From Gammaproteobacteria bacterium (GTDB lineage: Bacteria; Pseudomonadota; Gammaproteobacteria; UBA4575): a DNA stretch of 64,000 nt. The notes under the pieces were generated by a model. It had not been told where the DNA came from and ran no database searches. It saw only the letters and a list, made by a program, of their open reading frames with translations. Both the position numbers and the translations under genes were made by a program. Below, one piece after another: positions 1 to 64,000 of the stretch (position 1 is its first letter; each line of letters starts with the position of its first letter). Where the stretch lies: positions 96,001 through 160,000 of the forward strand of contig CBDEUS010000002.1 of the NCBI GenBank assembly GCA_965243395.1, written 5' to 3'.

Positions 1-32
1 TAGGCAACATCAAGATTACTTACTTCCAACAT
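1..32 (-). CDS. urtE: N-terminus of urea/amide ABC transporter ATP-binding subunit (runs off window)
   Basis: GGAG RBS then ATG TTG GAA GTA AGT AAT CTT GAT GTT GCC (MLEVSNLDVA) directly after urtD. Confidence 0.7.
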   Translation of the reverse strand, partial: MLEVSNLDVA

Positions 33-58
33 TATTAGTATTCTCCAAAACTTTGATG

Positions 59-808
59 TTAATGACCTAAATAAACTTCAATTACTTTTTCATTTTTCTG
101 TATTTCTGCCATATTTCCCTCGGCTAACACACTGCCTTGATGCAGCACAGTTACCTTACTTGCAATTTTTTCAACAAAATCCATGTCATGTTCTATGACA
201 ATTACACTACGGCCTTTACAAATACGTTTTAATAATTCACCAGTTTGCTCGCGTTCCTTTACACTCATTCCGGCAACAGGTTCGTCTAACATTAACAACT
301 CCGGATCTTGAATTAATAGCATTCCAATCTCTAACCATTGCTTTTGTCCATGACTAAGCAGAGATGCTTCCATATCAAGATATTCATCAAGATATATTTC
401 AACAGCTATTCGTCGAATTTCATGATCTACTTCAGGAGTAGTTTTGAAAAACAGCGCGGGCAGCACTTTATGTGCGGCTGGATAGGATACTTCTAAATTT
501 TCGTATACGGTCAAGTTCTCATAAATACTCGGAGTCTGAAATTTTCTACCTACACCCAAAGCAACAATTTTGTGTTCGGCTAATCCCCGTAACTCTTTTT
601 GATTAAACTTAATTGAACCTGTACTTGCTGCAGTTTTTCCACAAATTAGATCCAGTAATGTTGTTTTCCCGGCACCATTTGGCCCAATAACGACCCGCAA
701 TTCATCGGTGTCTACATACATTGTGACATTATCTACAGCTTTAAAGCCGTCAAACGATACGGTTAGGTCCTCTATAGAAAGTAGATAATCAGTATTGTTC
801 GATAACAT
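59..808 (-). CDS. urtD: Urea/amide ABC transporter ATP-binding protein (second copy)
   Basis: Walker A GPNGAGKT, LSHGQKQWLEIGM, LLMLDEP; paralogue of 12723-13508. Confidence 0.92.
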   Translation of the reverse strand: MLSNNTDYLLSIEDLTVSFDGFKAVDNVTMYVDTDELRVVIGPNGAGKTTLLDLICGKTAASTGSIKFNQKELRGLAEHKIVALGVGRKFQTPSIYENLTVYENLEVSYPAAHKVLPALFFKTTPEVDHEIRRIAVEIYLDEYLDMEASLLSHGQKQWLEIGMLLIQDPELLMLDEPVAGMSVKEREQTGELLKRICKGRSVIVIEHDMDFVEKIASKVTVLHQGSVLAEGNMAEIQKNEKVIEVYLGH

Positions 809-965
809 TTTTATAGACCTTTAATTCTTTATGCATTTCTAAATTAGGTGAATGAGTTTTGTTTTTATTTTCACTCATTGCTTCTTCATCAACTTCTTTC
901 GATTTTTTAACAGCATCAATTGTTTCTAGTATGGATATTAAATAATCTGTATTACTTGTAGACAT
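789..965 (-). CDS. Possible 58-aa ORF (MSTSNTDYLISILETIDAVKKSKE...), N-terminus resembles the UrtD N-terminus
   Basis: Open frame filling the urtC-urtD gap; SNTDYLISI vs NNTDYLLSI of UrtD. Confidence 0.35.
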   Translation of the reverse strand: MSTSNTDYLISILETIDAVKKSKEVDEEAMSENKNKTHSPNLEMHKELKVYKNVIEQY

Positions 966-970
966 TTTAT

Positions 971-2209
971 TTAAATTTTTGCTGGTTCTGGATCAGGTGG
1001 TTGTACATCATTATCTTTTTTCATATTTTTATCTTCACTAACTTCTTTATTTAACTTCGGAACTTCTTGTTCTGTTTTATTTTCATCAACAGATGCTGAC
1101 TGATCGGGCTTTTGAAAAAAGCTTTTCAGCCTGTCTCCATATTTTTCTCTAAGTTGTGTGTATACACCTGCAAGTCCATTAGGAAATGCGACGACAACAC
1201 CAATAAATAAAGCACCCATTAAAAACAACCACAGCTCTGGGAAGCTTTCTGAGAATAATGTCTTGCCATAATTCACCAATAAGGTTCCATAGACGGCACC
1301 AAATAAGGACATTCGCCCTCCAACGGCTGCATAAATTACCATCTCGATTGAAGGAACGATCCCTACAAATGAAGGCGACATGAACCCAACTTGAAGTGTG
1401 AACATTGCACCACCGATAGCGGAAAACATTGCTGCCACACAAAATATAAAAATTTTAAAATTGGAGACATCATATCCAGAAAAACGAACACGATCTTCTT
1501 TATCTTTTAAGGCTAAAAGTAATTTTCCAACGCGACCCGTTAAAATAAATCGTCCTATCAAAATACATATGACTAATAAAACGATGTTGACGTAATAAAG
1601 GATATATTTTGCAGAATCGGACGTGATATCCCAGCCTAATAGTGTACGTAAATCTGTAATTCCATTAACACCGCCAGTTAATCCTTGTTGCCCAATAATT
1701 AAGATTGTCAATATTGCAGCAATGGCTTGCGTGATAATGGCAAAATAAACACCGCCCACACGCCTTTTAAACATTGCAACACCGATGATGAATGCAAAGA
1801 TGGTTGGCACAACTAAAATTGCAATGAGTGCAAATGGAAAACTTTGAAACGGCACCCAAAACCAGGGTAATTCAGTTAATTGATTCCAGTCCATGAAATC
1901 AGGTATACCAGGTGTAGATTGAATAGCGGTTGTTTCTGGGTCTGAAGCTTCAAGCTTGAGAAACATCGCCATGCAATAGCCCCCCAATCCAAAAAACACA
2001 CCTTGACCAAGACTTAGAATTCCACCATACCCCCAACAAAGCACTAGACCAATTGCAACAAACGCATAGGTTAAGTATTTACCTACTAAGTTCAGTCTAA
2101 AGATGTCAAGAAATAAAGGTAAAACTAATGCAATAAAAGCAACTAAAACTAAAAGACCAATAAAATCTTTTTTAGCCCCAAATACTCTTTGTGAAATCGA
2201 CAATGCCAT
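971..2209 (-). CDS. urtC: Urea/amide ABC transporter permease
   Basis: GKYLTYAFVAIGLVLCWGYGGILSLGQG, LivM-like membrane protein. Confidence 0.9.
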   Translation of the reverse strand: MALSISQRVFGAKKDFIGLLVLVAFIALVLPLFLDIFRLNLVGKYLTYAFVAIGLVLCWGYGGILSLGQGVFFGLGGYCMAMFLKLEASDPETTAIQSTPGIPDFMDWNQLTELPWFWVPFQSFPFALIAILVVPTIFAFIIGVAMFKRRVGGVYFAIITQAIAAILTILIIGQQGLTGGVNGITDLRTLLGWDITSDSAKYILYYVNIVLLVICILIGRFILTGRVGKLLLALKDKEDRVRFSGYDVSNFKIFIFCVAAMFSAIGGAMFTLQVGFMSPSFVGIVPSIEMVIYAAVGGRMSLFGAVYGTLLVNYGKTLFSESFPELWLFLMGALFIGVVVAFPNGLAGVYTQLREKYGDRLKSFFQKPDQSASVDENKTEQEVPKLNKEVSEDKNMKKDNDVQPPDPEPAKI

Positions 2210-2221
2210 ATTTTTATTCCT

Positions 2222-3148
2222 TTATTTTCTGATCTTGATGGTGAATAGACCTTCTGGTTTTAACATCAGAATTCCAATTACAGTTAACAAGGTAATGACT
2301 TTCGCCATGGAGCCAGATAGGAAAAATTCTAAAATCGATTGTGCTTGTGCAATTGAGAATGCCGATGCAATAGTGCCCAACAAACTTGCTGCGCCTCCAA
2401 AGACCACTACTAAGAATGTGTCCACAATATAAAGTGAACCACTTGTTGGACCTGTAGAAGCAATAGTTGTAAATACCGCGCCTGCGACACCTGCGATTCC
2501 ACACCCTAATGCGAAGGTGTAACGATCCACTTTACTTGTATTAATTCCGGCCGCACCACTCATAACACGATTTTGTGTAGTTGCTCTTACCTTTAATCCC
2601 CAACGAGAACGATAGAGCAAATAAAAAACTACACCGGTAAGTACGGTAGTAATACTGACCACTAACAAACCATTGATAGGAATTTCGATCGTGTCAGTAA
2701 GTTGCACTGAACCTAAAAGCCAGTCCGGTAATGTTGGGCTGACTTCTCTAGCACCAAAAGAAGAACGAAATATTTGTTGCATAATTAGGCTAAGCCCCCA
2801 GGTAGCAAGCAATGTATCCAGAGGGCGCTTATATAAAAACCGAATTAACGAAAACTCGACTAAATACCCAACGATGAAAGCAATACTAAAAGCAACAAAA
2901 ATTGCTAGTAAGAAGTAATAGTCCATGAAACCGGGAAAACTTTTTTGCGTGATAGATGAAATAAAAAAAGTCGTATAAGCCCCAATAGTTAGAAATTCTC
3001 CATGAGCCATATTAATTACGCCCATTTGCCCAAAAATAATCGCGAGACCCAACGCCATCAATAGAAATACACAAAATAAGCTCAATCCGGAGAACCCTTG
3101 CATCGCAAAAATCGAACCTATTTCTGAAGCGGTATAACCCTCAAACAT
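2222..3148 (-). CDS. urtB: Urea/amide ABC transporter permease
   Basis: GVINMAHGE motif, LivH-like. Confidence 0.9.
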   Translation of the reverse strand: MFEGYTASEIGSIFAMQGFSGLSLFCVFLLMALGLAIIFGQMGVINMAHGEFLTIGAYTTFFISSITQKSFPGFMDYYFLLAIFVAFSIAFIVGYLVEFSLIRFLYKRPLDTLLATWGLSLIMQQIFRSSFGAREVSPTLPDWLLGSVQLTDTIEIPINGLLVVSITTVLTGVVFYLLYRSRWGLKVRATTQNRVMSGAAGINTSKVDRYTFALGCGIAGVAGAVFTTIASTGPTSGSLYIVDTFLVVVFGGAASLLGTIASAFSIAQAQSILEFFLSGSMAKVITLLTVIGILMLKPEGLFTIKIRK

Positions 3149-3277
3149 TTGAAATCCTTATTACTCTATTTCTAAATTTTTTTATGTTTCTAAATGAGTT
3201 TCTTAAAATGAGAGGAGACTTAAATGAATCAGGAGTGAGTTAAAAAAGCTCCTCTCGAGCGGGGGCAAACTAAATCA

Positions 3278-4516
3278 TTATTGATAACCTTCCGGGAAAG
3301 GATTGGGTTCAATCAAATCAGATTCCCAAATCACATCAAATTGGCCATCTTTCCTGGCCCTTCCAATTCTGGTTTTACTCCATAAATGGTGATTAGAATC
3401 ATGAATGCGAACATACCCTTCAGGTGCACCATCAAATTCAATCCCGTTTGATGATTCAGCAATCTTATCTATATCAAAGCTTCCTGCTTTTTCTACTGCA
3501 AGCTTCCATAACCATGGTCCGAGATAAGCTGCCTGAGTTACGTCTCCAATTACACTGTCTTCACCCCACATTTCCTTAAAGGCTTTCACGAATGCAACGT
3601 TGTTAGGGTTATCTAAAGATTGGAAGTATTTCATCGCAGCGTAGAATCCCTCTACATTTTCACCACCAATACCTAACATTTCGTCTTCCGTTACCGAGAT
3701 AGTGAGCAGTGTCCATTTATCAGATGTTATGCCAGCTGCTTTTAACTGCTTGTACCAAGAAACATTACTTCCACCAACGACAATGCTGTAGATTACATCT
3801 GGCTTCTTTAATTTAATTTTGTTAATTAGAGAGCCAAAATTTGTATGGCCAAGAGGGTAATATTCCTCACCTACTACTTTGCCACCTAAAACATTTTCAA
3901 TATGCTTACGTGCAATTTTGTTTGATGTTCTGGGCCAAATATAATCAGAACCAATCAGATAAAATGTTTTTGCATCCTTTTCTTCAGCAACCCAATCTAG
4001 GCCTGCAATAATTTGCTGAGTGGCTTCTTGGCCTGTGTAAATTACATTTTTTGATTGCTCAAGGCCTTCGTAAAAGGTTGGGTAATAAAGCATGCCATTC
4101 TCTTTTTCGAAAACGGGCAAAACAGCTTTTCTGGATGCGGAAGTCCAACAACCAAATACAGCTGCTACTTTATCGTTAACCAATAATTTTCGTGCTTTTT
4201 CAGCAAAGGTAGGCCAGTCACTCGCACCATCTTCTTGAATAACTTTAATTTGTCTGCCGAGTATTCCACCTGCCTCATTAATTTGCTTGATAGCAAGTTT
4301 TTCAGCTTCAACCGAGCCAGATTCACTAATCGCCATGGTTCCAGTTACGGAATGTAATATACCCACAGTAACTTCTGTATCTGTTACCGCTAATCCTGTG
4401 GTATTCACTTCAGCAGTAGGGAATTCCATAGAATAAACACTACTAACAGAAACTGAATATAGAATTAGTACCGAAAAATACAGTAGGTATTTTCTCATCA
4501 TTTTTTTAATTAACAT
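3278..4516 (-). CDS. urtA: Urea/short-chain amide ABC transporter substrate-binding protein (FmdD-like)
   Basis: GILHSVTGTMAISE, FGCWTSASRKAV, signal peptide; lies downstream of formamidase. Confidence 0.9.
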   Translation of the reverse strand: MLIKKMMRKYLLYFSVLILYSVSVSSVYSMEFPTAEVNTTGLAVTDTEVTVGILHSVTGTMAISESGSVEAEKLAIKQINEAGGILGRQIKVIQEDGASDWPTFAEKARKLLVNDKVAAVFGCWTSASRKAVLPVFEKENGMLYYPTFYEGLEQSKNVIYTGQEATQQIIAGLDWVAEEKDAKTFYLIGSDYIWPRTSNKIARKHIENVLGGKVVGEEYYPLGHTNFGSLINKIKLKKPDVIYSIVVGGSNVSWYKQLKAAGITSDKWTLLTISVTEDEMLGIGGENVEGFYAAMKYFQSLDNPNNVAFVKAFKEMWGEDSVIGDVTQAAYLGPWLWKLAVEKAGSFDIDKIAESSNGIEFDGAPEGYVRIHDSNHHLWSKTRIGRARKDGQFDVIWESDLIEPNPFPEGYQ

Positions 4517-4558
4517 TGTTAGCCTCTATTTATAAAAGAAAATAATCAAAACTAACAA

Positions 4559-4575
4559 TGCAATTACAGTGCCAA
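4559..4575 (-). promoter_or_regulatory. sigma54 -24/-12 promoter
   Basis: TTGGCAC-TGTAA-TTGCA on minus strand upstream of the second urtA. Confidence 0.85.
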
Positions 4576-4750
4576 TTTTTTTAGATAATGTTTTTCACAA
4601 ATTTTCAAAATAAATAAAAATAATAAAAATTTTATGCACTAAAAGATTACGGTGCGCACAAAAAAATGATTTTGTGAGAAAAACTAATTAATAATGAATA
4701 GACACTCACGCAATTCACGCAAATATCTTTTTAATACTATTAAATTAAAT

Positions 4751-5023
4751 TTAGAGATTAATCTGAGGAAGTGAACTTTTATTTGTGGAAACAATTTTCT
4801 TTATTGTTCCACAATGCCAAGAAGATTTACGTGGACTTTCTAATTTCTGTTCTTCTAATGTGTATTTTATTTTTTCAAGACTATAGCCACTTCTTCGCAT
4901 AACAAGAATTTTCATTATTGTTTTACGAGCAGAGCTGTCTACCATATGATAACCCGCTTTAGAAATTCTCCATCCATAACGAATTCGATTCGGATTTTGA
5001 TGCGTCTGTTTATATTTACGCAT
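4751..5023 (-). CDS. Small basic protein resembling a serine-recombinase DNA-binding domain
   Basis: YGW ... SGYSLEKIKYTL ... SPRKSSWHCGTIKKIV pattern; no catalytic domain. Confidence 0.55.
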   Translation of the reverse strand: MRKYKQTHQNPNRIRYGWRISKAGYHMVDSSARKTIMKILVMRRSGYSLEKIKYTLEEQKLESPRKSSWHCGTIKKIVSTNKSSLPQINL

Positions 5024-5040
5024 AGTGGATTTTAAACCGG

Positions 5041-5358
5041 TTAATGGCCTAACATCCAGGGACGAGAGTTTTTCCTAGCCGTTTTATATTTAGTTTGCGC
5101 TTCAGCTGATGCATGATGACTGTGTGAACATGTATGCGAATGTGAATGTGAAACATGTTTAGGTTCATGCATGCTCTTCTCATTACGTTGCCATGCCTTC
5201 CGGTTGGTATCCGTCATGATGCTTAAATTAGGCGCAGTAATACATCTATTGGCGAGTCCATTGCATTGCGGACAATTCGTTCGTTCATTCCTTTTTGTAA
5301 TTGGCTTTAATTCAACAAACTCGCCGTGAGTATCACAGGTATATGTATAGATTGGCAT
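5041..5358 (-). CDS. fmdB: FmdB-family zinc-ribbon protein
   Basis: MPIYTYTC..HG..CPQC, His-rich tail, ends RPWMLGH; follows formamidase. Confidence 0.88.
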   Translation of the reverse strand: MPIYTYTCDTHGEFVELKPITKRNERTNCPQCNGLANRCITAPNLSIMTDTNRKAWQRNEKSMHEPKHVSHSHSHTCSHSHHASAEAQTKYKTARKNSRPWMLGH

Positions 5359-5367
5359 TTCTCATCC

Positions 5368-6594
5368 TTAAGAACAAACGGCCAAATCTTCACTACCCGT
5401 TACAAATTTTGTAGGGCCATCAGCGTTGATACTAATATCAAAATCAAAGATTCCTGTTGGTAACCACAAAGTGGAACAAGCGTTAGGAATATCTACAATT
5501 CCACTAATGTGCCCCTCAACAGGCGCTGTGCCTAAAATTGCATAACCCTGCGCACCTGTGAAGCCAAAGTTCTTCATGTATTCAATCGCGTTTAGACAAG
5601 CTCTTCGGTATGCAACATGAGGATCTAAGTAATACTGCTTACCATCTTCATCAACTGAAATTCCTTCAAAAATTAAATAATCAGAATAATCAGGATCAAT
5701 TTTGCTCGGCTTAAAAATCGGGTTAATTACAGAATACTTCTCCATTCCACCTTTGATGACATTTACACGGATATCAAGATAACCTGCCATTTCAATTGCA
5801 CCGCAAAATGTAATTTCACCATCACCTTGTGAGAAATGAATATCACCCATCGACAGACCCGCACCATCAACATAAACAGGAAAGTAAACTGTGGAGCCAC
5901 GCGATAAGTTTTTAATATCACAGTTACCTCCGTGCTCTCTAGGTGGAACTGTACGTGCAGCTTCCGCAGCCGCTTTATCACGTGCAGCACCTTCAAGTGT
6001 TCCCATTACTGCTGTATCGGCATAGGGCAAAGCGGCCAGAGGAGGAACACGATCAGGATCGGTATTCACTAATTCGGTTTCACGCGCGTTCCATTCGCTT
6101 AGTAATTCAGCAGACGGTAAACATCCTATTAGTCCTGGATGCATTGTTCCCGGGAATTTAACTTGGGGAATATGTCGACTCGATGCCCACACACCACTGA
6201 AGTCCCAACATGCTTTTCTTGCTTCAGGAAAATGTTCAGTTAAAAAACCACCACCATTTTCACGCGCAAAAAATCCAGTAAAACCCCACGCAGATTCTGG
6301 TAACACACCGACATCTAAAATATCTACAACTAATAGATCTCCAGCTTTTGCACCTTCCACTTTAATAGGGCCACTCAGATAGTGAACCTTCGTTAAGTCA
6401 ACATCGCGAACATCATTTGCACTGTTATCATTTTCAATTTGTCCACCCGTCCAGTCGATACATTCCACTCTAAATTCGTCCCCCGGTTTTACTACACGAG
6501 AAAATGGAATATCCGGATGCCAACGATTGTGCAAAACGTCAGATTGCTCTTCAGGAGTTTTATTAAAATCTACTTCTATGAGGGTTTCGATCAT
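5368..6594 (-). CDS. fmdA: Formamidase (FmdA/AmdA family)
   Basis: HNRWHPDIP, PPREHGGNCDIKNL, GDIHFSQGDGEITFCGAIE. Confidence 0.95.
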   Translation of the reverse strand: MIETLIEVDFNKTPEEQSDVLHNRWHPDIPFSRVVKPGDEFRVECIDWTGGQIENDNSANDVRDVDLTKVHYLSGPIKVEGAKAGDLLVVDILDVGVLPESAWGFTGFFARENGGGFLTEHFPEARKACWDFSGVWASSRHIPQVKFPGTMHPGLIGCLPSAELLSEWNARETELVNTDPDRVPPLAALPYADTAVMGTLEGAARDKAAAEAARTVPPREHGGNCDIKNLSRGSTVYFPVYVDGAGLSMGDIHFSQGDGEITFCGAIEMAGYLDIRVNVIKGGMEKYSVINPIFKPSKIDPDYSDYLIFEGISVDEDGKQYYLDPHVAYRRACLNAIEYMKNFGFTGAQGYAILGTAPVEGHISGIVDIPNACSTLWLPTGIFDFDISINADGPTKFVTGSEDLAVCS

Positions 6595-6678
6595 GCGAGG
6601 AATCTCCTTGTGTAATTATTCTTATCACTGTTCTGCTGCTGTTACTAACAAGAACAATGAGTAGTTTTAATTACTAGG

Positions 6679-6720
6679 AGCACGATTCGTGCCAAGATTT
6701 ATGCACTAAAAAAACGTGCA
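6679..6720 (-). promoter_or_regulatory. sigma54 promoter of fmdA with adjacent NtrC-like TGCAC...GTGCA site
   Basis: TTGGCAC-GAATC-GTGCT (6679-6695, minus); TGCAC-N9-GTGCA at 6702-6720 (spacing non-canonical). Confidence 0.7.
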
Positions 6721-6825
6721 ATATAAGAGAAAAATCACGAATAATTTAGTTTTAAACCAGTTTTATGCACTAAAAAATATTTCACGCACCGAAATTTAAC
6801 AGGTAACTTAACAATGCTATTGAAT

Positions 6826-7434
6826 TTAATTTAACATCCCATGTGATTTTATAAACTGTATTACTTCATCCAATCCGTCTTGTGATTTGAGATTGGTAAA
6901 CACAAATGGCCTCTCTCCACGCATCTTTTTTGCATCACGATCCATCACTTCTAATGAAGCACCCACCATGGGTGCTAAATCAGTTTTATTAATCACAAGT
7001 AAATCAGATTTCGTTATTCCCGGTCCGCCTTTTCGAGGGATCTTATCTCCAGCAGCTACATCTATGACATAAATCGTTAGATCAGAGAGCTCGGGGCTAA
7101 ATGTCGCGCTTAAGTTGTCACCACCACTCTCTACTAATACAAAATCCAATTTAGGGAACTCATTACATAATTCCTCAACGGCTGCTAAGTTAATAGAAGC
7201 ATCTTCTCTAATCGCAGTATGAGGACAGCCACCTGTTTCTACACCTTTGATTCGTTCTTTAGACAAGGCTTCGTGTTTAATTAAAAATTCGGCATCTTCA
7301 CGTGTATAAATATCATTCGTAACTACGCCAATTTCATAATCTTCACGCATTGCCATACACAGTGCATTGAGTAATGCGGTTTTCCCAGAACCAACAGGAC
7401 CGCCCACCCCAACTCTAAGAACTTGTTTCGACAT
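6826..7434 (-). CDS. ureG: Urease accessory GTPase
   Basis: [23 protein letters not shown]. Confidence 0.97.
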
Positions 7435-7448
7435 AACTACCTCTAATC

Positions 7449-8135
7449 TTACGATCTAAATAATCGACTATATTGTGTTTCATGGTTTGCACTGGCAATT
7501 CCTAATCCTACTGCCGTACTTCCTATATCTTCATCTTCAAGTGCATCTGCTATTTCAATTGCTTTTGGAATCTCACTTATTAGAGAAGACAGCATTCTTT
7601 GCCCTGATGTTTGACCCAGTGGAATTAATTTGATGGCTGCATTGACCTGATTTTCACACCAAGCCCAACAAAAACCGGTGCAGCAATCGAATTTAGAAAC
7701 ATTCCATTCTACTGATGCCAGAGAAAACGCAGTTGCATAGGTTGTATGCGGCTTATCAAGTATTTCACTTGCTTGCTGAATATTTAAATCAATGAGTAGT
7801 TTGGATAATGCTTTACCCAAGTATTGATCTTCATCGCGTAGTTCCTGTGATTCTCTGCATGCAAGTAAAAATTTACCCCAGCTAATTACATTGCCCATTG
7901 AATGATTCTGCCAGGCATCATACAAGCGCAATAACACAGGTAAATCTAAATAGGCTAAGGAATTTCGCATTAAGCCTGAAATCCAATCTAATGCGGTATC
8001 CTCATCTTTAATCCACTCCTGATCACAGGCAAATTCTAATCCTTGCGAATAGGCAAATGCACCAATGGGTAGTGATGGGCTCGTAAGCCTCATTAAATTT
8101 AATAACGCAGTATTATTTGAAATTGTATCCAGCAT
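7449..8135 (-). CDS. ureF: Urease accessory protein
   Basis: [16 protein letters not shown], ends [11 protein letters not shown]. Confidence 0.96.
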
Positions 8136-8137
8136 AA

Positions 8138-8575
8138 TTAATGTGAATGCTTATGGTTGTGATACGCTCCAGACTCAGGTTCAAAAGGTTTCATTTCATG
8201 TGCCACAGTCAAACCCAGACTTATTATCATTTCATCCAGCACGTGGTCTTTTTGATAGACCAATAATGATTCTTCAACTTGCAATGCCACATGACGATTT
8301 CCTAAATGATATGCGGCTTTCATCAACAGCAATTTATCATCCGAACTTACAACCGAAACTTCTTCAGGCGCTGCAATAATTTTCGCAATCTCTCCATCAT
8401 CACTCTTTAAGCAATCGCCACCACGTAAAATTTCACCTCTTGATAACATTAACCCGACTTCTTCACCACTATCTGATTTTGTTTTCAAGCGTGCTTTTTG
8501 TCTTAGCTCATACGCTAGGGTTAATGTATGACTGTGTTCATGTGTGTGACTGACACGTTCAGTAAATATACGCAT
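8138..8575 (-). CDS. ureE: Urease nickel chaperone
   Basis: AYHLGNRH, FEPESGAY, His tail. Confidence 0.96.
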   Translation of the reverse strand: MRIFTERVSHTHEHSHTLTLAYELRQKARLKTKSDSGEEVGLMLSRGEILRGGDCLKSDDGEIAKIIAAPEEVSVVSSDDKLLLMKAAYHLGNRHVALQVEESLLVYQKDHVLDEMIISLGLTVAHEMKPFEPESGAYHNHKHSH

Positions 8576-10278
8576 TAGAATAGAAAATATTTTTGCGCCA
8601 TTGGAAGAACTGTTGCAGGCTCACAAGTTAACAATTCGCCATCCGCACGCACTTCATACGTTTGTGGATTAACTTCCATGTTTGGTTGGTAAGTATTTAA
8701 GTGCAGATCTTTCTTTCTAACATTTCGAGTATTACTAACAGGTGCCACAATCTTATCTAAACGCAACTTATCTTTAATTCCTTCATTCATTGCAGCTTGT
8801 GAAACAAATGTGATGGATGTTGAAGCATTAGCTTTGCTTTGTGCACCAAACATGTATCGGTAATGAGTTGGCTGTGGAGTTGGAATAGAAGCATTAGGAT
8901 CCCCCATTGGGGCTGCAACAATAAACCCACCTTTTATGATTAGCGATGGTTTCACACCAAAAAACGGCGGTTTCCAAAGAACCAAATCGGCCAGCTTACC
9001 TACTTCTATTGAACCCACTTCATTTGCAATGCCATGAGTAATTGCAGGATTGATGGTGTATTTAGCAACATATCGTTTAATTCTAAAATTATCATTTTGA
9101 CTATTGTCTTCAGGTAACGCACCTCGTTGTACTTTCATTTTATTAGCCGTCTGCCAAGTACGAGTGACGACTTCGCCGACGCGACCCATTGCTTGCGAAT
9201 CGGATGCAATCATGCTGAACGCACCCATGTCATGCAGAATGTCTTCAGCAGCAATGGTTTCTTTTCTAATTCTGGATTCAGCAAAAGCAACGTCTTCTGG
9301 TATGTTTGGGTCTAAATGGTGACAAACCATTAACATATCCAGGTGTTCATCAATGGTATTTACTGTAAAAGGTCTTGTTGGATTTGTGCTGGAAGGTAAT
9401 ACATTCGATTGACCGCAAACACGAATAATGTCCGGTGCGTGCCCACCACCTGCACCTTCAGTATGGTAAGTATGAATAGCGCGGTCTTTAAACGCTGCAA
9501 TCGTGTCTTCTACAAACCCAGATTCATTTAATGTATCCGTATGTATGGCTACTTGAATATCAAATTTTTCAGCCACATTTAAGCAGCTATCAATAGCTGC
9601 GGGTGTAGTCCCCCAGTCTTCATGAAGTTTAAGCCCCATTGCACCGGCTTCAATTTGTTCATCTAGCGCTGCAGACAAACTTGAATTGCCCTTACCGAGA
9701 AAACCAAGATTCATTGGTAAACTATCTGCCGCTTCTAACATACGGTGTATGTTCCAGGGACCCGGTGTGCAAGTCGTTGCATTCGTGCCAGTTGCAGGTC
9801 CGGTTCCACCACCCAGCATCGTTGTAACGCCAGACATCAGTGCATCTTCAATTTGTTGCGGACATATGAAATGTATATGCGCATCAATACCCCCCGCCGT
9901 AAGAATTTGACCCTCACCCGCTATCGCTTCTGTCCCCGGACCAATTACAATATCAACATCAGGTTGAACATCCGGATTGCCGGCTTTACCAATTGCAGCA
10001 ATGCGACCATCTTTAATTCCTACGTCTGCTTTTACTATTCCCCAATAATCAACAATGGTTGCATTAGTAATGACGGTGTCTACCGCTTCTTTAGATGTAG
10101 CCTGGCTTTGACCCATACCATCTCTAATTACTTTACCCCCACCAAACTTTACTTCTTCTCCGTAAGTTGCAAAGTCTTTTTCTACTTCTAGTAATAACTC
10201 CGTATCGGCAAGACGTAAACGATCACCTACTGTAGGCCCATACATTTCCGCATAGGCTTGTCTTGAAATTTTACTCAT
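8575..10278 (-). CDS. ureC: Urease alpha subunit
   Basis: [31 protein letters not shown]. Confidence 0.98.
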
Positions 10279-10301
10279 CGTTCTAATTACTCATATGTAA
10301 A

Positions 10302-10610
10302 TTATTTAACTGCACCCATTACTTTGGCATTAAAACCATACACTTCGCGCTTACCCACATATTCCACCAACGCGACATCCCGTTTTTGTCCAGGCTCAAA
10401 CCGAACAGCGGTTCCGGCAGGTATATCCAGGCGTTTACCTTTAGTAGCCTCACGATCAAACTCTAAGGCAGAATTGGTTTCATAAAAATGGTAATGCGAA
10501 CCTACTTGAATCGGCCTGTCACCAGTATTTGCAACCGTTATATTAGTTACATTACGTCCTACATTTAGTTCTAGCTCACCATCTGCTGCTAATAATTCTC
10601 CTGGTTTCAT
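10302..10610 (-). CDS. ureB: Urease beta subunit
   Basis: [24 protein letters not shown]. Confidence 0.97.
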
Positions 10611-10620
10611 ATTAATTCCT

Positions 10621-10923
10621 TTAGGTAATTGGGTTGTGTACGGTTACAAGCTTTGTACCATCGGGAAAGGTTGCTTCTACTTGGACTTCATGAATCATTT
10701 CTGAAATCCCTTCCATAACATCTTCAATCGTTAACAATGTTCGCCCATATTCCATACACTCGGCAACGGTTTTACCTTCACGCGCAGCTTCTAATATCGC
10801 ACTAGAAATAAAAGCGACTGCTTCTGGGTAATTCAACTTTATACCTTTGGCTTTTCTGCGTTCAGCAAGCATGCCAGCCGTAAAAAGTAATAACTTATCT
10901 TTTTCTCTTGGTGAAAGTTCCAT
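10621..10923 (-). CDS. ureA: Urease gamma subunit
   Basis: [26 protein letters not shown]. Confidence 0.97.
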
Positions 10924-10944
10924 AAGAATTCCTTAGTAATAATT

Positions 10945-11805
10945 TCACGTTGCCCAGATTCTTGGTTCACATGGTTTTTTATCTAATGTTATTTGCCTTA
11001 TTGTTTTCCAAATATCAATGAACTTATCCCGAATTGTCATTGAGTTCGTGTCCAGACATCTACAGACCAAAACATTTCCCATTACTGTTACGCTCAAACT
11101 TCTCACGTCATCAATCATTTTTTGTATGAGAAATTTTGCTTGTTGTAATTTTTCTACATCACTGTTAACCACTGTCATCAAACCCATTACAGGTTGGCCT
11201 TGCAATCCCCATAGTCCGTTAAATACTTCTGATCGATTTTGAATGGATACACGATCAATCAAAATCGGATCATCACCAATCCATAATTCATAATTTTGTT
11301 TAAATAAACCTTGGGTAAATTCCTCTTTGCATGCGGGACGACCAAAGCTGACAATCTCCCAGCCTAAAAATTTGCTGTCATTTGAAAGTTCAATTTTAGT
11401 ATTGGAATGCACCTTTGATGTATTAAATAAAATAGTATCCTGTGGAAGCCATTCCATCGTTGCATTTTCTTTGACGACAATATTTTGATTTTGAAATGCA
11501 GTATGCCCATTTGATTGATAAAATTTATTTGCTGCAGGTGTTGTAATAAGTGTAGAAGTATTTTTCTTGCAGCTTACATCTATATTTAAGCTATCTCCTC
11601 CGACGACTCCTCCAGGAGGATGTAATATATATAAGTGACATGTTTCTGCTTCAGGATAAAAAGCGCGCTGAATTCTCAAAGGCCCTTCATGTCGAAGCTT
11701 GTCCAGAACGGTTCTATCGTGTTTTTTTTGCAAGCTCAACTGTAATCTTGCTTCCCAGTTACTAGACGGGACTTCATCAACACGATTTTTAGCTACAGCA
11801 AGCAC
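10945..11805 (-). CDS. ureD: Urease accessory protein
   Basis: LHPPGGVVGGD, EWLPQ, ends PRIWAT. Confidence 0.95.
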   Translation of the reverse strand: MLAVAKNRVDEVPSSNWEARLQLSLQKKHDRTVLDKLRHEGPLRIQRAFYPEAETCHLYILHPPGGVVGGDSLNIDVSCKKNTSTLITTPAANKFYQSNGHTAFQNQNIVVKENATMEWLPQDTILFNTSKVHSNTKIELSNDSKFLGWEIVSFGRPACKEEFTQGLFKQNYELWIGDDPILIDRVSIQNRSEVFNGLWGLQGQPVMGLMTVVNSDVEKLQQAKFLIQKMIDDVRSLSVTVMGNVLVCRCLDTNSMTIRDKFIDIWKTIRQITLDKKPCEPRIWAT

Positions 11806-11809
11806 AAGG

Positions 11810-12016
11810 TTATTTTTTGCGAGTTTTATTATTTAAAAATGCCTTACAAATACCAACACCTACGAACAACAAAACTAACGCAATAACTGTATATGCAAGC
11901 AAGTTTTGTGAATTAGCCAACGCATCATGAGGCCAATGCCCGGGATGTGCGAATAAGCTTATTGGCACTATTATTCCGGCAATAATTGATAAAATTATAA
12001 TATAGGGTTTAATCAC
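11810..12016 (-). CDS. Small membrane protein with HupE/UreJ-like AHPGH N-terminus
   Basis: Signal peptide, AHPGH, then one TM helix; GGAG RBS; sits inside the urt-ure operon. Confidence 0.6.
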   Translation of the reverse strand: MIKPYIIILSIIAGIIVPISLFAHPGHWPHDALANSQNLLAYTVIALVLLFVGVGICKAFLNNKTRKK

Positions 12017-12042
12017 ATTTACTCCTTATTAAGAATAGACAA

Positions 12043-12726
12043 TTATACTTTTAAATAGCGATCGATAAGATCATCGTTTAGTTCGTTTATCTTTCCTCCC
12101 GCCATCATGGAGCCTTTTTCCATAATGCTGAAATCACTTGCTACTTTTCTGGCGAAAGGTAATTTTTGTTCTACTAATAATACAGTCAAGCCAAGATCTT
12201 TATTCAGTTTGTTTATGATATCGCCTATTTCTGAAACAATATTAGGCTGAATACCTTCCGTGGGTTCATCCAGAATTAAGAGCTCAGGCTCTATTGCCAA
12301 TGCCCTGCCAATTGCCAACTGCTGCTGTTGCCCTCCTGACAAATCTCCGCCTCTACGATTTAACATTTCTTTTAATACTGGAAATAGCTCATATATTAAT
12401 GTGGGTAATTTTTTACCTGATGCAATTAATCCTGTTGCTAAATTTTCCTCAACGGTTAACTGTGAAAATATTTCTCTACCTTGAGGAACATATGCAATTT
12501 TGTGACGAGCTCGTTGCTCTGAGGGTTTGGATGAAAACTCAATTCCATTAAATTTAATTTCTCCATTTTTAACTGGCTCTAGACCCATAATACATTTAAG
12601 AAGTGTTGTCTTACCGACTCCATTTCTTCCCATTAAACACATGCACGCCCCTTTCTCGATTTCCATATCGATATTCCAAAGCGTATGACTTTCACCATAA
12701 TAATGATCAAGATTGCTAATTTTCAC
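12043..12726 (-). CDS. urtE: Urea ABC transporter ATP-binding protein
   Basis: GRNGVGKT, LSGGQQQQLAIGRAL, DEPTEGIQP. Confidence 0.93.
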   Translation of the reverse strand: MKISNLDHYYGESHTLWNIDMEIEKGACMCLMGRNGVGKTTLLKCIMGLEPVKNGEIKFNGIEFSSKPSEQRARHKIAYVPQGREIFSQLTVEENLATGLIASGKKLPTLIYELFPVLKEMLNRRGGDLSGGQQQQLAIGRALAIEPELLILDEPTEGIQPNIVSEIGDIINKLNKDLGLTVLLVEQKLPFARKVASDFSIMEKGSMMAGGKINELNDDLIDRYLKV

Positions 12727-13508
12727 TGTTCACCCAAATATACTTCGATCACTTTTTGATTATTTTGCACGCTGTCCATAGAACCCTCCGCCAATACACT
12801 GCCTTGATGTAGCACAGTTACTCGGTTAGCTAGTGAGCGTACAAATTCCATATCATGTTCCACCACTACTACAGAATGTTTTTCAGCAAGCTTTGTTAAC
12901 AGCTCCGCAGTATGTTCTGACTCTTGTTTAGTCATTCCTGCAACAGGCTCATCCACCAACAGTAGTTTAGGGTTTTGCATAAGCAACATGCCTATTTCTA
13001 ACCATTGCTTTTGTCCATGCGAAAGTTCGCCTGCTTCACGAGATAAATAATCTTGCAAGGCAATAATTTCGAGTACCTCATGAATTCTATCGTTGTCTTC
13101 AGCTGTTAATTTGAAAAATAAATTTTCAAATACTTTTCTTCTACCTTCCAAAGCGAGTTTTAAATTTTCAAAAACGGTATGATTTTCAAATACAGTGGGC
13201 TTTTGAAATTTACGACCAATCCCTAAATTAGCAATATCCGCTTCACTGGTTACGGTAAGATCTGTCATGTCATCGAAAATGACTCTTCCCTCATCCGGTC
13301 GTGTTTTGCCTGTGATGATATCCATCATGGTTGTTTTACCGGCACCATTGGGTCCGATAATACTTCTTAACTCATTTTTATTTACATAAAGGCTCAAATT
13401 GTTTATTGCTTTAAAGCCATCAAAACTTACTGTCACACCATCCAGATATAGAATACTTTCATCAGGCAAATGTAATGCAGAGGGTTCTTGAACACTTGGA
13501 ATAGTCAT
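12723..13508 (-). CDS. urtD: Urea ABC transporter ATP-binding protein
   Basis: GPNGAGKT, LSHGQKQWLEIGM. Confidence 0.93.
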   Translation of the reverse strand: MTIPSVQEPSALHLPDESILYLDGVTVSFDGFKAINNLSLYVNKNELRSIIGPNGAGKTTMMDIITGKTRPDEGRVIFDDMTDLTVTSEADIANLGIGRKFQKPTVFENHTVFENLKLALEGRRKVFENLFFKLTAEDNDRIHEVLEIIALQDYLSREAGELSHGQKQWLEIGMLLMQNPKLLLVDEPVAGMTKQESEHTAELLTKLAEKHSVVVVEHDMEFVRSLANRVTVLHQGSVLAEGSMDSVQNNQKVIEVYLGEQ

Positions 13509-13512
13509 AACA

Positions 13513-14655
13513 TTAACCTACATTTACTTTTTTTGTGTCGGGTTCAATAGGTTTACTAGACTTTGTCGCAAAGTTTTTAACTGCTCCTACAATTCCTTTT
13601 GGCAAAAACAGCGTCACAAAAACAAACAGGCCGCCTAACATGAACAACCAAACCTCGGGAGCAGCCGCAGTGAAATATGTTTTAGCGAAATTAACCACTA
13701 CTGCACCTAAGGCAGCACCATACAGTGTGCCTCTTCCCCCAATGGCCACCCAAATCACCATTTCGATTGAATTGATTGGTGAAAATTCACCTGGGTTAAT
13801 AATGCCAACCTGCGGAACATAAAGCGCGCCTGCAAGGCCTGCTAACATGGCAGCTACTACAAAGACGAATAATTTGATGTATTCATCTCTATAACCTAAA
13901 GCGCGCACCCTACCTTCCGAGTCACGTATAGCGGTTACCAGACTTCCAAGTCTTGATTGCACAATAAACTTACAAATCAGGTAACCAAAAATTACCGCAA
14001 GACCTGAACAAATGAATAGCACAACTCGTGTTGCATCAGACTGAAGATCAAATCCTAAAATATCTTTAAAGTCTGTGAGTCCGTTGTTACCGCCAAAACC
14101 AAAATTATTTCTAAAAAATGCAAGCATGAGTGCATACGTTAACGCTTGAGTAATGATGGATAAATAAACTCCCGTTACCCTGGAGCGAAATGCAAGCCAC
14201 CCAAATACAAAAGCAAGCAAACCGGGTACAAAGAAAATCATAATGAAAGCAAACCAAAACATATCAAAGCCATACCAGAACCATGGCAACTCTTTATAAT
14301 TCAAGAAAACCATAAAATCCGGTAATACTGGGTGGCCATAAACACCGCGATCACCAATTTGCCTCATGAGATACATCCCCATTGCGTACCCACCTAATCC
14401 AAAAAATGCTCCATGTCCTAAACTCAAAATTCCCAAATACCCCCAAACGAGATCTAAAGAAATTGCGAGTAATGCGTAGGTTAAATATTTGCCAACCAAG
14501 GTAACAACGTAAGTAGACATGTGAAATACAGATGTCTCTGGCACAACTAAATTGCAGAAAGGGACTATCACCATAAGAGCTAAAATAACTGCTAGAAAGT
14601 AGCGACCTCCTTTATCGATTTCTAATAAACGAAAAATGATGGGCTTGTATTTCAT
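13513..14655 (-). CDS. urtC: Urea ABC transporter permease
   Basis: DLVWGYLGILSLGHG, LPDFMVFL. Confidence 0.93.
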   Translation of the reverse strand: MKYKPIIFRLLEIDKGGRYFLAVILALMVIVPFCNLVVPETSVFHMSTYVVTLVGKYLTYALLAISLDLVWGYLGILSLGHGAFFGLGGYAMGMYLMRQIGDRGVYGHPVLPDFMVFLNYKELPWFWYGFDMFWFAFIMIFFVPGLLAFVFGWLAFRSRVTGVYLSIITQALTYALMLAFFRNNFGFGGNNGLTDFKDILGFDLQSDATRVVLFICSGLAVIFGYLICKFIVQSRLGSLVTAIRDSEGRVRALGYRDEYIKLFVFVVAAMLAGLAGALYVPQVGIINPGEFSPINSIEMVIWVAIGGRGTLYGAALGAVVVNFAKTYFTAAAPEVWLFMLGGLFVFVTLFLPKGIVGAVKNFATKSSKPIEPDTKKVNVG

Positions 14656-14657
14656 TT

Positions 14658-16289
14658 TTAACTTTCTGCCGCTCTACCCTTAAGTGCAAACATGCCTCTT
14701 GGATACTTTTGTATAAATAAAATAATAAAAATAAGCACGAGAATTTTTGCAAACACAGCGCCCGTAAAGGGTTCCATAAATTTGTTAGCGATTCCTAATG
14801 TCATGGCGCCAAAGAATGTTCCCCATAAATTTCCAACACCACCAAAGACAACAACCATGAATGAATCAACAATGTAAGCCTGTCCTAAATTTGGCCCCAC
14901 GTTTGTAAGCTGGCTAAGTGCCACACCACCAACACCTGCAATTCCAGAACCCAAACCAAAAGTTAGTGAGTCAACCCAGTTGGTTCGGATGCCCATTGCT
15001 TTAGCCATGTTGCGATTCTGGGTTACCGCGCGCATTTGTAACCCAAATGAAGTTTTCTTAAGTAACCACAGCAACGCAAATAAAACCAATAAGGCAAACA
15101 AAACAATGTACATTCTGTTATAGGTAAGAGATAAAGCCGGATTGAATTCATATGACCCGCTCATCCAATCCGGTGTAATCACAGAACGATTAAGCGGTGA
15201 AAAGATTGATCGAACCGCCTGTTGCAGAATTAAACTTAAACCAAATGTCGCCAATAAAGTTTCAAGAGGTCTGCCATATAAATATCGAATGATCCCACGC
15301 TCTATACCTATCCCTACTAAACCTGTAAATATAAATGCAGCCGGAATAGCGATGAATAATGAATATTCAATCGAATTTGGCATGAGTTGCTGAATGACAA
15401 ACGTCGTATAGGCACCCAGCATTAACATTTCTCCATGAGCCATATTAATTACACCCATTACACCAAACGTTATCGCCAAGCCCACTGCCGCAAGCAGTAA
15501 GACTGATCCTAAACTCAAGCCAAAAAAGATATTTTCGATTTGTTTATAAAATCCCTTCTTAAGTTTCGTGGACTGTATGGACTCATCTAATGCTTCTAGA
15601 AGTTCTGTATCTTTTTCAGGTTTTGCAAGTTGTTCAGCATTTAATTTATCAAGCAAAATACCAATCTCTGGATAAAGAGATCCTGACAATGATTTTATGG
15701 CATGAACTTGTGTGTCTCGATCATCAGATTGCGCATCCACTGCGTGGATACAAATTTGCATAAGCTGTCTAACGTCTTCATCAGATTCCTGCTTGACTGC
15801 GTTTCTTATTATTTCGATTGACGATGGATTAAGATTTTTTAAGATATTTCTTGTTGCTTGTAAGCGAGTTTCTTTATTTTCGCTATAAATAGTTAGCGCT
15901 GCTATTTTTTCATTTAACAAGCCGCGTAATTTATTATTTATTCCTACTTTTCTAAGCTCTTTCTTTTTCTTTTCACCTAACGCTTCATTATTTATTGGAT
16001 CAAATGTTTTAAAATTTTTTGAATTAATCTTTTCAATTTTGACAACTTGTTTGTCTTTTTTTCCGTAATACAACTTCCCATCTAATAAGTTAGATAAGAT
16101 ACTCAGCGCAGACGGATGCCCAGAATCAGAAATAGCATCAATTGCTTTTGTTTTATCTGAAAAGCTTTTGGAAGTTAAAAGCTCAAAACTGCCTTCAAGT
16201 GAGTTGATATTTTCAGAAGACTCACTTGCAAATAAATTGTGTGTCGAGAACACAAAAAGCAACAGCATTACAGAGTAAAGCTTCATCAT
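14658..16289 (-). CDS. urtB: Urea ABC transporter permease with large periplasmic N-domain
   Basis: GVINMAHGE, ends KGRAAES. Confidence 0.93.
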   Translation of the reverse strand: MMKLYSVMLLLFVFSTHNLFASESSENINSLEGSFELLTSKSFSDKTKAIDAISDSGHPSALSILSNLLDGKLYYGKKDKQVVKIEKINSKNFKTFDPINNEALGEKKKKELRKVGINNKLRGLLNEKIAALTIYSENKETRLQATRNILKNLNPSSIEIIRNAVKQESDEDVRQLMQICIHAVDAQSDDRDTQVHAIKSLSGSLYPEIGILLDKLNAEQLAKPEKDTELLEALDESIQSTKLKKGFYKQIENIFFGLSLGSVLLLAAVGLAITFGVMGVINMAHGEMLMLGAYTTFVIQQLMPNSIEYSLFIAIPAAFIFTGLVGIGIERGIIRYLYGRPLETLLATFGLSLILQQAVRSIFSPLNRSVITPDWMSGSYEFNPALSLTYNRMYIVLFALLVLFALLWLLKKTSFGLQMRAVTQNRNMAKAMGIRTNWVDSLTFGLGSGIAGVGGVALSQLTNVGPNLGQAYIVDSFMVVVFGGVGNLWGTFFGAMTLGIANKFMEPFTGAVFAKILVLIFIILFIQKYPRGMFALKGRAAES

Positions 16290-16319
16290 TTGAGCCTGGA
16301 TTTGTTATTATTTTAATTG

Positions 16320-16347
16320 GCGCCACCCCCTCAGTAGAGGATGGCGC
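16320..16347. terminator. Stem-loop between urtA and urtB (mRNA-stabilising or partial terminator)
   Basis: GCGCCA..CCTC AGTA GAGG..TGGCGC inverted repeat. Confidence 0.5.
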
Positions 16348-16397
16348 AAGTTTGATTATAGTTTAAGAACAACTATATTTTTAGGGGGATACTGTGT

Positions 16398-17687
16398 TTA
16401 GTAATTCTGACCTGAGCATTTTTTAGTCTCAGTATTGTAATTACCGCAGTTAATGGGATCAGTCCAGTCTGCAACAATAATCTTGCTTTCTGGTAACCAA
16501 TCCGTCCAAGCATCTCCTTCAACTTCACCATCAGTCGACCAAACAATATCAAATTGACCGTCATCTTGAATCTCACCGATTAAGACTGGCTTTGATAAGT
16601 GATGGTTGGGGTGCATGATAGCCGTTCCACCCGTTAGATTAGGTACTTCAATTCCGTATAACGCGGGGCGCACGGTATCAACATCGGTAGAACCTACTTT
16701 CTCAACCGCTTTTGCCCACATCTTGAAACCGATATAGGTCGCTTCCATTGGATCATTTGTTACACGATCTTCATCACCAATAAATCCGTGCCATGCTTCA
16801 ATGAATTCGTCGTTTACTTCAGACTCAGCACTCATGAAGTAATTCCAGGCTGCTAAGTGTCCAACCAAAGGACCAGTATCAATACCAGATAGTTCTTCTT
16901 CACCTACTGAAAATGCAACAACTGGAATGTCCTCTGCAGACAAGCCCTGGTTACCAAGTTCTTTGTAGAACGGAACATTTGCATCACCATTAATGGTCGA
17001 AACCACAGCAGTTTTCTTTCCTGCTGATCCAAAAGATTTAATGTCTGAAACAATGGTTTGCCAGTCAGAATGTCCGAATGGCGTGTAGTTAATCATGATG
17101 TCTTCTTCAGCAACACCTTTTTGCTTTAAGTAAGACTCCAGAATTTTGTTAGTCGTACGTGGATATACATAATCCGTACCCGCTAATACCCAACGTTCTG
17201 CACCTACTTCATTCATTAAATAGTCAACAGCTGGAATTGCCTGTTGGTTTGGTGCAGCACCTGTATAGAAAACATTTTTAGAAGACTCTTCACCTTCATA
17301 CTGAACTGGATAAAAAAGCAATCCATTCAACTCTTCTACAACGGGTAATACGGATTTACGTGATACTGAAGTCCAGCAGCCGAATATCACATCGACTTTA
17401 TGTACTTCGATTAATTCACGCATTTTTTCCGCAAATAATGGCCAGTCTGATGCCGGATCAACAACAACCGCTTCGAGTTCCTTTCCTAGTAATCCACCGG
17501 CTTTATTCTGTTCTTCTACCATCATTAAAACCGTATCTTTAAGTGTGGTTTCACTAATTGCCATGGTCCCTGATAACGAATGCAAAACCCCAACTTTAAT
17601 TATATCGGCAGACAAACCAATCTGAGGTATAAACATGATTAGTACTGCCATGAGTATTGTTTTAAACAAGGGCACTTCTTTCCTCAT
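16398..17687 (-). CDS. urtA: Urea ABC transporter substrate-binding protein
   Basis: GVLHSLSGTMAISE, FGCWTSVSRKSV, NDPMEA. Confidence 0.95.
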   Translation of the reverse strand: MRKEVPLFKTILMAVLIMFIPQIGLSADIIKVGVLHSLSGTMAISETTLKDTVLMMVEEQNKAGGLLGKELEAVVVDPASDWPLFAEKMRELIEVHKVDVIFGCWTSVSRKSVLPVVEELNGLLFYPVQYEGEESSKNVFYTGAAPNQQAIPAVDYLMNEVGAERWVLAGTDYVYPRTTNKILESYLKQKGVAEEDIMINYTPFGHSDWQTIVSDIKSFGSAGKKTAVVSTINGDANVPFYKELGNQGLSAEDIPVVAFSVGEEELSGIDTGPLVGHLAAWNYFMSAESEVNDEFIEAWHGFIGDEDRVTNDPMEATYIGFKMWAKAVEKVGSTDVDTVRPALYGIEVPNLTGGTAIMHPNHHLSKPVLIGEIQDDGQFDIVWSTDGEVEGDAWTDWLPESKIIVADWTDPINCGNYNTETKKCSGQNY

Positions 17688-17800
17688 TTTACTTCTCCTG
17701 AGTTTTTTAAATTTTTAATGCTTCATGAAAGTAAAATCTCATTAATTACTACTCTCACAAACTCACACTTGTACAAATTTGCACAATTGCTCTACATTGG

Positions 17801-17817
17801 AGCAATATGTATGCCAA
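17801..17817 (-). promoter_or_regulatory. sigma54 -24/-12 promoter of the urt-ure operon
   Basis: TTGGCAT-ACATA-TTGCT. Confidence 0.88.
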
Positions 17818-17911
17818 GTAATAGAATTGACTGAATACAATAAGAAGATCAGTCGCTTACCGAAATTTTTAAGGTTTTATCGTTGACCTGAATTTCTGAT
17901 ATCGAATGAAT

Positions 17912-17928
17912 TGCACAGATATAGTGCA
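17912..17928. promoter_or_regulatory. NtrC-type enhancer site
   Basis: TGCAC-AGATATA-GTGCA, about 100 bp upstream of the sigma54 site. Confidence 0.8.
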
Positions 17929-18023
17929 TAGATGTGCAGTATTAGAGCATTGGGGTTAAGTAAGATACGAGTTAGGTTGGAAGTAGAATGTTTATACAAA
18001 CATCCGCAAATAAAGACAAATAT

Positions 18024-18611
18024 TTAATCAACCGTTATATATATATTTTTAAATTCATAATACGAATTTTCATGTGCATGAACTATGGTTTCTCCAGATT
18101 CTATTTCTAGATACCACACTAAAGTATTCCATATATCTTCACACTTAATTTCGAGCGTATTGTATTTTCCCCGAATGGTTTCGACCTGATAACTCAACCC
18201 AACTTTACATGTTCTAACTAAAACCTGATCGCCTAAATTTATTTTAAAATAAAATTTCCTATCCTTTTCCAACGGCCATATTCTCCCGCCATACTCAACA
18301 GTAACAGCATTGTCTTGAAAGGGCTTACAGTTTTTCCACAAGCTCGGAAATGAAAATTGAAAAAGTCTTTTAATAATGCAACCTTCGTTATCAATCCATG
18401 TGAGGCCGCTCTTATCTATCGCTGTGAGGGTTGATTTATAGGGTTTGCCATTTAGTAATGCTGAATATGTATCACCGATTTCAACTTTCTCCGGATGAAG
18501 AATTGTAAAAGTTTCATCAAGTTCAATTATTATCGGCTCATCAGCAAAGATATTTGCACTGAAAGTAATACTAGCCAGCAGCAAGAAATACTTTATACAT
18601 CTCGTCAACAT
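18024..18611 (-). CDS. Exported hypothetical protein
   Basis: Signal peptide, 195-aa ORF, RBS. Confidence 0.7.
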   Translation of the reverse strand: MLTRCIKYFLLLASITFSANIFADEPIIIELDETFTILHPEKVEIGDTYSALLNGKPYKSTLTAIDKSGLTWIDNEGCIIKRLFQFSFPSLWKNCKPFQDNAVTVEYGGRIWPLEKDRKFYFKINLGDQVLVRTCKVGLSYQVETIRGKYNTLEIKCEDIWNTLVWYLEIESGETIVHAHENSYYEFKNIYITVD

Positions 18612-19001
18612 AAGTTATCCAACTCCTAACAAGAAACATTTTTATCTAAATTTATTTTTTCAAGCAGGTTGACTCATTCGATCTTATCCAAGGATTTATA
18701 TACTTAGTGAGTCTCACAAGTTTTGTGATACATCAGTGTAAATTTAAAAATAACTTTATTCTATTGTTTTGGAGTAACAAAAGAATATTTTGATTATCCT
18801 AATTAAGAAAATTTCTAACTTATAGTAAATTTCTTAAGTTATTCATAGGTTTGGCAAAAAGTAATTTGCAAATGAGAATATCTAATTTGTATAAAATTTT
18901 TTTTAATAAATATTTAAATCAATTTCATAACTGATAAACAATTATCAATAGCCTTGAAACTCCAATTAATTTATTCGTATTTAATGCATACGAAGTAGGT
19001 T

Positions 19002-20402
19002 TTAAACGTGAACTTTAATCCACCTATTTTGACGAAAAATTATCAATGAAATAACAGCCATAAGGCTTTCCGCAATAAAGATGGCCCAGAAAACACCATC
19101 GGGATGCTCAAGAACCTTCAATGAAAACCAGTATGCAAATGGGATCTGAATTATCCAAAAACAAATAATATTTATCCAAGTGGGTGTATAGGTGTCACCC
19201 GCACCGTTAAAGGCTTGTATCATTGCCAATCCCAACCCATACAACCCAAAACCGTAACTTAAAATACGCAAACATTTAGCACCAATATCAATGACATCTG
19301 CTTCATGAGTAAACAACCCGATAATAAATTCAGGAATTACAATAAATACAAAAGAAATTAAAATCATTAAAGCAACGTTGTATTTAGTAACTTGATAGAC
19401 CGCCTGTTTTGCTCTTTCTGTATTTTTTGCACCCAAATTTTGGCCGACTAATGTTGATACCGAATTACTCAAACCCCATACGGGCATAATAATAAAATCG
19501 ATAACACGTATAGCAATGGTGTAACCCGCAAGTGCTGTACTGCCAAATTCCGCGATTATTTTCATTAAAAAAATCCAACTCGATGTGGCAATAAAAAATT
19601 GCAAAATTCCACCTATGGATACTTTTACCAATAACACGAGTTCATCAATAACGAGGGTCAAATCTTTAAATGCTAATTGAATTCTTGAAGAACCTTTATA
19701 CAAACTGTAAGCCACATACACTATTCCAATACCGCGCCCAAAAGTTGTGGCAATCGCAGCACCTTCTATACCCAACTTTGGAAAAGGACCTATGCCAAAA
19801 ATCAAACACGGGTCTAAAAAAATGTTAATGATGCTTGCTATCCAAATTGCTTTCATAGCAATAACAGGATTCCCTGCGCCCCTGCATATTCCATTTAAAA
19901 TAAATAACAACAGAATGGTTGCAGACCCGCCGAGCATAATAGCGGTATAACCATAATACTCATTTATGATTGTTTCAGAGGCGCCTACAAACGATAAAAT
20001 ATCTTTTGCAAATACGAAGCCACAAACTCCTATCACAATAGAAAGCACGATGCCTAACAATATTGATTGTCCGGCTAGTACTTTCGCACGTTGTATTTCA
20101 TTTTCACCAATTCTTCTTGCCACTAGTGCTGTTACAGAAATGCTCAATCCAATTCCAATGGCATACAACAATGTAATCACGGCTTCCGTGATTCCCACCG
20201 TAGCCACAGCTTCGGTTCCAAGTTTGGCAACAAAGAAAATATCCGTGATCGCAAACAGGGCCTCTATAGAAGTTTCCAACATCATCGGAATCGCAAGAAG
20301 CACAACTGCTTTATTCAAAGGAATACGTGTATAGTCATACTCATCACCCTGCAACGCAGACTTAACGAGCGCCCACCAATTCATTTGTTCAATCGTTTTC
20401 AT
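19002..20402 (-). CDS. MATE family efflux transporter
   Basis: 12-TM pattern, DIFFVAKLG, LGIEGAAIAT, GQNLGA. Confidence 0.93.
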   Translation of the reverse strand: MKTIEQMNWWALVKSALQGDEYDYTRIPLNKAVVLLAIPMMLETSIEALFAITDIFFVAKLGTEAVATVGITEAVITLLYAIGIGLSISVTALVARRIGENEIQRAKVLAGQSILLGIVLSIVIGVCGFVFAKDILSFVGASETIINEYYGYTAIMLGGSATILLLFILNGICRGAGNPVIAMKAIWIASIINIFLDPCLIFGIGPFPKLGIEGAAIATTFGRGIGIVYVAYSLYKGSSRIQLAFKDLTLVIDELVLLVKVSIGGILQFFIATSSWIFLMKIIAEFGSTALAGYTIAIRVIDFIIMPVWGLSNSVSTLVGQNLGAKNTERAKQAVYQVTKYNVALMILISFVFIVIPEFIIGLFTHEADVIDIGAKCLRILSYGFGLYGLGLAMIQAFNGAGDTYTPTWINIICFWIIQIPFAYWFSLKVLEHPDGVFWAIFIAESLMAVISLIIFRQNRWIKVHV

Positions 20403-21310
20403 GATGCTTTACAACTTTTACAATTAAGTTCATTGCCTGCACATAGTTTTGAAGATGACTTATTTGCAGGTAATTCAAAAAGAGCTAATCCAAACAAAAT
20501 GAGCCCTCCACCAACAAAGATGGAAACCGATAGAGGCTCATTATTTAAATAAGAACCCAGTAGTAAGGCACACACCGGTGTTATTAATGCTATGAGTGAA
20601 ACTTTCACTGCATTTAACTTATTCAATATGTAGTAATACATTGAAAAACCGGCCGCAGTCGCGATAGCCCCTAAATACAAAATCGAGAGAACAGGTCGAG
20701 TAGTAAAATTGCCAACGGACTCACCCGATAATAAAAAAGTCACCATGATTAATGGTACGGCTACAAGCAAACCTCCAAACGTAGATTGTGTTCCTGTAAT
20801 AGGTGCATTGATTTTCTTCAGAATCACAGCACTTGTAGCATGCGCAACTGTACTCATTAGCATGGCAAGCACACCAAATATTGAATGGATACCCATAGCA
20901 GCACTGGTATGAAAAATTACAATTAACCCAATAATTCCTAAAACCATTCCAAGTGTTTTATATTTTGTGAAATGGTTTTCATCTAATAAGACAATCGAAG
21001 CAACACCCGTGAAAATGGGGGATAAACCAAAAATCACAGAGATCCATCCAGATGGAATGTATTGAGCACTCCAATATACAAGTGACATCGCAAAATAAAT
21101 TCCCAAACCAGCAGCCAGATAGGCAACACAAGCTTGCATATTGAAAATTAGCTTTTGTCTGGAAACAGCAAATAATACGCCCAGCACAACAAGACCGAGA
21201 CTCATACGAGACATCAGTCCAAATAACATTCCAGATTCAATGCTCCACTGGATAGCAAGAGGAGTAGTACTCCAAATCAGCATGACAGATATATAAGTTG
21301 TTTTAACCAT
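20399..21310 (-). CDS. DMT/EamA family transporter
   Basis: IWSTTPLAI, 10 TM; ATG at 21310 preferred over the TTG inside the terminator U-tract. Confidence 0.88.
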   Translation of the reverse strand: MVKTTYISVMLIWSTTPLAIQWSIESGMLFGLMSRMSLGLVVLGVLFAVSRQKLIFNMQACVAYLAAGLGIYFAMSLVYWSAQYIPSGWISVIFGLSPIFTGVASIVLLDENHFTKYKTLGMVLGIIGLIVIFHTSAAMGIHSIFGVLAMLMSTVAHATSAVILKKINAPITGTQSTFGGLLVAVPLIMVTFLLSGESVGNFTTRPVLSILYLGAIATAAGFSMYYYILNKLNAVKVSLIALITPVCALLLGSYLNNEPLSVSIFVGGGLILFGLALFELPANKSSSKLCAGNELNCKSCKAS

Positions 21311-21329
21311 TAGTAATTTTTCATAAGGC

Positions 21330-21363
21330 AAAAAAAAGGCCGCTAGTTTTACCTGCGGCCTTT
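21330..21363 (-). terminator. Intrinsic terminator/attenuator upstream of EamA
   Basis: AAAGGCCGC-loop-GCGGCC followed by T8. Confidence 0.85.
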
Positions 21364-21386
21364 CGAAACGAATTCTTTGATTCAGC

Positions 21387-21470
21387 TCAACATAAACACA
21401 CAGGCAAGGAATTATCTGGACGCACTACCAGATCCCAAGTGATTTTTAGTTTTGTGGCTGAAATATTCAT
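21387..21470 (-). CDS. Putative leader peptide MNISATKLKITWDLVVRPDNSLPVCLC
   Basis: Short ORF between promoter and terminator; its 3' end is complementary to the terminator 5' arm. Confidence 0.65.
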   Translation of the reverse strand: MNISATKLKITWDLVVRPDNSLPVCLC

Positions 21471-21477
21471 GGCGCGA

Positions 21478-21505
21478 ATTCTACATTTACATAATGCCAA
21501 GTCAA
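21478..21505 (-). promoter_or_regulatory. sigma70-like promoter with GC-rich discriminator
   Basis: TTGACT-N16-TAGAAT-TCGCGCC-ATG. Confidence 0.7.
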
Positions 21506-21590
21506 TAGGATTTTCAAAATATTTAAATAAATATGGACGAGTGGTTAGTCAATTTTGACAGTAGAGTTACATATAAAAGTAATTGGTGTT

Positions 21591-21715
21591 TTAAACGATG
21601 TGAAAAATTTCGGATCTATATGTGTGATCCCCATCAACTTTAACATCTTCCAATGCTCCCTTAGCCAAATCTATATCCGCTTGGCTATTTTCTATTAAAT
21701 TATTCTTTCTGATAG
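21591..21715 (-). pseudogene. Possible remnant of a response-regulator receiver domain
   Basis: Startless frame LIENSQADIDLAKGALEDVKV resembles a receiver N-terminus; follows the kinase gene. Confidence 0.3.
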
Positions 21716-21763
21716 ATAGCCCATATCAATATCAGTTATATATTAGGTTTTTTTAAGTTATTG

Positions 21764-23743
21764 TTAGGCAGCAATACTATTAATATTTTCTACAGTATAT
21801 CGATCATCAATTGGCAAAGTAAAAATAAATGTAGATCCTTCGTTTGGTTTTGATTCTAATGTGATTTTTCCCCCATGTCGCTCAACTATTTTCTTACAAA
21901 TAGACAATCCAATCCCTGTGCCAGGATATTTATCTCGTGTGTGTAATCGCTCAAATATTAAGAATATTTTTTCATGATGTTTTTCTTCTATACCAACACC
22001 ATTGTCTGTTATATAAAACTTCCAATATTCAGATTCTTTGCATGCTTTTATGTGGATTTTTGGTGGCTTACTGAGATTATACTTAATGGCATTACTTATA
22101 ATATTTTGAAAAACAGTTTTTATTTGCACTGGATCAGCGTAAATAGTTGGCATTTCATCCCATGAAATCAAAGAATATGTTTCATTAATTTTAATTTTCA
22201 GATCATTTTTAATCTGACGCAAAATTTTCTCAATCCATATGGATTCCTTTGGTGTATTTTGTGTATCTACACGAGAAAACTTTAATAACCCGTCAATTAG
22301 TGATTCCATTCTTGAGCAACCTGATAGAACATAATCAATGAATTTATCCGCATCTTTATCTAATTCATTTGAATATCGTTTTGATAATAACTTTGAATAA
22401 CTGCTTATAGCTCGTAATGGTTCTTGCAAGTCATGAGAGGCTACATAAGCAAATAAACTAAGATCTTCATTTGACCTTTTCAGCAATATTGATTGTTTTC
22501 TTAACTTCTCGTTTATAACTTTTCGTTCTGAAATTTGATTTTTTAATGTATCTAGTGCAAGAGATAACTTCGAAAATTCATCATTACCCGAGGTGTCGAT
22601 CTCAAAGTTTAAATTTTCTTTAGATAACATGTTTGTCACATCAGATAAATTTGAGAGTCTCAATACAATATCTTTATAAACAAATTTAACTATAATGAAT
22701 ATGAAAATAATAATTGATAAAAGAGCAATTAAATAAAAAATATACTTGCTAGTTAAAATTGTATTACTTAAAGTATTTGCTGAATTTTCAGTACTATCTT
22801 TTACAGATTCACTCAATTGATTTACATTTTCATTTATTTTTTTTGTCAATAAGAAATTTTCTCCGTGAATTTCGTATACTTTTTTATGTGTATTAATTAA
22901 ATTTAGTTTTAATTCAAATATGTCAGGTGTATCTTGCCCATATTTAATTAATGTTAAGATGTGTTTGCCTAATACATCTTGTAGCTGAAGCTCTTTATTG
23001 CTCACAACTTCTCTGGTAATCGCCCTCAGCGAATGATCAAATTCCTGCTCAATTCCTAAAACACTATTCCGAGTACTAGCCTCGTCAATCACTATCAAGT
23101 CTTTACGCAATTCAGCAGATCTGGCTATTAAATCAGAAATAACTTCAAGATTTAAAATGCTAGTCGTTGTATATTTCTCATATTCCTTTTTATTACGTAT
23201 TTCCTTTGTATGCTCAGAAATATCTGCTTTTACATTAATTTTCTTTAGTGATATTAATTGAGTTAATTTTTCTAATGCTTCACGCATCAAAATTGTTTCA
23301 TTATTATAATTAATTTGACGTTGTAAATTACTAGCTAACGCATTGTATTCAAGATTCAAATTAACTTCCAAGATAAGTAGCGTAGATTTTACATTTTTAA
23401 TTATTTCACTATATTGCAAATTATTTTTTAAGCCCTCAAGTTCGATATGCATATTATGAATAGATTCAAAAGATTCATCTGTTCTTGTATTTAATTCATA
23501 TATTGTTTTTGATTCACTCATTTTGATAGTTGACTGTGCAAGATCATGTGCATACGTAGACATGGTATTTACACTAACAAGCGCGGGGATAGAAGAATCA
23601 GTTAATGCATATTTAGATTCTTCAATTTTACGCAATATTACACTTGAAATAATTACAGTAATAATAACTAAAAATAATCCTATTGAAAAAAATAGGATTA
23701 GCTTTTGACTAATCTCAAAAGAATTAAACTTATTTAAAAGCAT
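21764..23743 (-). CDS. Membrane sensor histidine kinase (periplasmic sensor, HAMP, HisKA, HATPase)
   Basis: ASHDLQEPLR H-box, NAIKY, DNGVG, GTGIGL; 2 TM. Confidence 0.92.
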   Translation of the reverse strand: MLLNKFNSFEISQKLILFFSIGLFLVIITVIISSVILRKIEESKYALTDSSIPALVSVNTMSTYAHDLAQSTIKMSESKTIYELNTRTDESFESIHNMHIELEGLKNNLQYSEIIKNVKSTLLILEVNLNLEYNALASNLQRQINYNNETILMREALEKLTQLISLKKINVKADISEHTKEIRNKKEYEKYTTTSILNLEVISDLIARSAELRKDLIVIDEASTRNSVLGIEQEFDHSLRAITREVVSNKELQLQDVLGKHILTLIKYGQDTPDIFELKLNLINTHKKVYEIHGENFLLTKKINENVNQLSESVKDSTENSANTLSNTILTSKYIFYLIALLSIIIFIFIIVKFVYKDIVLRLSNLSDVTNMLSKENLNFEIDTSGNDEFSKLSLALDTLKNQISERKVINEKLRKQSILLKRSNEDLSLFAYVASHDLQEPLRAISSYSKLLSKRYSNELDKDADKFIDYVLSGCSRMESLIDGLLKFSRVDTQNTPKESIWIEKILRQIKNDLKIKINETYSLISWDEMPTIYADPVQIKTVFQNIISNAIKYNLSKPPKIHIKACKESEYWKFYITDNGVGIEEKHHEKIFLIFERLHTRDKYPGTGIGLSICKKIVERHGGKITLESKPNEGSTFIFTLPIDDRYTVENINSIAA

Positions 23744-23950
23744 ATTAAAGAAAATACGAAAAGTGCCGACATACAGTGTACTTGCTTATAACTAAATTAC
23801 ATTGCTGCAAACCGATCGCGGAATAATGAAACAAAGTGTTTTCAAACTTGCACACAAATCCCTTGTATAAATATTTGAGTAGAAATTAAATTAGCCTTAA
23901 AAACTATAGACTATATAACGGCAATGAGTGTGAAAAATTGAGGTGGGAAA

Positions 23951-25426
23951 ATGAAATATAGCTTTTCAAAAAGTCGTCGAAATTTGATCAAAAATACTGT
24001 CTACGCAACAATAGCTTCGCAATTTTCATCTAATGCACTATTTGCAAGGTCTAACCAAGCTAAATTCATGCTTGAGAATTTAGATTCACAAATAGTAGAA
24101 CGGGTTAAAAAGATGACAAACGGTAAAGCGTTATCTTTATCAATTTTACAACCTAAAGGCTCGCTAGGAAATGTTAAACCTGTTGGGGATAAATTTTCAC
24201 AACTAACAGGAGTAAAGGTAAATTATATTGAAGCATCACTTGATGAAATAAATGTAAAGATACTATCTCAATCACTCTCTAATGAAACATATTTTGACAT
24301 ATCTCTTCCTGCTACTTTTGGATTACCTGATTTAATAGAAGCAGGTTCAATACGAGAATTAGATGAATTCGTTGAGAAATATGAACCGACTAATTTTGAT
24401 AGTGAAATGCTTTATCCTATTGGGGATTCCTATAAAGGTAAATTTTATGGATACCAAACTGATGGTGATACCTATTTAATGTTTTATAACAAAGTTTGGT
24501 TAGAAGATGAAACAGAACAAAATAATTTCTATGAAAAATATGGTTACCCGCTAGACACCCCTCAGACATGGGAACAACTTGATCAAATGATCGAATTTTT
24601 CCATCGGCCAGAGAAAAATATGTATGGTGGTGCTTTATATCGAAATAAAGATTACATTGCATGGGAATGGTGGACACGTTTTCACGCAAAAGGATATTAT
24701 CCTTTTAATAATTTGCTACAACCACAAATTAACACACAAGAAGGTGTTGACGCTCTTTCAGAATTAATTAAAACAACAAAATACTTATACCCTCAATCTA
24801 AAACGAATGGACTCTTTGAAAATTGGGAAGCATTTGCAGAAGGAAATATGTTTTGCAACATTGGCTGGGGAGGAACTCAAAAGTACTTAAATGGACCTAA
24901 ATCTAAAATTAAAGGTAAATTAGCTTTTGGACCTACTCCGGGTGGGATCGTAAATCATAAATTGCTGCATACCCCTTATTTCAACTGGGGATGGAATTAC
25001 ACAGTATCCAATTTTTCAAGACATCCTGAGATTGCATATTTATTTACGCTTTATGCATGCAGCCCGAATATGTCTACAGAGGCTGTTAAATTTGCGGATG
25101 GTTATTTTGACCCATTTCGCAGCGAACATTACGTTAACAAAGAAATTATCAAAACCTACTCTGAGCCATTTTTAGCTGCACATAAATTTAGTATGGAGAA
25201 TAGCATTCCTGATTTATATCTCTCAGGACAAGGAGAATATTGGGACATACTAAAAGAAAACATTGATCTAGCAGACCGTGGCACTCTTAGTCCCGAAATA
25301 GCATTAAATACAACGGCTAAAGCATGGAATCAAATTACTTCACGATATGGTAAACAAGAACAGTTAGAACAGTGGCGTTTCTTAAAAAGTAAGTATCCAG
25401 AAAATATAAGAACTAAACTAATTTAG
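23951..25426 (+). CDS. Extracellular solute-binding protein, Tat-like signal
   Basis: SRRNLIK twin-arginine, TPQTWEQL, sugar-SBP-like motifs. Confidence 0.82.
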   Translation: MKYSFSKSRRNLIKNTVYATIASQFSSNALFARSNQAKFMLENLDSQIVERVKKMTNGKALSLSILQPKGSLGNVKPVGDKFSQLTGVKVNYIEASLDEINVKILSQSLSNETYFDISLPATFGLPDLIEAGSIRELDEFVEKYEPTNFDSEMLYPIGDSYKGKFYGYQTDGDTYLMFYNKVWLEDETEQNNFYEKYGYPLDTPQTWEQLDQMIEFFHRPEKNMYGGALYRNKDYIAWEWWTRFHAKGYYPFNNLLQPQINTQEGVDALSELIKTTKYLYPQSKTNGLFENWEAFAEGNMFCNIGWGGTQKYLNGPKSKIKGKLAFGPTPGGIVNHKLLHTPYFNWGWNYTVSNFSRHPEIAYLFTLYACSPNMSTEAVKFADGYFDPFRSEHYVNKEIIKTYSEPFLAAHKFSMENSIPDLYLSGQGEYWDILKENIDLADRGTLSPEIALNTTAKAWNQITSRYGKQEQLEQWRFLKSKYPENIRTKLI

Positions 25427-25447
25427 TCCAGTAACTTTCAAATTTAA

Positions 25448-25492
25448 TGGTAGCCAGCGGCAGAATCGAACTGCCGACATGAGGATTTTCAG
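25448..25492 (-). repeat. Degenerate 3' half of tRNA-Phe (att-site remnant)
   Basis: 42/45 identical to 58860-58904; runs from anticodon loop CTGAAAA to CCA. Confidence 0.85.
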
Positions 25493-25953
25493 AATCACCC
25501 GAAATTATTCTCATCTAATAATACCAGTTTCCTCAATCTCAATTATGTGGATAAGAGTATCACCAAACAGCTTTGCACTTTGTCAGTACATGTGTATGCG
25601 CGTGTTAGATGTCACTATTAACAATGGTATATAACAGAGAAGCAACAGCCACGTACAACTAAGCAGTAGCTATCACATTTGAGTAAAAAGCTCTTTTGGA
25701 AGTTTTATCGTTCTCTGCTTTTGCATGCTTAGTACCCATATGAGCTGTAAGAGCTAGATCATATGCTCTTATATTACTTTACAAATTTTATTTACGTAAA
25801 AGTATGTTCATCGTTAAAAAATGTCCGTTTATTTCTAAAACGATGCCATATAACTCTATTTGGCTGGTGAATTATGACTCTACAAGAAGAATAAATTTTT
25901 ATTCGTTCCTGCCGATAAATTCTTAATTCAATTTACTTTCTAGCAACAACACA

Positions 25954-27423
25954 ATGAATACAATCAAACTTATTGCTTTATCACTTTTTTCTTTATTTAT
26001 TCTATTTCCTTTTAATGCGTACGCAGCAACTGCATCACATGAAATACAAAATTTTACGACGCACTGGGCTGGAATTCTTGCATTAGTTATATTTGCAATT
26101 TCTTATTCTCTGGTAATTTTTGAAGAGCAATTACACTTAAGAAAATCCAAACCAGTACTTGTTTCTGCCGGTATAGTTTGGCTAATAGTTGCACTTGTAT
26201 ACATATCACATGGAGACACTCATACAGCTGAAGTATTAGTTCGTCATAATATTCTTGAGTTTGCAGAGTTGTTTTTATTCTTACTCGCTGCAATGACATT
26301 TATTAATACAATGTACGAGCGGGGGATATTTGACTGGCTGCGTGCATGGATGTTGAAAAAAGGATTTAGTCTACGAGGTGTGTTTTGGGCAACAGGTGTT
26401 GTTTCATTTTTCCTTTCACCCATAGCGGATAACCTTACAACAGCTTTACTTATGGCCACCGTCGCCATGGCTGTGGGTGGCACCAATATCAAGTTCACAA
26501 GTATCGCTTGTGTCAATATTGTCGTTGCCGCAAATGCCGGTGGTGCATTCAGCCCATTTGGTGATATCACCACATTAATGGTTTGGCAAAAAGGAATCGT
26601 TGAGTTCCAAGAGTTCTTTGTATTATTCATTCCATCAGTGGTGAATTGGATAATACCTGCAGTAATTTTAAGTTTCTTCATTTCTAACTCAAAACCAGAA
26701 AGTGTTCATAAAGAAGTCGTACTACGACAAGGTGCATGGATTGTAGTAATTTTATTTTTACTAACGATTGCAATGGCTGTATGCACACATAACTTCTTAC
26801 ACCTCCCTCCTGTCCTCGGCATGATGACAGGCTTAGGAATACTCAAGTTTTTTGGGTATTACTTAAAAATGACAGACAAAGACTCATTTGAAGGAGAAGG
26901 AATTGATGAGATTGAAGACGAAGCACTAGATATTGAAGATGATGCGACACCAGTAGAATATGAACAAAAAAGACTGCATGAAAAATTTGATATATTCAAA
27001 TCGATAGAACGTGCCGAGTGGGACACCCTCATGTTTTTTTACGGTGTTATTTTAAGCGTAGGTGGATTGGGTGCACTGGGTTACATGGCGCTAGGATCCG
27101 AATTAATGTATGAAGGGTTAGGTGCTACGAATGCAAATATTCTTGTAGGTTTCCTTTCTGCATTATTCGACAACATCCCAGTGATGTTTGCGGTACTCGC
27201 CATGGAACCGGCAATGAGCCATGGTCAATGGCTGCTTGTAACTTTAACCGCCGGTGTCGGTGGCTCTATGCTTTCTATTGGGTCGGCTGCAGGCGTTGCC
27301 GTAATGGGACAAGCACGCGGAATTTATACATTCTTTGCACATTTGAAATGGTCTTGGGCCATAGCACTCGGTTATGCCGCAAGTATATGGACACATTTTC
27401 TAGTGAATGGAAATTTATTTTAG
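25954..27423 (+). CDS. nhaD: Na+/H+ antiporter NhaD family
   Basis: LRKSKPV, SPIADNLTTALL, ANAGGAFSPFGDITT. Confidence 0.92.
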   Translation: MNTIKLIALSLFSLFILFPFNAYAATASHEIQNFTTHWAGILALVIFAISYSLVIFEEQLHLRKSKPVLVSAGIVWLIVALVYISHGDTHTAEVLVRHNILEFAELFLFLLAAMTFINTMYERGIFDWLRAWMLKKGFSLRGVFWATGVVSFFLSPIADNLTTALLMATVAMAVGGTNIKFTSIACVNIVVAANAGGAFSPFGDITTLMVWQKGIVEFQEFFVLFIPSVVNWIIPAVILSFFISNSKPESVHKEVVLRQGAWIVVILFLLTIAMAVCTHNFLHLPPVLGMMTGLGILKFFGYYLKMTDKDSFEGEGIDEIEDEALDIEDDATPVEYEQKRLHEKFDIFKSIERAEWDTLMFFYGVILSVGGLGALGYMALGSELMYEGLGATNANILVGFLSALFDNIPVMFAVLAMEPAMSHGQWLLVTLTAGVGGSMLSIGSAAGVAVMGQARGIYTFFAHLKWSWAIALGYAASIWTHFLVNGNLF

Positions 27424-27441
27424 CGATTAAAATTAATACTA

Positions 27442-28248
27442 ATGGTTAATCTAGATAATAATATTAAGAAAAAGAAGCTGAGTAAAAAATACTACCAAAA
27501 AGAATTACTACACTTACAAAAAGAACTCATCAAATTACAAGAATGGGTAAAACAAGAAAAATTACGTGTAGTAGTAGTATTTGAAGGACGCGATGCTGCG
27601 GGTAAAGGCGGTGTAATTAAACGCATTATGCAACACCTAAACCCACGTATATGTCATATTGTTGCACTCGGCACCCCTAGCGATCGTGAACGCAGTCAGT
27701 GGTATTTTCAACGCTATGTTGCGCATCTTCCTGCTGCCGGAGAAATCATGCTATTTGATCGCAGCTGGTACAACCGTGCAGGTGTGGAACGCGTAATGGA
27801 GTTTTGTAATGATGATGAATATTGGCAGTTTTTACGCGACTGTCCTCAGTTTGAAAGAATGTTAATTCAATCTGGCATCATTCTTCGAAAATATTGGTTC
27901 TCGGTCAGCAACGAAGAACAAGAACGTCGTTTTCAAGCAAGAAATAATGAGCCAACTAAACGCTGGAAACTCAGCCCAATGGATATTGAAGCACGCAACC
28001 GGTGGAATGACTATTCACGCGCCAAAGACATTATGTTCGATCATACAGATATTCGTGAAGCACCTTGGCATATTGTTGATGCAGATAATAAAAAACGTGC
28101 ACGTCTAAATTGTATAAGCCATCTACTTAGTTCAATTGACTACAAAGATCTAACACCAAAAGTGTCTAAGCTACCGACACGCGTTATAAAGAACAACTAT
28201 GTCCGTGCACCTATAAATAAAAATAATCTTGTTGACCAAGGTTATTAA
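27442..28248 (+). CDS. ppk2: Polyphosphate kinase 2
   Basis: FEGRDAAGKGG, FDRSWYNRAGVERVM. Confidence 0.95.
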   Translation: MVNLDNNIKKKKLSKKYYQKELLHLQKELIKLQEWVKQEKLRVVVVFEGRDAAGKGGVIKRIMQHLNPRICHIVALGTPSDRERSQWYFQRYVAHLPAAGEIMLFDRSWYNRAGVERVMEFCNDDEYWQFLRDCPQFERMLIQSGIILRKYWFSVSNEEQERRFQARNNEPTKRWKLSPMDIEARNRWNDYSRAKDIMFDHTDIREAPWHIVDADNKKRARLNCISHLLSSIDYKDLTPKVSKLPTRVIKNNYVRAPINKNNLVDQGY

Positions 28249-28481
28249 CTTTTTTAGATCAAACTTTTGGATGTCAGTGTTTAAGCTGAAATGTTAACTC
28301 TTCTTTTAATTGCGAATAGAAGATCTTCTATCCTCTATTCCTGAGTATATTGATAAGGGGAACACCAATCCTCATAGCTCTATGTGCTAAAAGATGACAC
28401 ATAGAGCTTATTGAATAGTAGCATTTGAATCTTACATAAAATGTATAAGCAGTAAGCTGCATAAGACTAAATAAAAATTAT

Positions 28482-30251
28482 TTAATCGCTATGGTTTTCG
28501 CCATTAGTTACTTTTTGTTTTCTTGCTAGCGATTGCGTAAGTCCATTTAGACTTTCACCATCAATACCAATTTCACTTAACAAGGAATCAACAATTGGGG
28601 ACTGCACTTTATATTTAAGCGCACTGTTTACGACTTGGTCTGCAAGATTGGAGTCATCACCTTTACCTGTCCCAGATGACCCATTCCCATTTCCACCACT
28701 ACCGATAGAATTTAAACCATCAATTTGCATGATTTTAATTCCATCAATTTGTTCCATTGGTTTAACACTTTCACGAATGATGTCTGGCATATGTTTAACA
28801 ATTGCCATTTTCACCTGCATTTCAATTTGCTCTGCAGATAAAATATTACTTGCTTCATTGATAGAACGCTTACCTTCTGCATCGACCATATAGCGCATTT
28901 TGGCGGCATCAGCAGCAAGCTTTTCAGCATCTGCTGCACCTTGTGCCTCTATTCTTGCGCTATCTGAATCACCGACTGCTAGAGTTCGTACTGCCTCTGC
29001 CTTATCTTCGGCAGCTTGCTTTTCCGCCTCAGCAGCAACTGTGACAGTAATTGCTTCACGTTCTGCAATCTTTCTAGCTTCAATTAATTCGATTTGTTTT
29101 TGTCGATCTGCAATTTCCTGTTCTTGTGCTGTAACTACTCGCTCTTCTTCTTTTACGGCTTCTGCCCGTGCAATAGAGGCAGCAGCTTCGGCTTCAGATG
29201 TTTCCCTGGATTTCTCAGCAATCACAATAGCCCGATCTTGCTCGGCAAGTTCAACAGTTTTTATCTTATCGATGTCAGTAGTTTCAATTGCTTTGGCTTT
29301 TTGAATATCTTTTTCTTTGATTTGTCTATCTTTCTCGATTCTTTCTTCTTCAACAGCTCGTTCAGCAAGAATATTTGCTAAGTCTATTTTTTGTTGGGCA
29401 GTAATTTGTGCTTCTTCAGCTTCACGTTTTTTTCTAGCTTGTTCTGAAGCAATTTCCGCAGACTGGGCGGCTCTTTGTATTTCAATTTCACGCTGTTGTT
29501 CTAATCTTGCATATTCTTCTTCTTTACCAATTTCAAGCTTTTGTCTTTCAGCCTCAAGATCCTTAGTTTTTATAGCAACCATAGTATCTTGCTCTATTTC
29601 GTTCCTGCGCTTTTTACGTACTTCAATTTCTTCTGTAAGTTTTGTGAGACCCTCTGCATCAAATGCATTGTTAGGATTAAAATACTCTTTGCTTGTTTGG
29701 TCTAATCCAGTCAATGAGACAGCCTCTAATTCTAAACCGTTTTTAAGTAAGTCTTCTGATACTACTTGTTGCACTTTTTGAACAAAGTCCACACGTTGTT
29801 CATGTAACTCTGTCATCGCCATTTCGGCCGCAACAGCTCGCAATGCATCAACAAACTTACCTTCTACTAAATCTCTCAATGAGTCTGGCTTCATCGTGCG
29901 TAAACCAAGAGTTTGTGCAGCATAAGCTATAGATTCTTGATTTGGCTTAACACGAACATAGAACTCTGCTAACACGTCTACTCTCATTCTATCTCTTGTA
30001 ATCAATGCTTGTTCATTTGCGCGTCTTACTTCTAAGCGCAAAGTATTCATGTTAACGGGAATGATTTCATGGAGAACTGGAAACACTAATGCACCTCCAT
30101 TCATTACAACCTTTTGGCCGCCAAAACCTGTTCGCACAAAAGATACTTCTTTTGATGATCTTTTATATAAGCGCGCAAAAATTAAACCAATTGCAAAAAA
30201 AGCAAAAAGAATTATTCCCGCATAAATAACAATGTCATATAGTTGATACAT
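28482..30251 (-). CDS. Flotillin-like SPFH protein (YqiK family)
   Basis: N-terminal TM, SPFH domain, long AEA-rich coiled coil. Confidence 0.9.
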   Translation of the reverse strand: MYQLYDIVIYAGIILFAFFAIGLIFARLYKRSSKEVSFVRTGFGGQKVVMNGGALVFPVLHEIIPVNMNTLRLEVRRANEQALITRDRMRVDVLAEFYVRVKPNQESIAYAAQTLGLRTMKPDSLRDLVEGKFVDALRAVAAEMAMTELHEQRVDFVQKVQQVVSEDLLKNGLELEAVSLTGLDQTSKEYFNPNNAFDAEGLTKLTEEIEVRKKRRNEIEQDTMVAIKTKDLEAERQKLEIGKEEEYARLEQQREIEIQRAAQSAEIASEQARKKREAEEAQITAQQKIDLANILAERAVEEERIEKDRQIKEKDIQKAKAIETTDIDKIKTVELAEQDRAIVIAEKSRETSEAEAAASIARAEAVKEEERVVTAQEQEIADRQKQIELIEARKIAEREAITVTVAAEAEKQAAEDKAEAVRTLAVGDSDSARIEAQGAADAEKLAADAAKMRYMVDAEGKRSINEASNILSAEQIEMQVKMAIVKHMPDIIRESVKPMEQIDGIKIMQIDGLNSIGSGGNGNGSSGTGKGDDSNLADQVVNSALKYKVQSPIVDSLLSEIGIDGESLNGLTQSLARKQKVTNGENHSD

Positions 30252-30264
30252 ATAATGCCCCTTA

Positions 30265-30921
30265 TCAATTTTCGAGAGATTTGTTCGGATTGCGAATTAC
30301 TTTAAAAACACTTCCTGATTTACTTACTATTAGTACTTTTTCACCTTGACTAATTGATTCATCACCATTGTCAGGCTCAACCATTACGTAATGTGTTTGG
30401 TTGTGAGAATCAATGAGCTTAGCCTCAGCTGGTGAACCTTTTTTTGCTGAGCCTAATGTTATTGTTGCTACTCTTCCTTTAAATGAATCTACTGATACAG
30501 CTTCAGTTTCATCTCTAGGCATAATCTTATTAATCAAACCGCCAAAAACTCTCATGCATGGTAATGCACCTAATACAGCTGGGATTGAAGCAAGTGGGCT
30601 TGGTAACAAGTGACCTGTCATTCCAATAGCACCCTTTTGAATAATTAATCCAATTAAACCAAAAGCGGTCAAAAAGACTATTAATAAAACTAAAAATGGC
30701 ACTTCTCCAATTCTTAACCATCCCAAGAAGTGTGATAACGTAGTGTTAGAATCTAAATTTGGACCATCAATATCGAAATCCATATCTGGTAACATAGATT
30801 CGAGAACGTTAGAAATCCCTAGACCAATTAATGCACCAACACCTTCTAAGGCAGCAATAAAAATCATTACTGCAATTGATACAGTAAAAGGAAGATTTTG
30901 AGCTTCTAGAAAAAAGTCCAT
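30265..30921 (-). CDS. YqiJ/NfeD-like membrane protein
   Basis: WLRIGEVPFLVLL, C-terminal OB-like HYVMVEP; upstream of flotillin. Confidence 0.85.
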   Translation of the reverse strand: MDFFLEAQNLPFTVSIAVMIFIAALEGVGALIGLGISNVLESMLPDMDFDIDGPNLDSNTTLSHFLGWLRIGEVPFLVLLIVFLTAFGLIGLIIQKGAIGMTGHLLPSPLASIPAVLGALPCMRVFGGLINKIMPRDETEAVSVDSFKGRVATITLGSAKKGSPAEAKLIDSHNQTHYVMVEPDNGDESISQGEKVLIVSKSGSVFKVIRNPNKSLEN

Positions 30922-30936
30922 TTAAACCTTCTTCTC

Positions 30937-31623
30937 TTAGCCTTTTTTCTCAGCCTTAATTTTTGCCAAACGTTCTTTTATTCGATTTTGATGACTTAAT
31001 TTATCAAGCTCTGCTATTTGTGCTGCAGTCTTTGTATCGGTAGTGCTTGATGAAGATGGTCCAATCCCGGTTCCTTTTTCCATAATTCGATCAAACGCTT
31101 CTTGAGCCTTCTCAACTTTTGCAACTACATCAGAGGAGCCGCTAATAGTTTTTCCATCTTCTTGCTTGGTTACAGTTTGCTTTCTACTTTCAACAAAGCT
31201 TCGAAGCTCTTCCCTCATCTCACGCTTTTTAGCTTTCAAAGCAACAATATATCCTTCAAGCTCTTTTTCGCTTTCTGTTGCTTCAGTAATGCTTTTTTCT
31301 AATACTGGAATTTGTGCTTCAATATTTATCTGTTGTGCAATAGCTGCTTCTGCAAGATCATCACGCCCTTCATTAACAGCAAATTCAATTTTTTCAGATA
31401 AATCTTCATATTTTTTGTTTTCTTCCATCATTCTTTTATTCGCTAAATGACGGTTGGCTACTACAGTTCCTAATTCAGAGCGCACATCATATATTGCGCT
31501 GTCTATTTCTCTAATCGCTTCTTCCATCACTAGGTCTGGTGCAGAATTCTCTATAGAGTCAATGATTGCATTGATCCCACCACTCAAAATTCGCCCAACA
31601 CGTGAACTAATACTTTCGCTCAT
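30937..31623 (-). CDS. PspA/IM30 family protein
   Basis: Coiled coil, GRDDLAEAAI. Confidence 0.85.
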   Translation of the reverse strand: MSESISSRVGRILSGGINAIIDSIENSAPDLVMEEAIREIDSAIYDVRSELGTVVANRHLANKRMMEENKKYEDLSEKIEFAVNEGRDDLAEAAIAQQINIEAQIPVLEKSITEATESEKELEGYIVALKAKKREMREELRSFVESRKQTVTKQEDGKTISGSSDVVAKVEKAQEAFDRIMEKGTGIGPSSSSTTDTKTAAQIAELDKLSHQNRIKERLAKIKAEKKG

Positions 31624-31625
31624 TA

Positions 31626-32132
31626 CTATGTCTCCTTAATTAACTTCGTTTCATTGTCTAGCAAGCGTAATAGCTGTATGTATGTATTAAGCTTGTTTCT
31701 AAATATATTCTTTCGAGTAGTATTCGTACTTTGAATAACACCAAGATGAATCGTCCTCTCGAATAATCTTGATACCCGCTCCATCAATTCATTTTCAAAT
31801 TCTTGACAACTTAATATGTTTTCCACATTTCTACCTGATGAAATGAAGTAAGCTAATATTTCTGCTATTGAATCTCGAATAGGCTCTATAACTTGTGAGT
31901 AAGTGTTTTCATCATGCTGAACCTGTTTTATTTGCCTCGATATAGGTAGTAAATAGTTCTCAATATTCGTCAGCACTTCACTGTAGTCACTACCGCTCAG
32001 ATCAGATTTTCGTTTCTCTTTTATTATCGCTCGAATTTTGTCACTTGGTGTTTTAGCACCTTCGATATCCAAATTAGCAATAAACTCAGCGTCTTCATGC
32101 GAAATTCGCACGCTTAGTGGAATAGTCTTCAT
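31626..32132 (-). CDS. Putative ribbon-helix-helix-type regulator of the pspA-flotillin operon
   Basis: N-terminal LSVRISHEDAEF...PSDKIRAII; first gene of the operon. Confidence 0.55.
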   Translation of the reverse strand: MKTIPLSVRISHEDAEFIANLDIEGAKTPSDKIRAIIKEKRKSDLSGSDYSEVLTNIENYLLPISRQIKQVQHDENTYSQVIEPIRDSIAEILAYFISSGRNVENILSCQEFENELMERVSRLFERTIHLGVIQSTNTTRKNIFRNKLNTYIQLLRLLDNETKLIKET

Positions 32133-32165
32133 TTACAGTAAACATGTGTATTCAAATAAATACCT

Positions 32166-32193
32166 ATTGTATACATATGTATACATTTGTCAA
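32166..32193 (-). promoter_or_regulatory. sigma70 promoter overlapped by an 18-bp palindromic operator
   Basis: TTGACA-N16-TACAAT with perfect palindrome TGTATACATATGTATACA (32168-32185). Confidence 0.75.
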
Positions 32194-32462
32194 CAAATAT
32201 CATATGGGTACAACAAACCACAATAATACAAATAGTTACAAATTATCTAAATAGCTAAAAATGACGCTCGACTGGAATTATTAAGTCTCTATCAGTTTTT
32301 GATCACACTGCAAAGACGGATATTGAGAAATAAACATTAAAAATTTGAGTAGATTAAGGGAGATGTACTCCTCTAATCACCTCAGAATTGGCGTATTGAT
32401 AACGACTAGTTAGTGAATACCACTTATCTGGATAAGAATATCCACCTAATTTCCACCAAATT

Positions 32463-32903
32463 CTAAGCTTTGCTAATGCTCGGCGTATCTGCATGAATCA
32501 ACGATTGAGCGCTATATAGTAAGAATAATACTATTGCCGCCATCGTTAGATTTAAGCCAACCCCAAGATAAACTTCGTAATAAACACATAGTGCAGTATC
32601 AAAAACCACCCACATAAGTATCGAAACAAGTAACACATTCCATGTCCTTTGACTTGGGTTTTCAAAATATTGATTTACAACAAATGTAAATAAAACACCC
32701 CAACTGGCTAAAGTTGGACCAAATACACTTAATAAGAATATAGTGGGGTATGTAGTAGTTCCCGCACCAAATATTAATTCAATACCTTGTTGATGTACTT
32801 GTGAAAAAAACGGAAATAGCGTAAGTGCTAAACCAGCAAGCACATGAATTGGTCCTATTATTTTTAGTAGTCGATAAATTTTCATATGTAATAATCTCTG
32901 CAA
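32463..32903 (-). CDS. Hypothetical membrane protein (4 TM)
   Basis: Hydrophobic ORF, last gene of operon. Confidence 0.7.
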   Translation of the reverse strand: MQRLLHMKIYRLLKIIGPIHVLAGLALTLFPFFSQVHQQGIELIFGAGTTTYPTIFLLSVFGPTLASWGVLFTFVVNQYFENPSQRTWNVLLVSILMWVVFDTALCVYYEVYLGVGLNLTMAAIVLFLLYSAQSLIHADTPSISKA

Positions 32904-33368
32904 TTATAAAAAAGGTTTGGATACCATCAACCAATACAAAACTAGAACGGAGAAAAATGCGGGAAATCCAAGGCTAAACCAAGTTTTGTAAATCCTATGG
33001 TATGAGTCTGGTAACGATTCCCAATTAGCTGTCGCGTATGCAATATCTCTCAACCTTGTTTGCATAACTACTACCGGTATCCAGCAAACACCAATCAAAA
33101 TATACAACCCTATTACAAGATAAAACCATATTGAGTCGAAAGGATAATTCAATAAATGCATTAAATGGAATCCAGTAACAGGTTGTATGATTACTGCAGG
33201 TGTCGTGAAAATCCAATCTGCAAATACGACAGAGCTAGAAGTGCTTCTTAATGTATTAATGTCATTGCTTAAATTTGCTCTTACCATGAAGAACGCTGTT
33301 CCAAGTCCAGTGCCAAACAATATTGTCGAACTTACTATATGTAAAAGTTTAAGTATTAAATATTCCAT
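32904..33368 (-). CDS. DUF2269-family membrane protein
   Basis: LHIVSSTILFGTGLGTAF, ADWIFT, WLMVSKP. Confidence 0.85.
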   Translation of the reverse strand: MEYLILKLLHIVSSTILFGTGLGTAFFMVRANLSNDINTLRSTSSSVVFADWIFTTPAVIIQPVTGFHLMHLLNYPFDSIWFYLVIGLYILIGVCWIPVVVMQTRLRDIAYATANWESLPDSYHRIYKTWFSLGFPAFFSVLVLYWLMVSKPFL

Positions 33369-33369
33369 T

Positions 33370-34479
33370 TTAATGCCTCACAATTTCCCAACTGATATCA
33401 AGATGTGCCACTGCATCATCAAATTCATTTAAACTAATCAGCTCAAAACAAGGCATTGCACCTGTGTGTGCAATATCTTTATTTGCTAATTTTTTTGCGA
33501 GAATAATGGCTGGTATTATAGGTATTTCAGGGCCATGTCCATTTAATGCAGTTAAATACCATGTTAGTTCCTTCAACTTATTATCCTGATCTTTTCCAAT
33601 TAGATTTATAAACATTCCACCATCCGGTGTTCCCATAAAATTGAGCACATCGCCAATCTTCTTTATAAGTTTTGCATGTCTATCAGGATTTTTAATTATT
33701 CCTAGACGTGATAAGGAAGCTATCAACCAAAATCCGAATTGGGACGTTTTCGTTTCAAGAGCAGCATGAAATAAAACCGTCTTTGTATTTGTATACCGCT
33801 CAGGGAAAAGACTTAAGTCCGGCACATCGCAAATGCCTAGCCATCTTTTTCCTAATTTTGGAAAATCATGTGCATGGATATCTTGCCAACCAAACAACGT
33901 TTTCCATTCACCATTAACCCAACATAAAATTGGTTTGCCGCAATACGAAAGTACTGCTGCTATCGTTGACTCACCTCTTGGCGCTTTATTCCCGGGAGTG
34001 ATACAAGTTTTTATTGATTCAATTGAATTAAACTCATGTTTGAAATGCTTTATAACGGCTGATGACAAACCAGGCAACGTACTGGCGCCCGTAACAAGCA
34101 GTACATCTTTATCTTTAGCTTCGTTATTAAAATTCGTAAATCCTTCTACGAATGATCTTCCATCTGCAAGGTCAATATAGTGGGTTTTAGTTTGGATGCA
34201 TGCCTCAGCTACTGAATAATCTTGTCCTTGATACGGCCCACTCGTATGGATCAAACAATCAACATTTAATGACTCAAGCCTTTTAATAAATTCACTGGAA
34301 TTTTGATCTATGCTTATTGCGACATGGTTGTCTCTATTTTCCAGCCTTCTTAATAAGGTATTCGCTCTATCTAGACTTCTACCAGCTACGAATAGTTGTA
34401 TATTCGGATCTCCCGACAAAGCATTACAAATGCGTGTGCCGAAATTTCCATATCCACCAAGGACCAAAATCCTATACAT
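33370..34479 (-). CDS. Saccharopine dehydrogenase-like NAD(P)-binding oxidoreductase
   Basis: GGYGNFG, AGRS, HYIDLAD. Confidence 0.88.
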   Translation of the reverse strand: MYRILVLGGYGNFGTRICNALSGDPNIQLFVAGRSLDRANTLLRRLENRDNHVAISIDQNSSEFIKRLESLNVDCLIHTSGPYQGQDYSVAEACIQTKTHYIDLADGRSFVEGFTNFNNEAKDKDVLLVTGASTLPGLSSAVIKHFKHEFNSIESIKTCITPGNKAPRGESTIAAVLSYCGKPILCWVNGEWKTLFGWQDIHAHDFPKLGKRWLGICDVPDLSLFPERYTNTKTVLFHAALETKTSQFGFWLIASLSRLGIIKNPDRHAKLIKKIGDVLNFMGTPDGGMFINLIGKDQDNKLKELTWYLTALNGHGPEIPIIPAIILAKKLANKDIAHTGAMPCFELISLNEFDDAVAHLDISWEIVRH

Positions 34480-34499
34480 ATCTCAGTGTCACTTCTTTA

Positions 34500-34919
34500 T
34501 TAAAATCGATCATTACCTTTAATCTCTAGGTTGTTTATTTTTGTTTTACCTAAAATTTTTAGTAATAAGTTTCGACAAGAACGTAATACTGGATATAAAA
34601 AATATGATCGAGCTTTGGATTTGAATATCCAATAATTTAATCTATTGAAAATGCCGGACTTGCTGCTAATTAAAGCCAGCGCATGTATTGCATCTGAGCC
34701 ATAGAAAATTTTATCATTCATCTTCAGTACCATCCCTTGGTCAATGTCTAACCCCATCTTGGTAATTTCCTCACGCACATCACTTTCCTCGCGTGCATCA
34801 ACTATTTTTAGATTTCCAATATCTTCACGAATGCGAACAACTTGGCAGTAGTTATTACACGCCGGGCATTCCTTGTCGTACACAAGTAAAATTTCTTCTT
34901 TATCCATGATCATTAACAA
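34500..34919 (-). CDS. DCC1-like thiol-disulfide oxidoreductase (DUF393)
   Basis: VYDKECPAC motif. Confidence 0.85.
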   Translation of the reverse strand: MLMIMDKEEILLVYDKECPACNNYCQVVRIREDIGNLKIVDAREESDVREEITKMGLDIDQGMVLKMNDKIFYGSDAIHALALISSKSGIFNRLNYWIFKSKARSYFLYPVLRSCRNLLLKILGKTKINNLEIKGNDRF

Positions 34920-35829
34920 TTATTTCTGACACGAGAAACTCTGCCATCTTTTTAACACCATATCTTTCCAAAGGCTCGAAGTACCACGAAGGATCTAATT
35001 TTCGGTCAAACATAATATTCAGCCTGACACGTGTCTCATTTTCTGAAATTTTTTCAAGTTCAACATGCGTGCCTTTAAAATCAATATAGTTTGATATGTA
35101 ACTCGTGTCTTTCAAAATTTCTGTCTTTAGGTAGTCATCTCCCACATCTGCAATTTTTAATTCTGTATGACCTTCATGAATATTTGTGAAAAACCATTTC
35201 TTGTATCGATAGTAAATTTTGTGAACTGCACCTTTGTCTATATTTCCGGCCTCTACTTTGTACGGCATTGGGAACATTCTTAGAAACCAATGCCTCTCTT
35301 TTTGCAAGTCAATTGGTCTAACCATCCTTTCTTTTATTGTTTCAATATCAAATGAAACTACTGTTTCAAAACTTACTGTATTATCCCTATCAAAGCTTAA
35401 ATCTTCATGTGTACCTTCAAACGCAGAAATAAGAACTATTAAGGGAAGCAAATGCACATATAAACTTCCTTTTCCTTTACCTTTTACTTTTCTCCAAATA
35501 AGTTCATAAATAAACCCTAATGTCATCACACCAAAATAAATTGGCATAAACATCACTACACATAAAAATCCTTCAAATAAAAGGACTGAGCTTCCCAGCA
35601 TCACAATCAATGAACCTCTTGCAACATTCCAATAACCAGTCCACCAATTTTTCTTAGGCTCTTGTCTACTTGTCATCACAGCAAGTATCACTGCAATTAA
35701 GAAAGGAGCAGCAACATATAACAATGCAGAGTTATGAAAGTTGTACCCAATTAATAAACGTACCGCTAGCGATCCAATTGCAGCTAGAAATAATAAAAAT
35801 AAAATTGTTTTAGTATTCATTTTTCTCAA
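34900..35829 (-). CDS. Membrane protein with C-terminal SRPBCC/START-like domain
   Basis: N-terminal TMs with EGFLCVVM, C-terminal LDPSWYFEP. Confidence 0.65.
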   Translation of the reverse strand: MRKMNTKTILFLLFLAAIGSLAVRLLIGYNFHNSALLYVAAPFLIAVILAVMTSRQEPKKNWWTGYWNVARGSLIVMLGSSVLLFEGFLCVVMFMPIYFGVMTLGFIYELIWRKVKGKGKGSLYVHLLPLIVLISAFEGTHEDLSFDRDNTVSFETVVSFDIETIKERMVRPIDLQKERHWFLRMFPMPYKVEAGNIDKGAVHKIYYRYKKWFFTNIHEGHTELKIADVGDDYLKTEILKDTSYISNYIDFKGTHVELEKISENETRVRLNIMFDRKLDPSWYFEPLERYGVKKMAEFLVSEIIVNDHG

Positions 35830-36719
35830 CCTATTAGTTGCAAATCATCTCTTAGCACTTCAGCTCTCGGGATTCCGATATTGCTTGCGAGATTTAAATG
35901 CTTAAGAATTTGGATAACTCTCCATCCTGGATCACATTGACCTTTTTCAATGCCAATTTGGGCAGATTCTGGAAATGCATGATGATTGTTGTGCCAACAT
36001 TCCCCATAGGTGGCAACGCCCAGTCCAGGAATATTAGATGCTTGAACATATGCATCTTTAACCCGCCAATTACCAGGCCCGGGATTGTGACAAAAGTACG
36101 TGATTGTCCAGTGACCAACTACGCTGACGGACACTCTTACAAATACACCCCATACAACCCAAGACCAACCTCCAAATAAATATAAAGGAACCGCTAAAAG
36201 TAGTTGGTGGAATCTCCAGGTTTTCTCCATAAATACAAACCATGGATCCTCAGCAATCTCTTTTTCAATGATTATTTTTGGAGGCTTTGCATAGTTAAAT
36301 TTAGATGTTAACTGCCACCAAATATCTAAAAAGAAATTTCTTCGATGGGAGAAAAAGTCATGACACTCATTTTGTCGTTGCGCCCAATCCCTTTGATCAT
36401 GAATACGAATAACGCCAAACGGACCTGCCATGCCAACCAAAACCCCAACATATACAAGTAGTCTTGATGCCCACTTAGGAGATTCAAACGTTCTATGAAT
36501 AAGTAAGCGATGCATTCCAACACTATGCCCAATTAGAAGAGAAAAGTAAGTTGTCACAACAAATAGTGTAAAAGCACTCCAAGTGAAAGTGATGGGGGCT
36601 AATATCACTGCTAGCAATATCATTGATAAATTCCAAGCAGCTTTTTTAGAATCGATACTAATAGTTCCCTCATTAGCTGAAGCATGTGTAGCCTTAATTC
36701 TTAAAACTGGTTTCATCAT
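35826..36719 (-). CDS. Delta-9-type acyl-CoA desaturase
   Basis: HRLLIH, GECWHNNHH His boxes. Confidence 0.88.
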   Translation of the reverse strand: MMKPVLRIKATHASANEGTISIDSKKAAWNLSMILLAVILAPITFTWSAFTLFVVTTYFSLLIGHSVGMHRLLIHRTFESPKWASRLLVYVGVLVGMAGPFGVIRIHDQRDWAQRQNECHDFFSHRRNFFLDIWWQLTSKFNYAKPPKIIIEKEIAEDPWFVFMEKTWRFHQLLLAVPLYLFGGWSWVVWGVFVRVSVSVVGHWTITYFCHNPGPGNWRVKDAYVQASNIPGLGVATYGECWHNNHHAFPESAQIGIEKGQCDPGWRVIQILKHLNLASNIGIPRAEVLRDDLQLIG

Positions 36720-36729
36720 AATCAGTACC

Positions 36730-37710
36730 TCAATTATTTGTAGCTAATGTTGTCTTGGTGTTATCCAAATCATATTGCCCAGGAAGTTTTCTTTTAGTTA
36801 TGGATTTAAGTTCTTTTCTTAATGGCATGTCTTCTGGAAGTTTTATATCCCATACAAGACCAATCTCAGATAAAAACATTAACACCCACCATCCCGGATC
36901 AACTTGATCTTCATAAATACCTAATAACGCAGAGCCGGGATAAGCATGATGATTATTGTGCCAACACTCTCCCATAGTGATCCAACCTGTATATTTAATG
37001 TTATATCCTTGAACGGCGGCACCTTCAACTTCCCAATCACGATGACCTTCGTTATGTGCAAAGTAACCAATTAACCAATGCCCAGTAACAGAAACACTAA
37101 CGCGGCAGCAGATGCCCCAAATAACCCAAGAAATACCTCCAAAATAGAAAAGTAATATTGCCCACGGTAATTGTTGCAACATCCATGTGTTCTCCATGAA
37201 TTTATAAACTTTGTCATTTGAAATTCGTGTTTCTGGCTCAAATAAAGGTGGGTTATCAAGATTCAAATCACAATGTATTTGCCACCATCCATCTTTAAGA
37301 AAACTATTTCCATGACAGAAATAATCATGGCACTCACTTTGTCGCTGTGCCCAATCTCGTATATCGTGTGTTTTAACCATTCCGATTGGCCCAGCCATTC
37401 CTACTAATGTTCCCAAGTGAACAAAAAAATATTCAATCCACTTAGGACATTCATAACTGTTATGTATTAATCTACGATGCATCCCTAATGAATGCCCTAA
37501 ACAAAGCGTTGTTGCAGTGAAAATAATAAATACGAAAAAAGCACTGAGTGAGAACGTTAAATAGCCACCAACTAATGACGAAACATACATACTTGTAATC
37601 CAAATTGATTTTTTGGGTGACCATCTCACTGTTCCATTTATTGGATTCGCGCCATTCGTATCATTAATTCTTGGCACTCCATTATTTGTATTCATCGTTA
37701 CACCCCCCAT
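36730..37710 (-). CDS. Delta-9-type acyl-CoA desaturase (paralogue)
   Basis: HRRLIH, GECWHNNHH; start may be the internal ATG (MNTNN). Confidence 0.88.
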   Translation of the reverse strand: MGGVTMNTNNGVPRINDTNGANPINGTVRWSPKKSIWITSMYVSSLVGGYLTFSLSAFFVFIIFTATTLCLGHSLGMHRRLIHNSYECPKWIEYFFVHLGTLVGMAGPIGMVKTHDIRDWAQRQSECHDYFCHGNSFLKDGWWQIHCDLNLDNPPLFEPETRISNDKVYKFMENTWMLQQLPWAILLFYFGGISWVIWGICCRVSVSVTGHWLIGYFAHNEGHRDWEVEGAAVQGYNIKYTGWITMGECWHNNHHAYPGSALLGIYEDQVDPGWWVLMFLSEIGLVWDIKLPEDMPLRKELKSITKRKLPGQYDLDNTKTTLATNN

Positions 37711-38459
37711 TCATTTGTATTAAATTCACGTTTTTTTAAAGGAAGAATCCACATTTGATAAATAGATGTGAACCACATAAAAGTCGAAGCAGCTGTGTAA
37801 CCAAAACCACCGATTAAAGTGAACCATGCAAATATTGGAATCCATTTAGTAAGCCACCATGACATGACATCTACAATTAAAAACAAGAAAGGTAGAGCGA
37901 TTGCTGATGCCTTAAGCCAATTAGGAATTCCAACCGCAAAGCTAAAAATCAATCCTACAAAGAAGAAAATAAATGAAATACCAAACAAATGAATATGTGA
38001 AACTCTTGTTAGCGAACCAATAGAAGCACCTTCATCTATTTCGCTCACAGATTTAACGTTTTCAAACTTAGTAAAGTCTGGTAGTCCAGGTTCTTCATCA
38101 TGGCAAAAGACACAATTCTTTTGAAAAATAATGTTTATGTTTTCATTCCAACCTTTTTCTGATGCACCTTCTCTTACCCATTTAATAATTTGTGCGCGAT
38201 CATGCGATGATGCTTTGTCTTTCATCGAGCCATTTAATTTATTCTCTAATTTGCTATTTTCACGATTGCCGTAGTAGCTATAGACGATGTCATCTACTGA
38301 GACACCAAGCTTTCCATCCGCCATGCCGTGAGTAAGTAAAATTTGCATTCCTGCCATCAATAACCCCAAACCTATCGCTAATAAATAACCAGTAAATAGC
38401 ACACGAACGGATAGTGCTAATGATGGTAGATTCATATACTCGCCATATTTGGTCTTCAT
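37698..38459 (-). CDS. Membrane protein with c-type heme motif
   Basis: CVFCH, SHIHLFG, 4 TM. Confidence 0.7.
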   Translation of the reverse strand: MKTKYGEYMNLPSLALSVRVLFTGYLLAIGLGLLMAGMQILLTHGMADGKLGVSVDDIVYSYYGNRENSKLENKLNGSMKDKASSHDRAQIIKWVREGASEKGWNENINIIFQKNCVFCHDEEPGLPDFTKFENVKSVSEIDEGASIGSLTRVSHIHLFGISFIFFFVGLIFSFAVGIPNWLKASAIALPFLFLIVDVMSWWLTKWIPIFAWFTLIGGFGYTAASTFMWFTSIYQMWILPLKKREFNTNEWGV

Positions 38460-38629
38460 ATTCTTCCCTTAAAAAATGAGATCTATTAGTTAATAAACTG
38501 TGTTCAGCAGGAAGATTAGGGGGCAAACAAGGAAATAACTTCCCGCTTTATAGAGAAGGAATAGAAATAAAATTTACTGTTGAAAACCAGTAAGTTAGAT
38601 AATTACTGGTTTATAAAATAGGAATGTAA

Positions 38630-39643
38630 TTAGTCAGATTCTAGGTTTTTTCTGTAGTTTCCTGGGGACATCCCAGTAATTTCACGAAATGCCGAGTAGA
38701 AGTTGGACTGGGACTTAAACCCGTTTGCTAAGCCTACAGAAAGTACTGATGCATTAGGCTCATTGGTTAGCATATTTTTAGCCTCAGTAACGCGTCTTTC
38801 TCTTATGAATCGAGGAAATCCACAGTCATATTGTGTATTGATTAATTCAGATAATTGATGACTATTAATATCGAGCATTTCTGCAAGCATGCTTAAACTT
38901 AGGTTCTCATTTTGATAAACCTTGTCATCATTCATAAGTTTTTCTAAAGAAGCACGCACAGATTCAACATTGATGCCTCCTAAAGTAGATTTTGCGTAGG
39001 CAGCTTCCGTAATTTCAACAATGTCACTTAGCAATTCAGGAAAGATAATTACCGATGCTGTAACTAATAACATTGCAATCCCTATTGAAGAGGCATATGC
39101 GCCAAAAAAGATTGTGTGGTTTATATAAGGCACAGATAAACCGAGTATCAAAGCTAACAAAGCCATCAACGCAAACAACAAACCAAAGAATATTTCAAAT
39201 TTGAAACGACTACTCTGAGGGCGTAATTGGAAAATAATTCTTGCAATCCAAAATGTATATCCTGTTCCAATTAAAAAAGCGATTACCGGAATTATTTTTA
39301 CAGGAAGAAATAAACCTATAGCGACTGGCACAAAGTGAAGAATATGATAGATGCTTAGCTTCGATTCCGGGAATAAAACTACTCGACTGAAAAAATAAAA
39401 CGTCATTGGAACAAAAAGCAATAAATATAAATATCCACGATTATTGAGTAAATCAGTATCGTTGGAAAAATATAGATAATGCCAAAATTGCAAACCAGAA
39501 AGAGAAATCAGCAATGCAACACAAGACAACTTGCTGATGAAGTTCTTCCTAATATTTGGGAGAAAAAATAAATATGAAAAAAGAAGAATAACTGCGCTGA
39601 ATATAGAAAACCCAGCTATCAATTGTACAAATGTAGATACCAT
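38630..39643 (-). CDS. Membrane-anchored AraC-family regulator
   Basis: About 7 TM followed by HTH GFKSQSNFYSAFREITGMSP. Confidence 0.88.
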   Translation of the reverse strand: MVSTFVQLIAGFSIFSAVILLFSYLFFLPNIRKNFISKLSCVALLISLSGLQFWHYLYFSNDTDLLNNRGYLYLLLFVPMTFYFFSRVVLFPESKLSIYHILHFVPVAIGLFLPVKIIPVIAFLIGTGYTFWIARIIFQLRPQSSRFKFEIFFGLLFALMALLALILGLSVPYINHTIFFGAYASSIGIAMLLVTASVIIFPELLSDIVEITEAAYAKSTLGGINVESVRASLEKLMNDDKVYQNENLSLSMLAEMLDINSHQLSELINTQYDCGFPRFIRERRVTEAKNMLTNEPNASVLSVGLANGFKSQSNFYSAFREITGMSPGNYRKNLESD

Positions 39644-39811
39644 CTTATTGTTCTTGTGCCCCAGCTAAATATACATCTACATTCTATATGTGATTAGCCG
39701 ACATGTATTCATCGGATCAATAAATTTAAGCCAAATAAAAACAGTAGATTACGATTTATATGACTCTTGTTTGAATAATATCCACCGTACTTCCACCAAA
39801 GTATTGATTAT

Positions 39812-40594
39812 CTATACCCAAGTGCTATTCAAGGTATCCCTAAAATAGTTATTTAAACCCTCAGCTTCAGCCTCAGAGCTTTTTTGAGCAAATTTTGTGT
39901 CCTCTAATCGATTTAATTCAGATTCAATAAACTCATTTAGTACTGTAATCTTTTCTGAAGTATCTTTCTCAAATCCAGATTTTTTTCGCTCTAGCAAGTT
40001 ATTTATGGCACTAAGAAGCTTATTGTCATCAACTAACTTTTCTATTAGTTTGGAAAATTCAGTGGGCACCACGCCATAATCATTTTCTATCCATTGCACT
40101 GCTAATAATGGGCGAAGAACATAAAAATATTTTTTTAAACGAACTTGTTCTTTCTGCAAATGCTCTTTATATGTTCTTTTAGCCATACTTAAATAATGAT
40201 AGGCGCATGAAACTGGTGAAAAACTTTTTGGGAGTAAGTTTTGAAACCCATCAGAAAATTTTTCCTTATCTTTATAGACAATAGGAGACCCTATCCACTC
40301 AATCAAAGGTGGATTAGATTTTCGTAACAATCCGAGTGCCTTTCTCAGATCCCAACCATTTATATCAAGCAAATCATCTATAGGTAATTCGATCACATCT
40401 CTTTTGTGTTCAAGATCAATAGATAGATACCACTCAGGTGGATGTATATAAATAAAACGTACGTCAAAATCACTATCTTTAGATGCAAACCCCCACGCTC
40501 GACTACCCGATTCACAGGCATACAAAACTTGAACATTATATTCATCTTCAATTTCATCAAGCTTTTGAAGGATCTCTTCTTTTCTTTCTATCAT
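39812..40594 (-). CDS. Pol-beta-superfamily nucleotidyltransferase (RlaP/YcgL-like, RtcB-associated)
   Basis: ESGSRAWGFASKDSDFDVRF, WDLRKAL, NPPLIEW, KKYFYVLRP. Confidence 0.88.
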   Translation of the reverse strand: MIERKEEILQKLDEIEDEYNVQVLYACESGSRAWGFASKDSDFDVRFIYIHPPEWYLSIDLEHKRDVIELPIDDLLDINGWDLRKALGLLRKSNPPLIEWIGSPIVYKDKEKFSDGFQNLLPKSFSPVSCAYHYLSMAKRTYKEHLQKEQVRLKKYFYVLRPLLAVQWIENDYGVVPTEFSKLIEKLVDDNKLLSAINNLLERKKSGFEKDTSEKITVLNEFIESELNRLEDTKFAQKSSEAEAEGLNNYFRDTLNSTWV

Positions 40595-40602
40595 AGGTAT
40601 AT

Positions 40603-40902
40603 CTAGAAAAAAGTTTTAACAGTTAAAACTATTCCTAAGATTGGTAGCAATAAAAGCCAAATAATAAATATAGTGGCAATTAATATATTAGCTAAATACG
40701 AAGACTCCACTCCTTCGTCTTCCCAATCTTCATCTGCACAAATTACAGATACAAAATCTGAATTAAACTCAACATTAGAATGTTTATTATCAATTGCGAT
40801 ATCAATCGCATCTTTTAGTAACATTAAACCATCCTTATTGCCTGCAATATTATCTTCATATCTTTCACTGTAAATTTTTACCCAAGCTGTTTCATTATAC
40901 AT
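40603..40902 (-). CDS. Hypothetical protein with C-terminal TM
   Basis: AGGAG RBS; lies between rtcB and the nucleotidyltransferase. Confidence 0.6.
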   Translation of the reverse strand: MYNETAWVKIYSERYEDNIAGNKDGLMLLKDAIDIAIDNKHSNVEFNSDFVSVICADEDWEDEGVESSYLANILIATIFIIWLLLLPILGIVLTVKTFF

Positions 40903-40916
40903 TCAACTACTCCTAA

Positions 40917-42113
40917 CTATCCTTTTACACATACAACTTGACGCAAAGTGTGTTCAACGCTTACTAAATCATTTTGGTTTTCCATCACCACATCAATATC
41001 TTTATATGCGCCAGGAATTTCATCTAACACACCTTTGTCTTTACGACATTCAACACCAGCCGTTTGCGCTTCAATATCTTCTTCATTGAAATGGCGTTTT
41101 GCTTTACCACGACTCATACGTCGACCTGCACCATGCGAACATGAACTAAATGATTCAGGGTTACCTTTGCCACGAACAATGTAAGATTTAGCGCCCATAC
41201 TACCCGGAATAATTCCAAGCTCATCCACACCAGCACGAATCGCACCTTTGCGTGTAATGTAAACATTTTCACCAAAATGGTTTTCCATAGACACATAATT
41301 ATGATGACAATTGATGGCTTCTTTAGTGATACCAAATTTCGGTAACACTTTTTTTAATGCATCAATTATCAAGCGCATCATTTCTTTGCGATTTTCCATT
41401 GCGTAATCTTGAGCCCAGTTCACTGCATTTACATAGTCATCAAAGTGCTCTGCCCCTTCAGTAAAATATGCTAAATCTTTATCTGGCAAATTATGAATAT
41501 GCTTTTGCATATCTTTTTGTGCTAATCGAATAAAGAATTGGCCAATAATATTCCCTACTCCACGGCTACCCGAATGAAGCATAATCCATACATCATTATT
41601 TTCATCTAAACAGATTTCAATAAAATGATTCCCACCACCAAGTGTGCCTAGTTGACGCACCCAAGTTTGATAAGGCTTTTTCTGCATCTTTAAAAGTTTG
41701 GGGTGTTTTTCTAGTAAGCGATCTAAACCGTCAGATAAAGGTCGTATAGTTGAATTGCGAGCTTTATCTGACTTATGCATATCAAAACCAACAGGTATTG
41801 CAACTTCAATAGCAGTACGCACTTTGCGTAAGTTATCTGGAAGATCATTAGCATTCATTGAAAGACGCAAAGCATTCATTCCACAACCAATGTCTACACC
41901 AACCGCAGCAGGAATAATTGCACCTTTACATGGAATTACCGAACCCACAGTCGCACCTTTACCAAAGTGCACATCCGGCATCGCCGCAATATGACTATGG
42001 ATAAAAGGCAACTGTGATAGGTTGCATAGTTGCTGGTAGGCTTCGTGCTCTATGTCATCAGTATAGATTTTTACTCGCACATTACCTTTGGTAATGACTT
42101 TTTTAATTGGCAT
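40917..42113 (-). CDS. rtcB: RNA ligase RtcB
   Basis: MPDVH, VGVDIGCG, GGGNHF, HSGSRG, HNY, SHGAGR, AYK. Confidence 0.96.
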   Translation of the reverse strand: MPIKKVITKGNVRVKIYTDDIEHEAYQQLCNLSQLPFIHSHIAAMPDVHFGKGATVGSVIPCKGAIIPAAVGVDIGCGMNALRLSMNANDLPDNLRKVRTAIEVAIPVGFDMHKSDKARNSTIRPLSDGLDRLLEKHPKLLKMQKKPYQTWVRQLGTLGGGNHFIEICLDENNDVWIMLHSGSRGVGNIIGQFFIRLAQKDMQKHIHNLPDKDLAYFTEGAEHFDDYVNAVNWAQDYAMENRKEMMRLIIDALKKVLPKFGITKEAINCHHNYVSMENHFGENVYITRKGAIRAGVDELGIIPGSMGAKSYIVRGKGNPESFSSCSHGAGRRMSRGKAKRHFNEEDIEAQTAGVECRKDKGVLDEIPGAYKDIDVVMENQNDLVSVEHTLRQVVCVKG

Positions 42114-42125
42114 ATGTCACCCTAA

Positions 42126-42367
42126 TTAATCTCTAAAATATTCATTTCTATTAGAACCATCATGTCGCTTTTTCTTCAAGCAACAATTCTTGAAATCTAC
42201 GCCCTGATCCACATACACATGGATCATTCCGGCCGAACTTCTCGCTAAGTTCTTTATTGCCATGAACGATTCTATTTCCTCGTTTAACGTTTGTTTCTGA
42301 TGGGAATCCTTTACGACGTTTACTCATACGCTCAAAAGGATTGATCCTTATTTTTAAATTTACACAT
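42126..42367 (-). CDS. SEC-C motif protein split over three frames (two +1 shifts)
   Basis: GAGGTG-ATG 42367; middle frame [14 protein letters not shown]; the +1 frame continues FKNCC...EYFRD*. Confidence 0.7.
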
Positions 42368-42393
42368 GTTGCACCTCACATTACTAAACTAAA

Positions 42394-42780
42394 TCAGTTG
42401 TATTTTTTGCGATAGTTACTGGTAAAAGGTTGCGCAACAATTTGATAATCATCTTGATAGCGTATCCTTCCAATTTCCTCACATTTAATCATATCTACAG
42501 CAATACCTTTATTTTGTATTACAGAAAAGAGCTTCCACATAACGCGTATATGCTCTTGTGCACTAGGTTTAAACCAACACAGGCAGCGATAGTTACCGGG
42601 TATCTTCAAAATAGGAGGCACAATTAAATTTCTATCAATCCATCTAAACACATATTGAACTTCTTCATATTCATAATCAGTGAATGAATTGTTGTATTTT
42701 AGCTTGTACGCAAGATGTATTAGGCCTTGTTCATAACGTGACCTCCTGTCTTGGCACAGCCCAATAAATCGTAAGTACAT
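42394..42780 (-). CDS. Hypothetical protein in the rtcB operon
   Basis: 128-aa ORF, CLCWFK, YQDDYQIVA. Confidence 0.7.
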   Translation of the reverse strand: MYLRFIGLCQDRRSRYEQGLIHLAYKLKYNNSFTDYEYEEVQYVFRWIDRNLIVPPILKIPGNYRCLCWFKPSAQEHIRVMWKLFSVIQNKGIAVDMIKCEEIGRIRYQDDYQIVAQPFTSNYRKKYN

Positions 42781-42869
42781 TTTTAATATCCATTTATATT
42801 ATTTCTCAAATTTAATTAAATGACGCAGGCCCTCAAATAATAGAGGGCCTTTGTCAGTTTATACTCACG

Positions 42870-44018
42870 CTACCCATCAACTTTGATTTGTACCGTGTCT
42901 TTTAGGATGCCATCCAAACCTCCGAAGACAGTTAGTTTGTCTACTTTGTCAGTGACTTTTTCCAACGTCTCCAACTCTTTCAAGCGCATCAAGGTTGGGT
43001 TGTCATCCATCAATTTCGCAGTGTTCAACAATGAACGTGTAGCTGCAGTTTCTTCACGTCTTTTAATGACATTTGCTTGCGCCACTTTTTCTGCTTGAAC
43101 TACTTGGTTCAAGATATCTTTCATGTCGCCTGGCAAAATGACATCTTTCACGCCAACGCTGCGAATTTCGATACCGTATTCAGATACGTTTGCTTTAACA
43201 GATTCGTAGACGTATTTGTCTAGTTCATCTTTAGTTACAAGCAATGCATCCAAAGTGCGTGTACCAATTACCTGACGAAGTGCAAATTGCATTTCGCGGT
43301 AAATGTATCCAGCAAGGTCTACCAATTCATGACGCGCTTTAATTGGGTCACGAATTTGATATTGAGCTGACAAGTTTGCACGTAGGCTAACTTTGTCTTT
43401 TGTCAAAACCTCTTGACCTTGCACTTCCATGCTTTGCATTCGCAAATCAACTTGTTCAACTATTACGTTGCGGTTGTATTTCCAGTATGCGTACAAGCCT
43501 GGTTGCAATGATTCTTTTAATTCACCATCCACAACCAATAGGCCAACATAGTTGTCTGCAACTTCTGCGATGTAAATTGAATTAATCAATTCACTTGGTA
43601 CTTGTTTCGCACGTGTGTGCACAAACTGACCCACTTTATTTGCAGGCAATGCAAAATCTTCTGCAATATTTTGCACTTCAACTGTCATTTCAACTGGACC
43701 TTTCCAAAATAATTGGCGTGTACCAGGTGCTACAACAGTGCTCAATTGGCCACGTTGATAAACCAATCCAACTTCATATGCGTCGGTTTCAACAACTTGG
43801 AAGTATTTTGTTACTATCTCAGGTTGTTCTTTTACCAAGACATCCACATATTTGTGGTTGAATTGCGCTTCCGTTACATCATAAATCTCGACTTGAATTC
43901 GGCCGAAAATATCGAAATATCGATATACGCCTGGTTCAAGCACTTTTACAATGCTTCGGTTTTTCAAGTAAATTCCTCGCTCATGCTGCGCAATAACAAT
44001 TCTTTTAAATCCGAACAT
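42870..44018 (-). CDS. Slipin-family SPFH/band-7 protein
   Basis: GQEVLTKDKV, RREETAATRSLLNTA, LMRLKELE. Confidence 0.92.
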   Translation of the reverse strand: MFGFKRIVIAQHERGIYLKNRSIVKVLEPGVYRYFDIFGRIQVEIYDVTEAQFNHKYVDVLVKEQPEIVTKYFQVVETDAYEVGLVYQRGQLSTVVAPGTRQLFWKGPVEMTVEVQNIAEDFALPANKVGQFVHTRAKQVPSELINSIYIAEVADNYVGLLVVDGELKESLQPGLYAYWKYNRNVIVEQVDLRMQSMEVQGQEVLTKDKVSLRANLSAQYQIRDPIKARHELVDLAGYIYREMQFALRQVIGTRTLDALLVTKDELDKYVYESVKANVSEYGIEIRSVGVKDVILPGDMKDILNQVVQAEKVAQANVIKRREETAATRSLLNTAKLMDDNPTLMRLKELETLEKVTDKVDKLTVFGGLDGILKDTVQIKVDG

Positions 44019-44044
44019 AATTACTCCTTATTAAATAAAGTTTC

Positions 44045-44515
44045 GGGAAATGCTCCACATATAAATTGCGGGTAAACTCCTGTTGTAGTAACGGGTCTAA
44101 AATCTTTCGCATGTCATTGCGATACCCCAACTATCGCTTTGAACATGTTTCAGTCTCTAGACTGGTTATCACAAGCTTGTGATCACGCAGGCAATCTACA
44201 TGTTGCGACATAAAAAACTCTCAACCGTAGTTGAGCTATTTGAAATGTCGCGGGAACATTTCCCTGGTTAGTGTTTTCACACAAAATGCGGATTCGAACC
44301 GCAGGCTTTCGCCATTACCAATGAACAACGTTTAAAGTTGTCGAAAGAACAGGAATCGAACCTGCAACATTTCCGTTATCAGCGGAATGCTCTCCCTTTG
44401 AGCTATCTTTCACTGGTGTATCGGACCACTTACAACTTTGTATACACATTGCAATCACCTTTCGGCTTAGCTTTTGTGCACAGGTCTGAATTCAAGAATC
44501 AGATCCGCTAAGTAA
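44045..44515 (-). ncRNA. Candidate highly structured ncRNA/leader upstream of slipin
   Basis: Dense hairpins, GNRA tetraloop GGC-GAAA-GCC, stand-alone T-arm TGCGG-TTCGAAT-CCGCA, nested tRNA-like domain. Confidence 0.6.
44341..44412 (-). tRNA. tRNA-Ile(GAT)-like domain lacking encoded CCA
   Basis: Full cloverleaf, TTCCG-CT-GAT-AA-CGGAA, GGTTCGATTCC. Confidence 0.65.
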
Positions 44516-44636
44516 ATAAATGTCTCTCAATACTCATGAACTCAATGTTTATAAAACATCGAATTACAATTCTTTAAATACAGGTGACCTGCCCCATTGC
44601 AGGCCACCATTTTTCACGCCCCCTTTCTCCTAAAAT

Positions 44637-45203
44637 TTAACGTCGCTCTTTAGGACATTGTGTTTTCAAGAACGCCATTTGGTCTGCCAAAATTTTGCGG
44701 TTAGATAAAATCAATCCTTCTGCATAATTTGGCTCATATGGAATTCCTAATAATGAAATTCCTATTCTTTCTGCCTCACTAGGCATTAAGCTATCTTTAC
44801 GTGCATTACATGCACGGCATGCTGTAACCACATTCATCCATGTGTTTTTCCCACCACGTGATAGTGGAATCACATGATCGCGCGTTAAGCGATTTCGAGA
44901 ATATTGATCACCGCAATACATGCACATGTAATCATCACGTCGAAACAATCTTGCATTTGTCAGTGCAGGCACTTCACGAATGTGGTCGTCTGATCGCATC
45001 ACACCATGTGTTGCAACAATACTGTTCACATCAATAAATGAACGAGTTCTTGTTCTGCGATTTACACCACCATGAATACGAAAAGAATTTGAACCCATTT
45101 CGTAAACAACTTGTTCTCGTGCATACACTAATGCTGCATATTCCCAGTTCATCCATTCAACTGGACGCCCAGCTACGTCTAAACGCAAAATTAAATTTTC
45201 CAT
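44637..45203 (-). CDS. HNH endonuclease
   Basis: RRDDYMCMYCG, TRDHVIP, NVVTACRACN. Confidence 0.92.
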   Translation of the reverse strand: MENLILRLDVAGRPVEWMNWEYAALVYAREQVVYEMGSNSFRIHGGVNRRTRTRSFIDVNSIVATHGVMRSDDHIREVPALTNARLFRRDDYMCMYCGDQYSRNRLTRDHVIPLSRGGKNTWMNVVTACRACNARKDSLMPSEAERIGISLLGIPYEPNYAEGLILSNRKILADQMAFLKTQCPKERR

Positions 45204-45231
45204 TTAACTTTTCTCTTTTATAAAGTTACTG

Positions 45232-45254
45232 TTTAACAATTTGGATGATTGAAG
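45232..45254. repeat. Trailer arm of perfect 23-bp inverted repeat enclosing the tRNA array
   Basis: TTTAACAATTTGGATGATTGAAG = reverse complement of 48565-48587. Confidence 0.95.
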
Positions 45255-45263
45255 AGTTTAATT

Positions 45264-45340
45264 TGGTACGCAGCCCCAGATTTGAACTGGGAATCAAGTA
45301 GGTTTGAGCTACTCAGGTCTTCCAATTGCCTCAGCTGCGC
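45264..45340 (-). tRNA. tRNA-Leu(CAA), short variable loop
   Basis: AGTAG-CT-CAA-AC-CTACT, CCA. Confidence 0.85.
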
Positions 45341-45352
45341 AAAAATTTAATT

Positions 45353-45429
45353 TGGTATCCCTGGCAAGATTCGAACTTGCAACATTCTGGTTTTAAGTCA
45401 GATGCGTCTTCCGGTTGCGCCACAGGGAC
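45353..45429 (-). tRNA. tRNA-Leu(TAA), short variable loop
   Basis: TCTGA-CT-TAA-AA-CCAGA, CCA. Confidence 0.85.
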
Positions 45430-45440
45430 GTAATGTAATT

Positions 45441-45518
45441 TGGTAGCCACCCTCGGATTTGAACCGAGATGCACCATGTTCTAAGCATGGTAGGTATGCC
45501 AATTCCCGTCAGATGGCC
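45441..45518 (-). tRNA. tRNA-Leu(TAG), short variable loop
   Basis: CCATG-CT-TAG-AA-CATGG, CCA. Confidence 0.85.
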
Positions 45519-45561
45519 AAAATTTTTATTTTTATAATTTAGTTATACATAAATTATGATT

Positions 45562-45637
45562 TGGTACCCCTAGTAAGATTCGAACTCACATCAACTGATT
45601 TAGAAGATCAGTGCTTTTCCAATTAAGCTATAGAGGT
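45562..45637 (-). tRNA. tRNA-Arg(TCT)
   Basis: CTGAT-CT-TCT-AA-ATCAG, CCA. Confidence 0.9.
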
Positions 45638-45659
45638 AAAAAACTAATTGAATTATTTT

Positions 45660-45756
45660 TGGTACCCCAACCAAGATTCGAACTTGGATCTACCACTAAT
45701 CTGGTGCGTGAATCACGGGATATAAATCCGCTGCTTTACCGTTAAGCTATTGGGGC
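45660..45756 (-). tRNA. tRNA-Ile(TAT) with ~27-nt extra region
   Basis: GCGGA-TT-TAT-AT-CCCGT, 97 nt, CCA. Confidence 0.75.
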
Positions 45757-45765
45757 AAAATTTTT

Positions 45766-45839
45766 TGGACACTCCGCTCAGAATTGAACTGAGTCCTCAA
45801 GGGTTGCAACCTTGCGTCTTGCCGATCGACCACGGAGTG
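45766..45839 (-). tRNA. tRNA-Cys(GCA)
   Basis: CAAGG-TT-GCA-AC-CCTTG, U73, CCA. Confidence 0.88.
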
Positions 45840-45840
45840 T

Positions 45841-45915
45841 TGGCACATCCGGAAAGATTTGAACTTTCATCTTTGGGTTTGGAGGCCAATGTTCTGCCAA
45901 TTGAACTACAGATGC
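45841..45915 (-). tRNA. tRNA-Trp(CCA)
   Basis: CT-CCA-AA loop, G73, CCA. Confidence 0.88.
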
Positions 45916-45917
45916 TC

Positions 45918-45993
45918 TGGCTGGGAGTCCTGGACTCGAACCAAGATCTCAAGAGTCAAAGTCTTGCGTCTTAACCAGTTAGACGAATTCCCA
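45918..45993 (-). tRNA. tRNA-Gln(TTG)
   Basis: CAAGA-CT-TTG-AC-TCTTG, U1-A72, G73. Confidence 0.9.
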
Positions 45994-46002
45994 TTTTTGT
46001 TT

Positions 46003-46079
46003 TGGCGCGGTTGGAAAGACTCAAACTTTCATCTTCGACTTTCGTAGAGTCGTGCTTTATCCGATTAAGCTACAACCGC
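46003..46079 (-). tRNA. tRNA-Arg(ACG)
   Basis: CGACT-CT-ACG-AA-AGTCG, CCA. Confidence 0.9.
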
Positions 46080-46087
46080 AAAAACTT

Positions 46088-46163
46088 TGGTAGCCCGAAT
46101 CCGATTCGAACGGATAACTTTCGCTTTGTAAGAACGACACTCTGCCAATTGAGTTATCGGGCT
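46088..46163 (-). tRNA. tRNA-Val(TAC)
   Basis: TCGTT-CT-TAC-AA-AGCGA, CCA. Confidence 0.9.
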
Positions 46164-46171
46164 AAAATTTT

Positions 46172-46243
46172 TGGTAGTTACGGTTAGAATCGAACTAACA
46201 AGTCCAGGGTTATGAGCCCTAGCCGAAGACCACTTCCGTAACT
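46172..46243 (-). tRNA. Initiator-like tRNA-Met(CAT) with aberrant short D-arm
   Basis: TAGGG-CT-CAT-AA-CCCTG (3 G-C pairs), 72 nt, CCA. Confidence 0.75.
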
Positions 46244-46251
46244 AAAGTATT

Positions 46252-46325
46252 TGGTGGATCCAGTAGGAGTCGAACCTACCTCTGCGGGTTAAAAGCCCGC
46301 TGCACAACCGCTATGCCATAGATCC
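46252..46325 (-). tRNA. tRNA-Lys(TTT)
   Basis: GCGGG-CT-TTT-AA-CCCGC, CCA. Confidence 0.9.
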
Positions 46326-46326
46326 T

Positions 46327-46402
46327 TGGCACGCCTGAAAGGAGTTGAACCTTTATCTCACTGGTTCGAAGCCAGTGGCTCTTCCAATTAAGCTACAGAC
46401 GT
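46327..46402 (-). tRNA. tRNA-Arg(TCG)
   Basis: ACTGG-CT-TCG-AA-CCAGT, CCA. Confidence 0.88.
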
Positions 46403-46404
46403 AT

Positions 46405-46495
46405 TGGCGGAGAAGAACAGATTCGAACTGTTGAATGAAAAATTTCCATCCCTCCTTTAGCAAAGGAGTGCTTTAAACCACTCAGCCACTTCTCC
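46405..46495 (-). tRNA. tRNA-Ser(GCT)
   Basis: CTCCT-TT-GCT-AA-AGGAG, long variable arm, G73. Confidence 0.9.
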
Positions 46496-46555
46496 AATTT
46501 ATAATTTGCAGCGCTTCGCGATATTTAATTTGCGAGTAATACCCACTCGCAAGCG

Positions 46556-46631
46556 TGGGGTGAACTACCGGACTCGAACCGGTATCTACCAGATTCACGT
46601 TCTGGGGCTTTGCCATTAAGCTAAGCTCACC
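46556..46631 (-). tRNA. tRNA-His(GTG)
   Basis: CCAGA-AC-GTG-AA-TCTGG, encoded G-1 and C73. Confidence 0.88.
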
Positions 46632-46642
46632 ATAATTATTTT

Positions 46643-46734
46643 TGGCGGAAGGCGGAGGGCACGATCCCCACCAACTAAAAAGCCAGCCACCAGTTTTCAA
46701 GACTGGGACACCCCCACTGGGTGAATCACCTTCC
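46643..46734 (-). tRNA. tRNA-Ser(TGA), non-canonical 8/4 fold
   Basis: CCAGT-CT-TGA-AA-ACTGG; 8-bp acceptor GGAAGGTG/CGCCTTCC, 4-bp T stem, long variable arm, G73. Confidence 0.8.
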
Positions 46735-46749
46735 TTATATATGTAAATT

Positions 46750-46824
46750 TGGAGCGGATAATCGGATTCGAACCGATATTTATGGTTTGGAAGACCATCA
46801 CTCTGCCAATTGAGTTATACCCGC
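46750..46824 (-). tRNA. tRNA-Gly(TCC)
   Basis: ATGGT-CT-TCC-AA-ACCAT, U73. Confidence 0.9.
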
Positions 46825-46829
46825 AGATT

Positions 46830-46907
46830 TGGTCTGAGTGGCTGGATTCGAACCAACGACCTCTCGCTTCCAAGGCGAGTACTCTGCCCAGGCTGAGCTA
46901 CACTCAG
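46830..46907 (-). tRNA. tRNA-Pro(TGG)
   Basis: CTCGC-CT-TGG-AA-GCGAG, C1-G72. Confidence 0.9.
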
Positions 46908-46934
46908 AGAATTAATTAAATATAAAAAATTATT

Positions 46935-47010
46935 TGGTGCATCGAGTTGGACTTGAACCAACGACCACACGATTATCGGTCGTGCGCTCTACCAACTGAG
47001 CTATCGATGC
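46935..47010 (-). tRNA. tRNA-Ile(GAT)
   Basis: CACGA-CC-GAT-AA-TCGTG, CCA. Confidence 0.9.
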
Positions 47011-47011
47011 T

Positions 47012-47086
47012 TGGTGTTCCTGACCAGAATTGAACTGGCATCTCGAGTTTGAAAGACTCGTGACCTCACCATTAGTCGACAGGAAC
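47012..47086 (-). tRNA. tRNA-Glu(TTC)
   Basis: CGAGT-CT-TTC-AA-ACTCG, CCA. Confidence 0.9.
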
Positions 47087-47100
47087 TAATAAAATATTTT

Positions 47101-47176
47101 TGGCGGACCCGATCGGACTCAAACCGACATCCCCTTTATCGACAGTAAAGTGCTTTATCAATTAAGCTACGAATCC
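47101..47176 (-). tRNA. tRNA-Asp(GTC)
   Basis: CTTTA-CT-GTC-GA-TAAAG, G73. Confidence 0.88.
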
Positions 47177-47184
47177 AACTTTTG

Positions 47185-48045
47185 TTTAAAGGTTGAGACT
47201 ATGCCTTTAAAAATCACTCTTTTGTTGAAGTACCTAACGCATTGCTGTGCGATAGTTGCCAACGTGTCCACATTACCCTGGTTGCTCCAGCGATTATGTT
47301 AGTGATCATGACTGCTTTTTTTAAAGTGTAGCGATTCACTTGTCGCGTTAATCTATTCAGCTATTCACTTACCGAGAACCTTGCCAGGCTCTAAACGGAG
47401 GCTATCCGAACGTGCAATGAAGTAACTAAAGTTCTTTGGCTTGCGACCGCAGAATCTTCCATGTTCCCAAGTGGGCATGGACTTAAGTCATTTTCAATTA
47501 ACACCGAGACGCGTCTTTGCGTTTCACCGTATGGTGATCTATGTGGGAGTCGAACCCACGACCTATTGATTCTAAGTCAATCGCTCTACCAATCTGAGCT
47601 AAAAGATCAGGTACTACTAAGACGTGCACGTCTCAGTTGCTTCATTATTTTTTGAATAACGAAATACAACACGCCTTTTGTCTTTCCTCTGCCGAGTACT
47701 TAACCGAATATTCGGATCATGGCTTCCACCCATTTCCCTAATAATCTGCACAACCGCACTTGTCTGCAAAACTCGTACTATGTTGTACTACCTGTTATCT
47801 CTCGTAGTACGCAATCTAGTATCACGGGTTACAGCACTACCTGTATCTTTCTCACGACCCGTATTCCCAAGTAAACCTGGTACGTCAATCGTGGTACTTC
47901 CGCGTATTGCTTGGCTACTATTGCCGATTGAATTACGACAACATGGAGACCAGGCTTGCTTGGTTTGACCTACTTTGAAAAGTGGGCGAAATACCGTAGT
48001 CGTATTCCTTTCCTATCGTTGCCGATAGTTATCGTGCCAAGCCAC
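47185..48045 (-). ncRNA. Large structured ncRNA, GOLLD-like, with nested tRNA
   Basis: ~860 nt with no credible ORF inside the tRNA array, many stems, repeated ACAGGTAGT motif, 3' hairpin TTTAAAGG-CATAGTCTCAA-CCTTTAAA; family assignment from recalled properties, not a search. Confidence 0.6.
47532..47608 (-). tRNA. Class-I-shaped tRNA with TAG (Leu) anticodon nested in the large ncRNA
   Basis: ATTGA-CT-TAG-AA-TCAAT, GGTTCGACTCC, CCA; one acceptor-stem mismatch. Confidence 0.8.
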
Positions 48046-48050
48046 ATATT

Positions 48051-48126
48051 TGGTGGAGGATCACGGATTTGAACCGTGCGCCTTCTGTTTGCAATACAGA
48101 CGCTCTGCCAACTGAGCTAATCCCCC
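48051..48126 (-). tRNA. tRNA-Ala(TGC)
   Basis: AT-TGC-AA loop, G3-U70. Confidence 0.9.
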
Positions 48127-48135
48127 AAACTTATT

Positions 48136-48210
48136 TGGCTGCGACGGTTGGACTCGAACCAACATTGCTTCGCTTAACAGACGAATGTTCTACCATTGAA
48201 CTACATCGCA
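48136..48210 (-). tRNA. tRNA-Asn(GTT)
   Basis: TTCGT-CT-GTT-AA-GCGAA, G73. Confidence 0.9.
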
Positions 48211-48218
48211 ATTATATT

Positions 48219-48295
48219 TGGTGCATCAGGATGGATTCGAACCACCATCGCGTCGGGCTTCAACCGACCGCTCTACCCATTGGAGCTACCGATGC
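48219..48295 (-). tRNA. tRNA-Phe(GAA)
   Basis: GTCGG-TT-GAA-GC-CCGAC, CCA; unrelated in sequence to the att-type Phe fragments. Confidence 0.88.
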
Positions 48296-48304
48296 AAAAA
48301 TAAT

Positions 48305-48389
48305 TGGTGGAGAGAGATGGATTCGAACCACCACGCTAATAATTAGCACTGGGTTACAGCCAGCGTGTCTCACCAATGACTGTCTCTCC
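48305..48389 (-). tRNA. tRNA-Tyr(GTA)
   Basis: CTGG-CT-GTA-AC-CCAG, variable arm GCTAAT-T-ATTAGC. Confidence 0.85.
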
Positions 48390-48401
48390 TAAAGTTAAAA
48401 C

Positions 48402-48477
48402 TGGAGCTGGTGATAGGCGTCGAACCTACAACCTACTGCTTACAAAGCAGTTGCTCTGCCATTTGAGCTACACCAGC
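48402..48477 (-). tRNA. tRNA-Thr(TGT)
   Basis: ACTGC-TT-TGT-AA-GCAGT, CCA. Confidence 0.9.
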
Positions 48478-48486
48478 AAAAAATAT

Positions 48487-48559
48487 GGGACAGTCGCACA
48501 TGCGCACAACTCAACTTAGGAGTTGGGCATAATTTAAAAATTAAATTACGCACTGCCCC
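48487..48559 (-). ncRNA. Small four-way-junction RNA element at the head of the array
   Basis: Closing stem GGGGCAGT/ACTGTCCC with three internal hairpins. Confidence 0.45.
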
Positions 48560-48564
48560 GCCTA

Positions 48565-48591
48565 CTTCAATCATCCAAATTGTTAAAGAGC
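48565..48591 (-). promoter_or_regulatory. rrn-type boxA antitermination site overlapping the leader arm of the 23-bp inverted repeat
   Basis: GCTCTTTAACAATTT matches the gammaproteobacterial rrn boxA. Confidence 0.85.
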
Positions 48592-48604
48592 TACTGCCAG
48601 GACT

Positions 48605-48639
48605 AAAAAACCCCGGAAGGCGAACCTAACCGGGGTTTT
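48605..48639 (-). terminator. Intrinsic terminator (attenuator) before the tRNA array
   Basis: AAAACCCCGGTTAGGT-TC-GCCTTCCGGGG-TTTTTT. Confidence 0.88.
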
Positions 48640-48693
48640 ATTTTGATTCCGGAAGGCTCGCAACGCGCACCCTCCGAATTAATTTGGAAGGTA

Positions 48694-48849
48694 CTACGTA
48701 ATTGGGTCCTCTAAGGTGGCCCCAATAAAATTATTTGTGCCGAGATTCGATATCTCATGCACAGCAACACACCACAAAAAACACGACGGCTTTAATAACC
48801 GCTGCATTAGTTGCGCTGAAAAACTAGTTGTATATGTACTTCTATTCAT
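48694..48849 (-). CDS. Putative 51-aa leader peptide MNRSTYTTSFSAQLMQRLLKPSCFLWCVAVHEISNLGTNNFIGATLEDPIT
   Basis: Starts 10 nt after the -10 box; stop abuts the first attenuator segment; contains all 20 amino acids. Confidence 0.7.
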   Translation of the reverse strand: MNRSTYTTSFSAQLMQRLLKPSCFLWCVAVHEISNLGTNNFIGATLEDPIT

Positions 48850-48859
48850 AGTGCGCGAA

Positions 48860-48887
48860 AGTCTAATGATATGGATTTTAAAGTCAA
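48860..48887 (-). promoter_or_regulatory. sigma70-like promoter with GC-rich discriminator
   Basis: TTGACT-N16-TAGACT-TTCGCGCACT-ATG. Confidence 0.72.
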
Positions 48888-48937
48888 GTAATATTTTACT
48901 AAGTAAAGTGTGAATTTACGCCCAATTATCGGCCAAA

Positions 48938-49591
48938 TTAATCCTCAAGGGCTGACAAAAAAGAAATCATTGCTTTACGTTGTTTTTCATTTAAAGAGAG
49001 TGATGCAGAAATTATTTCTTGAATGTCCGTTAATTGTTTTTGAAATTCTTTATTGTTCAATTCTTTAGGTGCTTCATCCAACCAACCTACTGGTTTTTTT
49101 GCTGCAACTTCAATTCCTCTTGCAAACTCATCACTCATGCTTGGAATAAATGGTGTTTTGTAATGTTGTTGAAATAATTCCCATGATACTCCTGCTGATT
49201 CACATTCTTTTTTAGAACAAACCTTATTACCAGACTTTCCACATAGGGTCTTAAAGTTTGTAAATCTAACGATTTGAAGAAATGGGTCTAAGTTTTTTAC
49301 AGGAGCAGTGCCAAATAATAACCAATTGGTGGAATATCCAGTAACTTTGCTAATACCTTCAATGATTTTTAAATTTGGGTTTTGTGGAGCCGACGTTTCG
49401 TAAAGAGAAAGAAGTTGTTTTGACACCTTTAGTCTTCTTTTTTTCAATAATTGCATCATCTCACTTGGATCAATGCCATTAACTACACGTGCAAAACGCA
49501 CCCTTGATGAAACTGTAGCTAATTCATTTTTTCGTTTTGAACTACTAGTTGATTTTTTGGAGACACGACGTTTAGATTTATTTTTTACCAT
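48938..49591 (-). CDS. XRE/Cro-like HTH protein
   Basis: VSKQLLSLYE...ISKVTGYSTNWLLFG; second HTH-like ARGIEVAAKKPVGWLD. Confidence 0.7.
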   Translation of the reverse strand: MVKNKSKRRVSKKSTSSSKRKNELATVSSRVRFARVVNGIDPSEMMQLLKKRRLKVSKQLLSLYETSAPQNPNLKIIEGISKVTGYSTNWLLFGTAPVKNLDPFLQIVRFTNFKTLCGKSGNKVCSKKECESAGVSWELFQQHYKTPFIPSMSDEFARGIEVAAKKPVGWLDEAPKELNNKEFQKQLTDIQEIISASLSLNEKQRKAMISFLSALED

Positions 49592-49642
49592 TCGTTTTTC
49601 ACTTCATGTTTTCAAGCAATAATTTTAAATTCTTATTATTTT

Positions 49643-51358
49643 CTATGGTATGACGGGTACTCGCATATGCGTAGGCGTTTCTCCTCCGAAACAAATTTTT
49701 TGCATAGCACTTATTGCCTCAGTCTCATAAGGAATGGAATCTCCAGTGTTTGGGTTTCGATCAAATCTTGGGAAACTGCTGCTTGTGATATGGACCCTAA
49801 TTTGATGTCCCTTTTTGAAAACATAACTTGTAGGCCACAGTTCAATCTCAATCTTTTTCGCATTTTTACAGCTTTGTCCTTCTAATTGATACTCCGCTCT
49901 TTTTATGCCATCAGTAACGTTATAGGAACTTCCATCTTCAAATACATCCGTAATTCTAACTACAAAATCTGTATTACTTACATTTGTTTGCACATAAAGA
50001 AATGCAGATACAGGACCAGTTATTTCAGTATCTTCATTCAGCACTTCGCTTGTATAAACAAGTACATCTTTTCTCGATTCGATTTCATTTTGCAGTGCGA
50101 TCCCAGCCCGTGGACCTAAAACTACTCCACCATTTGATGGAACTGGAATATTTGGATCATAGACATAATGATCAAACCCAAATTTTTCAGGATTAGCCCA
50201 AGTTAATTTTCCCGAATGTGCTGAAGTACCCGCAGTTCCATCACTGGAAATGTATAAATTCTTAAATTGAGTCCTCGCTAATGGCCATTCGTTTTCATAT
50301 CTCCATTCATTCTTACCAAGTACAAATAATTTAATTTTTCCCAAGCCATTTTTCTCATTGTTTTGTTCTAATAATTTTTTGTCAAACCAATTTAAGGCTT
50401 CTTTGATACTTGTCTCTCTATATGTTGGTACTTTATTTAAACTAGGTATTTTTACTTCTCTTGCATGTGACCACGGACCGACTATTATTTCTCCCTGTTT
50501 TAATTGCACGAAATCATTAATTTGAGAGGGTAAAAATGGGTCAAACCAGCCAGCAAGCATTTGCACGGGGGCACTTATTGTTTTTGCTCTATCGACACCA
50601 TCAATATTAATCCAGTAGTTATTTTTAGTATTGTTTAGTACCCAGTCGTTAAAAAACTGTATGTCTTTATCAGCGCGCTCGTCTGCTTCAATTAATGGGA
50701 ACCCATCAAATCCTTTTTCCATATCCTTAATTTTAGGTTCGATGTCTTTTTTGCCACCACTTTGAAGTGACCATCTAAGTGCGCTCTCAAGAGAGAAAGC
50801 ACCGCCTGGGTAAAACATGTCATAGAAGCTAGTACTAACAATATGCAAGTGGTAAGCACTGATACTTGGATTAATTTGATCAGAGATGGCTAGCTGTGTG
50901 TATCCAAAAGCAGAACCACCCCACATGCCAAGTTGTCCATTGAACCATGGTTGCTCGTTCAACCATTGCAATGTTTCGATTCCATCACTTCTTTCATTTA
51001 TTAATGGATAGTAATCACCTTGAGATTTATAACGCCCACGTGTTCCTTGAATAACAACATTGTATCCACGAGATGCCCAGTATCTTGCGACTGATTCTGA
51101 TTTCAAACGATTCGAGAATGTATTTGTAAAAGGTATTCTTACTAAAATCGTAGGTACCGGTTTATTAACAATTGGCCTATAGACATCAGAGACAAGAGTT
51201 ATATTGTCTGATGTAATTAAACTTTTATCTTCATGTTTTACTACTTTATATTCTCTTGATCGAACTCCTTCATTCGGAAGAAATAATTCTTGTGTAATGG
51301 TTTGACAACCATATAACAGAAAAAATAACAAAAAAGAAAGATATCTAAAAAGTTTCAT
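49643..51358 (-). CDS. CocE/NonD-family serine hydrolase, lipoprotein
   Basis: Lipobox LYGC, QGTRGRYKSQG, GMWGGSAFG, FPRFDRNPNTG. Confidence 0.9.
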   Translation of the reverse strand: MKLFRYLSFLLFFLLYGCQTITQELFLPNEGVRSREYKVVKHEDKSLITSDNITLVSDVYRPIVNKPVPTILVRIPFTNTFSNRLKSESVARYWASRGYNVVIQGTRGRYKSQGDYYPLINERSDGIETLQWLNEQPWFNGQLGMWGGSAFGYTQLAISDQINPSISAYHLHIVSTSFYDMFYPGGAFSLESALRWSLQSGGKKDIEPKIKDMEKGFDGFPLIEADERADKDIQFFNDWVLNNTKNNYWINIDGVDRAKTISAPVQMLAGWFDPFLPSQINDFVQLKQGEIIVGPWSHAREVKIPSLNKVPTYRETSIKEALNWFDKKLLEQNNEKNGLGKIKLFVLGKNEWRYENEWPLARTQFKNLYISSDGTAGTSAHSGKLTWANPEKFGFDHYVYDPNIPVPSNGGVVLGPRAGIALQNEIESRKDVLVYTSEVLNEDTEITGPVSAFLYVQTNVSNTDFVVRITDVFEDGSSYNVTDGIKRAEYQLEGQSCKNAKKIEIELWPTSYVFKKGHQIRVHITSSSFPRFDRNPNTGDSIPYETEAISAMQKICFGGETPTHMRVPVIP

Positions 51359-52101
51359 CTTGGTTTTTTTCGCTTCACACCTAGCAATTTAGCAAACCCC
51401 CATTTTCTGAAACCGAGCATCATTGCAACACCATTACGCTTATTAGCAGGTATTTTCAAATCTTCGCTAATTAACTGGTCAAAGTATCTTGCAACTTCAT
51501 CAAGCTTCTCATGCATTTTATGGATTGCCCCGTCGGTAAGCATTCCGCCAACGAAATGGAGTTTTTCATCTTGATGCAAAAATTTAGTTTTTAGAAACTC
51601 TGTTAACACTTCTTGATTGAAAAACTTTTGTACAGGCCCATTGTCAGACCATTTAAAATTTCGAGCCGTTAATACTCGAATTCGATTGAATGGTTGTAGC
51701 TCTATAAGTCCAATTTTTTCTAATTTTATAAAATGCTTGTTAAGCTCGGCTTCAGATATATCAAACGTATCTTTTATTTCATATTCTTTCCAATGATTGA
51801 GAACAAGGTAAGTGACGAGTAGTAAACGATGATTATTCACAAACTCTTTTTCTTGCTCTAGCGTAAGTTGTGTCACCAAAGGTTGTTGTTGCTCAGAATC
51901 TAAAACAATTTCTTTGATATCGATTCCAAGCCAACTGCACAAAGTTTCAAGTCGATTTAAAGATAGTCCTCCCGTGGAAAAGAGTCTTCTGATACTGGGC
52001 TCACTGAGCTGTAATACTTTTGCTGCATCGCTGTATGTTTTCCCCTGCTCCCTTATCCGTTTCTTTAGAGCAACATGAATTGATTTGCTTTGAATTGCCA
52101 T
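51355..52101 (-). CDS. XRE-family transcriptional regulator
   Basis: TYSDAAKVLQLSEPSIRRLFS HTH; divergent from the desaturase cluster. Confidence 0.85.
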   Translation of the reverse strand: MAIQSKSIHVALKKRIREQGKTYSDAAKVLQLSEPSIRRLFSTGGLSLNRLETLCSWLGIDIKEIVLDSEQQQPLVTQLTLEQEKEFVNNHRLLLVTYLVLNHWKEYEIKDTFDISEAELNKHFIKLEKIGLIELQPFNRIRVLTARNFKWSDNGPVQKFFNQEVLTEFLKTKFLHQDEKLHFVGGMLTDGAIHKMHEKLDEVARYFDQLISEDLKIPANKRNGVAMMLGFRKWGFAKLLGVKRKKPR

Positions 52102-52211
52102 AATGTATTATATATTGATACATATTGACTATATTTTGCAATTATTTAGATAAATATTGCAAATATTGAGACAAAACGGAAATATACTCTCAAATACAAG
52201 GGAGTATCAGC

Positions 52212-52943
52212 GTGAGTCCATTTGTCATAATTGTCGCTATAGGGATCAGCATGATCATAATTGAAAGATTGTGGCCAAACGCTGTGTTACCCAATACTCC
52301 ACGTTGGTGGGCAAGAGCTTTTACATTTAATTTTGCCCAAGCGTTAATCAGTTTTATTGCGGCGGTTACTTGGGACAAGTGGTTTCCATACTTCAATTTA
52401 TTTGATATCGACACACTTCCTAACGCTGTTCAAATATTTATTGGCTACATCACAATTACATTTATCTATTATTGGTGGCATCGTGCACGACATGAAATTC
52501 CTTTGCTGTGGAATGTGTTTCACCAAATTCATCATAGTCCAGCAAGACTAGAGGTAATCACAAGCTTTTATAAACATCCGCTAGAAATATTCGTAAACGG
52601 AGTACTATCAAGTTGGTTGTTACATAGCTTATTAGGTGTAACACCCACCGTTGCTGCCTCTGTTGTGATGATCACCGGTCTTGCTGAATTCTTTTATCAC
52701 TGGAATATACGCACACCTTACTGGTTAGGATACTTGTTTCAGCGCCCAGAAAGTCATCGCGTGCATCATCAGCATGGGCTTCATCATTTTAATTATTCGG
52801 ATTTACCGGTTTGGGACATGTTATTTGGAACATTCAATAATCCTAAATCAACACCCATGCAAACAGGATTTGAAATTAAAGATGAATTACAGCTTAAAAC
52901 CATGTTGCTTGGAAAGCCTGTTGTTAATAGGAAAACATCATGA
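52212..52943 (+). CDS. Sterol desaturase/fatty-acid hydroxylase family
   Basis: YWWHRARH, HQIHHS, HRVHH, NYS. Confidence 0.9.
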   Translation: MSPFVIIVAIGISMIIIERLWPNAVLPNTPRWWARAFTFNFAQALISFIAAVTWDKWFPYFNLFDIDTLPNAVQIFIGYITITFIYYWWHRARHEIPLLWNVFHQIHHSPARLEVITSFYKHPLEIFVNGVLSSWLLHSLLGVTPTVAASVVMITGLAEFFYHWNIRTPYWLGYLFQRPESHRVHHQHGLHHFNYSDLPVWDMLFGTFNNPKSTPMQTGFEIKDELQLKTMLLGKPVVNRKTS

Positions 52944-53437
52944 AGCATAAAATAATTTTTTTATTCTTAATATTCATAGGCAGTGTACGCGCAGTTGCAG
53001 ATATTGGTGGATATTCAAACGTATCTTCGTTTTTCTCATTATTTAATGCATCACCCGCTATGAAAGTTTTCACGGCACACAAAAATTATGAGACATTTTC
53101 ACCAATTTTTATGCTTGATTTTCATGGAAACAATGGTGCTTCCACATCTGTTGAATTAACACCTGAACTCTATAGAAAATTAGAAGGCCCTTACAATCGA
53201 AGAAACATATTTGGCGCTGCTATTTCCTATGGTCCTGTTCTCGTAAGCAATCAAAATACAGCAGATTTATTTTACAGTGTTGCTAGGTATAGTTTTTGTA
53301 ATCCAGGTAAGCTGATTAAAGAATTAGAAATTGATGTGCCGGATGATGTAAACAAAGTGACGGTTCGTTATCTTCATCAAGAAAATGTAAATACTGATTA
53401 TCCTGTTCAATTGGAGGTGGACTGTGAAAAATTCTAA
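52940..53437 (+). CDS. Hypothetical protein (likely HTTM partner)
   Basis: GPYNRRNIFGAAISYGP; translationally coupled. Confidence 0.7.
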   Translation: MKHKIIFLFLIFIGSVRAVADIGGYSNVSSFFSLFNASPAMKVFTAHKNYETFSPIFMLDFHGNNGASTSVELTPELYRKLEGPYNRRNIFGAAISYGPVLVSNQNTADLFYSVARYSFCNPGKLIKELEIDVPDDVNKVTVRYLHQENVNTDYPVQLEVDCEKF

Positions 53438-54662
53438 CTGGACTGCTGGTATGTTCGCAATCTTCAGAATTTTACTAGGATCGTATTTAGTAGTGCACTT
53501 TCTACATCTTGTACCATGGGGCGCAGAAGTTTTTGGTAACAATGGAACGCTACATAGTTCTTCAGTCAGTCCACTCATGGGTATCATACCGAACCCACTA
53601 AACACATTAGGTGATAGTTATTTTATAAGTGTATTACTTGTGATCGGTGCAATAAGTGGAATACTACTTGTATTAGGCAAGTGGGACCGCATAGGTGCTG
53701 CTATTTCATTGGTTGTATTAGCATGGCTCTATCAACGAAATCCTCTGATTGCGAATCCTTCGTTACCATTACTTGGTTGGATGTTGCTTGCTTATTGCTT
53801 TATACCTTTAGGAGGAATAGGCCGGGCATTTATAAATAACCGAGATACGACAAATTTTAACTGGCGATTACCAGGATCTGTATGGTGGGCAGCATGGATC
53901 GTATTAGGTGTAGCTTATACATATAGTGGCTATACAAAGTTATTAAGTCCATCATGGGTGGACGGCTCTGCAATAAGTATTGTTCTAGAAAATCCTCTAG
54001 CAAGAGACTATTTTTTAAATAGTTTCCTTTTATCTATAGATCCATGGTTTTTAAAAGGCCTTACGTGGGCAATTACATGGATTGAATTATTATTTCTACC
54101 ACTAATTGCATTTAAGTCAACGCGATTTATTGTGTGGGCGTTGATGTTGATTGTGCAGTTTGGCTTTCTTTTCTTGCTTAACTTTGCAGATTTAACGTTT
54201 CCAATGTTGCTTATCCATTTATTGCTATTCGACCCTCAATGGATCAAACCAAAGCCAAATAAAAAAGAAACGATTTTCTATGATGGAAATTGTGCATTGT
54301 GTCATTCTGTTATACGCCTTGCATTATCTGAAATGCCAAGAGGACGATACACATTTTCACCACTTCAAGGTAAATTGTTTGAAAATGCAATTCCAGAAAG
54401 TGCACGTTCACAATTACCCGATTCCTTTCTCGTTCTTACAAGTGACAATAAAGTGAAAGTCGAAGGTGATGCAGTTTTGCATGTGCTTCGTAGCTTTGGA
54501 GGACTGTGGTACTTATTAGGAACAGCTTTGAGTATTTTACCCAAAGTGATAATAAATTTCGGATATCGGGTTGTAGCAATAGTAAGATACCGATTATTTG
54601 GAACAAAAAGTAATTTGTGCCCGATAGTACCAACTGAATTCCAAAAATTATTCGTTAGTTAA
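53424..54662 (+). CDS. HTTM-like membrane domain fused to DCC1 thiol-disulfide oxidoreductase
   Basis: YTYSGYTKL..SWVDG; C-terminal FYDGNCALC. Confidence 0.82.
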   Translation: MKNSNWTAGMFAIFRILLGSYLVVHFLHLVPWGAEVFGNNGTLHSSSVSPLMGIIPNPLNTLGDSYFISVLLVIGAISGILLVLGKWDRIGAAISLVVLAWLYQRNPLIANPSLPLLGWMLLAYCFIPLGGIGRAFINNRDTTNFNWRLPGSVWWAAWIVLGVAYTYSGYTKLLSPSWVDGSAISIVLENPLARDYFLNSFLLSIDPWFLKGLTWAITWIELLFLPLIAFKSTRFIVWALMLIVQFGFLFLLNFADLTFPMLLIHLLLFDPQWIKPKPNKKETIFYDGNCALCHSVIRLALSEMPRGRYTFSPLQGKLFENAIPESARSQLPDSFLVLTSDNKVKVEGDAVLHVLRSFGGLWYLLGTALSILPKVIINFGYRVVAIVRYRLFGTKSNLCPIVPTEFQKLFVS

Positions 54663-54666
54663 AACT

Positions 54667-55101
54667 ATGAGCAAGAGTAGTAAATATGCAATTGTTCTTT
54701 GGGTATTGCTTGGACTTTTCTGTTTTCGAGTACTTGCACAACTATTTCAATTTATTTTTGATAGCCCATTTTTGCCACCGTTTGATGCTTGGTACAGCGG
54801 AGCGTTGGCCTATCCTTATTTGCTGATTTCTCAGGTGCTGATTATCAGTATTTATTCATTTATCTGCATTCAATTTACCAAAGGTGTCTTTACGCCATCT
54901 AATCGGGTAGGAGTATTTTTCTTAGCAATTGGGGGCGTTTATGTGTGCTTTATGCTAGGAAGATTGCTTATTGGTCAGCTATTTACTTCTTCTGCTTGGT
55001 TTCACGCTTACATTCCCATTTTCTTTCATTTTATTCTTGCGCTATTCCTAATTGTAGTTGGAATATTTCATATCAGAAATAAGAATATAGATGACTACTG
55101 A
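54667..55101 (+). CDS. Hypothetical 4-TM membrane protein
   Basis: Hydrophobic ORF within operon. Confidence 0.7.
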   Translation: MSKSSKYAIVLWVLLGLFCFRVLAQLFQFIFDSPFLPPFDAWYSGALAYPYLLISQVLIISIYSFICIQFTKGVFTPSNRVGVFFLAIGGVYVCFMLGRLLIGQLFTSSAWFHAYIPIFFHFILALFLIVVGIFHIRNKNIDDY

Positions 55102-57679
55102 AGCAGTAAATAGATGGTTACCATGGGTTGCATACCCGCTTGGTATTGGAATAGGGATCTATCTGCATTTAACTATGCTGTCTTGGGGTATTGATATTCA
55201 AATTAGTACTTATGTACCAGTATTCCTTGCAGCTGGAATAATTACATTGCTTGAGATTTATTTTCCATATTTACAACAATGGAAACCCAATACTCAAGAT
55301 ATAAAAAATGATGCAATGTACATGCTTGTGGTACAAACGATCTTGCCAAAAGTATTGGCATTTCTTACTGCATTAGTACTGTTACGTTATTCAAACGAAA
55401 GTGGATTATTTAATTTAAACCTTTGGCCTCATCACTTACCGGTTTGGCTTCAGGCAGTGCTAATGATTTTAGTGGCTGATTTTCTCCGTTACTGGCTTCA
55501 TGTTGCTTCTCATAAAAATCGTTTCTTATGGAGATTTCATGCAGTTCATCATTCTCCTAAAAAATTGTATTGGATAAACACCGGAAGATTTCATCCCATT
55601 GAAGAAGTTGCTCAGTTTTTACTCGATGCTTTACCTTTCATTCTATTGGGTGTCAGTGAATATGTTTTGGCATTTTATTTCGTTTTCTATGCTATCAATG
55701 GTTTTTTTCAGCACTCCAATATAAGACTTAAGTTTGGTGTATTGAATTACGTAATTAGCACAGCAGAACTACATCGTTGGCATCATTCACGTCTTGAGAA
55801 TGAATCTAATTCTAACTATGGAAATAACACAATTATCTGGGATCTAGTCTTTTGTACAAGATACCTGCCTAGTGATAGAAGCATTGAAAAAATAGGGCTC
55901 ATTAATTCTAAATATCCCATAACGTTTTTAGATCAACTTAAAACACCATTTGTTGGAGGACTGGATAAAAAGTATTTGCCATTGCCTAGCATTAAACAGC
56001 TAATTGTGAACGGTTTAATTAAGCTTCAAATGAACATTACCAAACATACTATTTGGAAACCTATGCTAAAAGCTGCCATAGACCCTATGCATACGCAATT
56101 TAGTTTCCTAAAAAAACTCATTGAAGAAAATGCTGATACTGAATTCGGCAAAGAACATCATTTTAAAAAAATTAACTCTTATGAAGATTACTGCAGGCTT
56201 GTTCCTATTCAGTCATACGAAAGCTTAAGTCCATATTTTACAAAACAAGATAAGTTAAAAGAATTTTCGATAAACAGCCAACAACCGTTTATGTATGCCG
56301 TTACAAGCGGTACTACGGGTGCATCTAAACTTATACCGATTCTTGATAAGACAGTTAAACAAAATAAAAAACACCAGAAGCTTTTTACCTATATTCAATA
56401 CAGAGACAATCCGGGAACATTCAGCGGTAAAATGCTTGGAATTGTAAGCCCTGCGATTGAAGGATATACAGAGCCAGGTACGCCATTTGGCTCAGTATCT
56501 GGTGTTCTATATAAAAACATGCCTTCGATCATGAAATCGAAATATGTGCTTCCATTTGAAATTTTTTCAATTGAAAACTATGACCTTAAATATCAGCTAA
56601 TTCTTAGGATTGCTCTATCACACAAAGATATCACCTACTTTGTTACAGCAAATCCATCAACTTTACTATTACTCAACAAAATACTAAACGAGGATATTTC
56701 TGTATTAGCAAATGAAATTGAGCAAGGAGATTTTAGAGAATACGAAACTTTACCAAAGAGCATCCAAACATTTATTACAAAGAATTTGAAGCCAAATCCT
56801 GATCGGGCAAATGAACTACGTCAGCTGATATTGAATAAAAAAGAAATTACTTTTGCGGATGTGTGGCCACAATTACAAACTGTTGTTACTTGGACGGGTG
56901 GTAGTTGTGGTATCGCAATAGATGCGGTTAAGCAAAAACTTCCAGCCATTACAAAAGTAATCGAGCTAGGTTATATGGCTACTGAAGTCAGAGGGACTAT
57001 AACAATTGATGCAGAAAAAAATCTTGGTTTACCTACAATTCAAGATAATTTCTTTGAATTTGTTGAAAGAGATGATTGGGAGAATGAAAAACATAACTTC
57101 ATAACAATTGATCAACTATCTAAAAACAAAGAATACTATATTTTCATAACAACAAACTCTGGTCTTTATCGATATTTCATCAACGACATAGTAAGAGTAA
57201 ATGGAAAAATTGAAAATACACCTACTATTCAATTCATACAAAAAGGAAAAGGTGTAACTAGTATTACTGGCGAAAAATTATATGAATGTCAGGTTATTGA
57301 ATCGATGAAACTAACGGAAAAAGAATTTAATTTCTCAAACATTTTTTACATGATGCTTGCTGATAATGTACATTCAAACTACGAATTATTCATTGAGACA
57401 CCTGAGAATTATGACCCTCCTTTGGAAGCAATAAGAGACTATATTGAGACTTGTCTATGCAAATTAAATATTGAATACCAAAGTAAGCTTGCAAGCGGGA
57501 GATTAAAACCACTTTCTTTGCATCATATAAAAAGTGGGACAAGAGAAAGTTTTAAGAAATTTTATATTGAAAAAGGTCAAAAAGAGAGTCAATTTAAAAT
57601 CGTGGCACTTCAATATAAGGATGAACTAGAGTTTGATTTTGAGAATTATATTATAGAATTATTTGAAAAGGCGAGTTAA
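55091..57679 (+). CDS. Sterol-desaturase domain fused to GH3 acyl-acid-amido synthetase-like domain
   Basis: N-terminal His boxes (YWLH, HAVHHS, HRWHHS); C-terminal TEFGKEH, TSGTTG, YMATE, GLYRY..NDIV, ITGEK. Confidence 0.85.
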   Translation: MTTEAVNRWLPWVAYPLGIGIGIYLHLTMLSWGIDIQISTYVPVFLAAGIITLLEIYFPYLQQWKPNTQDIKNDAMYMLVVQTILPKVLAFLTALVLLRYSNESGLFNLNLWPHHLPVWLQAVLMILVADFLRYWLHVASHKNRFLWRFHAVHHSPKKLYWINTGRFHPIEEVAQFLLDALPFILLGVSEYVLAFYFVFYAINGFFQHSNIRLKFGVLNYVISTAELHRWHHSRLENESNSNYGNNTIIWDLVFCTRYLPSDRSIEKIGLINSKYPITFLDQLKTPFVGGLDKKYLPLPSIKQLIVNGLIKLQMNITKHTIWKPMLKAAIDPMHTQFSFLKKLIEENADTEFGKEHHFKKINSYEDYCRLVPIQSYESLSPYFTKQDKLKEFSINSQQPFMYAVTSGTTGASKLIPILDKTVKQNKKHQKLFTYIQYRDNPGTFSGKMLGIVSPAIEGYTEPGTPFGSVSGVLYKNMPSIMKSKYVLPFEIFSIENYDLKYQLILRIALSHKDITYFVTANPSTLLLLNKILNEDISVLANEIEQGDFREYETLPKSIQTFITKNLKPNPDRANELRQLILNKKEITFADVWPQLQTVVTWTGGSCGIAIDAVKQKLPAITKVIELGYMATEVRGTITIDAEKNLGLPTIQDNFFEFVERDDWENEKHNFITIDQLSKNKEYYIFITTNSGLYRYFINDIVRVNGKIENTPTIQFIQKGKGVTSITGEKLYECQVIESMKLTEKEFNFSNIFYMMLADNVHSNYELFIETPENYDPPLEAIRDYIETCLCKLNIEYQSKLASGRLKPLSLHHIKSGTRESFKKFYIEKGQKESQFKIVALQYKDELEFDFENYIIELFEKAS

Positions 57680-57687
57680 CCGCAGTC

Positions 57688-58812
57688 ATGCTGATTGAAA
57701 ACGCCAATCTAAAAAAAATAGATATCCCCTTTGTAGTCTCTTTTAAACACTCCTCTGCCGAACGATCTAAAACGGAGAGTGTTCTCGTAGAGATGATTTC
57801 CAAAAGCAGTATATCTGGTTATGGGGAATCATGTCCAAGAGAATATGTAACATCAGAAAATATTGAGAGTGTAAAAGTATTTTTTAATAAAAATATTCTC
57901 TCTTTCAAAGATTATGTAAATGACATAGATAGCCTAAAAATTTGGTTGGGAAACAATATTGAAAGTATTGATCTTAATCCTGCAGCAATGTGTGCTATTG
58001 AAATGGCCTTTTTAGATATGTTTTCAAAAAATAAGGGTATATCAATTGAGAATTCAATAGGCATTCCTGAACTGCAAGGTCAATTTAAATATACAGCAGT
58101 AATTGGAGATAGTAGTTCAGAAATATTTTATAGCATTCTTAAAAAGTATATTGATATGGGTTTTGATGATTACAAAATTAAGCTCTCTGGTATCTTAGAG
58201 AAGGATCAAGAAAAATGTCATATATTAAATACTAAACTAACATTCCCTTTTCGCTTACGCTTCGATGCTAATAATTTATGGAATAATCATGAAACTGCGA
58301 TCAGTTACTTATCTAAACTAGATATCGATTATTTTGCAATTGAAGAACCCCTTACACCAAATGATTATCTAGGTTTAGCCAAACTCTCAAGTGAGCTAAA
58401 TAAACAAATCATATTAGATGAGAGTTTTTTGAACCTTGGTCAATTCGATAACCTCTTTGAAAATCCTGAAATGTGGATAATTAATCTTCGAGTATCAAAA
58501 ATGGGCGGTTTATTAAGATCAATGAAGATTATTGATATAGCAAAAAATCATGGGATTAAAATAATTATCGGTGCTCAGGTCGGTGAAACAAGCCTTCTTA
58601 CAAGAGCAGCTCTAACTATTGCAAATTATGCAAGAGATATTCTTATTGCCCAAGAAGGTGCGTTTGGAAATTTATTACTGAAATCAGATTTATGTGATTC
58701 ACCCATTATGTTTGGTAAATCAGGCATCCTTGATTCTTCCAAATTACAAACAACCAGCTCTGGCTTTGGGTTTGAACTTAAAAACTACGAACACTTCGAG
58801 CAGCTAAGTTAG
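57688..58812 (+). CDS. Enolase-superfamily (mandelate racemase/muconate lactonizing/dipeptide epimerase-like) enzyme
   Basis: GYGESCPR, KIK, DAN, EEP, DES, KMGG. Confidence 0.85.
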   Translation: MLIENANLKKIDIPFVVSFKHSSAERSKTESVLVEMISKSSISGYGESCPREYVTSENIESVKVFFNKNILSFKDYVNDIDSLKIWLGNNIESIDLNPAAMCAIEMAFLDMFSKNKGISIENSIGIPELQGQFKYTAVIGDSSSEIFYSILKKYIDMGFDDYKIKLSGILEKDQEKCHILNTKLTFPFRLRFDANNLWNNHETAISYLSKLDIDYFAIEEPLTPNDYLGLAKLSSELNKQIILDESFLNLGQFDNLFENPEMWIINLRVSKMGGLLRSMKIIDIAKNHGIKIIIGAQVGETSLLTRAALTIANYARDILIAQEGAFGNLLLKSDLCDSPIMFGKSGILDSSKLQTTSSGFGFELKNYEHFEQLS

Positions 58813-58859
58813 TTTGCTACTTAAAGAAATACTATCAAGTTTGTAAAAAACTGACTCAA

Positions 58860-58904
58860 TGGTGGCCAGGGGCAGAATCGAACTGCCGACACGAGGATTT
58901 TCAG
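58860..58904 (-). repeat. 3' half of tRNA-Phe(GAA): att site of the adjacent integrative element
   Basis: CTGAAAATCCTCGTGTCGGCAGTTCGATTCTGCCCCTGGCCACCA with no 5' half; next to the integrase. Confidence 0.9.
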
Positions 58905-59088
58905 CCTGCTTCATAACTGTAGATACTCGTGCACGTTTCGTGTTTAATAGTAATTAAATCTTACACTTAAAACGTTTAATTAATTTTAAACGTGTCTAAT
59001 CGTAGCACGAAATCTTCCACCAAATGGTATGAAAAAAGTGCAAGGGTGGTGCAAAGTTCGCTACGAGGATTTTTTGGAGGATGACCAT

Positions 59089-60324
59089 ATGAGTAAACAT
59101 CAAATCCACTTAACCAAACACGATGTACAAAACTATCCACGACCCGAACAAGGAATGCTTCGATTGTGGGACAGCGAGATTGAAGGTTTGTATGTTTTAA
59201 TTCCAGCTGCAGGAAAACGAACCGCATACTTTCGTTATCGCATTCAAGGACGCCAACGTGATTTTCGCATTGGTCGCATCGATCGTCTGAGCTTGAAGGC
59301 AATACGTGATGAAGCCAAAAAGTGCGCCGCGAGAGTCGAGCTTGGCCAAGACATACAAGAAGCCAGAAATGCAGCTAAGCTTGCGCTACGTGAAGCCAAA
59401 AATAATCAAGGTGCGCCCAATCTCCAATTGTTTGGAGACTTCTATCAACACTATTACATCGATTATGCAAAAGCGACACTGAAAGATTATCGAAAACGTC
59501 TACGAGCCATCGAATTTAACTTTTCACAATGGTTTGATAAACGTTTAGATGAAATCAATGTGCCGTTAGTGGCTAGTTGGCGTAATCACAAACTGGCAAC
59601 ACCTGTTACAGTAGGCAAAGGCGACAATCAAAAACAACGTGAACGTACTACCGGCGCGATCAATCGACCGGTTGGCTATTTGAAAGCGCTACTCTCCGTT
59701 GCTTATGAAGAAGCGGAGCTTTTGGATCATCACCCTCTTGATCGACTCAAACCTTTGAAAGAACCTCGACACAAGCGTGATCGGTTCTTAACCAATGAAG
59801 AATTTAAACGTTTACGTAATAGTTTGCGCGGACGTGATGATTATCTACCGGTTTTAATAGAACTGGGTATTAACACAGGTTTGCGTTTGAATGAGATGCT
59901 CACCTTAGAATGGGGATCAGTTGATTTACGTAATCAGACGCTGACGGTGGAAAGTCATTACGCCAAAAGCAAACGCAAGCGAACCGTTCCACTCAATAAT
60001 TCGATTACCGCAGTCATACGTGATTGGAAACTTCGTACTCAACGCTTTGGTCCATGGGTATTCACCAATCCGAATACCGATAATCACTACGTCTCCATTT
60101 ACCGCGCATGGAATACAGCGATGCAAGAAGCCGGCATTGAAAACTTCGTGCGTCATGATTTACGCCGTACCTTTGGCAGTTGGCTCGCCGAACGCGGTGA
60201 GAGCATTTATGTGATTAAGAATTTACTCGGACACTCCAGTGTGAAAGTCACCGAAGAAAGTTATGCGTATCTACAAGACAAATCTCAACGCGATGCGGTA
60301 GAACGCCTTGAAGCGATCGCATAG
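59089..60324 (+). CDS. Tyrosine recombinase/integrase with arm-binding domain
   Basis: WDSEIEGL, TGLRLNE, HDLRRT, LLGHS, Y; GGAGG RBS favours ATG 59089. Confidence 0.95.
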   Translation: MSKHQIHLTKHDVQNYPRPEQGMLRLWDSEIEGLYVLIPAAGKRTAYFRYRIQGRQRDFRIGRIDRLSLKAIRDEAKKCAARVELGQDIQEARNAAKLALREAKNNQGAPNLQLFGDFYQHYYIDYAKATLKDYRKRLRAIEFNFSQWFDKRLDEINVPLVASWRNHKLATPVTVGKGDNQKQRERTTGAINRPVGYLKALLSVAYEEAELLDHHPLDRLKPLKEPRHKRDRFLTNEEFKRLRNSLRGRDDYLPVLIELGINTGLRLNEMLTLEWGSVDLRNQTLTVESHYAKSKRKRTVPLNNSITAVIRDWKLRTQRFGPWVFTNPNTDNHYVSIYRAWNTAMQEAGIENFVRHDLRRTFGSWLAERGESIYVIKNLLGHSSVKVTEESYAYLQDKSQRDAVERLEAIA

Positions 60325-60637
60325 TACTGCATGGAATAGTGTCATTCATGACATTAAAAACCTCGTTGTACCCGATGCGAAAGAGCTCGCCCATTTGCTC
60401 GTATCCGAAAAAGAAATCCCTGGCATCGTACGCCTGTGGCTTGGGATGTATATTCTTAGCCATCTTAAACCGGATGGAAAACTGCTTAGAAGACACCAAC
60501 GAAATCTCGTTCGCGATATTTATCAAGAGGCAATTAAAAATAATATGAAACGTAAAGATGCAATCGAGTTTATCAGTAAACAAATCCACAAAAGCCCAAA
60601 AACCATCGAGGGTTACATCGATTCTCCACGTGAGTGA
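60308..60637 (+). CDS. Hypothetical protein with C-terminal HTH-like segment
   Basis: ISKQIHKSPKTIEGYI; start uncertain. Confidence 0.5.
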   Translation: MKRSHSTAWNSVIHDIKNLVVPDAKELAHLLVSEKEIPGIVRLWLGMYILSHLKPDGKLLRRHQRNLVRDIYQEAIKNNMKRKDAIEFISKQIHKSPKTIEGYIDSPRE

Positions 60638-60836
60638 GGTGCAGAGCCCAAATCCTCGCCTCATATAAAACAATCCACTCGGTTTCTGACAGTTACGACA
60701 AAGATTTAACGAACAGTTATTTTTTCCACTGTTGTTCCACCTAAAACACCTGAGTTTTTTCAAAAAATTCCGGTTTTAACCATTATTAACCGTCGCTATG
60801 GTGCATGCTTCATAGATCGAACACGAAGGTATCAAC

Positions 60837-61103
60837 ATGGAACAAATGAGTAAAATAATTGGTTCAATACAAAATGGTGAAATCTTCACTTCAGGAGAAG
60901 CCGCAAAGTATTTAGGCGTATCGTACGAAACTCTAAAACGTGCCCGCTATACCAGCAAACTCAATGGGCAACCTGCTCCCAAACACATGCGTCTCAACTA
61001 TCGAACTGTGGTCTATCGTAAAACCAGTTTGGATGAATGGCTGAACTCACTAGAAGAATTTGAAACTGGCGCAGAGGCCAATACGGCTCTGTATGAGAAA
61101 TAG
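60837..61103 (+). CDS. AlpA/excisionase-like HTH protein
   Basis: TSGEAAKYLGVSYETL...VVYRKTSLDEWL. Confidence 0.85.
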   Translation: MEQMSKIIGSIQNGEIFTSGEAAKYLGVSYETLKRARYTSKLNGQPAPKHMRLNYRTVVYRKTSLDEWLNSLEEFETGAEANTALYEK

Positions 61104-61566
61104 AGAAAAACCATTTCGATTTAAATGGGCAGATGCAGTACGAAATTCAGACTTACCCGCTACAACAAAACACGTGTTATTAGCGCTATCGACTTATATG
61201 AAGAATACAGGAACAGACTGTTGGCCTTCTTATCAAAGGATTGCCAAAGATACGAGTCGCAACCGAACCACAGTAATTAAGCATATACAAAATGCGGTGA
61301 ATTTAGGTTGGATAGTCAAAAAAGTCAGGCACGATGTTCATGGTGATCATACAAGTAATGTGTATCTACCCAGAATTCCTAACAGTAGTCTTACTAAACA
61401 ACTACCTGGTTGCAAACAACAACAACCTTGGTCAAAACTAAATGGGACAGTAGTAGCAGCAGCCGACTCTAACAATACAATTAACCATATAACTAACAAG
61501 ACGAATACGGTTATTAATGTAGAAGAATCAAGAAAACAAGTGCGTGAACTCGTAGGCTTAAAGTAA
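61060..61566 (+). CDS. Phage replication-initiator-like winged-helix protein
   Basis: KHVLLALS..CWPSYQRIAKDT..SNVY; start uncertain. Confidence 0.75.
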   Translation: MKLAQRPIRLCMRNREKPFRFKWADAVRNSDLPATTKHVLLALSTYMKNTGTDCWPSYQRIAKDTSRNRTTVIKHIQNAVNLGWIVKKVRHDVHGDHTSNVYLPRIPNSSLTKQLPGCKQQQPWSKLNGTVVAAADSNNTINHITNKTNTVINVEESRKQVRELVGLK

Positions 61567-61580
61567 CAGGAATTTCAAAG

Positions 61581-61808
61581 ATGGATGATGGTTATGTACA
61601 TATTTCAGTAGTTGAACATTTAGTATCGTTAGGCTTCGATGATGTGACAATGTGCAGCTTAAATGAGAAGCAGCTAAAAGCGATGGAAACATTAGCAAAA
61701 GAAGCAGGTATCAAGATACTCGATGAAAATCCAGAAGAGTATTTAAAAATTAATAATTATTCCCCACATTTCAAATTGATTAAGGGCGGCGGGAAAGGGA
61801 GACAATGA
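61581..61808 (+). CDS. Hypothetical protein
   Basis: 75-aa ORF, ends FKLIKGGG. Confidence 0.55.
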   Translation: MDDGYVHISVVEHLVSLGFDDVTMCSLNEKQLKAMETLAKEAGIKILDENPEEYLKINNYSPHFKLIKGGGKGRQ

Positions 61809-61839
61809 CTTAAATTAATTACTAAATTAGAAAGCCAAA

Positions 61840-62598
61840 TTATTCAGAAAAAAATTCTTTTATAATATATTCACTACCTGAAATTATATTTTCATATAAA
61901 GCAAATGAAAAACTTAATAAACTTAATAATAATAATATCAAAATCACTATCCTAACTGGCTTTCGTATAGTCGAGTACCTCCCAAATACCTCCCAAAATA
62001 ATTCACGCTCAACCTCTTTAGTCTGTTCTATATCAAGCTCATTATCTGAATTTAATATAGGCATGCCTAAAGAATAAATTTTACTTTTGTACTCAAAATA
62101 TAGTACTGATTGATTTTCTTGAACATTAACTAATGGTATATCAGAAGCCTTAATGCCAAAATTTGATAATTCAGACTTACTTAGCTCTTTTATATATCCT
62201 TTTGTTTTTATTCTTTCAAAAAATTTTGGGAGCTCACTTTTTGCTTTCACAATATCTAATGAAATCCATGCAATCCAGCGTGGAGCATGTTTGTGAGACT
62301 TATAATCTGAAAATGATGAGTATGTCTTGATAAATTTTGGGCAAAATATCATATAAAGTATATATGCAATGACAAAAAACAAGGATGCAGCCCAAAGATA
62401 TTGCCATGTAAATGGAAGTTGAAAATTTATAGTTAACGAAGAATTTTCATTAACTTTGAATATAACTTGCTCGGGAACATTTTCTAATATTTTTGCAATT
62501 GCAGGTACAATTGCAAACCAAGCCACAAGATAGCGAAATACAGTTATATTAAATTTTTCGTTATACCATTGCCAATGAGAATATACATTATTCAACAT
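61840..62598 (-). CDS. Hypothetical membrane protein (3 TM)
   Basis: Overlaps the radical SAM stop; AT-rich cargo. Confidence 0.7.
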   Translation of the reverse strand: MLNNVYSHWQWYNEKFNITVFRYLVAWFAIVPAIAKILENVPEQVIFKVNENSSLTINFQLPFTWQYLWAASLFFVIAYILYMIFCPKFIKTYSSFSDYKSHKHAPRWIAWISLDIVKAKSELPKFFERIKTKGYIKELSKSELSNFGIKASDIPLVNVQENQSVLYFEYKSKIYSLGMPILNSDNELDIEQTKEVERELFWEVFGRYSTIRKPVRIVILILLLLSLLSFSFALYENIISGSEYIIKEFFSE

Positions 62599-63818
62599 TT
62601 CACTTTATCCCACTTATAAATTTTCCTTCCGGATTTATCTTTATCACCATTAAAGTATACTCCATAAAAAGTTGTTGGGTTAAATGGTGAATCCAGATTT
62701 TGCCAACGATGAAGCAAATAATCCTCAACAGTATTATGTGCATTATTTCTTTTTGGTAATCGAGAATTTGAATTTAAGTGTTTATCAATTGATCCAGCTG
62801 GTTTCCAATATTTTTGGATTCGATCGTATGTAATATTTTCAAATCCAGATTTTTTAACCGCATGACTTATTTGATACTTATTCCAATTTTCAAATCCATC
62901 AAATTGATCTACTCCACTACAACAACAGTTTGTGTCTGACATATATTGAAGCTCATTATCAGCAGCACCAAATGTTATCCCAAATTTATTAGAAGCTGAT
63001 TTAACTTCTTTTAGTCGTTCAATCTTATATTCAGGAGGTAGCACATATTCTCTACCATCACGATTGGCTTTAGATAATTTATAATGATTATTTATATCAA
63101 AATCTAACTTAAGCGATAGGCGTCGCCATAACTCATTATTTTTTTCAATTGGTAGTTTCAAGTGTTCTAAACCGAGATGCTTTATCCCACTTGCAGCAAT
63201 TGCGCTTACAAACTTGCTTGGATCTTCACTTACATTTGGTATATATGGTTGCCATCTAACAGTTGTATTAATACCATTTCGCGATAGCTTACTTATTGCT
63301 TTTAATTTTTCTGAGGATGTAGGCGCATGTGGTTCAGAATAATTAGAAATCTCATTTATTGCACTAGAGAAAGAATACTGAACAACTAAATGTGGATTAG
63401 ATTTTAGAACATCTAAATATTCTTTTTCAGCAACTAGCGGTGATTTTGTACTTATTACTACAGGATAATTTATCTCACATAAATATTTTAAAATCGCTAA
63501 TGACACCCCACTTTTTTTCTCTGCAGGTTGAAATGGATCACTCATACCTCCGAAATGTAGCGGAAGTCGATGTCTTATAGCTTCTGAAACAATACCTGTG
63601 GCCGTATCCGGATGTTTTATCGCAAATTTAAATCTTTTAATAATTTTTTCAGGATCTGCAATTTTTAATTTTTTAGATGAAGTATTTCCCCCTCGAAGTC
63701 TGGCAAAACAGTAGCTACAGTTAAAATTACATCCCGAATATGTATCAAGCCTAAAAGGTAAACCACAAAAACTGAATTGGCTAGTGATTCCAATTGGCGT
63801 CGTATATTCTATTGTCAT
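62592..63818 (-). CDS. Radical SAM protein (spore-photoproduct-lyase-like)
   Basis: DTYSGCNFNCSYCFA, GGMSDPFQPAE, ISTKS, EPHAP. Confidence 0.88.
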   Translation of the reverse strand: MTIEYTTPIGITSQFSFCGLPFRLDTYSGCNFNCSYCFARLRGGNTSSKKLKIADPEKIIKRFKFAIKHPDTATGIVSEAIRHRLPLHFGGMSDPFQPAEKKSGVSLAILKYLCEINYPVVISTKSPLVAEKEYLDVLKSNPHLVVQYSFSSAINEISNYSEPHAPTSSEKLKAISKLSRNGINTTVRWQPYIPNVSEDPSKFVSAIAASGIKHLGLEHLKLPIEKNNELWRRLSLKLDFDINNHYKLSKANRDGREYVLPPEYKIERLKEVKSASNKFGITFGAADNELQYMSDTNCCCSGVDQFDGFENWNKYQISHAVKKSGFENITYDRIQKYWKPAGSIDKHLNSNSRLPKRNNAHNTVEDYLLHRWQNLDSPFNPTTFYGVYFNGDKDKSGRKIYKWDKVKC

Positions 63819-64000
63819 TCCTGTGGCTATAAATTAAGAATAAATACAGGGTTGTCACATAGTATATTCCGATCAATATCGAAAAAACTCTGGATAGTAT
63901 CTGCCTAATTCAATTTGTTAAAATTCAGAGTCGTGAATATGAGAAATCTCCCTGAGTGCAGTGAACCGCTTATCTGCCTAACTTGAAAAATTGTGAAATC

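Follow-up and report, generated by a model that had tools for sequence, protein, structure and literature searches.

The question raised by this locus is whether a block carrying tRNA genes, large RNAs and RNA-repair genes forms one unit under one control, and what that control would sense. The block lies on the chromosome of a marine gammaproteobacterium, on the minus strand from 49591 to 39812 of the window (the whole 64,000-nt stretch analysed). It runs from an HTH gene through a promoter, a leader ORF, a terminator with alternative pairings, a boxA, 27 tRNA genes and an HNH gene to a second structured RNA, an SPFH/slipin gene, a small SEC-C protein gene, RtcB and RlaP. A preliminary description had named twelve elements, of which eleven were found at or near the places it gave, all on the minus strand, and one (SEC-C) had been misread. 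The reading that we prefer, with a probability of about 0.6, is that of a horizontally acquired translation-damage operon, in which two known modules, a tRNA/GOLLD/HNH module and a band-7 RNA-repair module made up of the second RNA with its tRNA-like domain, SPFH, SEC-C, RtcB and RlaP, are placed behind one promoter and one attenuator; we infer that the block is regulated by the state of translation. The control region contains the following features.

48938..49591, minus strand: HTH regulator gene, 217 aa, first gene of the accessory block
48860..48887, minus strand: sigma-70-like promoter (TTGACT, 16 nt, TAGACT)
48694..48849, minus strand: leader ORF of 51 codons, with 20/20 amino acids
48605..48696, minus strand: attenuator (ViennaRNA folds, shuffle control, mask-length scan and pair counts)
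48696-48694, minus strand: leader stop codon
48694-48686, minus strand: segment 1
48678-48665, minus strand: segment 2
48661-48648, minus strand: segment 3
48635-48611, minus strand: GC-rich terminator hairpin
48610-48605, minus strand: U run
48580..48591, minus strand: boxA-like motif GCTCTTTAACAA, the sole exact copy in the 2.58-Mb genome

The regulator has a weak Pfam match to HTH_3 (E 0.0083) and matches a PHROG transcriptional regulator (E 6.9e-5). Its relatives adjoin the leader on the same strand in two related loci (L002 and L033) and are divergent to it in others (L007, L009, L011, L043, L048, L050, L051, L055 and L056). Synteny with a genome of the same genus breaks at 49646. The promoter already proposed is present as a promoter-like site at 48887-48860, and related loci share the layout. 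In the window, the leader ATG stands 10 nt past the -10 box and a Shine-Dalgarno sequence is absent, so the leader mRNA would be leaderless or nearly so, and translation of the leader would rest on this presumed leaderless start; a spacing of 8-10 nt between the -10 box and the ATG is also found in L002, L033, L057, L059, L060, L067, L078 and L080.

The leader had been described as containing all 20 amino acids, and the 51-aa ORF at 48849-48694 does contain them. The probability of finding 20 kinds in 51 residues by chance is 0.026 from the proteome composition, 0.016 in real 51-aa protein windows and 0.021 in 1516 small ORFs of the source genome. All 20 are also present in the leaders of L002 (58 aa, with a 21-nt in-frame insertion) and L033 (50 aa, 44% identity, with a 3-nt in-frame deletion). 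Leaders that precede arrays have 18-20 kinds of amino acid and those of array-less loci 13-19, and over seven array-bearing lineages the kinds sum to 134 against 123.2 expected (P 0.00016 if the lineages are independent). The presence of 20/20 amino acids in array-bearing leaders is thus a tendency and not a rule.

The attenuator is as it had been claimed, a GC-rich hairpin with a U run preceded by three alternatively pairing segments. The combination of leader ORF, terminator and alternative pairings recurs in 24 loci belonging to distinct sequence clades, among them Noviherbaspirillum, where leader and terminator lie directly upstream of rtcB. These 24 loci were folded with the RNA either free or masked over 15 nt from the leader stop codon, and dinucleotide shuffles served as the control. 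When the RNA is free, the 5' arm of the terminator is paired upstream; the 15-nt mask releases it. The mean shift on masking is 4.0 nt, as against 0.19 in the shuffles (1.75 in the top one of 100 shuffle sets), with at least 3 nt in 16 of the 24 loci and at most 2 nt in the other eight (L009, L049, L059, L105, L023, L024, L025 and L028). Since segment 1 directly follows the stop codon, the signal would be the arrival of a ribosome at that codon. The earlier proposal that the operon senses the progress of ribosomes therefore finds its counterpart in folding, where the leader region acts as a sensor of this arrival, and the model predicts read-through unless a ribosome occupies the leader stop codon.

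Another possibility is that the switch is real but blind to the position of the ribosome: the leader region could be riboswitch-like or bound by a protein (it might, for example, sense uncharged or cut tRNA, or be a target for the HTH, SEC-C or RtcB protein), and the leader ORF could be incidental or encode a working micro-protein. The pattern of covariation is in keeping with this. The segment 2:3 helix and the terminator have 93.3% of cells paired, versus 32-59% when slid, and a covariation score of 0.191 (versus 0.131), which 1/500 shuffles reach. The covariation of the segment 1:2 helix on the alignment is not significant (231/500 shuffles reach it), its support coming from pairing potential (78.2% versus 42-53% when slid) and per-sequence folding. 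Segment 2 is moreover highly conserved, and across clades this also holds for the last codons of the leader and for the residues at its C-terminus, several leaders ending in GMT followed by the stop. However, across clades 0-3 nt separate segment 1 from the end of an ORF that has start signals, despite peptides that are unrelated in sequence and range from 9 to 67 aa; the indels in the leaders of the window's clade are in frame; and the switch in fold is specific to a mask of 6-18 nt, which is the footprint of a terminating ribosome, the effect being absent at 0 and at 24 nt or more. A sensor blind to ribosomes is for these reasons the least probable of the explanations that we consider, and a very improbable one.

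The trp, his and leu attenuators have leaders rich in a single amino acid, and the ribosome stalls within segment 1. The present system resembles them in having a leader peptide, alternative hairpins and an intrinsic terminator; it differs in a leader that draws on 18-20 amino acids and in the place of segment 1, just past the stop codon.

A closer parallel is found in Pseudomonas aeruginosa, where a leader-peptide attenuator that senses stalled ribosomes is described as controlling the RtcB-like armZ (PMC12057347, PMC13041342). Full translation of PA5471.1 leads to the terminator, and stalling caused by antibiotics or by suhB or cca mutants leads to read-through (PMC13041342, PMC12057347). 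This attenuator, which was studied experimentally, is reported to work by ribosome position, and this argues further against a sensor of another kind. A short ORF upstream of an RtcB-like gene is common to both systems. As described, however, the PA5471.1 leader is short, and armZ is an efflux-pump anti-repressor linked to a release-factor-like gene, whereas the 51-codon leader of the window, compared with it by description, would gate tRNAs, GOLLD and a band-7 repair module and has a boxA downstream. The RtcB of the window also falls below the curated cut-offs when set against the armZ-type family, and below those of the PrfH-linked RtcB families.

According to the preferred reading, the promoter would probably be repressed by the adjacent HTH protein. 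When RNA polymerase transcribes the 51-codon leader, a first ribosome that keeps pace would reach the stop codon and cover segment 1, so that segments 2 and 3 pair and the terminator folds and ends transcription. With no ribosome on the leader, or with one held up at any point of it (for example because a tRNA is missing or has been cut, an antibiotic is present or the ribosome itself is damaged), segments 1 and 2 would pair, segment 3 would capture the 5' arm of the terminator, and the polymerase would read through. The boxA might then recruit Nus factors that spare the long untranslated array from Rho termination, and the cell would gain spare, sequence-divergent tRNAs, GOLLD RNA and repair enzymes.

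The boxA previously noticed is indeed present, as GCTCTTTAACAA at 48591-48580, and we take it to be identical to the core of the E. coli rrn boxA. As in rrn operons, the motif is found early in a long untranslated transcript; unlike there, the putative boxA precedes tRNAs and GOLLD instead of rRNA. The host's own rrn leader has a less exact version. In a scan allowing at most 2 mismatches within 220 nt after the terminator, a copy was found in 10/12 array-bearing loci versus 1/16 array-less loci, the background rate being 1.3% of random 220-nt windows.

The untranslated part of the block begins with these features.

48051..48477, minus strand: first block of the array (Thr, Tyr, Phe, Asn, Ala), with an encoded CCA in all
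47177..48050, minus strand: GOLLD RNA (Rfam 3' domain at 47190-47677, variable 5' part to about 48050)
45264..47176, minus strand: second block of the array, with 18 ARAGORN tRNAs and 3 weaker tRNA-like genes

Of the 25 tRNAs that ARAGORN finds in the window, 24 belong to the array and one lies further downstream. Three weaker array elements, a Ser(tga) at 46643-46734, a class-II-like element at 45660-45756 and a degenerate Met at 46171-46238, bring the array to the 27 that had been counted, to which a tRNA within the second RNA is added. The claim of a full set stands for 19 amino acids, which are securely covered, and falters at Met, which is provided by the weak, degenerate element only. 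The structured RNA estimated at about 860 nt is real and is the known GOLLD RNA (Rfam RF02032, 153.5 bits versus a gathering score of 150), in the untranslated gap 47177-48050. It is present as a single copy in the source genome, has a tRNA-Leu(tag) embedded in it (47532-47608), and reaches the gathering score in only 3 of the 19 array loci scanned.

The control could be as in the preferred reading with the array tRNAs serving another end: they could act on anticodon nucleases as decoys or sponges, or accompany GOLLD or the band-7 RNA as cargo or partners. The authors of the Anabaena work raise the idea of a sponge and report that array tRNAs are cleaved under stress (PMC8421152), and linked tRNAs have been proposed to sit in GOLLD cages (PMC12286853). 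In the window, the array has four tRNAs with Leu anticodons, of 77-78 nt each versus 85-88 nt for those of the host, and the Met tRNA is degenerate. On the other hand, 24/27 array tRNAs have normal scores (52-72 bits) and encoded CCA ends, and the 19-20 amino acids are mostly covered by one isoacceptor each, which fits a minimal decoding set; we therefore regard such a use as improbable, if less so than a switch blind to ribosomes. The array tRNAs have 54-72% identity to the host isoacceptors of the same anticodon, and elsewhere in its genome the host has only 36 tRNAs, each in a single copy.

The remainder of the block is made up as follows.

44637..45203, minus strand: HNH endonuclease gene, 188 aa (Pfam HNH_5, E 1.7e-16)
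44043..44575, minus strand: second structured RNA, about 530 nt (15-locus alignment and RNAalifold)
42870..44018, minus strand: SPFH/Band 7 (slipin-like), 382 aa (Pfam Band_7, E 7.9e-28)
42394..42780, minus strand: orphan 128-aa ORF, no family match
42160..42327, minus strand: SEC-C-motif protein, 55 aa, intact (Pfam SEC-C, E 7.8e-6)
40917..42113, minus strand: RtcB RNA ligase, 398 aa (Pfam RtcB, E 6.2e-131)
40603..40902, minus strand: 99-aa ORF, no family match (Pfam, NCBIfam, PHROG)
39812..40594, minus strand: RlaP nucleotidyltransferase, 260 aa (Pfam RlaP, E 2.9e-96)

Pfam thus bears out the HNH, slipin, rtcB and RlaP-like genes of the preliminary description. The second structured RNA at 44043-44575 is confirmed by covariation, with compensatory changes in 65 of 93 predicted pairs across 15 loci. 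Its covarying parts are a 5' domain of about 135 nt and a 3' domain of about 335 nt, whose sequence profiles match 27 and 28 loci, respectively; the tRNA apart, it matches no Rfam family. The tRNA embedded in it is a band-7-associated tRNA (44340-44412) with an Ile-type anticodon and a CCA that is not encoded, and a tRNA lies 230-620 nt upstream of SPFH in 74 of 93 SPFH-bearing sources.

Do these parts share one control? They could be a mosaic in which a phage-like tRNA/GOLLD/HNH cassette landed beside an RNA-repair module, the hairpin merely ending a transcript of the regulator and the small ORF, with promoters proper to the array and to the rtcB genes. GOLLD, tRNA arrays and HNH genes are indeed described as typical of phages and prophages (PMC12286853, PMC6582537). 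A hairpin after the HNH gene (44608-44583, 10 bp, weak U tail) could divide the unit, and modules vary from locus to locus: L002 is without RlaP, which is linked also in L050, L052 and L057, and L033 and L039 are without SPFH. Metatranscriptome contigs from three runs of one study span 47204-48033 with 1-3 differences each, which points either to read-through under natural conditions or to a separate promoter. Forty relatives are without the block, tRNA-sized matches aside, one genome of the same class having rtcB and SPFH.

Yet no consensus promoter that would split the array from rtcB, as the preliminary description had considered, is predicted on the coding strand from the attenuator to rtcB, the intervals 48604-48478 and 44636-44019 included. 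The search for the same order in other genomes, which it had suggested, yielded syntenic homologues: many loci repeat the order leader, terminator, (boxA, array, HNH), large RNA, SPFH and rtcB. RtcB is preceded by an array in L002, L004, L011, L033, L039, L043 and further metagenome loci, and relatives of the HNH gene stand at the array end in L002, L004, L011, L033, L039, L043, L047, L050-L052 and others. The boxA tracks the presence of the array, and in array-less loci the same attenuator has the large RNA and SPFH, or else rtcB, immediately after it. As had been claimed, phage structural genes are absent (a scan of 20 flanking and module ORFs found none). Of 2.9 million viral contigs, a single one encodes a relative of SPFH, and the coverage of the array by any phage record is at most 5%. 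A mosaic lacking a common control is thus unlikely, even if it is the strongest of the competing explanations.

Much of what the translation-damage operon would do has precedents. In Anabaena, a long tRNA array, HNH, rtcB and slipin are described as one regulon induced by translational stress, the trn operon of Anabaena sp. PCC 7120 being a silent array of 26 tRNAs induced on inhibition of translation, and HNH and rtcB often adjoin such arrays in other species (PMC8421152, PMC10272220). The window shares with this trn/TrcR regulon a tRNA array with HNH, rtcB and slipin. However, the Anabaena genes are described as lying apart from one another, under a ribbon-helix-helix repressor that acts at promoter repeats, and 'leader', 'terminator' and 'GOLLD' have 0 occurrences in the available text of PMC8421152, whereas the window has one block, an HTH-type regulator, an attenuator and a boxA. 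GOLLD RNA within tRNA arrays that have HNH is known from Mycobacterium and from prophages of Lactobacillales: it lies inside a large tRNA cluster which also holds an HNH gene, and a tRNA is embedded in GOLLD itself (PMC6582537). GOLLD is described as a 14-mer cage with tRNAs sometimes in its linker (PMC12286853). The window likewise has GOLLD within a tRNA cluster, an embedded tRNA and an HNH gene, but in a marine gammaproteobacterium, on the chromosome instead of in a prophage, with a repair module joined to the array and an attenuator in front. A band-7-associated tRNA adjoins a Band-7 protein and RtcB (Burroughs and Aravind 2016, as cited in bioRxiv 10.1101/312249), and RlaP has been associated with RNA ligases (as cited in bioRxiv 10.64898/2025.12.29.696909); the window resembles these band-7 repair systems in both respects. 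In vitro, RlaP is reported to extend the ends of cut tRNAs by adding nucleotides (bioRxiv 10.64898/2025.12.29.696909).

The claim that the combination is undescribed is therefore not upheld in kind, given the precedents of Anabaena, the armZ attenuator, the GOLLD and HNH arrays and the band-7-associated tRNA: the underlying biology is already known and most parts are described elsewhere. What appears to be new is the fusion of all parts into one unit with a putative gate, the long amino-acid-diverse leader and the boxA; the size of the second RNA may be new as well, the band-7 system of Burroughs and Aravind (2016) having been compared through citing papers. A leader-peptide switch in front of such a tRNA/repair block is not known to have been described. 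The earlier interpretation is thus supported in part, by the leader/terminator switch in silico and by synteny, and fails as to novelty in kind.

The SEC-C gene, thought to be frameshifted, is an intact small gene, and of 125 sources, 20 have a stand-alone SEC-C ORF, which may precede or follow rtcB. The 99-aa ORF has no relative in the fetched loci and is confined to the window. The 128-aa ORF is matchless in Pfam, NCBIfam and PHROG, and none of the other loci fetched has a relative. In L002, the closest locus, a PcfJ-like ORF of 480 aa stands in its place.

All elements of the block lie on the minus strand, running from 49591 to 39812 in a host genome of 2.58 Mb, and the preliminary description, which saw here a single run of leader, attenuator, tRNA genes, structured RNAs and RNA-repair genes, was mostly right in what it observed.

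Elements of the block in their order along the minus strand (window coordinates)
Minus strand, first in order: HTH regulator gene, 217 aa
48887-48860, minus strand: promoter-like site
48849-48694, minus strand: leader ORF, 51 codons
48635-48611, minus strand: terminator hairpin, GC-rich, with U run
48591-48580, minus strand: boxA-like motif GCTCTTTAACAA
Minus strand, 3' of boxA: first tRNA block, 5 tRNAs
Minus strand, between the tRNA blocks: untranslated GOLLD stretch, 874 nt
Minus strand: second tRNA block, 21 tRNA or tRNA-like genes, then the HNH gene
Minus strand, between HNH and SPFH/Band 7: untranslated stretch of 618 nt with one further tRNA
About 44043-44575, minus strand: second structured RNA, delimited by alignment and RNAalifold
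Minus strand, end of the block, in order: SPFH/Band 7 (slipin-like), 128-aa orphan ORF, 55-aa SEC-C-motif ORF, RtcB, 99-aa orphan ORF, RlaP

The genes flanking the block encode a peptidase, fatty-acid hydroxylases, a GH3-family protein, an enolase-like protein and an AraC regulator, and none among them is a phage structural or lysis gene, which bears out the earlier remark that phage structural genes are missing. An origin as a prophage or phage island was rejected on account of these non-phage flanks, of the best phage match, which covers 5% of the array, and of the finding of a single SPFH relative in viral contigs. The name of the GOLLD RNA and the low G+C had prompted the idea of an origin in the Lactobacillales; this was rejected, the nearest RtcB loci belonging to gammaproteobacterial MAGs labelled Arenicellales (98% and 88-90% identity). 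TRNA-sized matches excepted, the block is absent from 40 relatives (14 of the same genus, 10 of the same family and 16 of the same class), among which one same-class genome has rtcB together with SPFH, and synteny with a complete same-genus genome breaks off at 49646, beside the regulator gene. The related locus L002, which with L033 forms the window's clade, contains the block at 92-97% nucleotide identity; a PcfJ-like ORF replaces the 128-aa orphan there, and the 99-aa ORF and RlaP are missing. The block is accessory and modular. Downstream of RlaP, the stretch 35800-39700 (an AraC regulator and fatty-acid desaturase-like genes) was unmatched in five same-genus genomes, and the acquired region may extend past the operon on this side.

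In 24 loci, a short ORF that has start signals stands 5' of an intrinsic terminator. Their common plan opens with a -10 box, followed either by an ATG 8-10 nt further on or by a Shine-Dalgarno sequence and an ATG, and continues with the stop codon, 0-3 nt to the first of three pairing segments (48694-48686 in the window), segments 2 and 3 (48678-48665 and 48661-48648), a CCCCG...CGGGG hairpin and a U run. The start of the window leader is of the leaderless type, without a Shine-Dalgarno sequence. Over its whole length, the leader region of the window, L002 and L033 aligns with a mean column identity of 81%, and its indels (21 and 3 nt) sit within the ORF and keep the frame. In remoter loci, the leader peptides (9-67 aa) are unrelated in sequence and the plan is unchanged; it is also shared by array-less loci, in which the attenuator is followed by the large RNA and SPFH, and in four Noviherbaspirillum loci the attenuator stands immediately before rtcB. 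An Rfam scan returned no family fitting the leader other than tRNA.

Folding with ViennaRNA, from the stop codon to just 5' of the terminator's 3' arm, pairs segment 1 with segment 2 and segment 3 with the 5' arm of the terminator in the free RNA; masking the 15 nt from the stop codon lets segment 2 pair with segment 3 and releases the 5' arm. Across the 24 loci, the shift averaged 4.0 nt; when the upstream part was dinucleotide-shuffled, the average was 0.19 nt, and the highest of the 100 shuffle-set means was 1.75 nt. The shift was at least 3 nt in 16 of the loci and at most 2 nt in the other 8. The shift needs masks of 6-18 nt, and with a mask of 0 nt or of at least 24 nt, the antiterminator comes back. 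In an alignment of 18 sequences, 93.3% of the cells of the 2:3 helix and the terminator are paired versus 32-59% when the sequences are slid, and their covariation score was reached by only 1 of 500 shuffles. The 1:2 helix is paired in 78.2% of cells versus 42-53% when slid; its covariation on this alignment is not significant (231 of 500 shuffles reach the score), because segment 2 is too conserved and the window's clade is out of register. Since MAFFT sets the clades one or two columns off, the helix between segment 3 and the terminator arm was judged by per-sequence folding. These folding tests and pair counts together lend good support to the attenuator as a structure. We infer that the position of the ribosome would choose between the two predicted folds.

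The regulator gene beside the leader gives a weak HTH_3 match, and the RHH family is absent from its Pfam hits. In the clade with a divergent regulator, repeated CAAG-N3-CTTG-like palindromes lie over the -35 region of the promoters (L011:2914-2970, L043:3791-3850, L007:980-1040 and L009:7494-7550) and are likely operators of an HTH protein.

The presence of all 20 amino acids in the 51 residues of the window leader has a chance probability of 0.016-0.026. All 20 kinds are also found in the leaders of L002 (58 aa), L033 (50 aa, 44% identical) and another related locus, L048 (67 aa), and the remaining array-bearing leaders have 18-19. Summed over seven array-bearing lineages, there are 134 kinds versus 123.2 expected (P 0.00016), and over nine array-less leaders 149 versus 142.8 (P 0.076), in a test that assumes independence and applies the composition of this genome to all loci. 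An amino-acid-diverse leader in array-bearing loci is a tendency, not a rule. The leaders of trp-type attenuators are enriched in one regulatory amino acid, whereas the window leader has all 20 and is free of runs of a single kind of residue.

Behind the terminator comes a boxA-like motif, identified by the E. coli rrn consensus. The genome has a single exact copy of the 12-mer, placed, as in rrn operons, early in a long untranslated transcript. With up to 2 mismatches allowed and within 220 nt 3' of the terminator, a copy was found in 10 of the 12 loci with at least four downstream tRNAs versus 1 of the 16 with at most two, against a background of 1.3%; several of these loci are closely related, so that the count overstates their independence. 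A tie between this boxA-like motif and Nus factors would rest on the established knowledge of rrn operons, and the motif suggests that boxA-type antitermination may serve the transcription of long tRNA arrays.

The array packs its 27 tRNA genes into 3.2 kb of a single strand and thus has the size and density of a long tRNA array (at least 20 genes, extra to the housekeeping set). Outside it, the genome has 36 tRNA genes, all single-copy except three with a Met anticodon, plus tmRNA. Compared with the host isoacceptors, the array tRNAs show 54-72% identity. All of them encode the CCA end, and together they securely cover nineteen amino acids; for Met, there is only a degenerate element of 68 nt. 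In the array, tRNAs with Leu anticodons (45264-45518 and 47532-47608) measure 77-78 nt and have no long variable arm; the four tRNA-Leu genes of the host measure 85-88 nt. Short tRNAs with Leu anticodons likewise occur in the arrays of L002, L004, L033, L039 and L057. In the last of these loci, a group I intron (L057:14756-14975) lies on the opposite strand within minus-strand tRNA genes downstream of the module.

The giant structured RNA of the preliminary description is present and turns out to be a known one, GOLLD (RF02032), matched over model positions 1-416 of 416 with 153.5 bits, a narrow margin over the gathering score of 150. It is the only copy in the host genome. According to two reports (PMC12286853, PMC6582537), GOLLD RNAs sit among tRNA genes, may have a tRNA in the linker, have a variable 5' half, and measure about 800 nt or more. 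The window copy resembles them, lying between tRNA-Ala and tRNA-Asp in an untranslated gap of 874 nt with a tRNA-Leu(tag) embedded in its linker. In 16 of the 19 array loci scanned, GOLLD fell below the gathering score; diverged copies were possibly overlooked there, since even the window copy clears the cut-off by only 3.5 bits. In one study, three marine metatranscriptome runs gave contigs that cover 47204-48033 with 1-3 differences each, and therefore an RNA-library product of roughly the predicted size and place of GOLLD exists, the contigs being silent on strand, ends and regulation. In the same runs, the rest of an 8.1-kb stretch is represented by only a few short pieces, all of them partial matches at tRNA-like sequence, and the uncovered parts carry no information on expression.

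The single tRNA upstream of the SPFH gene (44340-44412) corresponds to the "band-7-associated tRNA" of Burroughs and Aravind, as cited in bioRxiv 10.1101/312249. In the window, this tRNA-like gene lies directly 5' of Band 7 with an RNA ligase nearby. Of 93 sources with SPFH, 74 have such a tRNA 230-620 nt 5' of the SPFH gene, and 14 of the remaining 19 offer less than 260 nt of upstream sequence; RtcB adjoins SPFH in many sources. Its anticodons give 28 different readings, irregular loops included, and only 10 of the 74 copies end in CCA, the window copy not among them. The element is not a standard decoding tRNA. When the stretch from HNH (or the attenuator) to SPFH was aligned for 15 loci, conserved blocks flanked the tRNA domain on both sides, and RNAalifold gave 93 pairs, 65 of them with at least one compensatory double change, long-range helices included. 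A sequence profile of the roughly 135-nt 5' domain matches 27 loci, and one of the roughly 335-nt 3' domain matches 28; in Rfam, the second RNA has no family besides tRNA. An extra T-arm-like hairpin of the GGTTCGAATCC type, at 44287-44303, 3' of the tRNA domain, is kept in most of the aligned loci. In the array-less loci L007 and L009, a small basic ORF with a shared His/Pro-rich motif (L007:1420-1626, 68 aa; L009:7889-8059, 56 aa) follows the attenuator and precedes the large band-7 RNA. The guess that it is an ArfA-like rescue factor was rejected, since neither Pfam nor NCBIfam gives a match.

Both RlaP and RtcB are well known as proteins of RNA repair (bioRxiv 10.64898/2025.12.29.696909). 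The window RtcB scores 144.6 bits against TIGR03073 (PrfH-linked, RtcB2/ArmZ-type; cut-off 271.8) and 175.9 against PRK09588 (cut-off 407), and so falls below both. The SEC-C gene had been described as frameshifted, and this was rejected on comparison of related loci, L002 included. Four further loci (L006, L010, L046 and L054) have two RtcB paralogues, about 60% and 84% identical to that of the window, the former adjoining HNH before the band-7 RNA. In L003, a group II intron domain (L003:8616-8844) separates a lone tRNA-Lys from rtcB.

In Anabaena, a 26-gene tRNA array, HNH, rtcB and slipin are kept off by the repressor TrcR and respond to inhibitors of translation by induction; HNH and rtcB genes are noted as frequent neighbours of long tRNA arrays (PMC8421152, PMC10272220). 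TrcR is reported from cyanobacteria only (PMC10272220). Its regulon has an RHH repressor and direct repeats over the -10 box, whereas the window has a weak HTH_3 regulator. In Pseudomonas aeruginosa, the leader peptide PA5471.1 attenuates the RtcB-like armZ: full translation leads to termination and stalling to read-through, in a mutant of the CCA-adding enzyme as well (PMC12057347, PMC13041342). With the TrcR regulon and PA5471.1-armZ described, both the idea behind the physiology and this type of switch are already published. For tRNA arrays or rtcB combined with a leader peptide, an attenuator or boxA, the literature searched yielded only PA5471.1-armZ, and it contained no account of an array, GOLLD, band-7 RNA and repair genes as one gated unit, of a long amino-acid-diverse leader, of boxA behind an attenuator or of an extended band-7 RNA.

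The earlier interpretation, in which the operon senses ribosome progress and supplies tRNAs and repair enzymes after damage, is plausible and supported in part in silico. Spare tRNA arrays, GOLLD and the band-7 tRNA-like RNA are each widespread, with roles that are unknown or partly known. A joint reading, to which we give a probability of only about 0.3, is that a "translation speedometer" leader gates spare tRNAs, a putative GOLLD cage and a tRNA repair station. The long leaderless ORF would sample nearly all the amino acids, so that a delay at any codon, whether brought about by an antibiotic, by ribosome damage or by a tRNA that is cut or missing, would open a single gate. The cargo would be a spare decoding set, a GOLLD cage RNA and an ornate RNA of about 530 nt around a tRNA-like domain, the last of which might form, with SPFH, the SEC-C protein, RtcB and RlaP, the tRNA repair station. 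The predicted input to this single unit is a simple one, namely whether or not the ribosome finishes a short ORF in time. If this reading is true, GOLLD, of unknown function since 2009, would find a physiological place in how the cell responds to translation damage, and the RNA of about 530 nt would define a new class of large RNA. The functions of GOLLD and the band-7 RNA would then be testable in a defined setting, in an operon that translation inhibitors or an anticodon nuclease could switch and in which the contribution of each part could be asked. The attenuator principle, known from a single resistance regulator in Pseudomonas, would moreover extend across a broad family of operons for RNA repair.

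Elsewhere in the window, an Rfam match to 5_ureB_sRNA (83.1 bits) at 9846-10128 is antisense to an ORF of 567 aa, in surroundings that look like a urease cluster.

Follow-up and report, generated by a model that had tools for sequence, protein, structure and literature searches.

In prfB, the gene for release factor 2, ribosomes read a short first frame up to CUU UGA C, where a stop codon occupies the A site and the P-site tRNA moves +1 onto UUY. Beyond prfB, very few bacterial cellular genes are known to contain a programmed +1 frameshift that is conserved. Schwartz and Curran in 1997 and Fu and Parker in 1994 reportedly worked on UUU followed by a pyrimidine, and hungry codons are said to have been studied by Gallant and Lindsley. 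Bacterial UUU_Ynn sites have been described as particularly liable to shift +1, including in Yersinia YopN-TyeA (PMC5009743); the cases treated there are single sites that give a minor fusion product by re-pairing of tRNA-Phe and need no adjacent stop codon. UCC_UUU_CGU is the PA-X cassette of influenza A (PMC5009743), and the +1 sites of amalgaviruses are UUU_CGN (PMC3498833, PMC5880360); these eukaryotic viral mRNAs are described as using the shift to make an accessory protein at about the per-cent level. Genes that need several shifts are known from Euplotes (ciliates) and some mitochondria, as part of a genome-wide change in the reading of stops or rare codons according to the account in PMC5009743. 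On the protein side, the C-terminal metal-binding domain of SecA, reported to bind SecB and ribosomes (bioRxiv 10.1101/613315), and the SEC-C tails of YchJ and YecA carry the motif CxCxSG(x)6-8CC. The RNA ligase gene rtcB is described in RtcR-regulated rtcB-rlaP-rtcA operons (bioRxiv 10.64898/2025.12.29.696909, citing Burroughs and Aravind), and the main text of that study has no mention of SEC-C, frameshift, small protein or zinc.

Here we analyse a small gene on the minus strand next to rtcB in the window, that is, the whole 64,000-nt stretch of gammaproteobacterial DNA studied. Its product is probably a 79-aa basic SEC-C zinc-knuckle protein that can be made only via two programmed +1 ribosomal frameshifts. 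The first-pass annotation had likened its first shift site to that of prfB, and the likeness holds: UUU UGA G would share the P-site move onto UUY, the stop codon in the A site and the short first frame, and is the UUU version of CUU UGA, while literal CTT TGA occurs at another site of the same gene family (site 3, three genome-set loci). Unlike prfB, the family has no internal Shine-Dalgarno (SD)-like stimulator, carries between two and four sites in each gene where prfB has one, and encodes a zinc-knuckle protein and not a release factor; it also lacks RF2-specific logic, because UGA, UAA, UAG, CGA, CAA, CAG and CCG all occur as 0-frame codons in the A site. With the known UUU_Ynn sites it shares the tetranucleotide, the re-pairing of tRNA-Phe and independence from an adjacent stop, whereas here the shifts would be serial, spread over many phyla and obligatory for the only conserved product. 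The commonest family form of site 1, (U/Y)CC UUU CGA, is almost the influenza and amalgavirus cassette, although it lies in a bacterial cellular gene with several sites. As in Euplotes and mitochondria, several obligatory +1 shifts would fall in one coding sequence, but in one small family of ordinary bacteria with unbroken neighbouring genes. Full-text literature searches found no paper describing a frameshifted SEC-C gene, and the main text of the GeneTack study (PMC3711429), whose cluster tables could list the family, contains no mention of SEC-C, UUU, TTT or zinc.

A SEC-C gene split at two UUU codons

On re-reading the minus strand, all coordinates given in the first-pass annotation held, which had placed two +1 breaks on Phe UUU codons in a SEC-C gene upstream of rtcB. 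The SD sequence GAGGTG (42372..42377) serves the leader start ATG 42367 with an anti-SD duplex energy of -6.9 kcal/mol, compared with -3.1 kcal/mol before ATG 42327 and -4.5 kcal/mol before rtcB. The leader reading frame (42332..42367, minus strand; start codon 42367-42365) comprises 11 codons including the slip codon and ends in TCC TTT TGA. At shift site 1, UCC UUU UGA G (42331..42340), tRNA-Phe would pass from UUU (42337-42335) to UUU (42336-42334), with GAG as the next codon. The second reading frame (42193..42336), +1 of the leader, encodes 48 residues, FERMSKRRK...CVCGSGRRF. Four nucleotides past the leader stop it contains an in-frame AUG (42325..42327), codon 14 of the trans-frame product and a possible reinitiation start, which opens a 55-aa ORF (42160..42327). 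At shift site 2, AGA UUU CAA G (42189..42198), tRNA-Phe would pass from UUU (42195-42193) to UUC (42194-42192), with AAG next; ribosomes unshifted at this site meet a TGA stop (42160..42162) and yield a product without the last two Cys. The third reading frame (42126..42194) adds 22 residues and ends at TAA 42128-42126, 12 nt before the rtcB ATG at 42113. Both sites offer tRNA-Phe a +1 codon with which it can re-pair, UUU to UUU and UUU to UUC, and UUU is followed by a pyrimidine at each, in agreement with the earlier reading.

The SEC-C zinc-binding motif (CxC...CC; 42177..42231, minus strand; Pfam PF02810) is split by site 2. When TTTC is read there as one step, the last 27 residues follow in one frame and the motif is completed (FKNCC). 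The 79-aa zinc-motif product proposed earlier gains from this shift: its SEC-C score is 26.1 bits without it (profile positions 1-14 of 19) and 35.3 bits with it (1-18 of 19); the match covers residues 33-50 of the shifted product and exceeds the gathering score of 20.4 bits with or without the shift. A PDB profile search matched only the metal-binding zinc peptides of SecA and YchJ (9l6b_C, 1sx0_A). In SecA, YchJ and YecA the motif is a domain or tail, whereas here it forms the core of a free-standing ~80-aa protein with a conserved basic N-terminal half, marked by a stretch of 22 letters, and a DG..R..YFR[ED] tail. Neither the N-terminal half nor the tail matched any NCBIfam or Pfam model, NCBIfam giving only sub-threshold SEC-C tail matches. 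An AlphaFold2 model of an in-frame homologue (P0006; 37-row alignment) had a mean pLDDT of 58 and a pTM of 0.36 and was judged too poor for a fold search.

The breaks recur at fixed Phe codons across the family

Homologues were found in at least 590 species-level genomes; cultured carriers include Stieleria magnilauensis TBK1r (L051), Pelomonas cellulosilytica P8 (L052), Massilia pinisoli JCM 31316 (L073) and Acidobacteriaceae KBS 96 (L044). For a census of shift sites, loci were drawn from the best 80 each of at least 590 genome and at least 569 metagenome matches; 75 of 81 genome loci and 77 of 80 metagenome loci could be parsed, 152 in total, leaving 9 of 161 unparsed. Site states were scored by regular expressions, the two sets have some contigs in common, and related genomes do not count as independent. 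A first, stricter pattern missed 17 metagenome loci, of which 15 fit the scheme by eye and two (L115, L124) stayed unparsed. Breaks in the ~80-aa family protein fall at no more than four set positions, and every one of these is a conserved Phe codon, rarely a Leu codon, of the form NUU followed by a pyrimidine, so that two further shift sites, 3 and 4, join the two described earlier. The window gene is shifted at sites 1 and 2, where UGA and CAA respectively stand in the A site, and in frame at sites 3 and 4. That homologues might share its breaks had been put forward as a check, and both breaks are conserved family-wide and are not private damage.

At site 1, the leader junction, NUU plus pyrimidine was present in 151 of 152 loci (75/75 in genomes, 76/77 in metagenomes), most often as TTT CGA (82 of the 152) or TTT TGA (32). 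The best-SD upstream start requires a +1 shift in 120 of 145 loci (60/72 and 60/73), with a median SD energy of -9.1 kcal/mol in genomes and -10.0 kcal/mol in metagenomes, compared with -1.8 kcal/mol before the 'M' codon; the leader is 11-13 codons long in 86 of the 106 homologues scored. In about 20 of 145 loci, which have T7 followed by CGAG and are mostly Planctomycetota, the leader is in the other frame. A shift at site 2 is present in 44 of 145 loci (genomes 20/73, metagenomes 24/72); among 45 shifted junctions scored, TTT CAA accounts for 37 and TTT TAA for 4, and TTT plus pyrimidine is found in 43. Site 3 is shifted in 93 of 145 (48/73 and 45/72), mostly as TTT TGA or TTT CGA. Site 4 is shifted in 111 of 145 (53/73 and 58/72), its +1 frame reading R[ED]stop with the Arg codon AGR or CGN; part of this signal could be plain termination after Phe. 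Two loci are shifted at all four sites and only one, L003, is in frame at sites 2-4 (1/145). Among the census loci, all members apart from this one would require +1 slips in series at set Phe codons; over evolution the sites have been exchanged but never lost altogether. Called proteins show the same breaks: among 120 matches listed from a 5.8-billion-protein set, 28 break at site 2, 75 at site 3, and 3 are in frame throughout. In a weak tree of 68 conceptual proteins the site-2-shifted genes form a 14-row group spanning four phyla, and the fewest changes on the tree are 6, 9 and 10 gains or losses of sites, counts that are only rough because the tree has no starred branch.

Automated annotation overlooks the gene or labels it wrongly. 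ORF calling was said to miss the window gene, and gene callers indeed truncate or skip family members: the gene is split in the window and unannotated in CP114562, and what is widely annotated as a 55-aa 'SEC-C domain protein' is the ~80-aa protein called too short. A search of the ESM Atlas gave SEC-C clusters only. A phage collection gave no match and viral contigs three loci only, while the two plasmid records both carry a decayed Manganitrophus copy.

Genomic neighbourhood

The gene lies in an island of tRNA and RNA-repair genes on the minus strand. Directly downstream on the same strand is a full-length rtcB (40917..42113; 398 aa; Pfam RtcB, E 6.2e-131, positions 1-426 of 426), followed by a 99-aa ORF (40603-40902) and a gene for an RlaP-family nucleotidyltransferase (39812..40594, minus strand; Pfam PF10127, E 2.9e-96). 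The window thus resembles the described rtcB-rlaP operons in having both genes in one cluster; neither rtcA nor rtcR was found among the eight neighbouring ORFs scanned. RtcB2-PrfH is part of the background too. Upstream of the leader, and on the same strand, is an array of 25 tRNA genes (44340..48477) that encloses an HNH endonuclease gene (44637-45203); an SPFH gene (42870-44018) and a 128-aa ORF (42394-42780) lie between array and leader. The array is a divergent second tRNA set, all 23 of its anticodons duplicating those of a 36-gene housekeeping set at 44-70% identity. An Rfam search of 39500-45600 at E<=1 found tRNAs only and nothing on the gene.

In 24 of 164 family loci a tRNA array lies alongside on the same strand. 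Downstream neighbours of homologues (n=64) include RtcB in 6 cases and Hen1, RNA ligase, Thg1 and HNH in 2 each, and tblastn with the window RtcB gave a match at 10 of 81 loci. As RtcB is downstream in only 6 of 64 loci, the gene is not an rtcB leader as such, nor a constant rtcB companion. Upstream neighbours are heterogeneous (Pfam census, n=62), the PcfJ-like (4) and Band_7 (2) families among them. The family would tie frameshifting to spare tRNA arrays and RNA repair.

Probable serial +1 slippage of tRNA-Phe

Obligatory serial +1 slippage of tRNA-Phe in the P site is our best reading of these data, and the established behaviour of +1 slippage suggests how it would proceed. Translation would begin at ATG 42367, behind its SD. 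At the eleventh codon, a peptidyl-tRNA-Phe paired with UUU, with UGA in the A site, would move one base forward onto UUU and take GAG next. After 47 further codons tRNA-Phe would move from UUU to UUC, skipping the C of CAA, and decoding could then take in the zinc motif's two final cysteines and the conserved tail, ending 12 nt before rtcB. Ribosomes that do not slip would stop at 42332 or 42160, leaving a peptide of 11 aa or a protein whose zinc site is incomplete.

Anti-SD energies over the 15 nt upstream of the slip codons of family loci revealed no SD-like stimulator of the prfB type: the medians were -0.6 kcal/mol at site 1 and -3.2 kcal/mol at both shifted site 2 and shifted site 3, and in-frame loci have about equal pairing there, the shifted ones being no stronger. 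The RNA fold of 42085-42215 is no better than that of shuffled sequences (z -0.15) and so gives no sign of a masked rtcB SD. Of 50 Phe codons in neighbouring genes, 10 are in-frame TTT-Y, an ordinary occurrence, and the tetranucleotide by itself therefore need not make slipping efficient. If the shifts are inefficient, two or more of them in succession would yield very little protein. Among the runs found to contain this stretch, none is listed as RNA.

The context hints at what such an arrangement may be for. The first-pass annotation had proposed a fidelity or tRNA-damage sensor and a possible coupling to rtcB translation, either of which may apply, judged from context. Output would be the product of two to four slip probabilities, which would make for a steep response, and we tentatively suggest, as a possibility, that the gene is a steep translational gauge of slow A-site filling, caused by tRNA or ribosome damage and tied to the island of spare tRNAs and RNA repair. 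A fuller version, which we regard as doubtful, is that the zinc-knuckle protein is made only upon serial +1 slips at two to four NUU-Y sites, when A-site filling falters, for example through tRNAs cut by anticodon nucleases or decoding-centre damage, or when variant tRNAs of the island take over decoding, and then acts on ribosomes or RNA together with the spare tRNAs and repair enzymes such as RtcB; if true, this would be the first bacterial switch to read reading-frame maintenance itself. Bacterial tRNA-Phe carries ms2i6A37, and its canonical position 37 is A37; through the modification of that position, G37 should make tRNA-Phe slip-prone. TrmD requires G36-G37, and phage tRNAs with altered anticodon loops exist. 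The tRNA-Phe in arrays beside the gene has G37 in four of five cases; the island in the window has a tRNA-Phe gene at 48219-48295. The family may be a switch that reads decoding stress, and its members would be natural, tunable reporters of reading-frame maintenance.

The shifts may equally be real but constitutive, holding a potent basic nucleic-acid-binding protein at a fixed, very low output with no sensing of damage, a reading that we consider possible though not likely. It would accommodate the absence of any regulatory element at the sites and the ~50 of 64 downstream ORFs of homologues that are unrelated, as well as the mixed 0-frame A-site codons, which comprise each of the three stops and several sense codons and mean that no single factor is read out. 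Low output could, however, be had at less cost from a weak SD, whereas the SD that is conserved is strong (median -9 to -10 kcal/mol); sites were gained and lost on the weak tree, yet 144 of 145 loci keep at least one besides site 1; and the linkage to tRNA arrays and RNA-repair genes recurs.

Alternatives to two ribosomal frameshifts

As the AUG lies 4 nt past the leader stop, site 1 may be bypassed by reinitiation in the window. The leader would then be a separate uORF, with termination at UGA 42332 and a new start at AUG 42327, and site 2 alone would be a frameshift, giving a 66-aa product. A start codon occupies the position of AUG 42327 in 82 of 152 family members, and in all 11 genome-set loci whose leader is in the other frame an ATG overlaps the leader stop (ATGA), a sign of coupling in those loci. 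SKRRK does not follow an ATG, GTG or TTG in the other 70 of 152, however (27/75 in genomes, 43/77 in metagenomes), including the rtcB-linked L036 and L065 (ACC) and also L070 (ACT). The slip motif is retained in 151 of 152, the upstream residues F-E-x are conserved in the SKRRK frame, and AUG 42327 has no SD (-3.1 kcal/mol). We therefore think reinitiation unlikely to account for the first break and retain slippage at both sites.

The third frame could in principle be translated alone from ATG 42263 (45-aa ORF, 42126-42263), with no shift at site 2, and an ATG with a moderate SD-like stretch (-5.9 kcal/mol) does lie 72 nt before the Phe codon in the window, L010, L036 and L065. Among 45 site-2-shifted loci, though, the open +1 stretch contains an ATG in only 14 and any start with an SD of <= -5 kcal/mol in 11, and in 17 it lacks start codons altogether, so there is no conserved independent start for this segment. 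Such a peptide would also bear only two of the four zinc ligands, and in-frame homologues are one continuous protein; independent translation is accordingly very improbable. Restoration of the frame in the RNA, by transcriptional slippage or editing at T runs and not on the ribosome, is just as remote, for although T6-T7 runs can support polymerase slippage and occur at site 1 in some Planctomycetota members, no run exceeds 3-4 T at the window's site 1 or, in any locus, at sites 2-4, the variants CTT TGA and ATT CGA have no homopolymer, and the pyrimidine requirement fits codon-anticodon re-pairing.

Selection and sequence accuracy

Two frame breaks inside 240 nt, both beside T runs, with gene callers yielding just 55-aa and 45-aa fragments and the query used finding no match in the 14 same-genus genomes searched, might suggest a pseudogene or homopolymer sequencing errors. 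Substitutions past each break are nevertheless of the coding type. In the second frame (block B) entropy at the third codon position is 1.50, compared with 0.46 and 0.36 at positions 1 and 2 (68 loci), and the third position exceeds the other two in every block, shifted or unshifted. After site 2, the window differs from L032 at 7, 6 and 11 first, second and third codon positions, and from L065 at 6, 4 and 13. Judged by codon position, purifying selection acts in each frame segment. Block B is free of stops in 151 of 152 parsed loci. By contrast, a true pseudogene in the family, L095, carries an internal TGA and has CC changed to CF, whereas the window gene shows neither private lesions, nor further stops, nor lost key residues, nor relaxed selection.

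Contigs also agree with the sequence. Logan contigs of runs X1 and X3 are identical to the window over 41900-42600 (0 differences, 0 gaps), although the two runs are one sample that may be the assembly's own source, at a word depth of 3.3-3.9; site 2 of the window is covered by contigs of this likely source sample only, at low depth. From other studies, a 151-nt contig of X5 covers 42332-42482 with 0 differences and a contig of X6 covers 42195-42345 with 1 difference and no gap, and two independent metagenomes thus contain site 1. Dozens of distant genomes and metagenomes share these breaks, tetranucleotide included, and their recurrence in homologues of many phyla is beyond chance; the extra base at site 2 is a pyrimidine after TTT, unlike random indels or sequencing errors. 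As distant bacteria have retained slips of this type, the breaks look built-in, and we give hardly any credence to decay or error as their source.

A few loci were left aside as odd or possibly damaged. In L011 the region of site 3 needs a +2 shift, L018 has an extra G one codon past the usual site 2, the leader of L102 is apparently fused in frame, and L148 has a stop within block B.

Two breaks of frame in a small SEC-C gene upstream of rtcB

The first-pass annotation had described two +1 breaks in a SEC-C zinc-motif gene 5' of rtcB, and its coordinates, frames and 12-nt gap were all reproduced. All features lie on the minus strand. A Shine-Dalgarno (SD) sequence (GAGGTG, 42377-42372) precedes a leader with its ATG at 42367 and eleven codons, the last in TCC TTT TGA (42340-42332, site 1). 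The frame one base on from the leader contains ATG 42327 and the 55-aa ORF as listed (end 42160), and reads to C V C G S G R R F. At AGA TTT CAA (42198-42190, site 2) the next +1 frame takes over, and its stop (42128-42126) leaves 12 nt to the rtcB ATG (42113). The good SD does belong to ATG 42367, as anti-SD pairing is -6.9 kcal/mol there vs -3.1 kcal/mol before ATG 42327. Completion of the SEC-C motif by the site-2 shift likewise stood, the Pfam score rising from 26.1 bits (14/19 positions) to 35.3 bits (18/19) with TTTC read as one step; outside this motif, no Pfam or NCBIfam model matched the small protein. The window gene is in frame at the two further Phe-codon positions where relatives may shift, with His replacing Phe at site 3 and TAT TTT AGA GAT TAA at site 4. 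As a check for sequence error, we inspected contigs from four public runs, and none had an indel: two of the runs belong to a single sample, perhaps the source, and span 41900-42600 in full, whereas the short contigs, from two other studies, reach only site 1.

Homologues break frame at the same Phe codons

Searching proteins with the shifted product gave 449 relatives that share a very conserved core. Several called relatives terminate or leave register exactly past RRF, where the first-pass annotation had placed the break. We fetched DNA for the best 80 genome loci of at least 590 relatives and for 80 metagenome loci, and traced the frame of every conserved block in each locus by scripts.

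Site 1 was nearly universal, with NUU followed by a pyrimidine in 151 of 152 parsed loci at fixed spacing, 13 nt upstream of a Ser codon in most. TTT CGA (82) and TTT TGA (32) were the commonest forms, followed by TTT CAY, TTT TAC, TTT CCA, ATT CGA, CTT CGA and further variants. In 120/145 loci the best SD in the 80 nt upstream (medians -9.1 and -10.0 kcal/mol) belongs to a start that requires a +1 shift. The codon preceding the conserved SKRRK block is without an SD (median -1.8 kcal/mol) and is not a start codon in 70/152 loci, among them the rtcB-linked L036, L065 and L070. Leaders have 11-13 codons in 86 of 106 cases, and their final residues are conserved (acidic, Q/E, P/S, F/S/C, F).

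Site 2 was shifted in 20/73 genome loci and 24/72 metagenome loci. Among 45 shifted junctions scored, 37 read TTT CAA and four TTT TAA, vs mostly TTC AAG in in-frame members, so that the extra base is a pyrimidine after TTT. Re-pairing of tRNA-Phe requires just this; chance indels would not produce such a pattern. In one locus (L018:2620-2660, Lysobacter sp. CA196) the break falls one codon past the usual site (TTC AAG G AAT TGT TGT) and re-pairing is not obvious; the locus could have a separate shift site, be damaged or be misassembled.

Site 3 came to light in database '55-aa' proteins ending G[CR]F*, as the +1 frame of their DNA continues F D G V N R D H Y F, a stretch homologous to the third-frame tail in the window. 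It was shifted in 93/145 loci (TTT TGA 64, TTT CGA 16, CTT TGA 3); Acidobacteriota have CTT CGG a few codons upstream of the usual place. Site 4, past ...YF, was shifted in 111/145 loci (TTT TAG 60, TTT CAG 28, TTT CCG 15), the shift yielding R-[E/D]-stop. Site 4 could in part be plain termination after Phe; the Arg that follows is encoded by both AGR and CGN, so that the amino acid is what selection acts on.

Coding sites 2, 3 and 4 as in frame (0) or +1 shifted (1), we found 0,1,1 in 73 loci, 1,0,1 in 21, 0,0,1 in 15, 1,0,0 (the window's type) in 15, 0,1,0 in 12, 1,1,0 in five, 1,1,1 in two and 0,0,0 in one (L003), with one odd locus at 1,+2,0 (L011). At least one shift besides site 1 is thus required in 144/145 loci. 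Two metagenome loci, L161 and L167, require four, the maximum seen, with TTT TGA or CGA at site 1, TTT CAA at site 2, CTT CGA or TTT CGA at site 3 and TTT CAG or TAG at site 4. Among 120 listed matches, called proteins break at site 2 in 28 and at site 3 in 75; nine pass through both, and only three are in frame to the end.

The shifted frames carry a coding signature

Judged by substitution pattern, the frames of the small gene are coding. For the SKRRK block, entropy at codon positions 1/2/3 was 0.46/0.36/1.50. Shifted and in-frame genes gave, respectively, 0.69/0.46/1.25 and 0.57/0.48/1.32 in the K.CC block, and 0.69/0.55/1.28 and 0.92/0.50/1.38 in the DG..R..YF block. Differences between the window gene and its homologue L032 numbered 7/5/33 by codon position in the middle block and 7/6/11 past site 2. 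For the conserved Phe of GFPSE, which is read in frame, 38 loci use TTC and 5 use TTT. In a weakly resolved tree, a 14-row group of site-2-shifted genes spans Pseudomonadota, Planctomycetota, Verrucomicrobiota and Vulcanimicrobiota, so the shifted state has been kept across long divergence and transfer. A decayed, unannotated copy on Candidatus Manganitrophus plasmid CP114562.1 (L095:2440-2720) has an internal TGA, CC changed to CF and an altered slip site; it sits between an integrase gene and a SIR2-family and ATP-binding gene pair.

Comparison with homologues gives good support to frameshifting. Programmed +1 frameshifting is known; within this one small family it would be obligatory, serial and evolutionarily mobile. 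We found no paper on the small gene, nor any that describes several +1 shifts in series within one cellular gene of bacteria, and SEC-C, UUU, TTT and zinc occur 0 times in the main text of the GeneTack study.

Slippage and its alternatives

Reinitiation at AUG 42327 is a possible account of site 1 in the window. It is more probable than slippage for about 20 loci that carry T7 then CGAG; their leaders use the other frame and terminate in an ATGA overlap. In ten of these (L015, L026, L027, L029, L030, L038, L050, L058, L062 and L078; about 2440-2500 of each) the SD-led leader frame would need +2 or -1, TGA overlaps the main ATG and that ATG is kept in all; coupling may explain this, or the ribosome may slip twice on the U run. 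A separate start for the third frame is not conserved, its start codon being absent in 17/45 shifted loci. Transcriptional slippage is at odds with T runs of three or four and with the CTT/ATT variants.

The sites fit the classical +1 P-site route, in which NUU-bound tRNA shifts onto UUY when the A site is vacant. The review PMC5009743 describes UUU_Ynn as particularly liable to +1 frameshifting in bacteria, and gives UCC_UUU_CGU as the minimal influenza PA-X cassette, to which the family's commonest site 1 is almost identical. Unlike prfB, with its SD-like stimulator, the small-gene sites have none upstream, and no RNA structure stands out by fold at the small gene. As in-frame TTT followed by a pyrimidine is common in neighbouring genes (10/50 Phe codons), the motif by itself would not account for a high slip efficiency, which is the main gap in this reading. 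One lead is ribosome collision, which might be favoured by a strong SD combined with a leader whose constant length is about that of one ribosome footprint; PMC6815119 reports that collisions alter frameshifting at IS3, dnaX and prfB motifs.

A second tRNA set lies beside the gene

The island in the window runs from 25 tRNA genes (44340-48477, same minus strand) through SPFH, a 128-aa ORF, the leader and SEC-C gene, rtcB and a 99-aa ORF to rlaP. Neither the 128-aa ORF (42394-42780, 5' of the leader) nor the 99-aa ORF (40603-40902, between rtcB and rlaP, with a hydrophobic stretch at its end), both minus strand, matches Pfam or NCBIfam. With this query the small gene was not found in 14 same-genus genomes searched; what matched there was the SEC-C tail of ORFs about 905 aa long.

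The genome has 61 tRNA genes. Without the array, the remaining 36 make up a full set; each of the 23 anticodons in the array repeats one of theirs at only 44-70% identity, so the array is a foreign second tRNA set beside RNA-repair genes. Array anticodon loops differ from housekeeping ones in tRNA-Phe (48219-48295; UUGAAGC vs CUGAAAA, G37 for A37), tRNA-Pro(UGG) (46830-46907; CUUGGAA vs UUUGGGA, A37 for G37), tRNA-Leu(UAG) (45441-45518 and 47532-47608; CUUAGAA vs UUUAGGU, A37 for G37) and tRNA-His (46556-46630; ACGUGAA vs UUGUGAU, C33 for U33). G37 also occurs in 3/4 tRNA-Phe(GAA) of arrays beside the small gene in other loci. At least two same-strand tRNA genes adjoin the small gene in 24/164 family loci, and in L051 it lies within an 18-tRNA array. 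Downstream neighbours (n=64) included RtcB (6), Hen1, RNA ligase, Thg1 and HNH (2 each), the remainder being diverse. These counts indicate a recurrent, not universal, tie to tRNA supply and RNA repair, and the small gene may reasonably be inferred to be a gauge of decoding trouble. Coupling to rtcB, suggested in the first-pass annotation, is a possibility.

The commonest upstream neighbour was PcfJ-like (4/62 census loci), the carriers being taken as L010, L036, L065 and L047 from ORF sizes alone (upstream ORFs about 450-480 aa). Just past the window end, by 36 nt, ARAGORN called a minus-strand tRNA-like gene (G000:C2:160036-160110) with a four-base anticodon (cagc) in an eight-base loop, which may be a miscall or a tRNA resembling frameshift suppressors. 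Between two array tRNA genes lies a gene for a 188-aa HNH endonuclease (44637-45203, minus strand) that matches, below the NCBIfam thresholds, the HNH portions of IscB and Cas9d; its relatives (37-78% identity) adjoin the small gene at six further loci, or seven with the window's own gene counted.

Follow-up and report, generated by a model that had tools for sequence, protein, structure and literature searches.

The unit described here lies on the minus strand of a 64,000-nucleotide stretch of DNA from a Gammaproteobacteria bacterium (GCA_965243395.1, CBDEUS010000002.1:96001-160000); this whole stretch is the window, and loci and genomes compared with it are given by their numbers (e.g., L020, G028). 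The unit contains a boxA-headed leader and an array of tRNA genes and is followed by an HNH endonuclease gene and then by genes for SPFH, RtcB, and RlaP; in the sense direction, the features are as follows.

48647..48678, minus: conserved leader hairpin of the GGAGGG...CCTTCC type, aligned in the window, G028, L020, and L023
48605..48639, minus: terminator-like hairpin and following U-run, 13 nt before boxA, from the sequence
48580..48591, minus: boxA, GCUCUUUAACAA in the RNA sense, the exact 12-nt consensus and unique in the genome
48565..48595 (core 48565-48587), minus: leader (5') arm, covering the 3' two-thirds of boxA
48478..48562, minus: local leader hairpin GGGGCAG...CTGTCCC between the leader arm and the first tRNA, from a single-sequence fold
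45264..48477, minus: array of 27 tRNA-like genes (24 from ARAGORN, 3 from Rfam)
~47190..48050, minus: GOLLD RNA with an embedded tRNA-like gene (47532-47608), Rfam RF02032
45224..45254 (core 45232-45254), minus: trailer (3') arm, 9 nt past the last tRNA and 28 nt ahead of the HNH start codon
44637..45203, minus: HNH endonuclease gene, directly after the trailer arm (PF14279, 1.7e-16; PF01844, 2.7e-13)
44583..44608, minus: terminator-like hairpin past the HNH gene, from a consensus scan only
42870-44018, minus: SPFH gene (Pfam)
40917-42113, minus: RtcB gene (Pfam)
39812-40594, minus: RlaP gene (Pfam)

The array packs 27 same-strand genes into 3.2 kb, three of which (45663-45756, 46175-46243, and 46647-46734) are called by Rfam only; 36 further tRNA genes, including the housekeeping ones, are called elsewhere in the genome and are mostly scattered. 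The original prediction described the cargo as a tRNA array; tRNA genes are indeed enclosed, but the cargo is not purely tRNA, with ~860 nt in mid-array belonging to a GOLLD RNA. The RF02032 match (47190-47677) spans all model positions (1-416) with E = 5e-42 and exceeds the gathering score of 150 by a narrow margin (153.5 bits); at the gathering score, no GOLLD is found in L020, L023, L125, L018, or L214. Near-identical metatranscriptome contigs, from three marine runs of one study, cover 47204-48033 (the GOLLD part) and neither arm; these are contigs only, which cannot show ends.

Among 60 relatives searched, long, array-length matches occur only in G028, a genome of a different genus. The array is 87-97% identical in the two genomes, and the identity is 92% across 40921-42377 and 97% across 42816-45261; the linked genes of the transferred island (SPFH, RtcB, and RlaP) span 39812..44018 (minus), with the RlaP gene outside the stretch aligned with G028. 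More than 20 clustered, same-strand, supernumerary tRNA genes, horizontal transfer, and an adjacent HNH gene characterize long tRNA arrays (L-arrays); judged by its sequence, the unit is such a supernumerary, horizontally transferred L-array with an embedded GOLLD RNA. An HNH homologue also directly follows the trailer arm in L020, L023, L125, and L451 and lies ~100 nt after it in L415. The hairpin at 44583-44608 is a possible end of the transcription unit.

The array is flanked by exact reverse-complement arms, as originally claimed: 45232-45254 (TTTAACAATTTGGATGATTGAAG) and 48565-48587 are perfectly complementary over 23 nt and are separated by 3310 nt; the match widens to 31 nt at 90% (45224-45254/48565-48595). 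Because every tRNA gene between the arms is on the minus strand, the sense RNA has 48565-48595 as its leader arm and 45224-45254 as its trailer arm. With up to three mismatches allowed, the 23-mer has exactly two copies in the 2,578,523 bases of the genome, one per strand, and both are the arms. No shuffled leader in 100 reaches a run of 23 or more (the longest is 16).

The leader arm overlaps the sole exact copy of GCTCTTTAACAA in the genome (48580-48591, minus), a boxA that heads, on the sense strand, an untranslated 3.3-kb unit and is identical to the boxA of the E. coli rrnB leader (read from L419). The claim that this boxA is of the rrn type is borne out not only by its exactness but also by its conservation in homologous arrays and by a TTTGGA extension shared with rrn leaders and spacers of other genomes of the same class. 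BoxA is exact in L020, L023, L414, L451, and L452, has one mismatch in L125, L293, and L415, and is a weaker variant in L417; none was found in L418. The boxA-plus-TGGA word occurs in 21 of 401 sampled same-class genomes, and the loci examined place it in 16S leaders (two), before 23S (ten), and before arrays (two, one of which is the window).

Further elements lie on both sides of boxA. Some pairs of the hairpin at 48647-48678 are changed on both sides among the window, G028, L020, and L023; its conservation upstream of boxA suggests a transcription start further upstream and a longer leader. A hairpin of this type is also visible by eye in L451 and L452. A terminator-like hairpin precedes boxA in L020, L023, L293, L451, and L452 and is found ~90-120 nt upstream of it in L125, L414, and L417; in the consensus fold, the 3' half of the 48605-48639 hairpin has an alternative pairing with a conserved CCTGG (48597-48601). 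A promoter scan gave seven promoter-like matches, fewer than the shuffle mean of 11.9. The single-sequence fold of the 243-nt leader has z = -5.1, and the closing pairs of the 48478-48562 hairpin are kept in L020 and G028.

When leaders and trailers are aligned in a common boxA register, the helix is found in seven loci: the window, L020, L023, L451, L125, a Burkholderia plasmid, and a 310-kb phage (four chromosomal loci, one metagenome contig, one plasmid, and one giant phage). The paired stretch starts at boxA positions 5-11 in all seven, and at positions 11-24 from the boxA start each locus has 14 of 14 positions paired, for a total of 98 of 98 own-locus pairs (94 Watson-Crick, four G.U, and no A.C); pairing leaders with the trailers of other loci as a control gives a mean of 9.0 of 14 (range 5-14). 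Nine of these positions are changed on both sides, each with at least two Watson-Crick pair types. The compensatory changes that the original prediction proposed to look for in homologous arrays are thus present, and the sequences of the seven loci show that the helix pairing is kept by them; the arms of L020 and L451 are nearly identical, so the number of independent lineages is about six. The window helix has 23 uninterrupted pairs, and the uninterrupted runs in the other loci are 14-19.

In an unbiased test, we compared the 300 nt upstream with the 300 nt downstream in five helix loci (the window, L020, L023, L415, and L125); in each, the best complement is the one adjacent to boxA, and the observed run is matched by 0 of 200 shuffles for the window, 4 of 200 for L020, 5 of 200 for L023, 8 of 200 for L415, and 19 of 200 for L125, which on its own is not significant (duplex z = -1.2). 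Ungapped leader scans give runs of 19 both in L293 (shuffles, 0/100) and in L451 (shuffles, 0/60). The four wobble pairs are all G.U on the tRNA-sense strand, and this favors RNA on that strand; a weak strand test that includes the helices and 3-nt flanks in six loci (L451 excluded) gives four G.U versus seven A.C, and with the antisense pairing rule the L023 run is 1 nt longer. Leader/trailer scans found no helix in six other arrays or leaders (L414, L417, L418, L452, L422, and L423), so the helix is not required by all arrays; in L414, which has an exact boxA, the run is reached by shuffles in 34 of 100 and 47 of 200 cases.

Our analysis leads us, with moderate confidence, to propose an rrn-type design, that is, Nus-factor antitermination followed by a long-range RNA helix at which cutting by RNase III is predicted. 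The rRNA-like leader/trailer helix that had been claimed gains support from the compensatory changes in the seven loci and from E. coli rrnB, in which boxA and helix follow each other in the same register. RNA polymerase that passes boxA would be modified by the host Nus factors (NusB/NusE and partners; the host genome encodes NusB, nusB) and would cross the long untranslated array without Rho-dependent termination; the tethered leader would pair with the trailer as this emerges, closing the whole array as one loop. RNase III (the host genome encodes rnc) probably cuts the leader/trailer helix, and such a cut would detach the tRNA/GOLLD precursor at one end from the 5' leader and at the other from the HNH mRNA that lies downstream; the individual RNAs would then be released by RNase P and 3' processing enzymes. 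RtcB, RlaP, and SPFH would accompany the array for tRNA repair or replacement rather than ligate the helix ends. We count several observations against this design: helix lengths of 14-19 bp are short for an RNase III substrate; covariation would also be expected of terminal inverted repeats that coevolve with one binding protein; 13 nt separate boxA from an upstream terminator-like hairpin and its U-run; the RNA contigs found reach neither arm; and the strand test is weak. We found no publication describing a boxA with a closing helix for tRNA arrays.

We tentatively raise the further possibility that mobile tRNA arrays copied the transcription-and-folding device of rRNA and use it as a self-limiting switch. 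The attenuator-like hairpin upstream would gate entry; boxA would load the Nus complex, which would take polymerase across 3-14 kb of untranslated RNA with the leader kept at the exit channel; the emerging trailer would then pair with the leader across boxA and displace NusB/NusE, and antitermination would end exactly at the end of the cargo, with the same helix marking the cut that would free the tRNA/GOLLD precursor from the HNH mRNA. If true, this switch would be the first case in which the Nus 'RNA chaperone' loop serves a mobile, non-ribosomal unit, and one that is common to chromosomal islands, plasmids, and giant phages.

The helix may also be a real RNA structure with a function other than as an RNase III site, although we consider this rather unlikely. 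It could clamp the two ends of the precursor together and protect them; through its overlap with boxA, it could remove NusB/NusE from the leader when the trailer has been transcribed, closing the antitermination state at the end of the array; or it could control translation of the HNH gene. Such functions are favored by the start of pairing within boxA in all seven loci, which covers part of the predicted NusB/NusE site, by the length of several helices (just 14-17 bp), and by L023, in which GCUCUUU of boxA is paired to AAGGAGC in the trailer, the presumed Shine-Dalgarno region of the HNH gene. The HNH ribosome-binding region is 0-30 nt past the trailer arm in five of the seven loci and ~100 nt past it in L415 (L293 not included); however, overlap of arm and ribosome-binding site is limited to L023, and the nearest analogue, the rrn leader/trailer helix, shares the register and is an RNase III substrate.

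Far less probable is that the arms function at the DNA level, as recombination sites or terminal inverted repeats that bound a tRNA cassette able to move or invert, with one protein acting at both ends; a protein that binds both DNA ends would make these change together between lineages. Lineage-specific perfect inverted repeats do resemble transposon ends, an HNH nuclease gene is beside one arm at every locus (~100 nt off in L415), and the arrays are clearly mobile, with 87-97% identity between two genera. However, Pfam finds no transposase or recombinase in or beside the unit in the window; the stretch in common with G028 (40921 to 49519) reaches far past both arms; and instead of a direct target duplication, the flanks show a continuation of the inverted complementarity. 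Moreover, one arm overlaps a boxA that is conserved for a separate reason, the four non-Watson-Crick pairs are all G.U in the sense RNA, and rrn operons show the same layout. The DNA inversion site that the original prediction gave as the alternative finds no support, with the seven loci all co-oriented relative to the HNH gene and the DNA contig of one relative (n = 1) colinear across both arms. We rejected an invertible segment or transposon as a candidate, having found inverted rather than direct flanks, a single orientation, and no recombinase.

Ligation of the excised ends by RtcB, also suggested originally, is unlikely and unsupported: the helix is continuous without a bulge-helix-bulge, and the ends produced by RNase III (5'-phosphate and 3'-OH) differ from those that RtcB ligates, which are a 3'-phosphate or 2',3'-cyclic phosphate on one side and a 5'-OH on the other. 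The archaeal type of stem (two 3-nt bulges, 4 bp apart) was rejected on the uninterrupted pairs of the window and of the other loci. As far as the text of PMC8421152 covers the matter, RtcB is linked to long tRNA arrays generally, including those that lack the helix.

A chance match or a recent functionless local duplication with a coincidental boxA, for which one could cite the identical arms of the window and G028 (a pair that alone carries no covariation) and the individually marginal L125 and L415, is barely credible and is already contradicted by the shuffle controls (0/100 and 0/200 for the window) and by the seven-locus register table, in which one register recurs despite differing arm sequences, and exact or one-mismatch boxAs are found at nine other array or leader loci.

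Among known systems, the cargo resembles the long, horizontally transferred tRNA arrays (L-arrays) described by Santamaria-Gomez et al. (2021; PMC8421152) and the mycobacterial cluster of 32 tRNAs that carries GOLLD and HNH (PMC6582537): in common are more than 20 clustered, horizontally spread supernumerary tRNA genes, an adjacent HNH gene with rtcB linkage, and a GOLLD RNA that sits inside the cluster and itself contains a tRNA-like gene. In the passages and term counts examined, PMC8421152 has no mention of an inverted repeat, antitermination, RNase III, a terminator, a stem-loop, or GOLLD. In the unbiased complement test, one Nostoc array and one Mycolicibacterium array have no leader/trailer helix.

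The unit also recalls the processing stems of archaeal rRNAs and tRNAs, with inverted repeats flanking a structured RNA and an RtcB gene nearby. Those stems form a bulge-helix-bulge that is cut by the splicing endonuclease and circularized by RtcB; in contrast, the window helix is continuous, is of a bacterial and phage-borne kind whose layout copies bacterial rrn leaders, and would yield RNase III ends that are not RtcB substrates. Likewise, the boxA/nut-type sites of phages share the word GYTCTTTAACAANNTGGAT, which abounds in viral contigs (found in at least 120 stretches) and, among the matches listed, follows a hairpin in many viral flanks; however, among the loci examined, only L214/L304 and L347, two further phage tRNA arrays that begin with boxA, place it before tRNA genes. 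L293, the sole viral GYTCTTTAACAANNTGGAT locus scanned for a long-range partner, has one.

The closest parallel to the rrn-type design is the rRNA operon itself. Nus factors bind boxA, and the rrnB leader/trailer helix is an RNase III site. In E. coli rrnB, boxA (L419:317) is followed from leader position 13 by a 26-nt run complementary to the sequence just after 16S, and boxA itself adds further pairs beyond an internal loop; in the rrn operon of the host, leader and trailer are complementary over a run of 20 nt. The arrays differ in that the cargo is 27 tRNAs and a GOLLD RNA instead of rRNA, the helices are shorter (14-23 bp versus 26 bp and more), a protein gene (HNH) follows the trailer, and the unit is mobile and foreign to a host whose own rrn boxA is the variant GTTTTTTAACAA. 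Shared with rrnB are the identical 12-nt boxA, a long-range helix that begins directly after or inside it (position 13 in rrnB, positions 5-11 in the arrays), the further pairing of boxA across an internal loop, and the enclosure of untranslated RNA on the kilobase scale.

The two arms that enclose the minus-strand tRNA array, 45232-45254 and 48565-48587, are exact reverse complements over 23 nt and are separated by 3310 nt; their complementarity reaches 31 nt at 90%. The 23-mer has no other sites in the 2,578,523-base genome (as many as 3 mismatches allowed), and the boxA word, GCTCTTTAACAA, is found as a single genomic copy that overlaps the upstream arm. A run of 23 occurred in 0/100 shuffled leaders, where the longest run was 16, and in 0/200 shuffles in an unbiased comparison of 300 nt upstream with 300 nt downstream. 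The perfect leader/trailer repeat that had been proposed to enclose the array is, then, borne out: its arms are exact, genome-unique and unmatched by shuffles. Because every gene between the arms is on the minus strand, 48565-48595 is the leader arm and 45224-45254 is the trailer arm.

Features of the array and its surroundings, in minus-strand order (window coordinates)
Before the leader, minus strand: 217-aa ORF, first in this order, no Pfam match
Between the 217-aa ORF and the array, ~340 nt, minus strand: non-coding leader that holds two hairpins
48647-48678, minus strand: conserved leader hairpin, GGAGGG/CCTTCC
48605-48639, minus strand: terminator-like hairpin with U-run
48580-48591, minus strand: boxA overlapping the leader arm, followed by a local hairpin and then the array
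Between the arms, minus strand: 24 tRNA genes (ARAGORN)
47190-47677, minus strand: GOLLD RNA, RF02032 (Rfam, 153.5 bits vs a gathering score of 150, E = 5e-42)
47532-47608, minus strand: tRNA-like gene embedded in the GOLLD RNA (Rfam)
46647-46734, 46175-46243 and 45663-45756, minus strand: three further tRNA-like genes (Rfam)
45224-45254, minus strand: trailer arm, 9 nt past the last tRNA
44637-45203, minus strand: HNH gene, start 28 nt past the trailer arm
44583-44608, minus strand: terminator-like hairpin after the HNH gene
44340-44412, minus strand: second tRNA-Ile(GAU), between the HNH and SPFH genes, outside the helix
Downstream, minus strand: genes for SPFH, a 128-aa ORF, a SEC-C-motif peptide, RtcB, a 99-aa ORF and RlaP, in that order

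The GOLLD RNA (47190-48050, minus strand) appears to be present in environmental RNA: three marine metatranscriptome runs of a single study yield near-identical contigs over 47204-48033, a span that fits a GOLLD RNA of ~850 nt occupying the gap between two tRNA genes. The metatranscriptome contigs reach neither arm (four runs, stored as contigs, a form in which RNA ends or a joined form are not visible). Four genes with Leu anticodons (CAA, UAA, UAG and UAG; 45264-45518 and 47532-47608, minus strand) measure just 77-78 nt, and their variable loop is short where bacterial tRNA-Leu has a long arm; the first three open with a G1.U72 pair, and the arrays in comparison loci L017-L020 likewise end in runs of Leu-anticodon genes. 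The tRNA-like gene at 45663-45756 (minus strand) scores 55 bits in Rfam, and its ARAGORN call requires an 18-nt insertion in the anticodon loop; the gene is a pseudogene or else carries an intron-like insert. A T-arm-like fragment (44287-44303, minus strand) shares the HNH-SPFH interval, beyond the helix, with the second tRNA-Ile gene.

Outside the array, the tRNA genes of the host are scattered and make up a normal set; the host also has one assembled rrn operon and genes for both RNase III and NusB. The boxA of its rrn leader is a variant, GTTTTTTAACAA (G000:C2:1157230), so the canonical word GCTCTTTAACAA is on the foreign array and not on the host rRNA operon; the boxA of the rrn spacer is also a variant, GTTTTTTAAAAA (C2:1159474). 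Among 60 relatives searched, long, array-length matches occur only in G028, a genome from a different genus in the same family, where the array is 87-97% identical and the shared stretch (40921-49519) continues well past both arms. A near-identity search of phage records with the array gave no match. The array is part of a horizontally transferred island and not a cassette with the arms as its boundaries.

We collected homologous arrays that adjoin HNH homologues, using the HNH protein as query against the genome and metagenome collections and tblastn against the plasmid and phage collections; three more loci came from a motif search of viral contigs and 401 same-class genomes. The helix was assessed in the loci other than L018, L019, L098 and L099 (truncated contigs) and L416 (leader off the locus). 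Wide-window duplex energies were too permissive (L125 was not significant), and ungapped run tests were used instead.

Complementary leader/trailer runs in seven loci (run: ungapped, Watson-Crick or G.U; leader positions numbered from the G of boxA; shuffles: number reaching the run)
Window (same arms in G028): run of 23, leader 5-27, shuffles 0/100
L020, chromosome, 24 tRNAs: run of 17, leader 10-26, shuffles 0/100
L023, chromosome: run of 16, leader 11-26, shuffles 1/100
L125, metagenome contig: run of 15, leader 10-24, shuffles 2/100
L415, Burkholderia sp. M701 plasmid pM7012, 37 tRNAs: run of 14, leader 11-24, shuffles 2/100
L293, complete 310-kb phage record, arms 14 kb apart: run of 19, leader 11-29, shuffles 0/100
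L451, genome G274, arms 6.2 kb apart: run of 19, leader 9-27, shuffles 0/60

In these seven loci, the run starts at positions 5-11, and its 3' side ends directly past the last tRNA (in the phage, past the second-last tRNA); in four of them, the arms are >3000 nt apart. When the unbiased 300-by-300 test was applied to five loci, the top complement was the boxA-adjacent pair, with 0, 4, 5, 8 and 19 of 200 shuffles reaching it. In phage locus L214, an exact-type trailer search (as many as 3 mismatches in 22 nt) returned the leader alone; a partner is found only with G.U allowed.

Compensatory changes in homologous arrays, which the original prediction had named as a check, were found. At positions 11-24, each leader pairs with its own trailer in 98/98 cells (14/14 in each of the 7 loci, pairs counted by script), that is, 94 Watson-Crick pairs, 4 G.U and 0 A.C; when a leader is matched with the trailer of another locus (42 combinations), a mean of 9.0/14 are paired, with a range of 5-14. 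Nine positions (13, 14 and 18-24) have two to four Watson-Crick pair types each, so both sides have changed. The loci represent approximately six independent lineages: the arms of L020 and L451 are almost alike, and those of G028, being the same as the window's, add nothing. Judged from these comparisons, the arms show selection for their complementarity.

The four cells at positions 11-24 that are not Watson-Crick are all G.U on the tRNA-sense strand, which favors RNA on that strand. With L451 left out, the run is longer by the sense rule (G.U) than by the antisense rule (A.C) in L125 (15 vs 9) and in L293 (19 vs 13), and in L451, read by eye, two internal U.G pairs would interrupt a run under the antisense rule. 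The counts that run against this or are neutral are 4 G.U vs 7 A.C over the helices with 3-nt flanks (six loci, L451 left out) and, in L023, an antisense-rule run that is longer by 1 nt. An RNA helix is also favored by the overlap of one arm with an RNA signal and by the layout, which copies that of rrn operons.

We regard a conserved long-range RNA helix that adjoins a functional-looking boxA as highly probable, and the complete rrn-like mechanism, RNase III cleavage included, as reasonably probable. That the helix has some RNA role other than as an RNase III site is unlikely. A role of the arms at the DNA level we consider improbable: covariation would also arise in ends bound by, and co-evolving with, a single protein, but Pfam identifies no recombinase or transposase, there is no direct target duplication, and the transferred segment goes past the arms. 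The proposed alternative of a DNA inversion site is weakened by the identical orientation in all seven loci and by the colinear DNA contig in a relative.

Circularization by RtcB is very unlikely. Ligation of the excised ends had been suggested from the RtcB gene nearby, and it gains no support here: the ends left by RNase III are chemically unsuited to RtcB, and the duplex fold of the helix contains no bulge-helix-bulge motif. RtcB, RlaP and SPFH recur around these arrays; in L018, the order is RtcB, tRNAs, SPFH, tRNAs, HNH, and in L125 the leader/trailer helix encloses a gene (9541-9852) whose product has a cyclic-phosphate-processing receiver domain (PF20274, cREC_REC).

The RNA helix is not universal among arrays. 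It is absent from L414 (Methylibium plasmid, 27 tRNAs, exact boxA; shuffles 34/100 and 47/200), L417 (boxA variant), L418 (without boxA), L452 (same leader family, only 2 tRNAs) and the Nostoc plasmid array L423, and the Mycolicibacterium plasmid array L422 has no helix above chance. In L422, an 11-nt perfect complement (8946-8956 / 12008-12018) abuts the first and last tRNA genes; this placement is suggestive, although the length is not above chance (119/200 shuffles reach it). Salicola phage SCTP-2 and Ralstonia phage RsoM2USA encode HNH homologues but have no boxA-led array at the HNH gene, and the stretch before that gene has no long-range partner; the tRNA genes of SCTP-2 are scattered, and the 18.5 kb read of RsoM2USA contains no tRNA genes.

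The terminator-like hairpin is conserved and precedes boxA by 12-30 nt in the window, L020, L023 and L293 and by ~90-120 nt in L125, L414 and L417; in the consensus fold, its 3' half alternatively pairs with a conserved CCYGG that precedes boxA. It may be the counterpart of the rrn boxB hairpin or a conditional attenuator. The conserved structured leader that holds this hairpin and the GGAGGG/CCTTCC one (48594-48680, minus strand) is common to L020, L023, L451 and L452 and could be an attenuator that gates the array. A promoter scan gave fewer matches than shuffles and is a pointer only. Two promoter readings were rejected: boxA as a -10 element (the spacing to a -35-like word fails in L214 and L125) and a sigma-54 promoter in CCTGGCAG (GG and GC lack the spacing that such a promoter requires).

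Sections of PMC8421152 and PMC6582537 already describe the L-array type (long horizontally transferred tRNA arrays), its HNH and rtcB companions (linked to L-arrays in PMC8421152) and GOLLD inside such clusters; the main text of PMC8421152 has zero occurrences of 'inverted repeat', 'antitermination', 'RNase III', 'terminator', 'stem-loop' and 'GOLLD'. No description of a boxA-plus-closing-helix feature came up in literature searches that paired boxA, NusB or RNase III with tRNA arrays or operons; the sole match for tRNA array or cluster with boxA was BOXA1R used as a PCR primer. Because the array type is known but these searches show nothing on boxA with a helix, we consider this design of mobile tRNA arrays to be a new form of a known type.

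Bacteria, plasmids and phages widely carry long transferred tRNA arrays, which are believed to sustain translation under tRNA damage or depletion. If the rrn-like mechanism is correct, the arrays would rely on RNase III and on the antitermination system that the host uses for its rRNA, and this would explain how an untranslated transcript of 3-14 kb escapes Rho. The helix would define a primary precursor that carries the GOLLD RNA too. The boxA and closing helix could be used as an annotation signature for array ends, and the array offers a small natural system, far simpler than an rRNA operon, for Nus-aided pairing of distant RNA segments.

In rRNA operons, boxA binds NusB/NusE to form the antitermination complex, which also helps distant rRNA segments pair. 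The word CTCTTTAACAANNTGGA is present in 21/401 genomes of the same-class sample; among the loci fetched, 2 are in 16S leaders, 10 are before 23S (one, L436, from a genome flagged unpublished) and 2 precede tRNA arrays (that of the window and L443/L451); the others were unassigned. The word GYTCTTTAACAANNTGGAT is found in at least 120 viral stretches (viral contig loci L294-L371); many of these sites follow a GC hairpin with an A-run, many are ~650-830 nt from the end of ~40-kb contigs, and they resemble early-region boxA sites of phages. In the rrn operon of the host, the leader/trailer run is 20 nt long (offsets 22-41) and farther from its boxA, and the leader has a hairpin with a U-run leading into boxA. 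In Escherichia coli K-12 rrnB (L419), the leader boxA is the same 12-mer as that of the array, and the longest complement between the 150 nt past boxA and the post-16S region is a 26-nt run that starts at leader position 13; its partner (2023-2048) is directly past 16S (460-2001), and this helix is the RNase III site of the 16S precursor. In the rrnB duplex fold, the GCU and CUUU of boxA also pair across an internal loop, as they do in L020 and L023.
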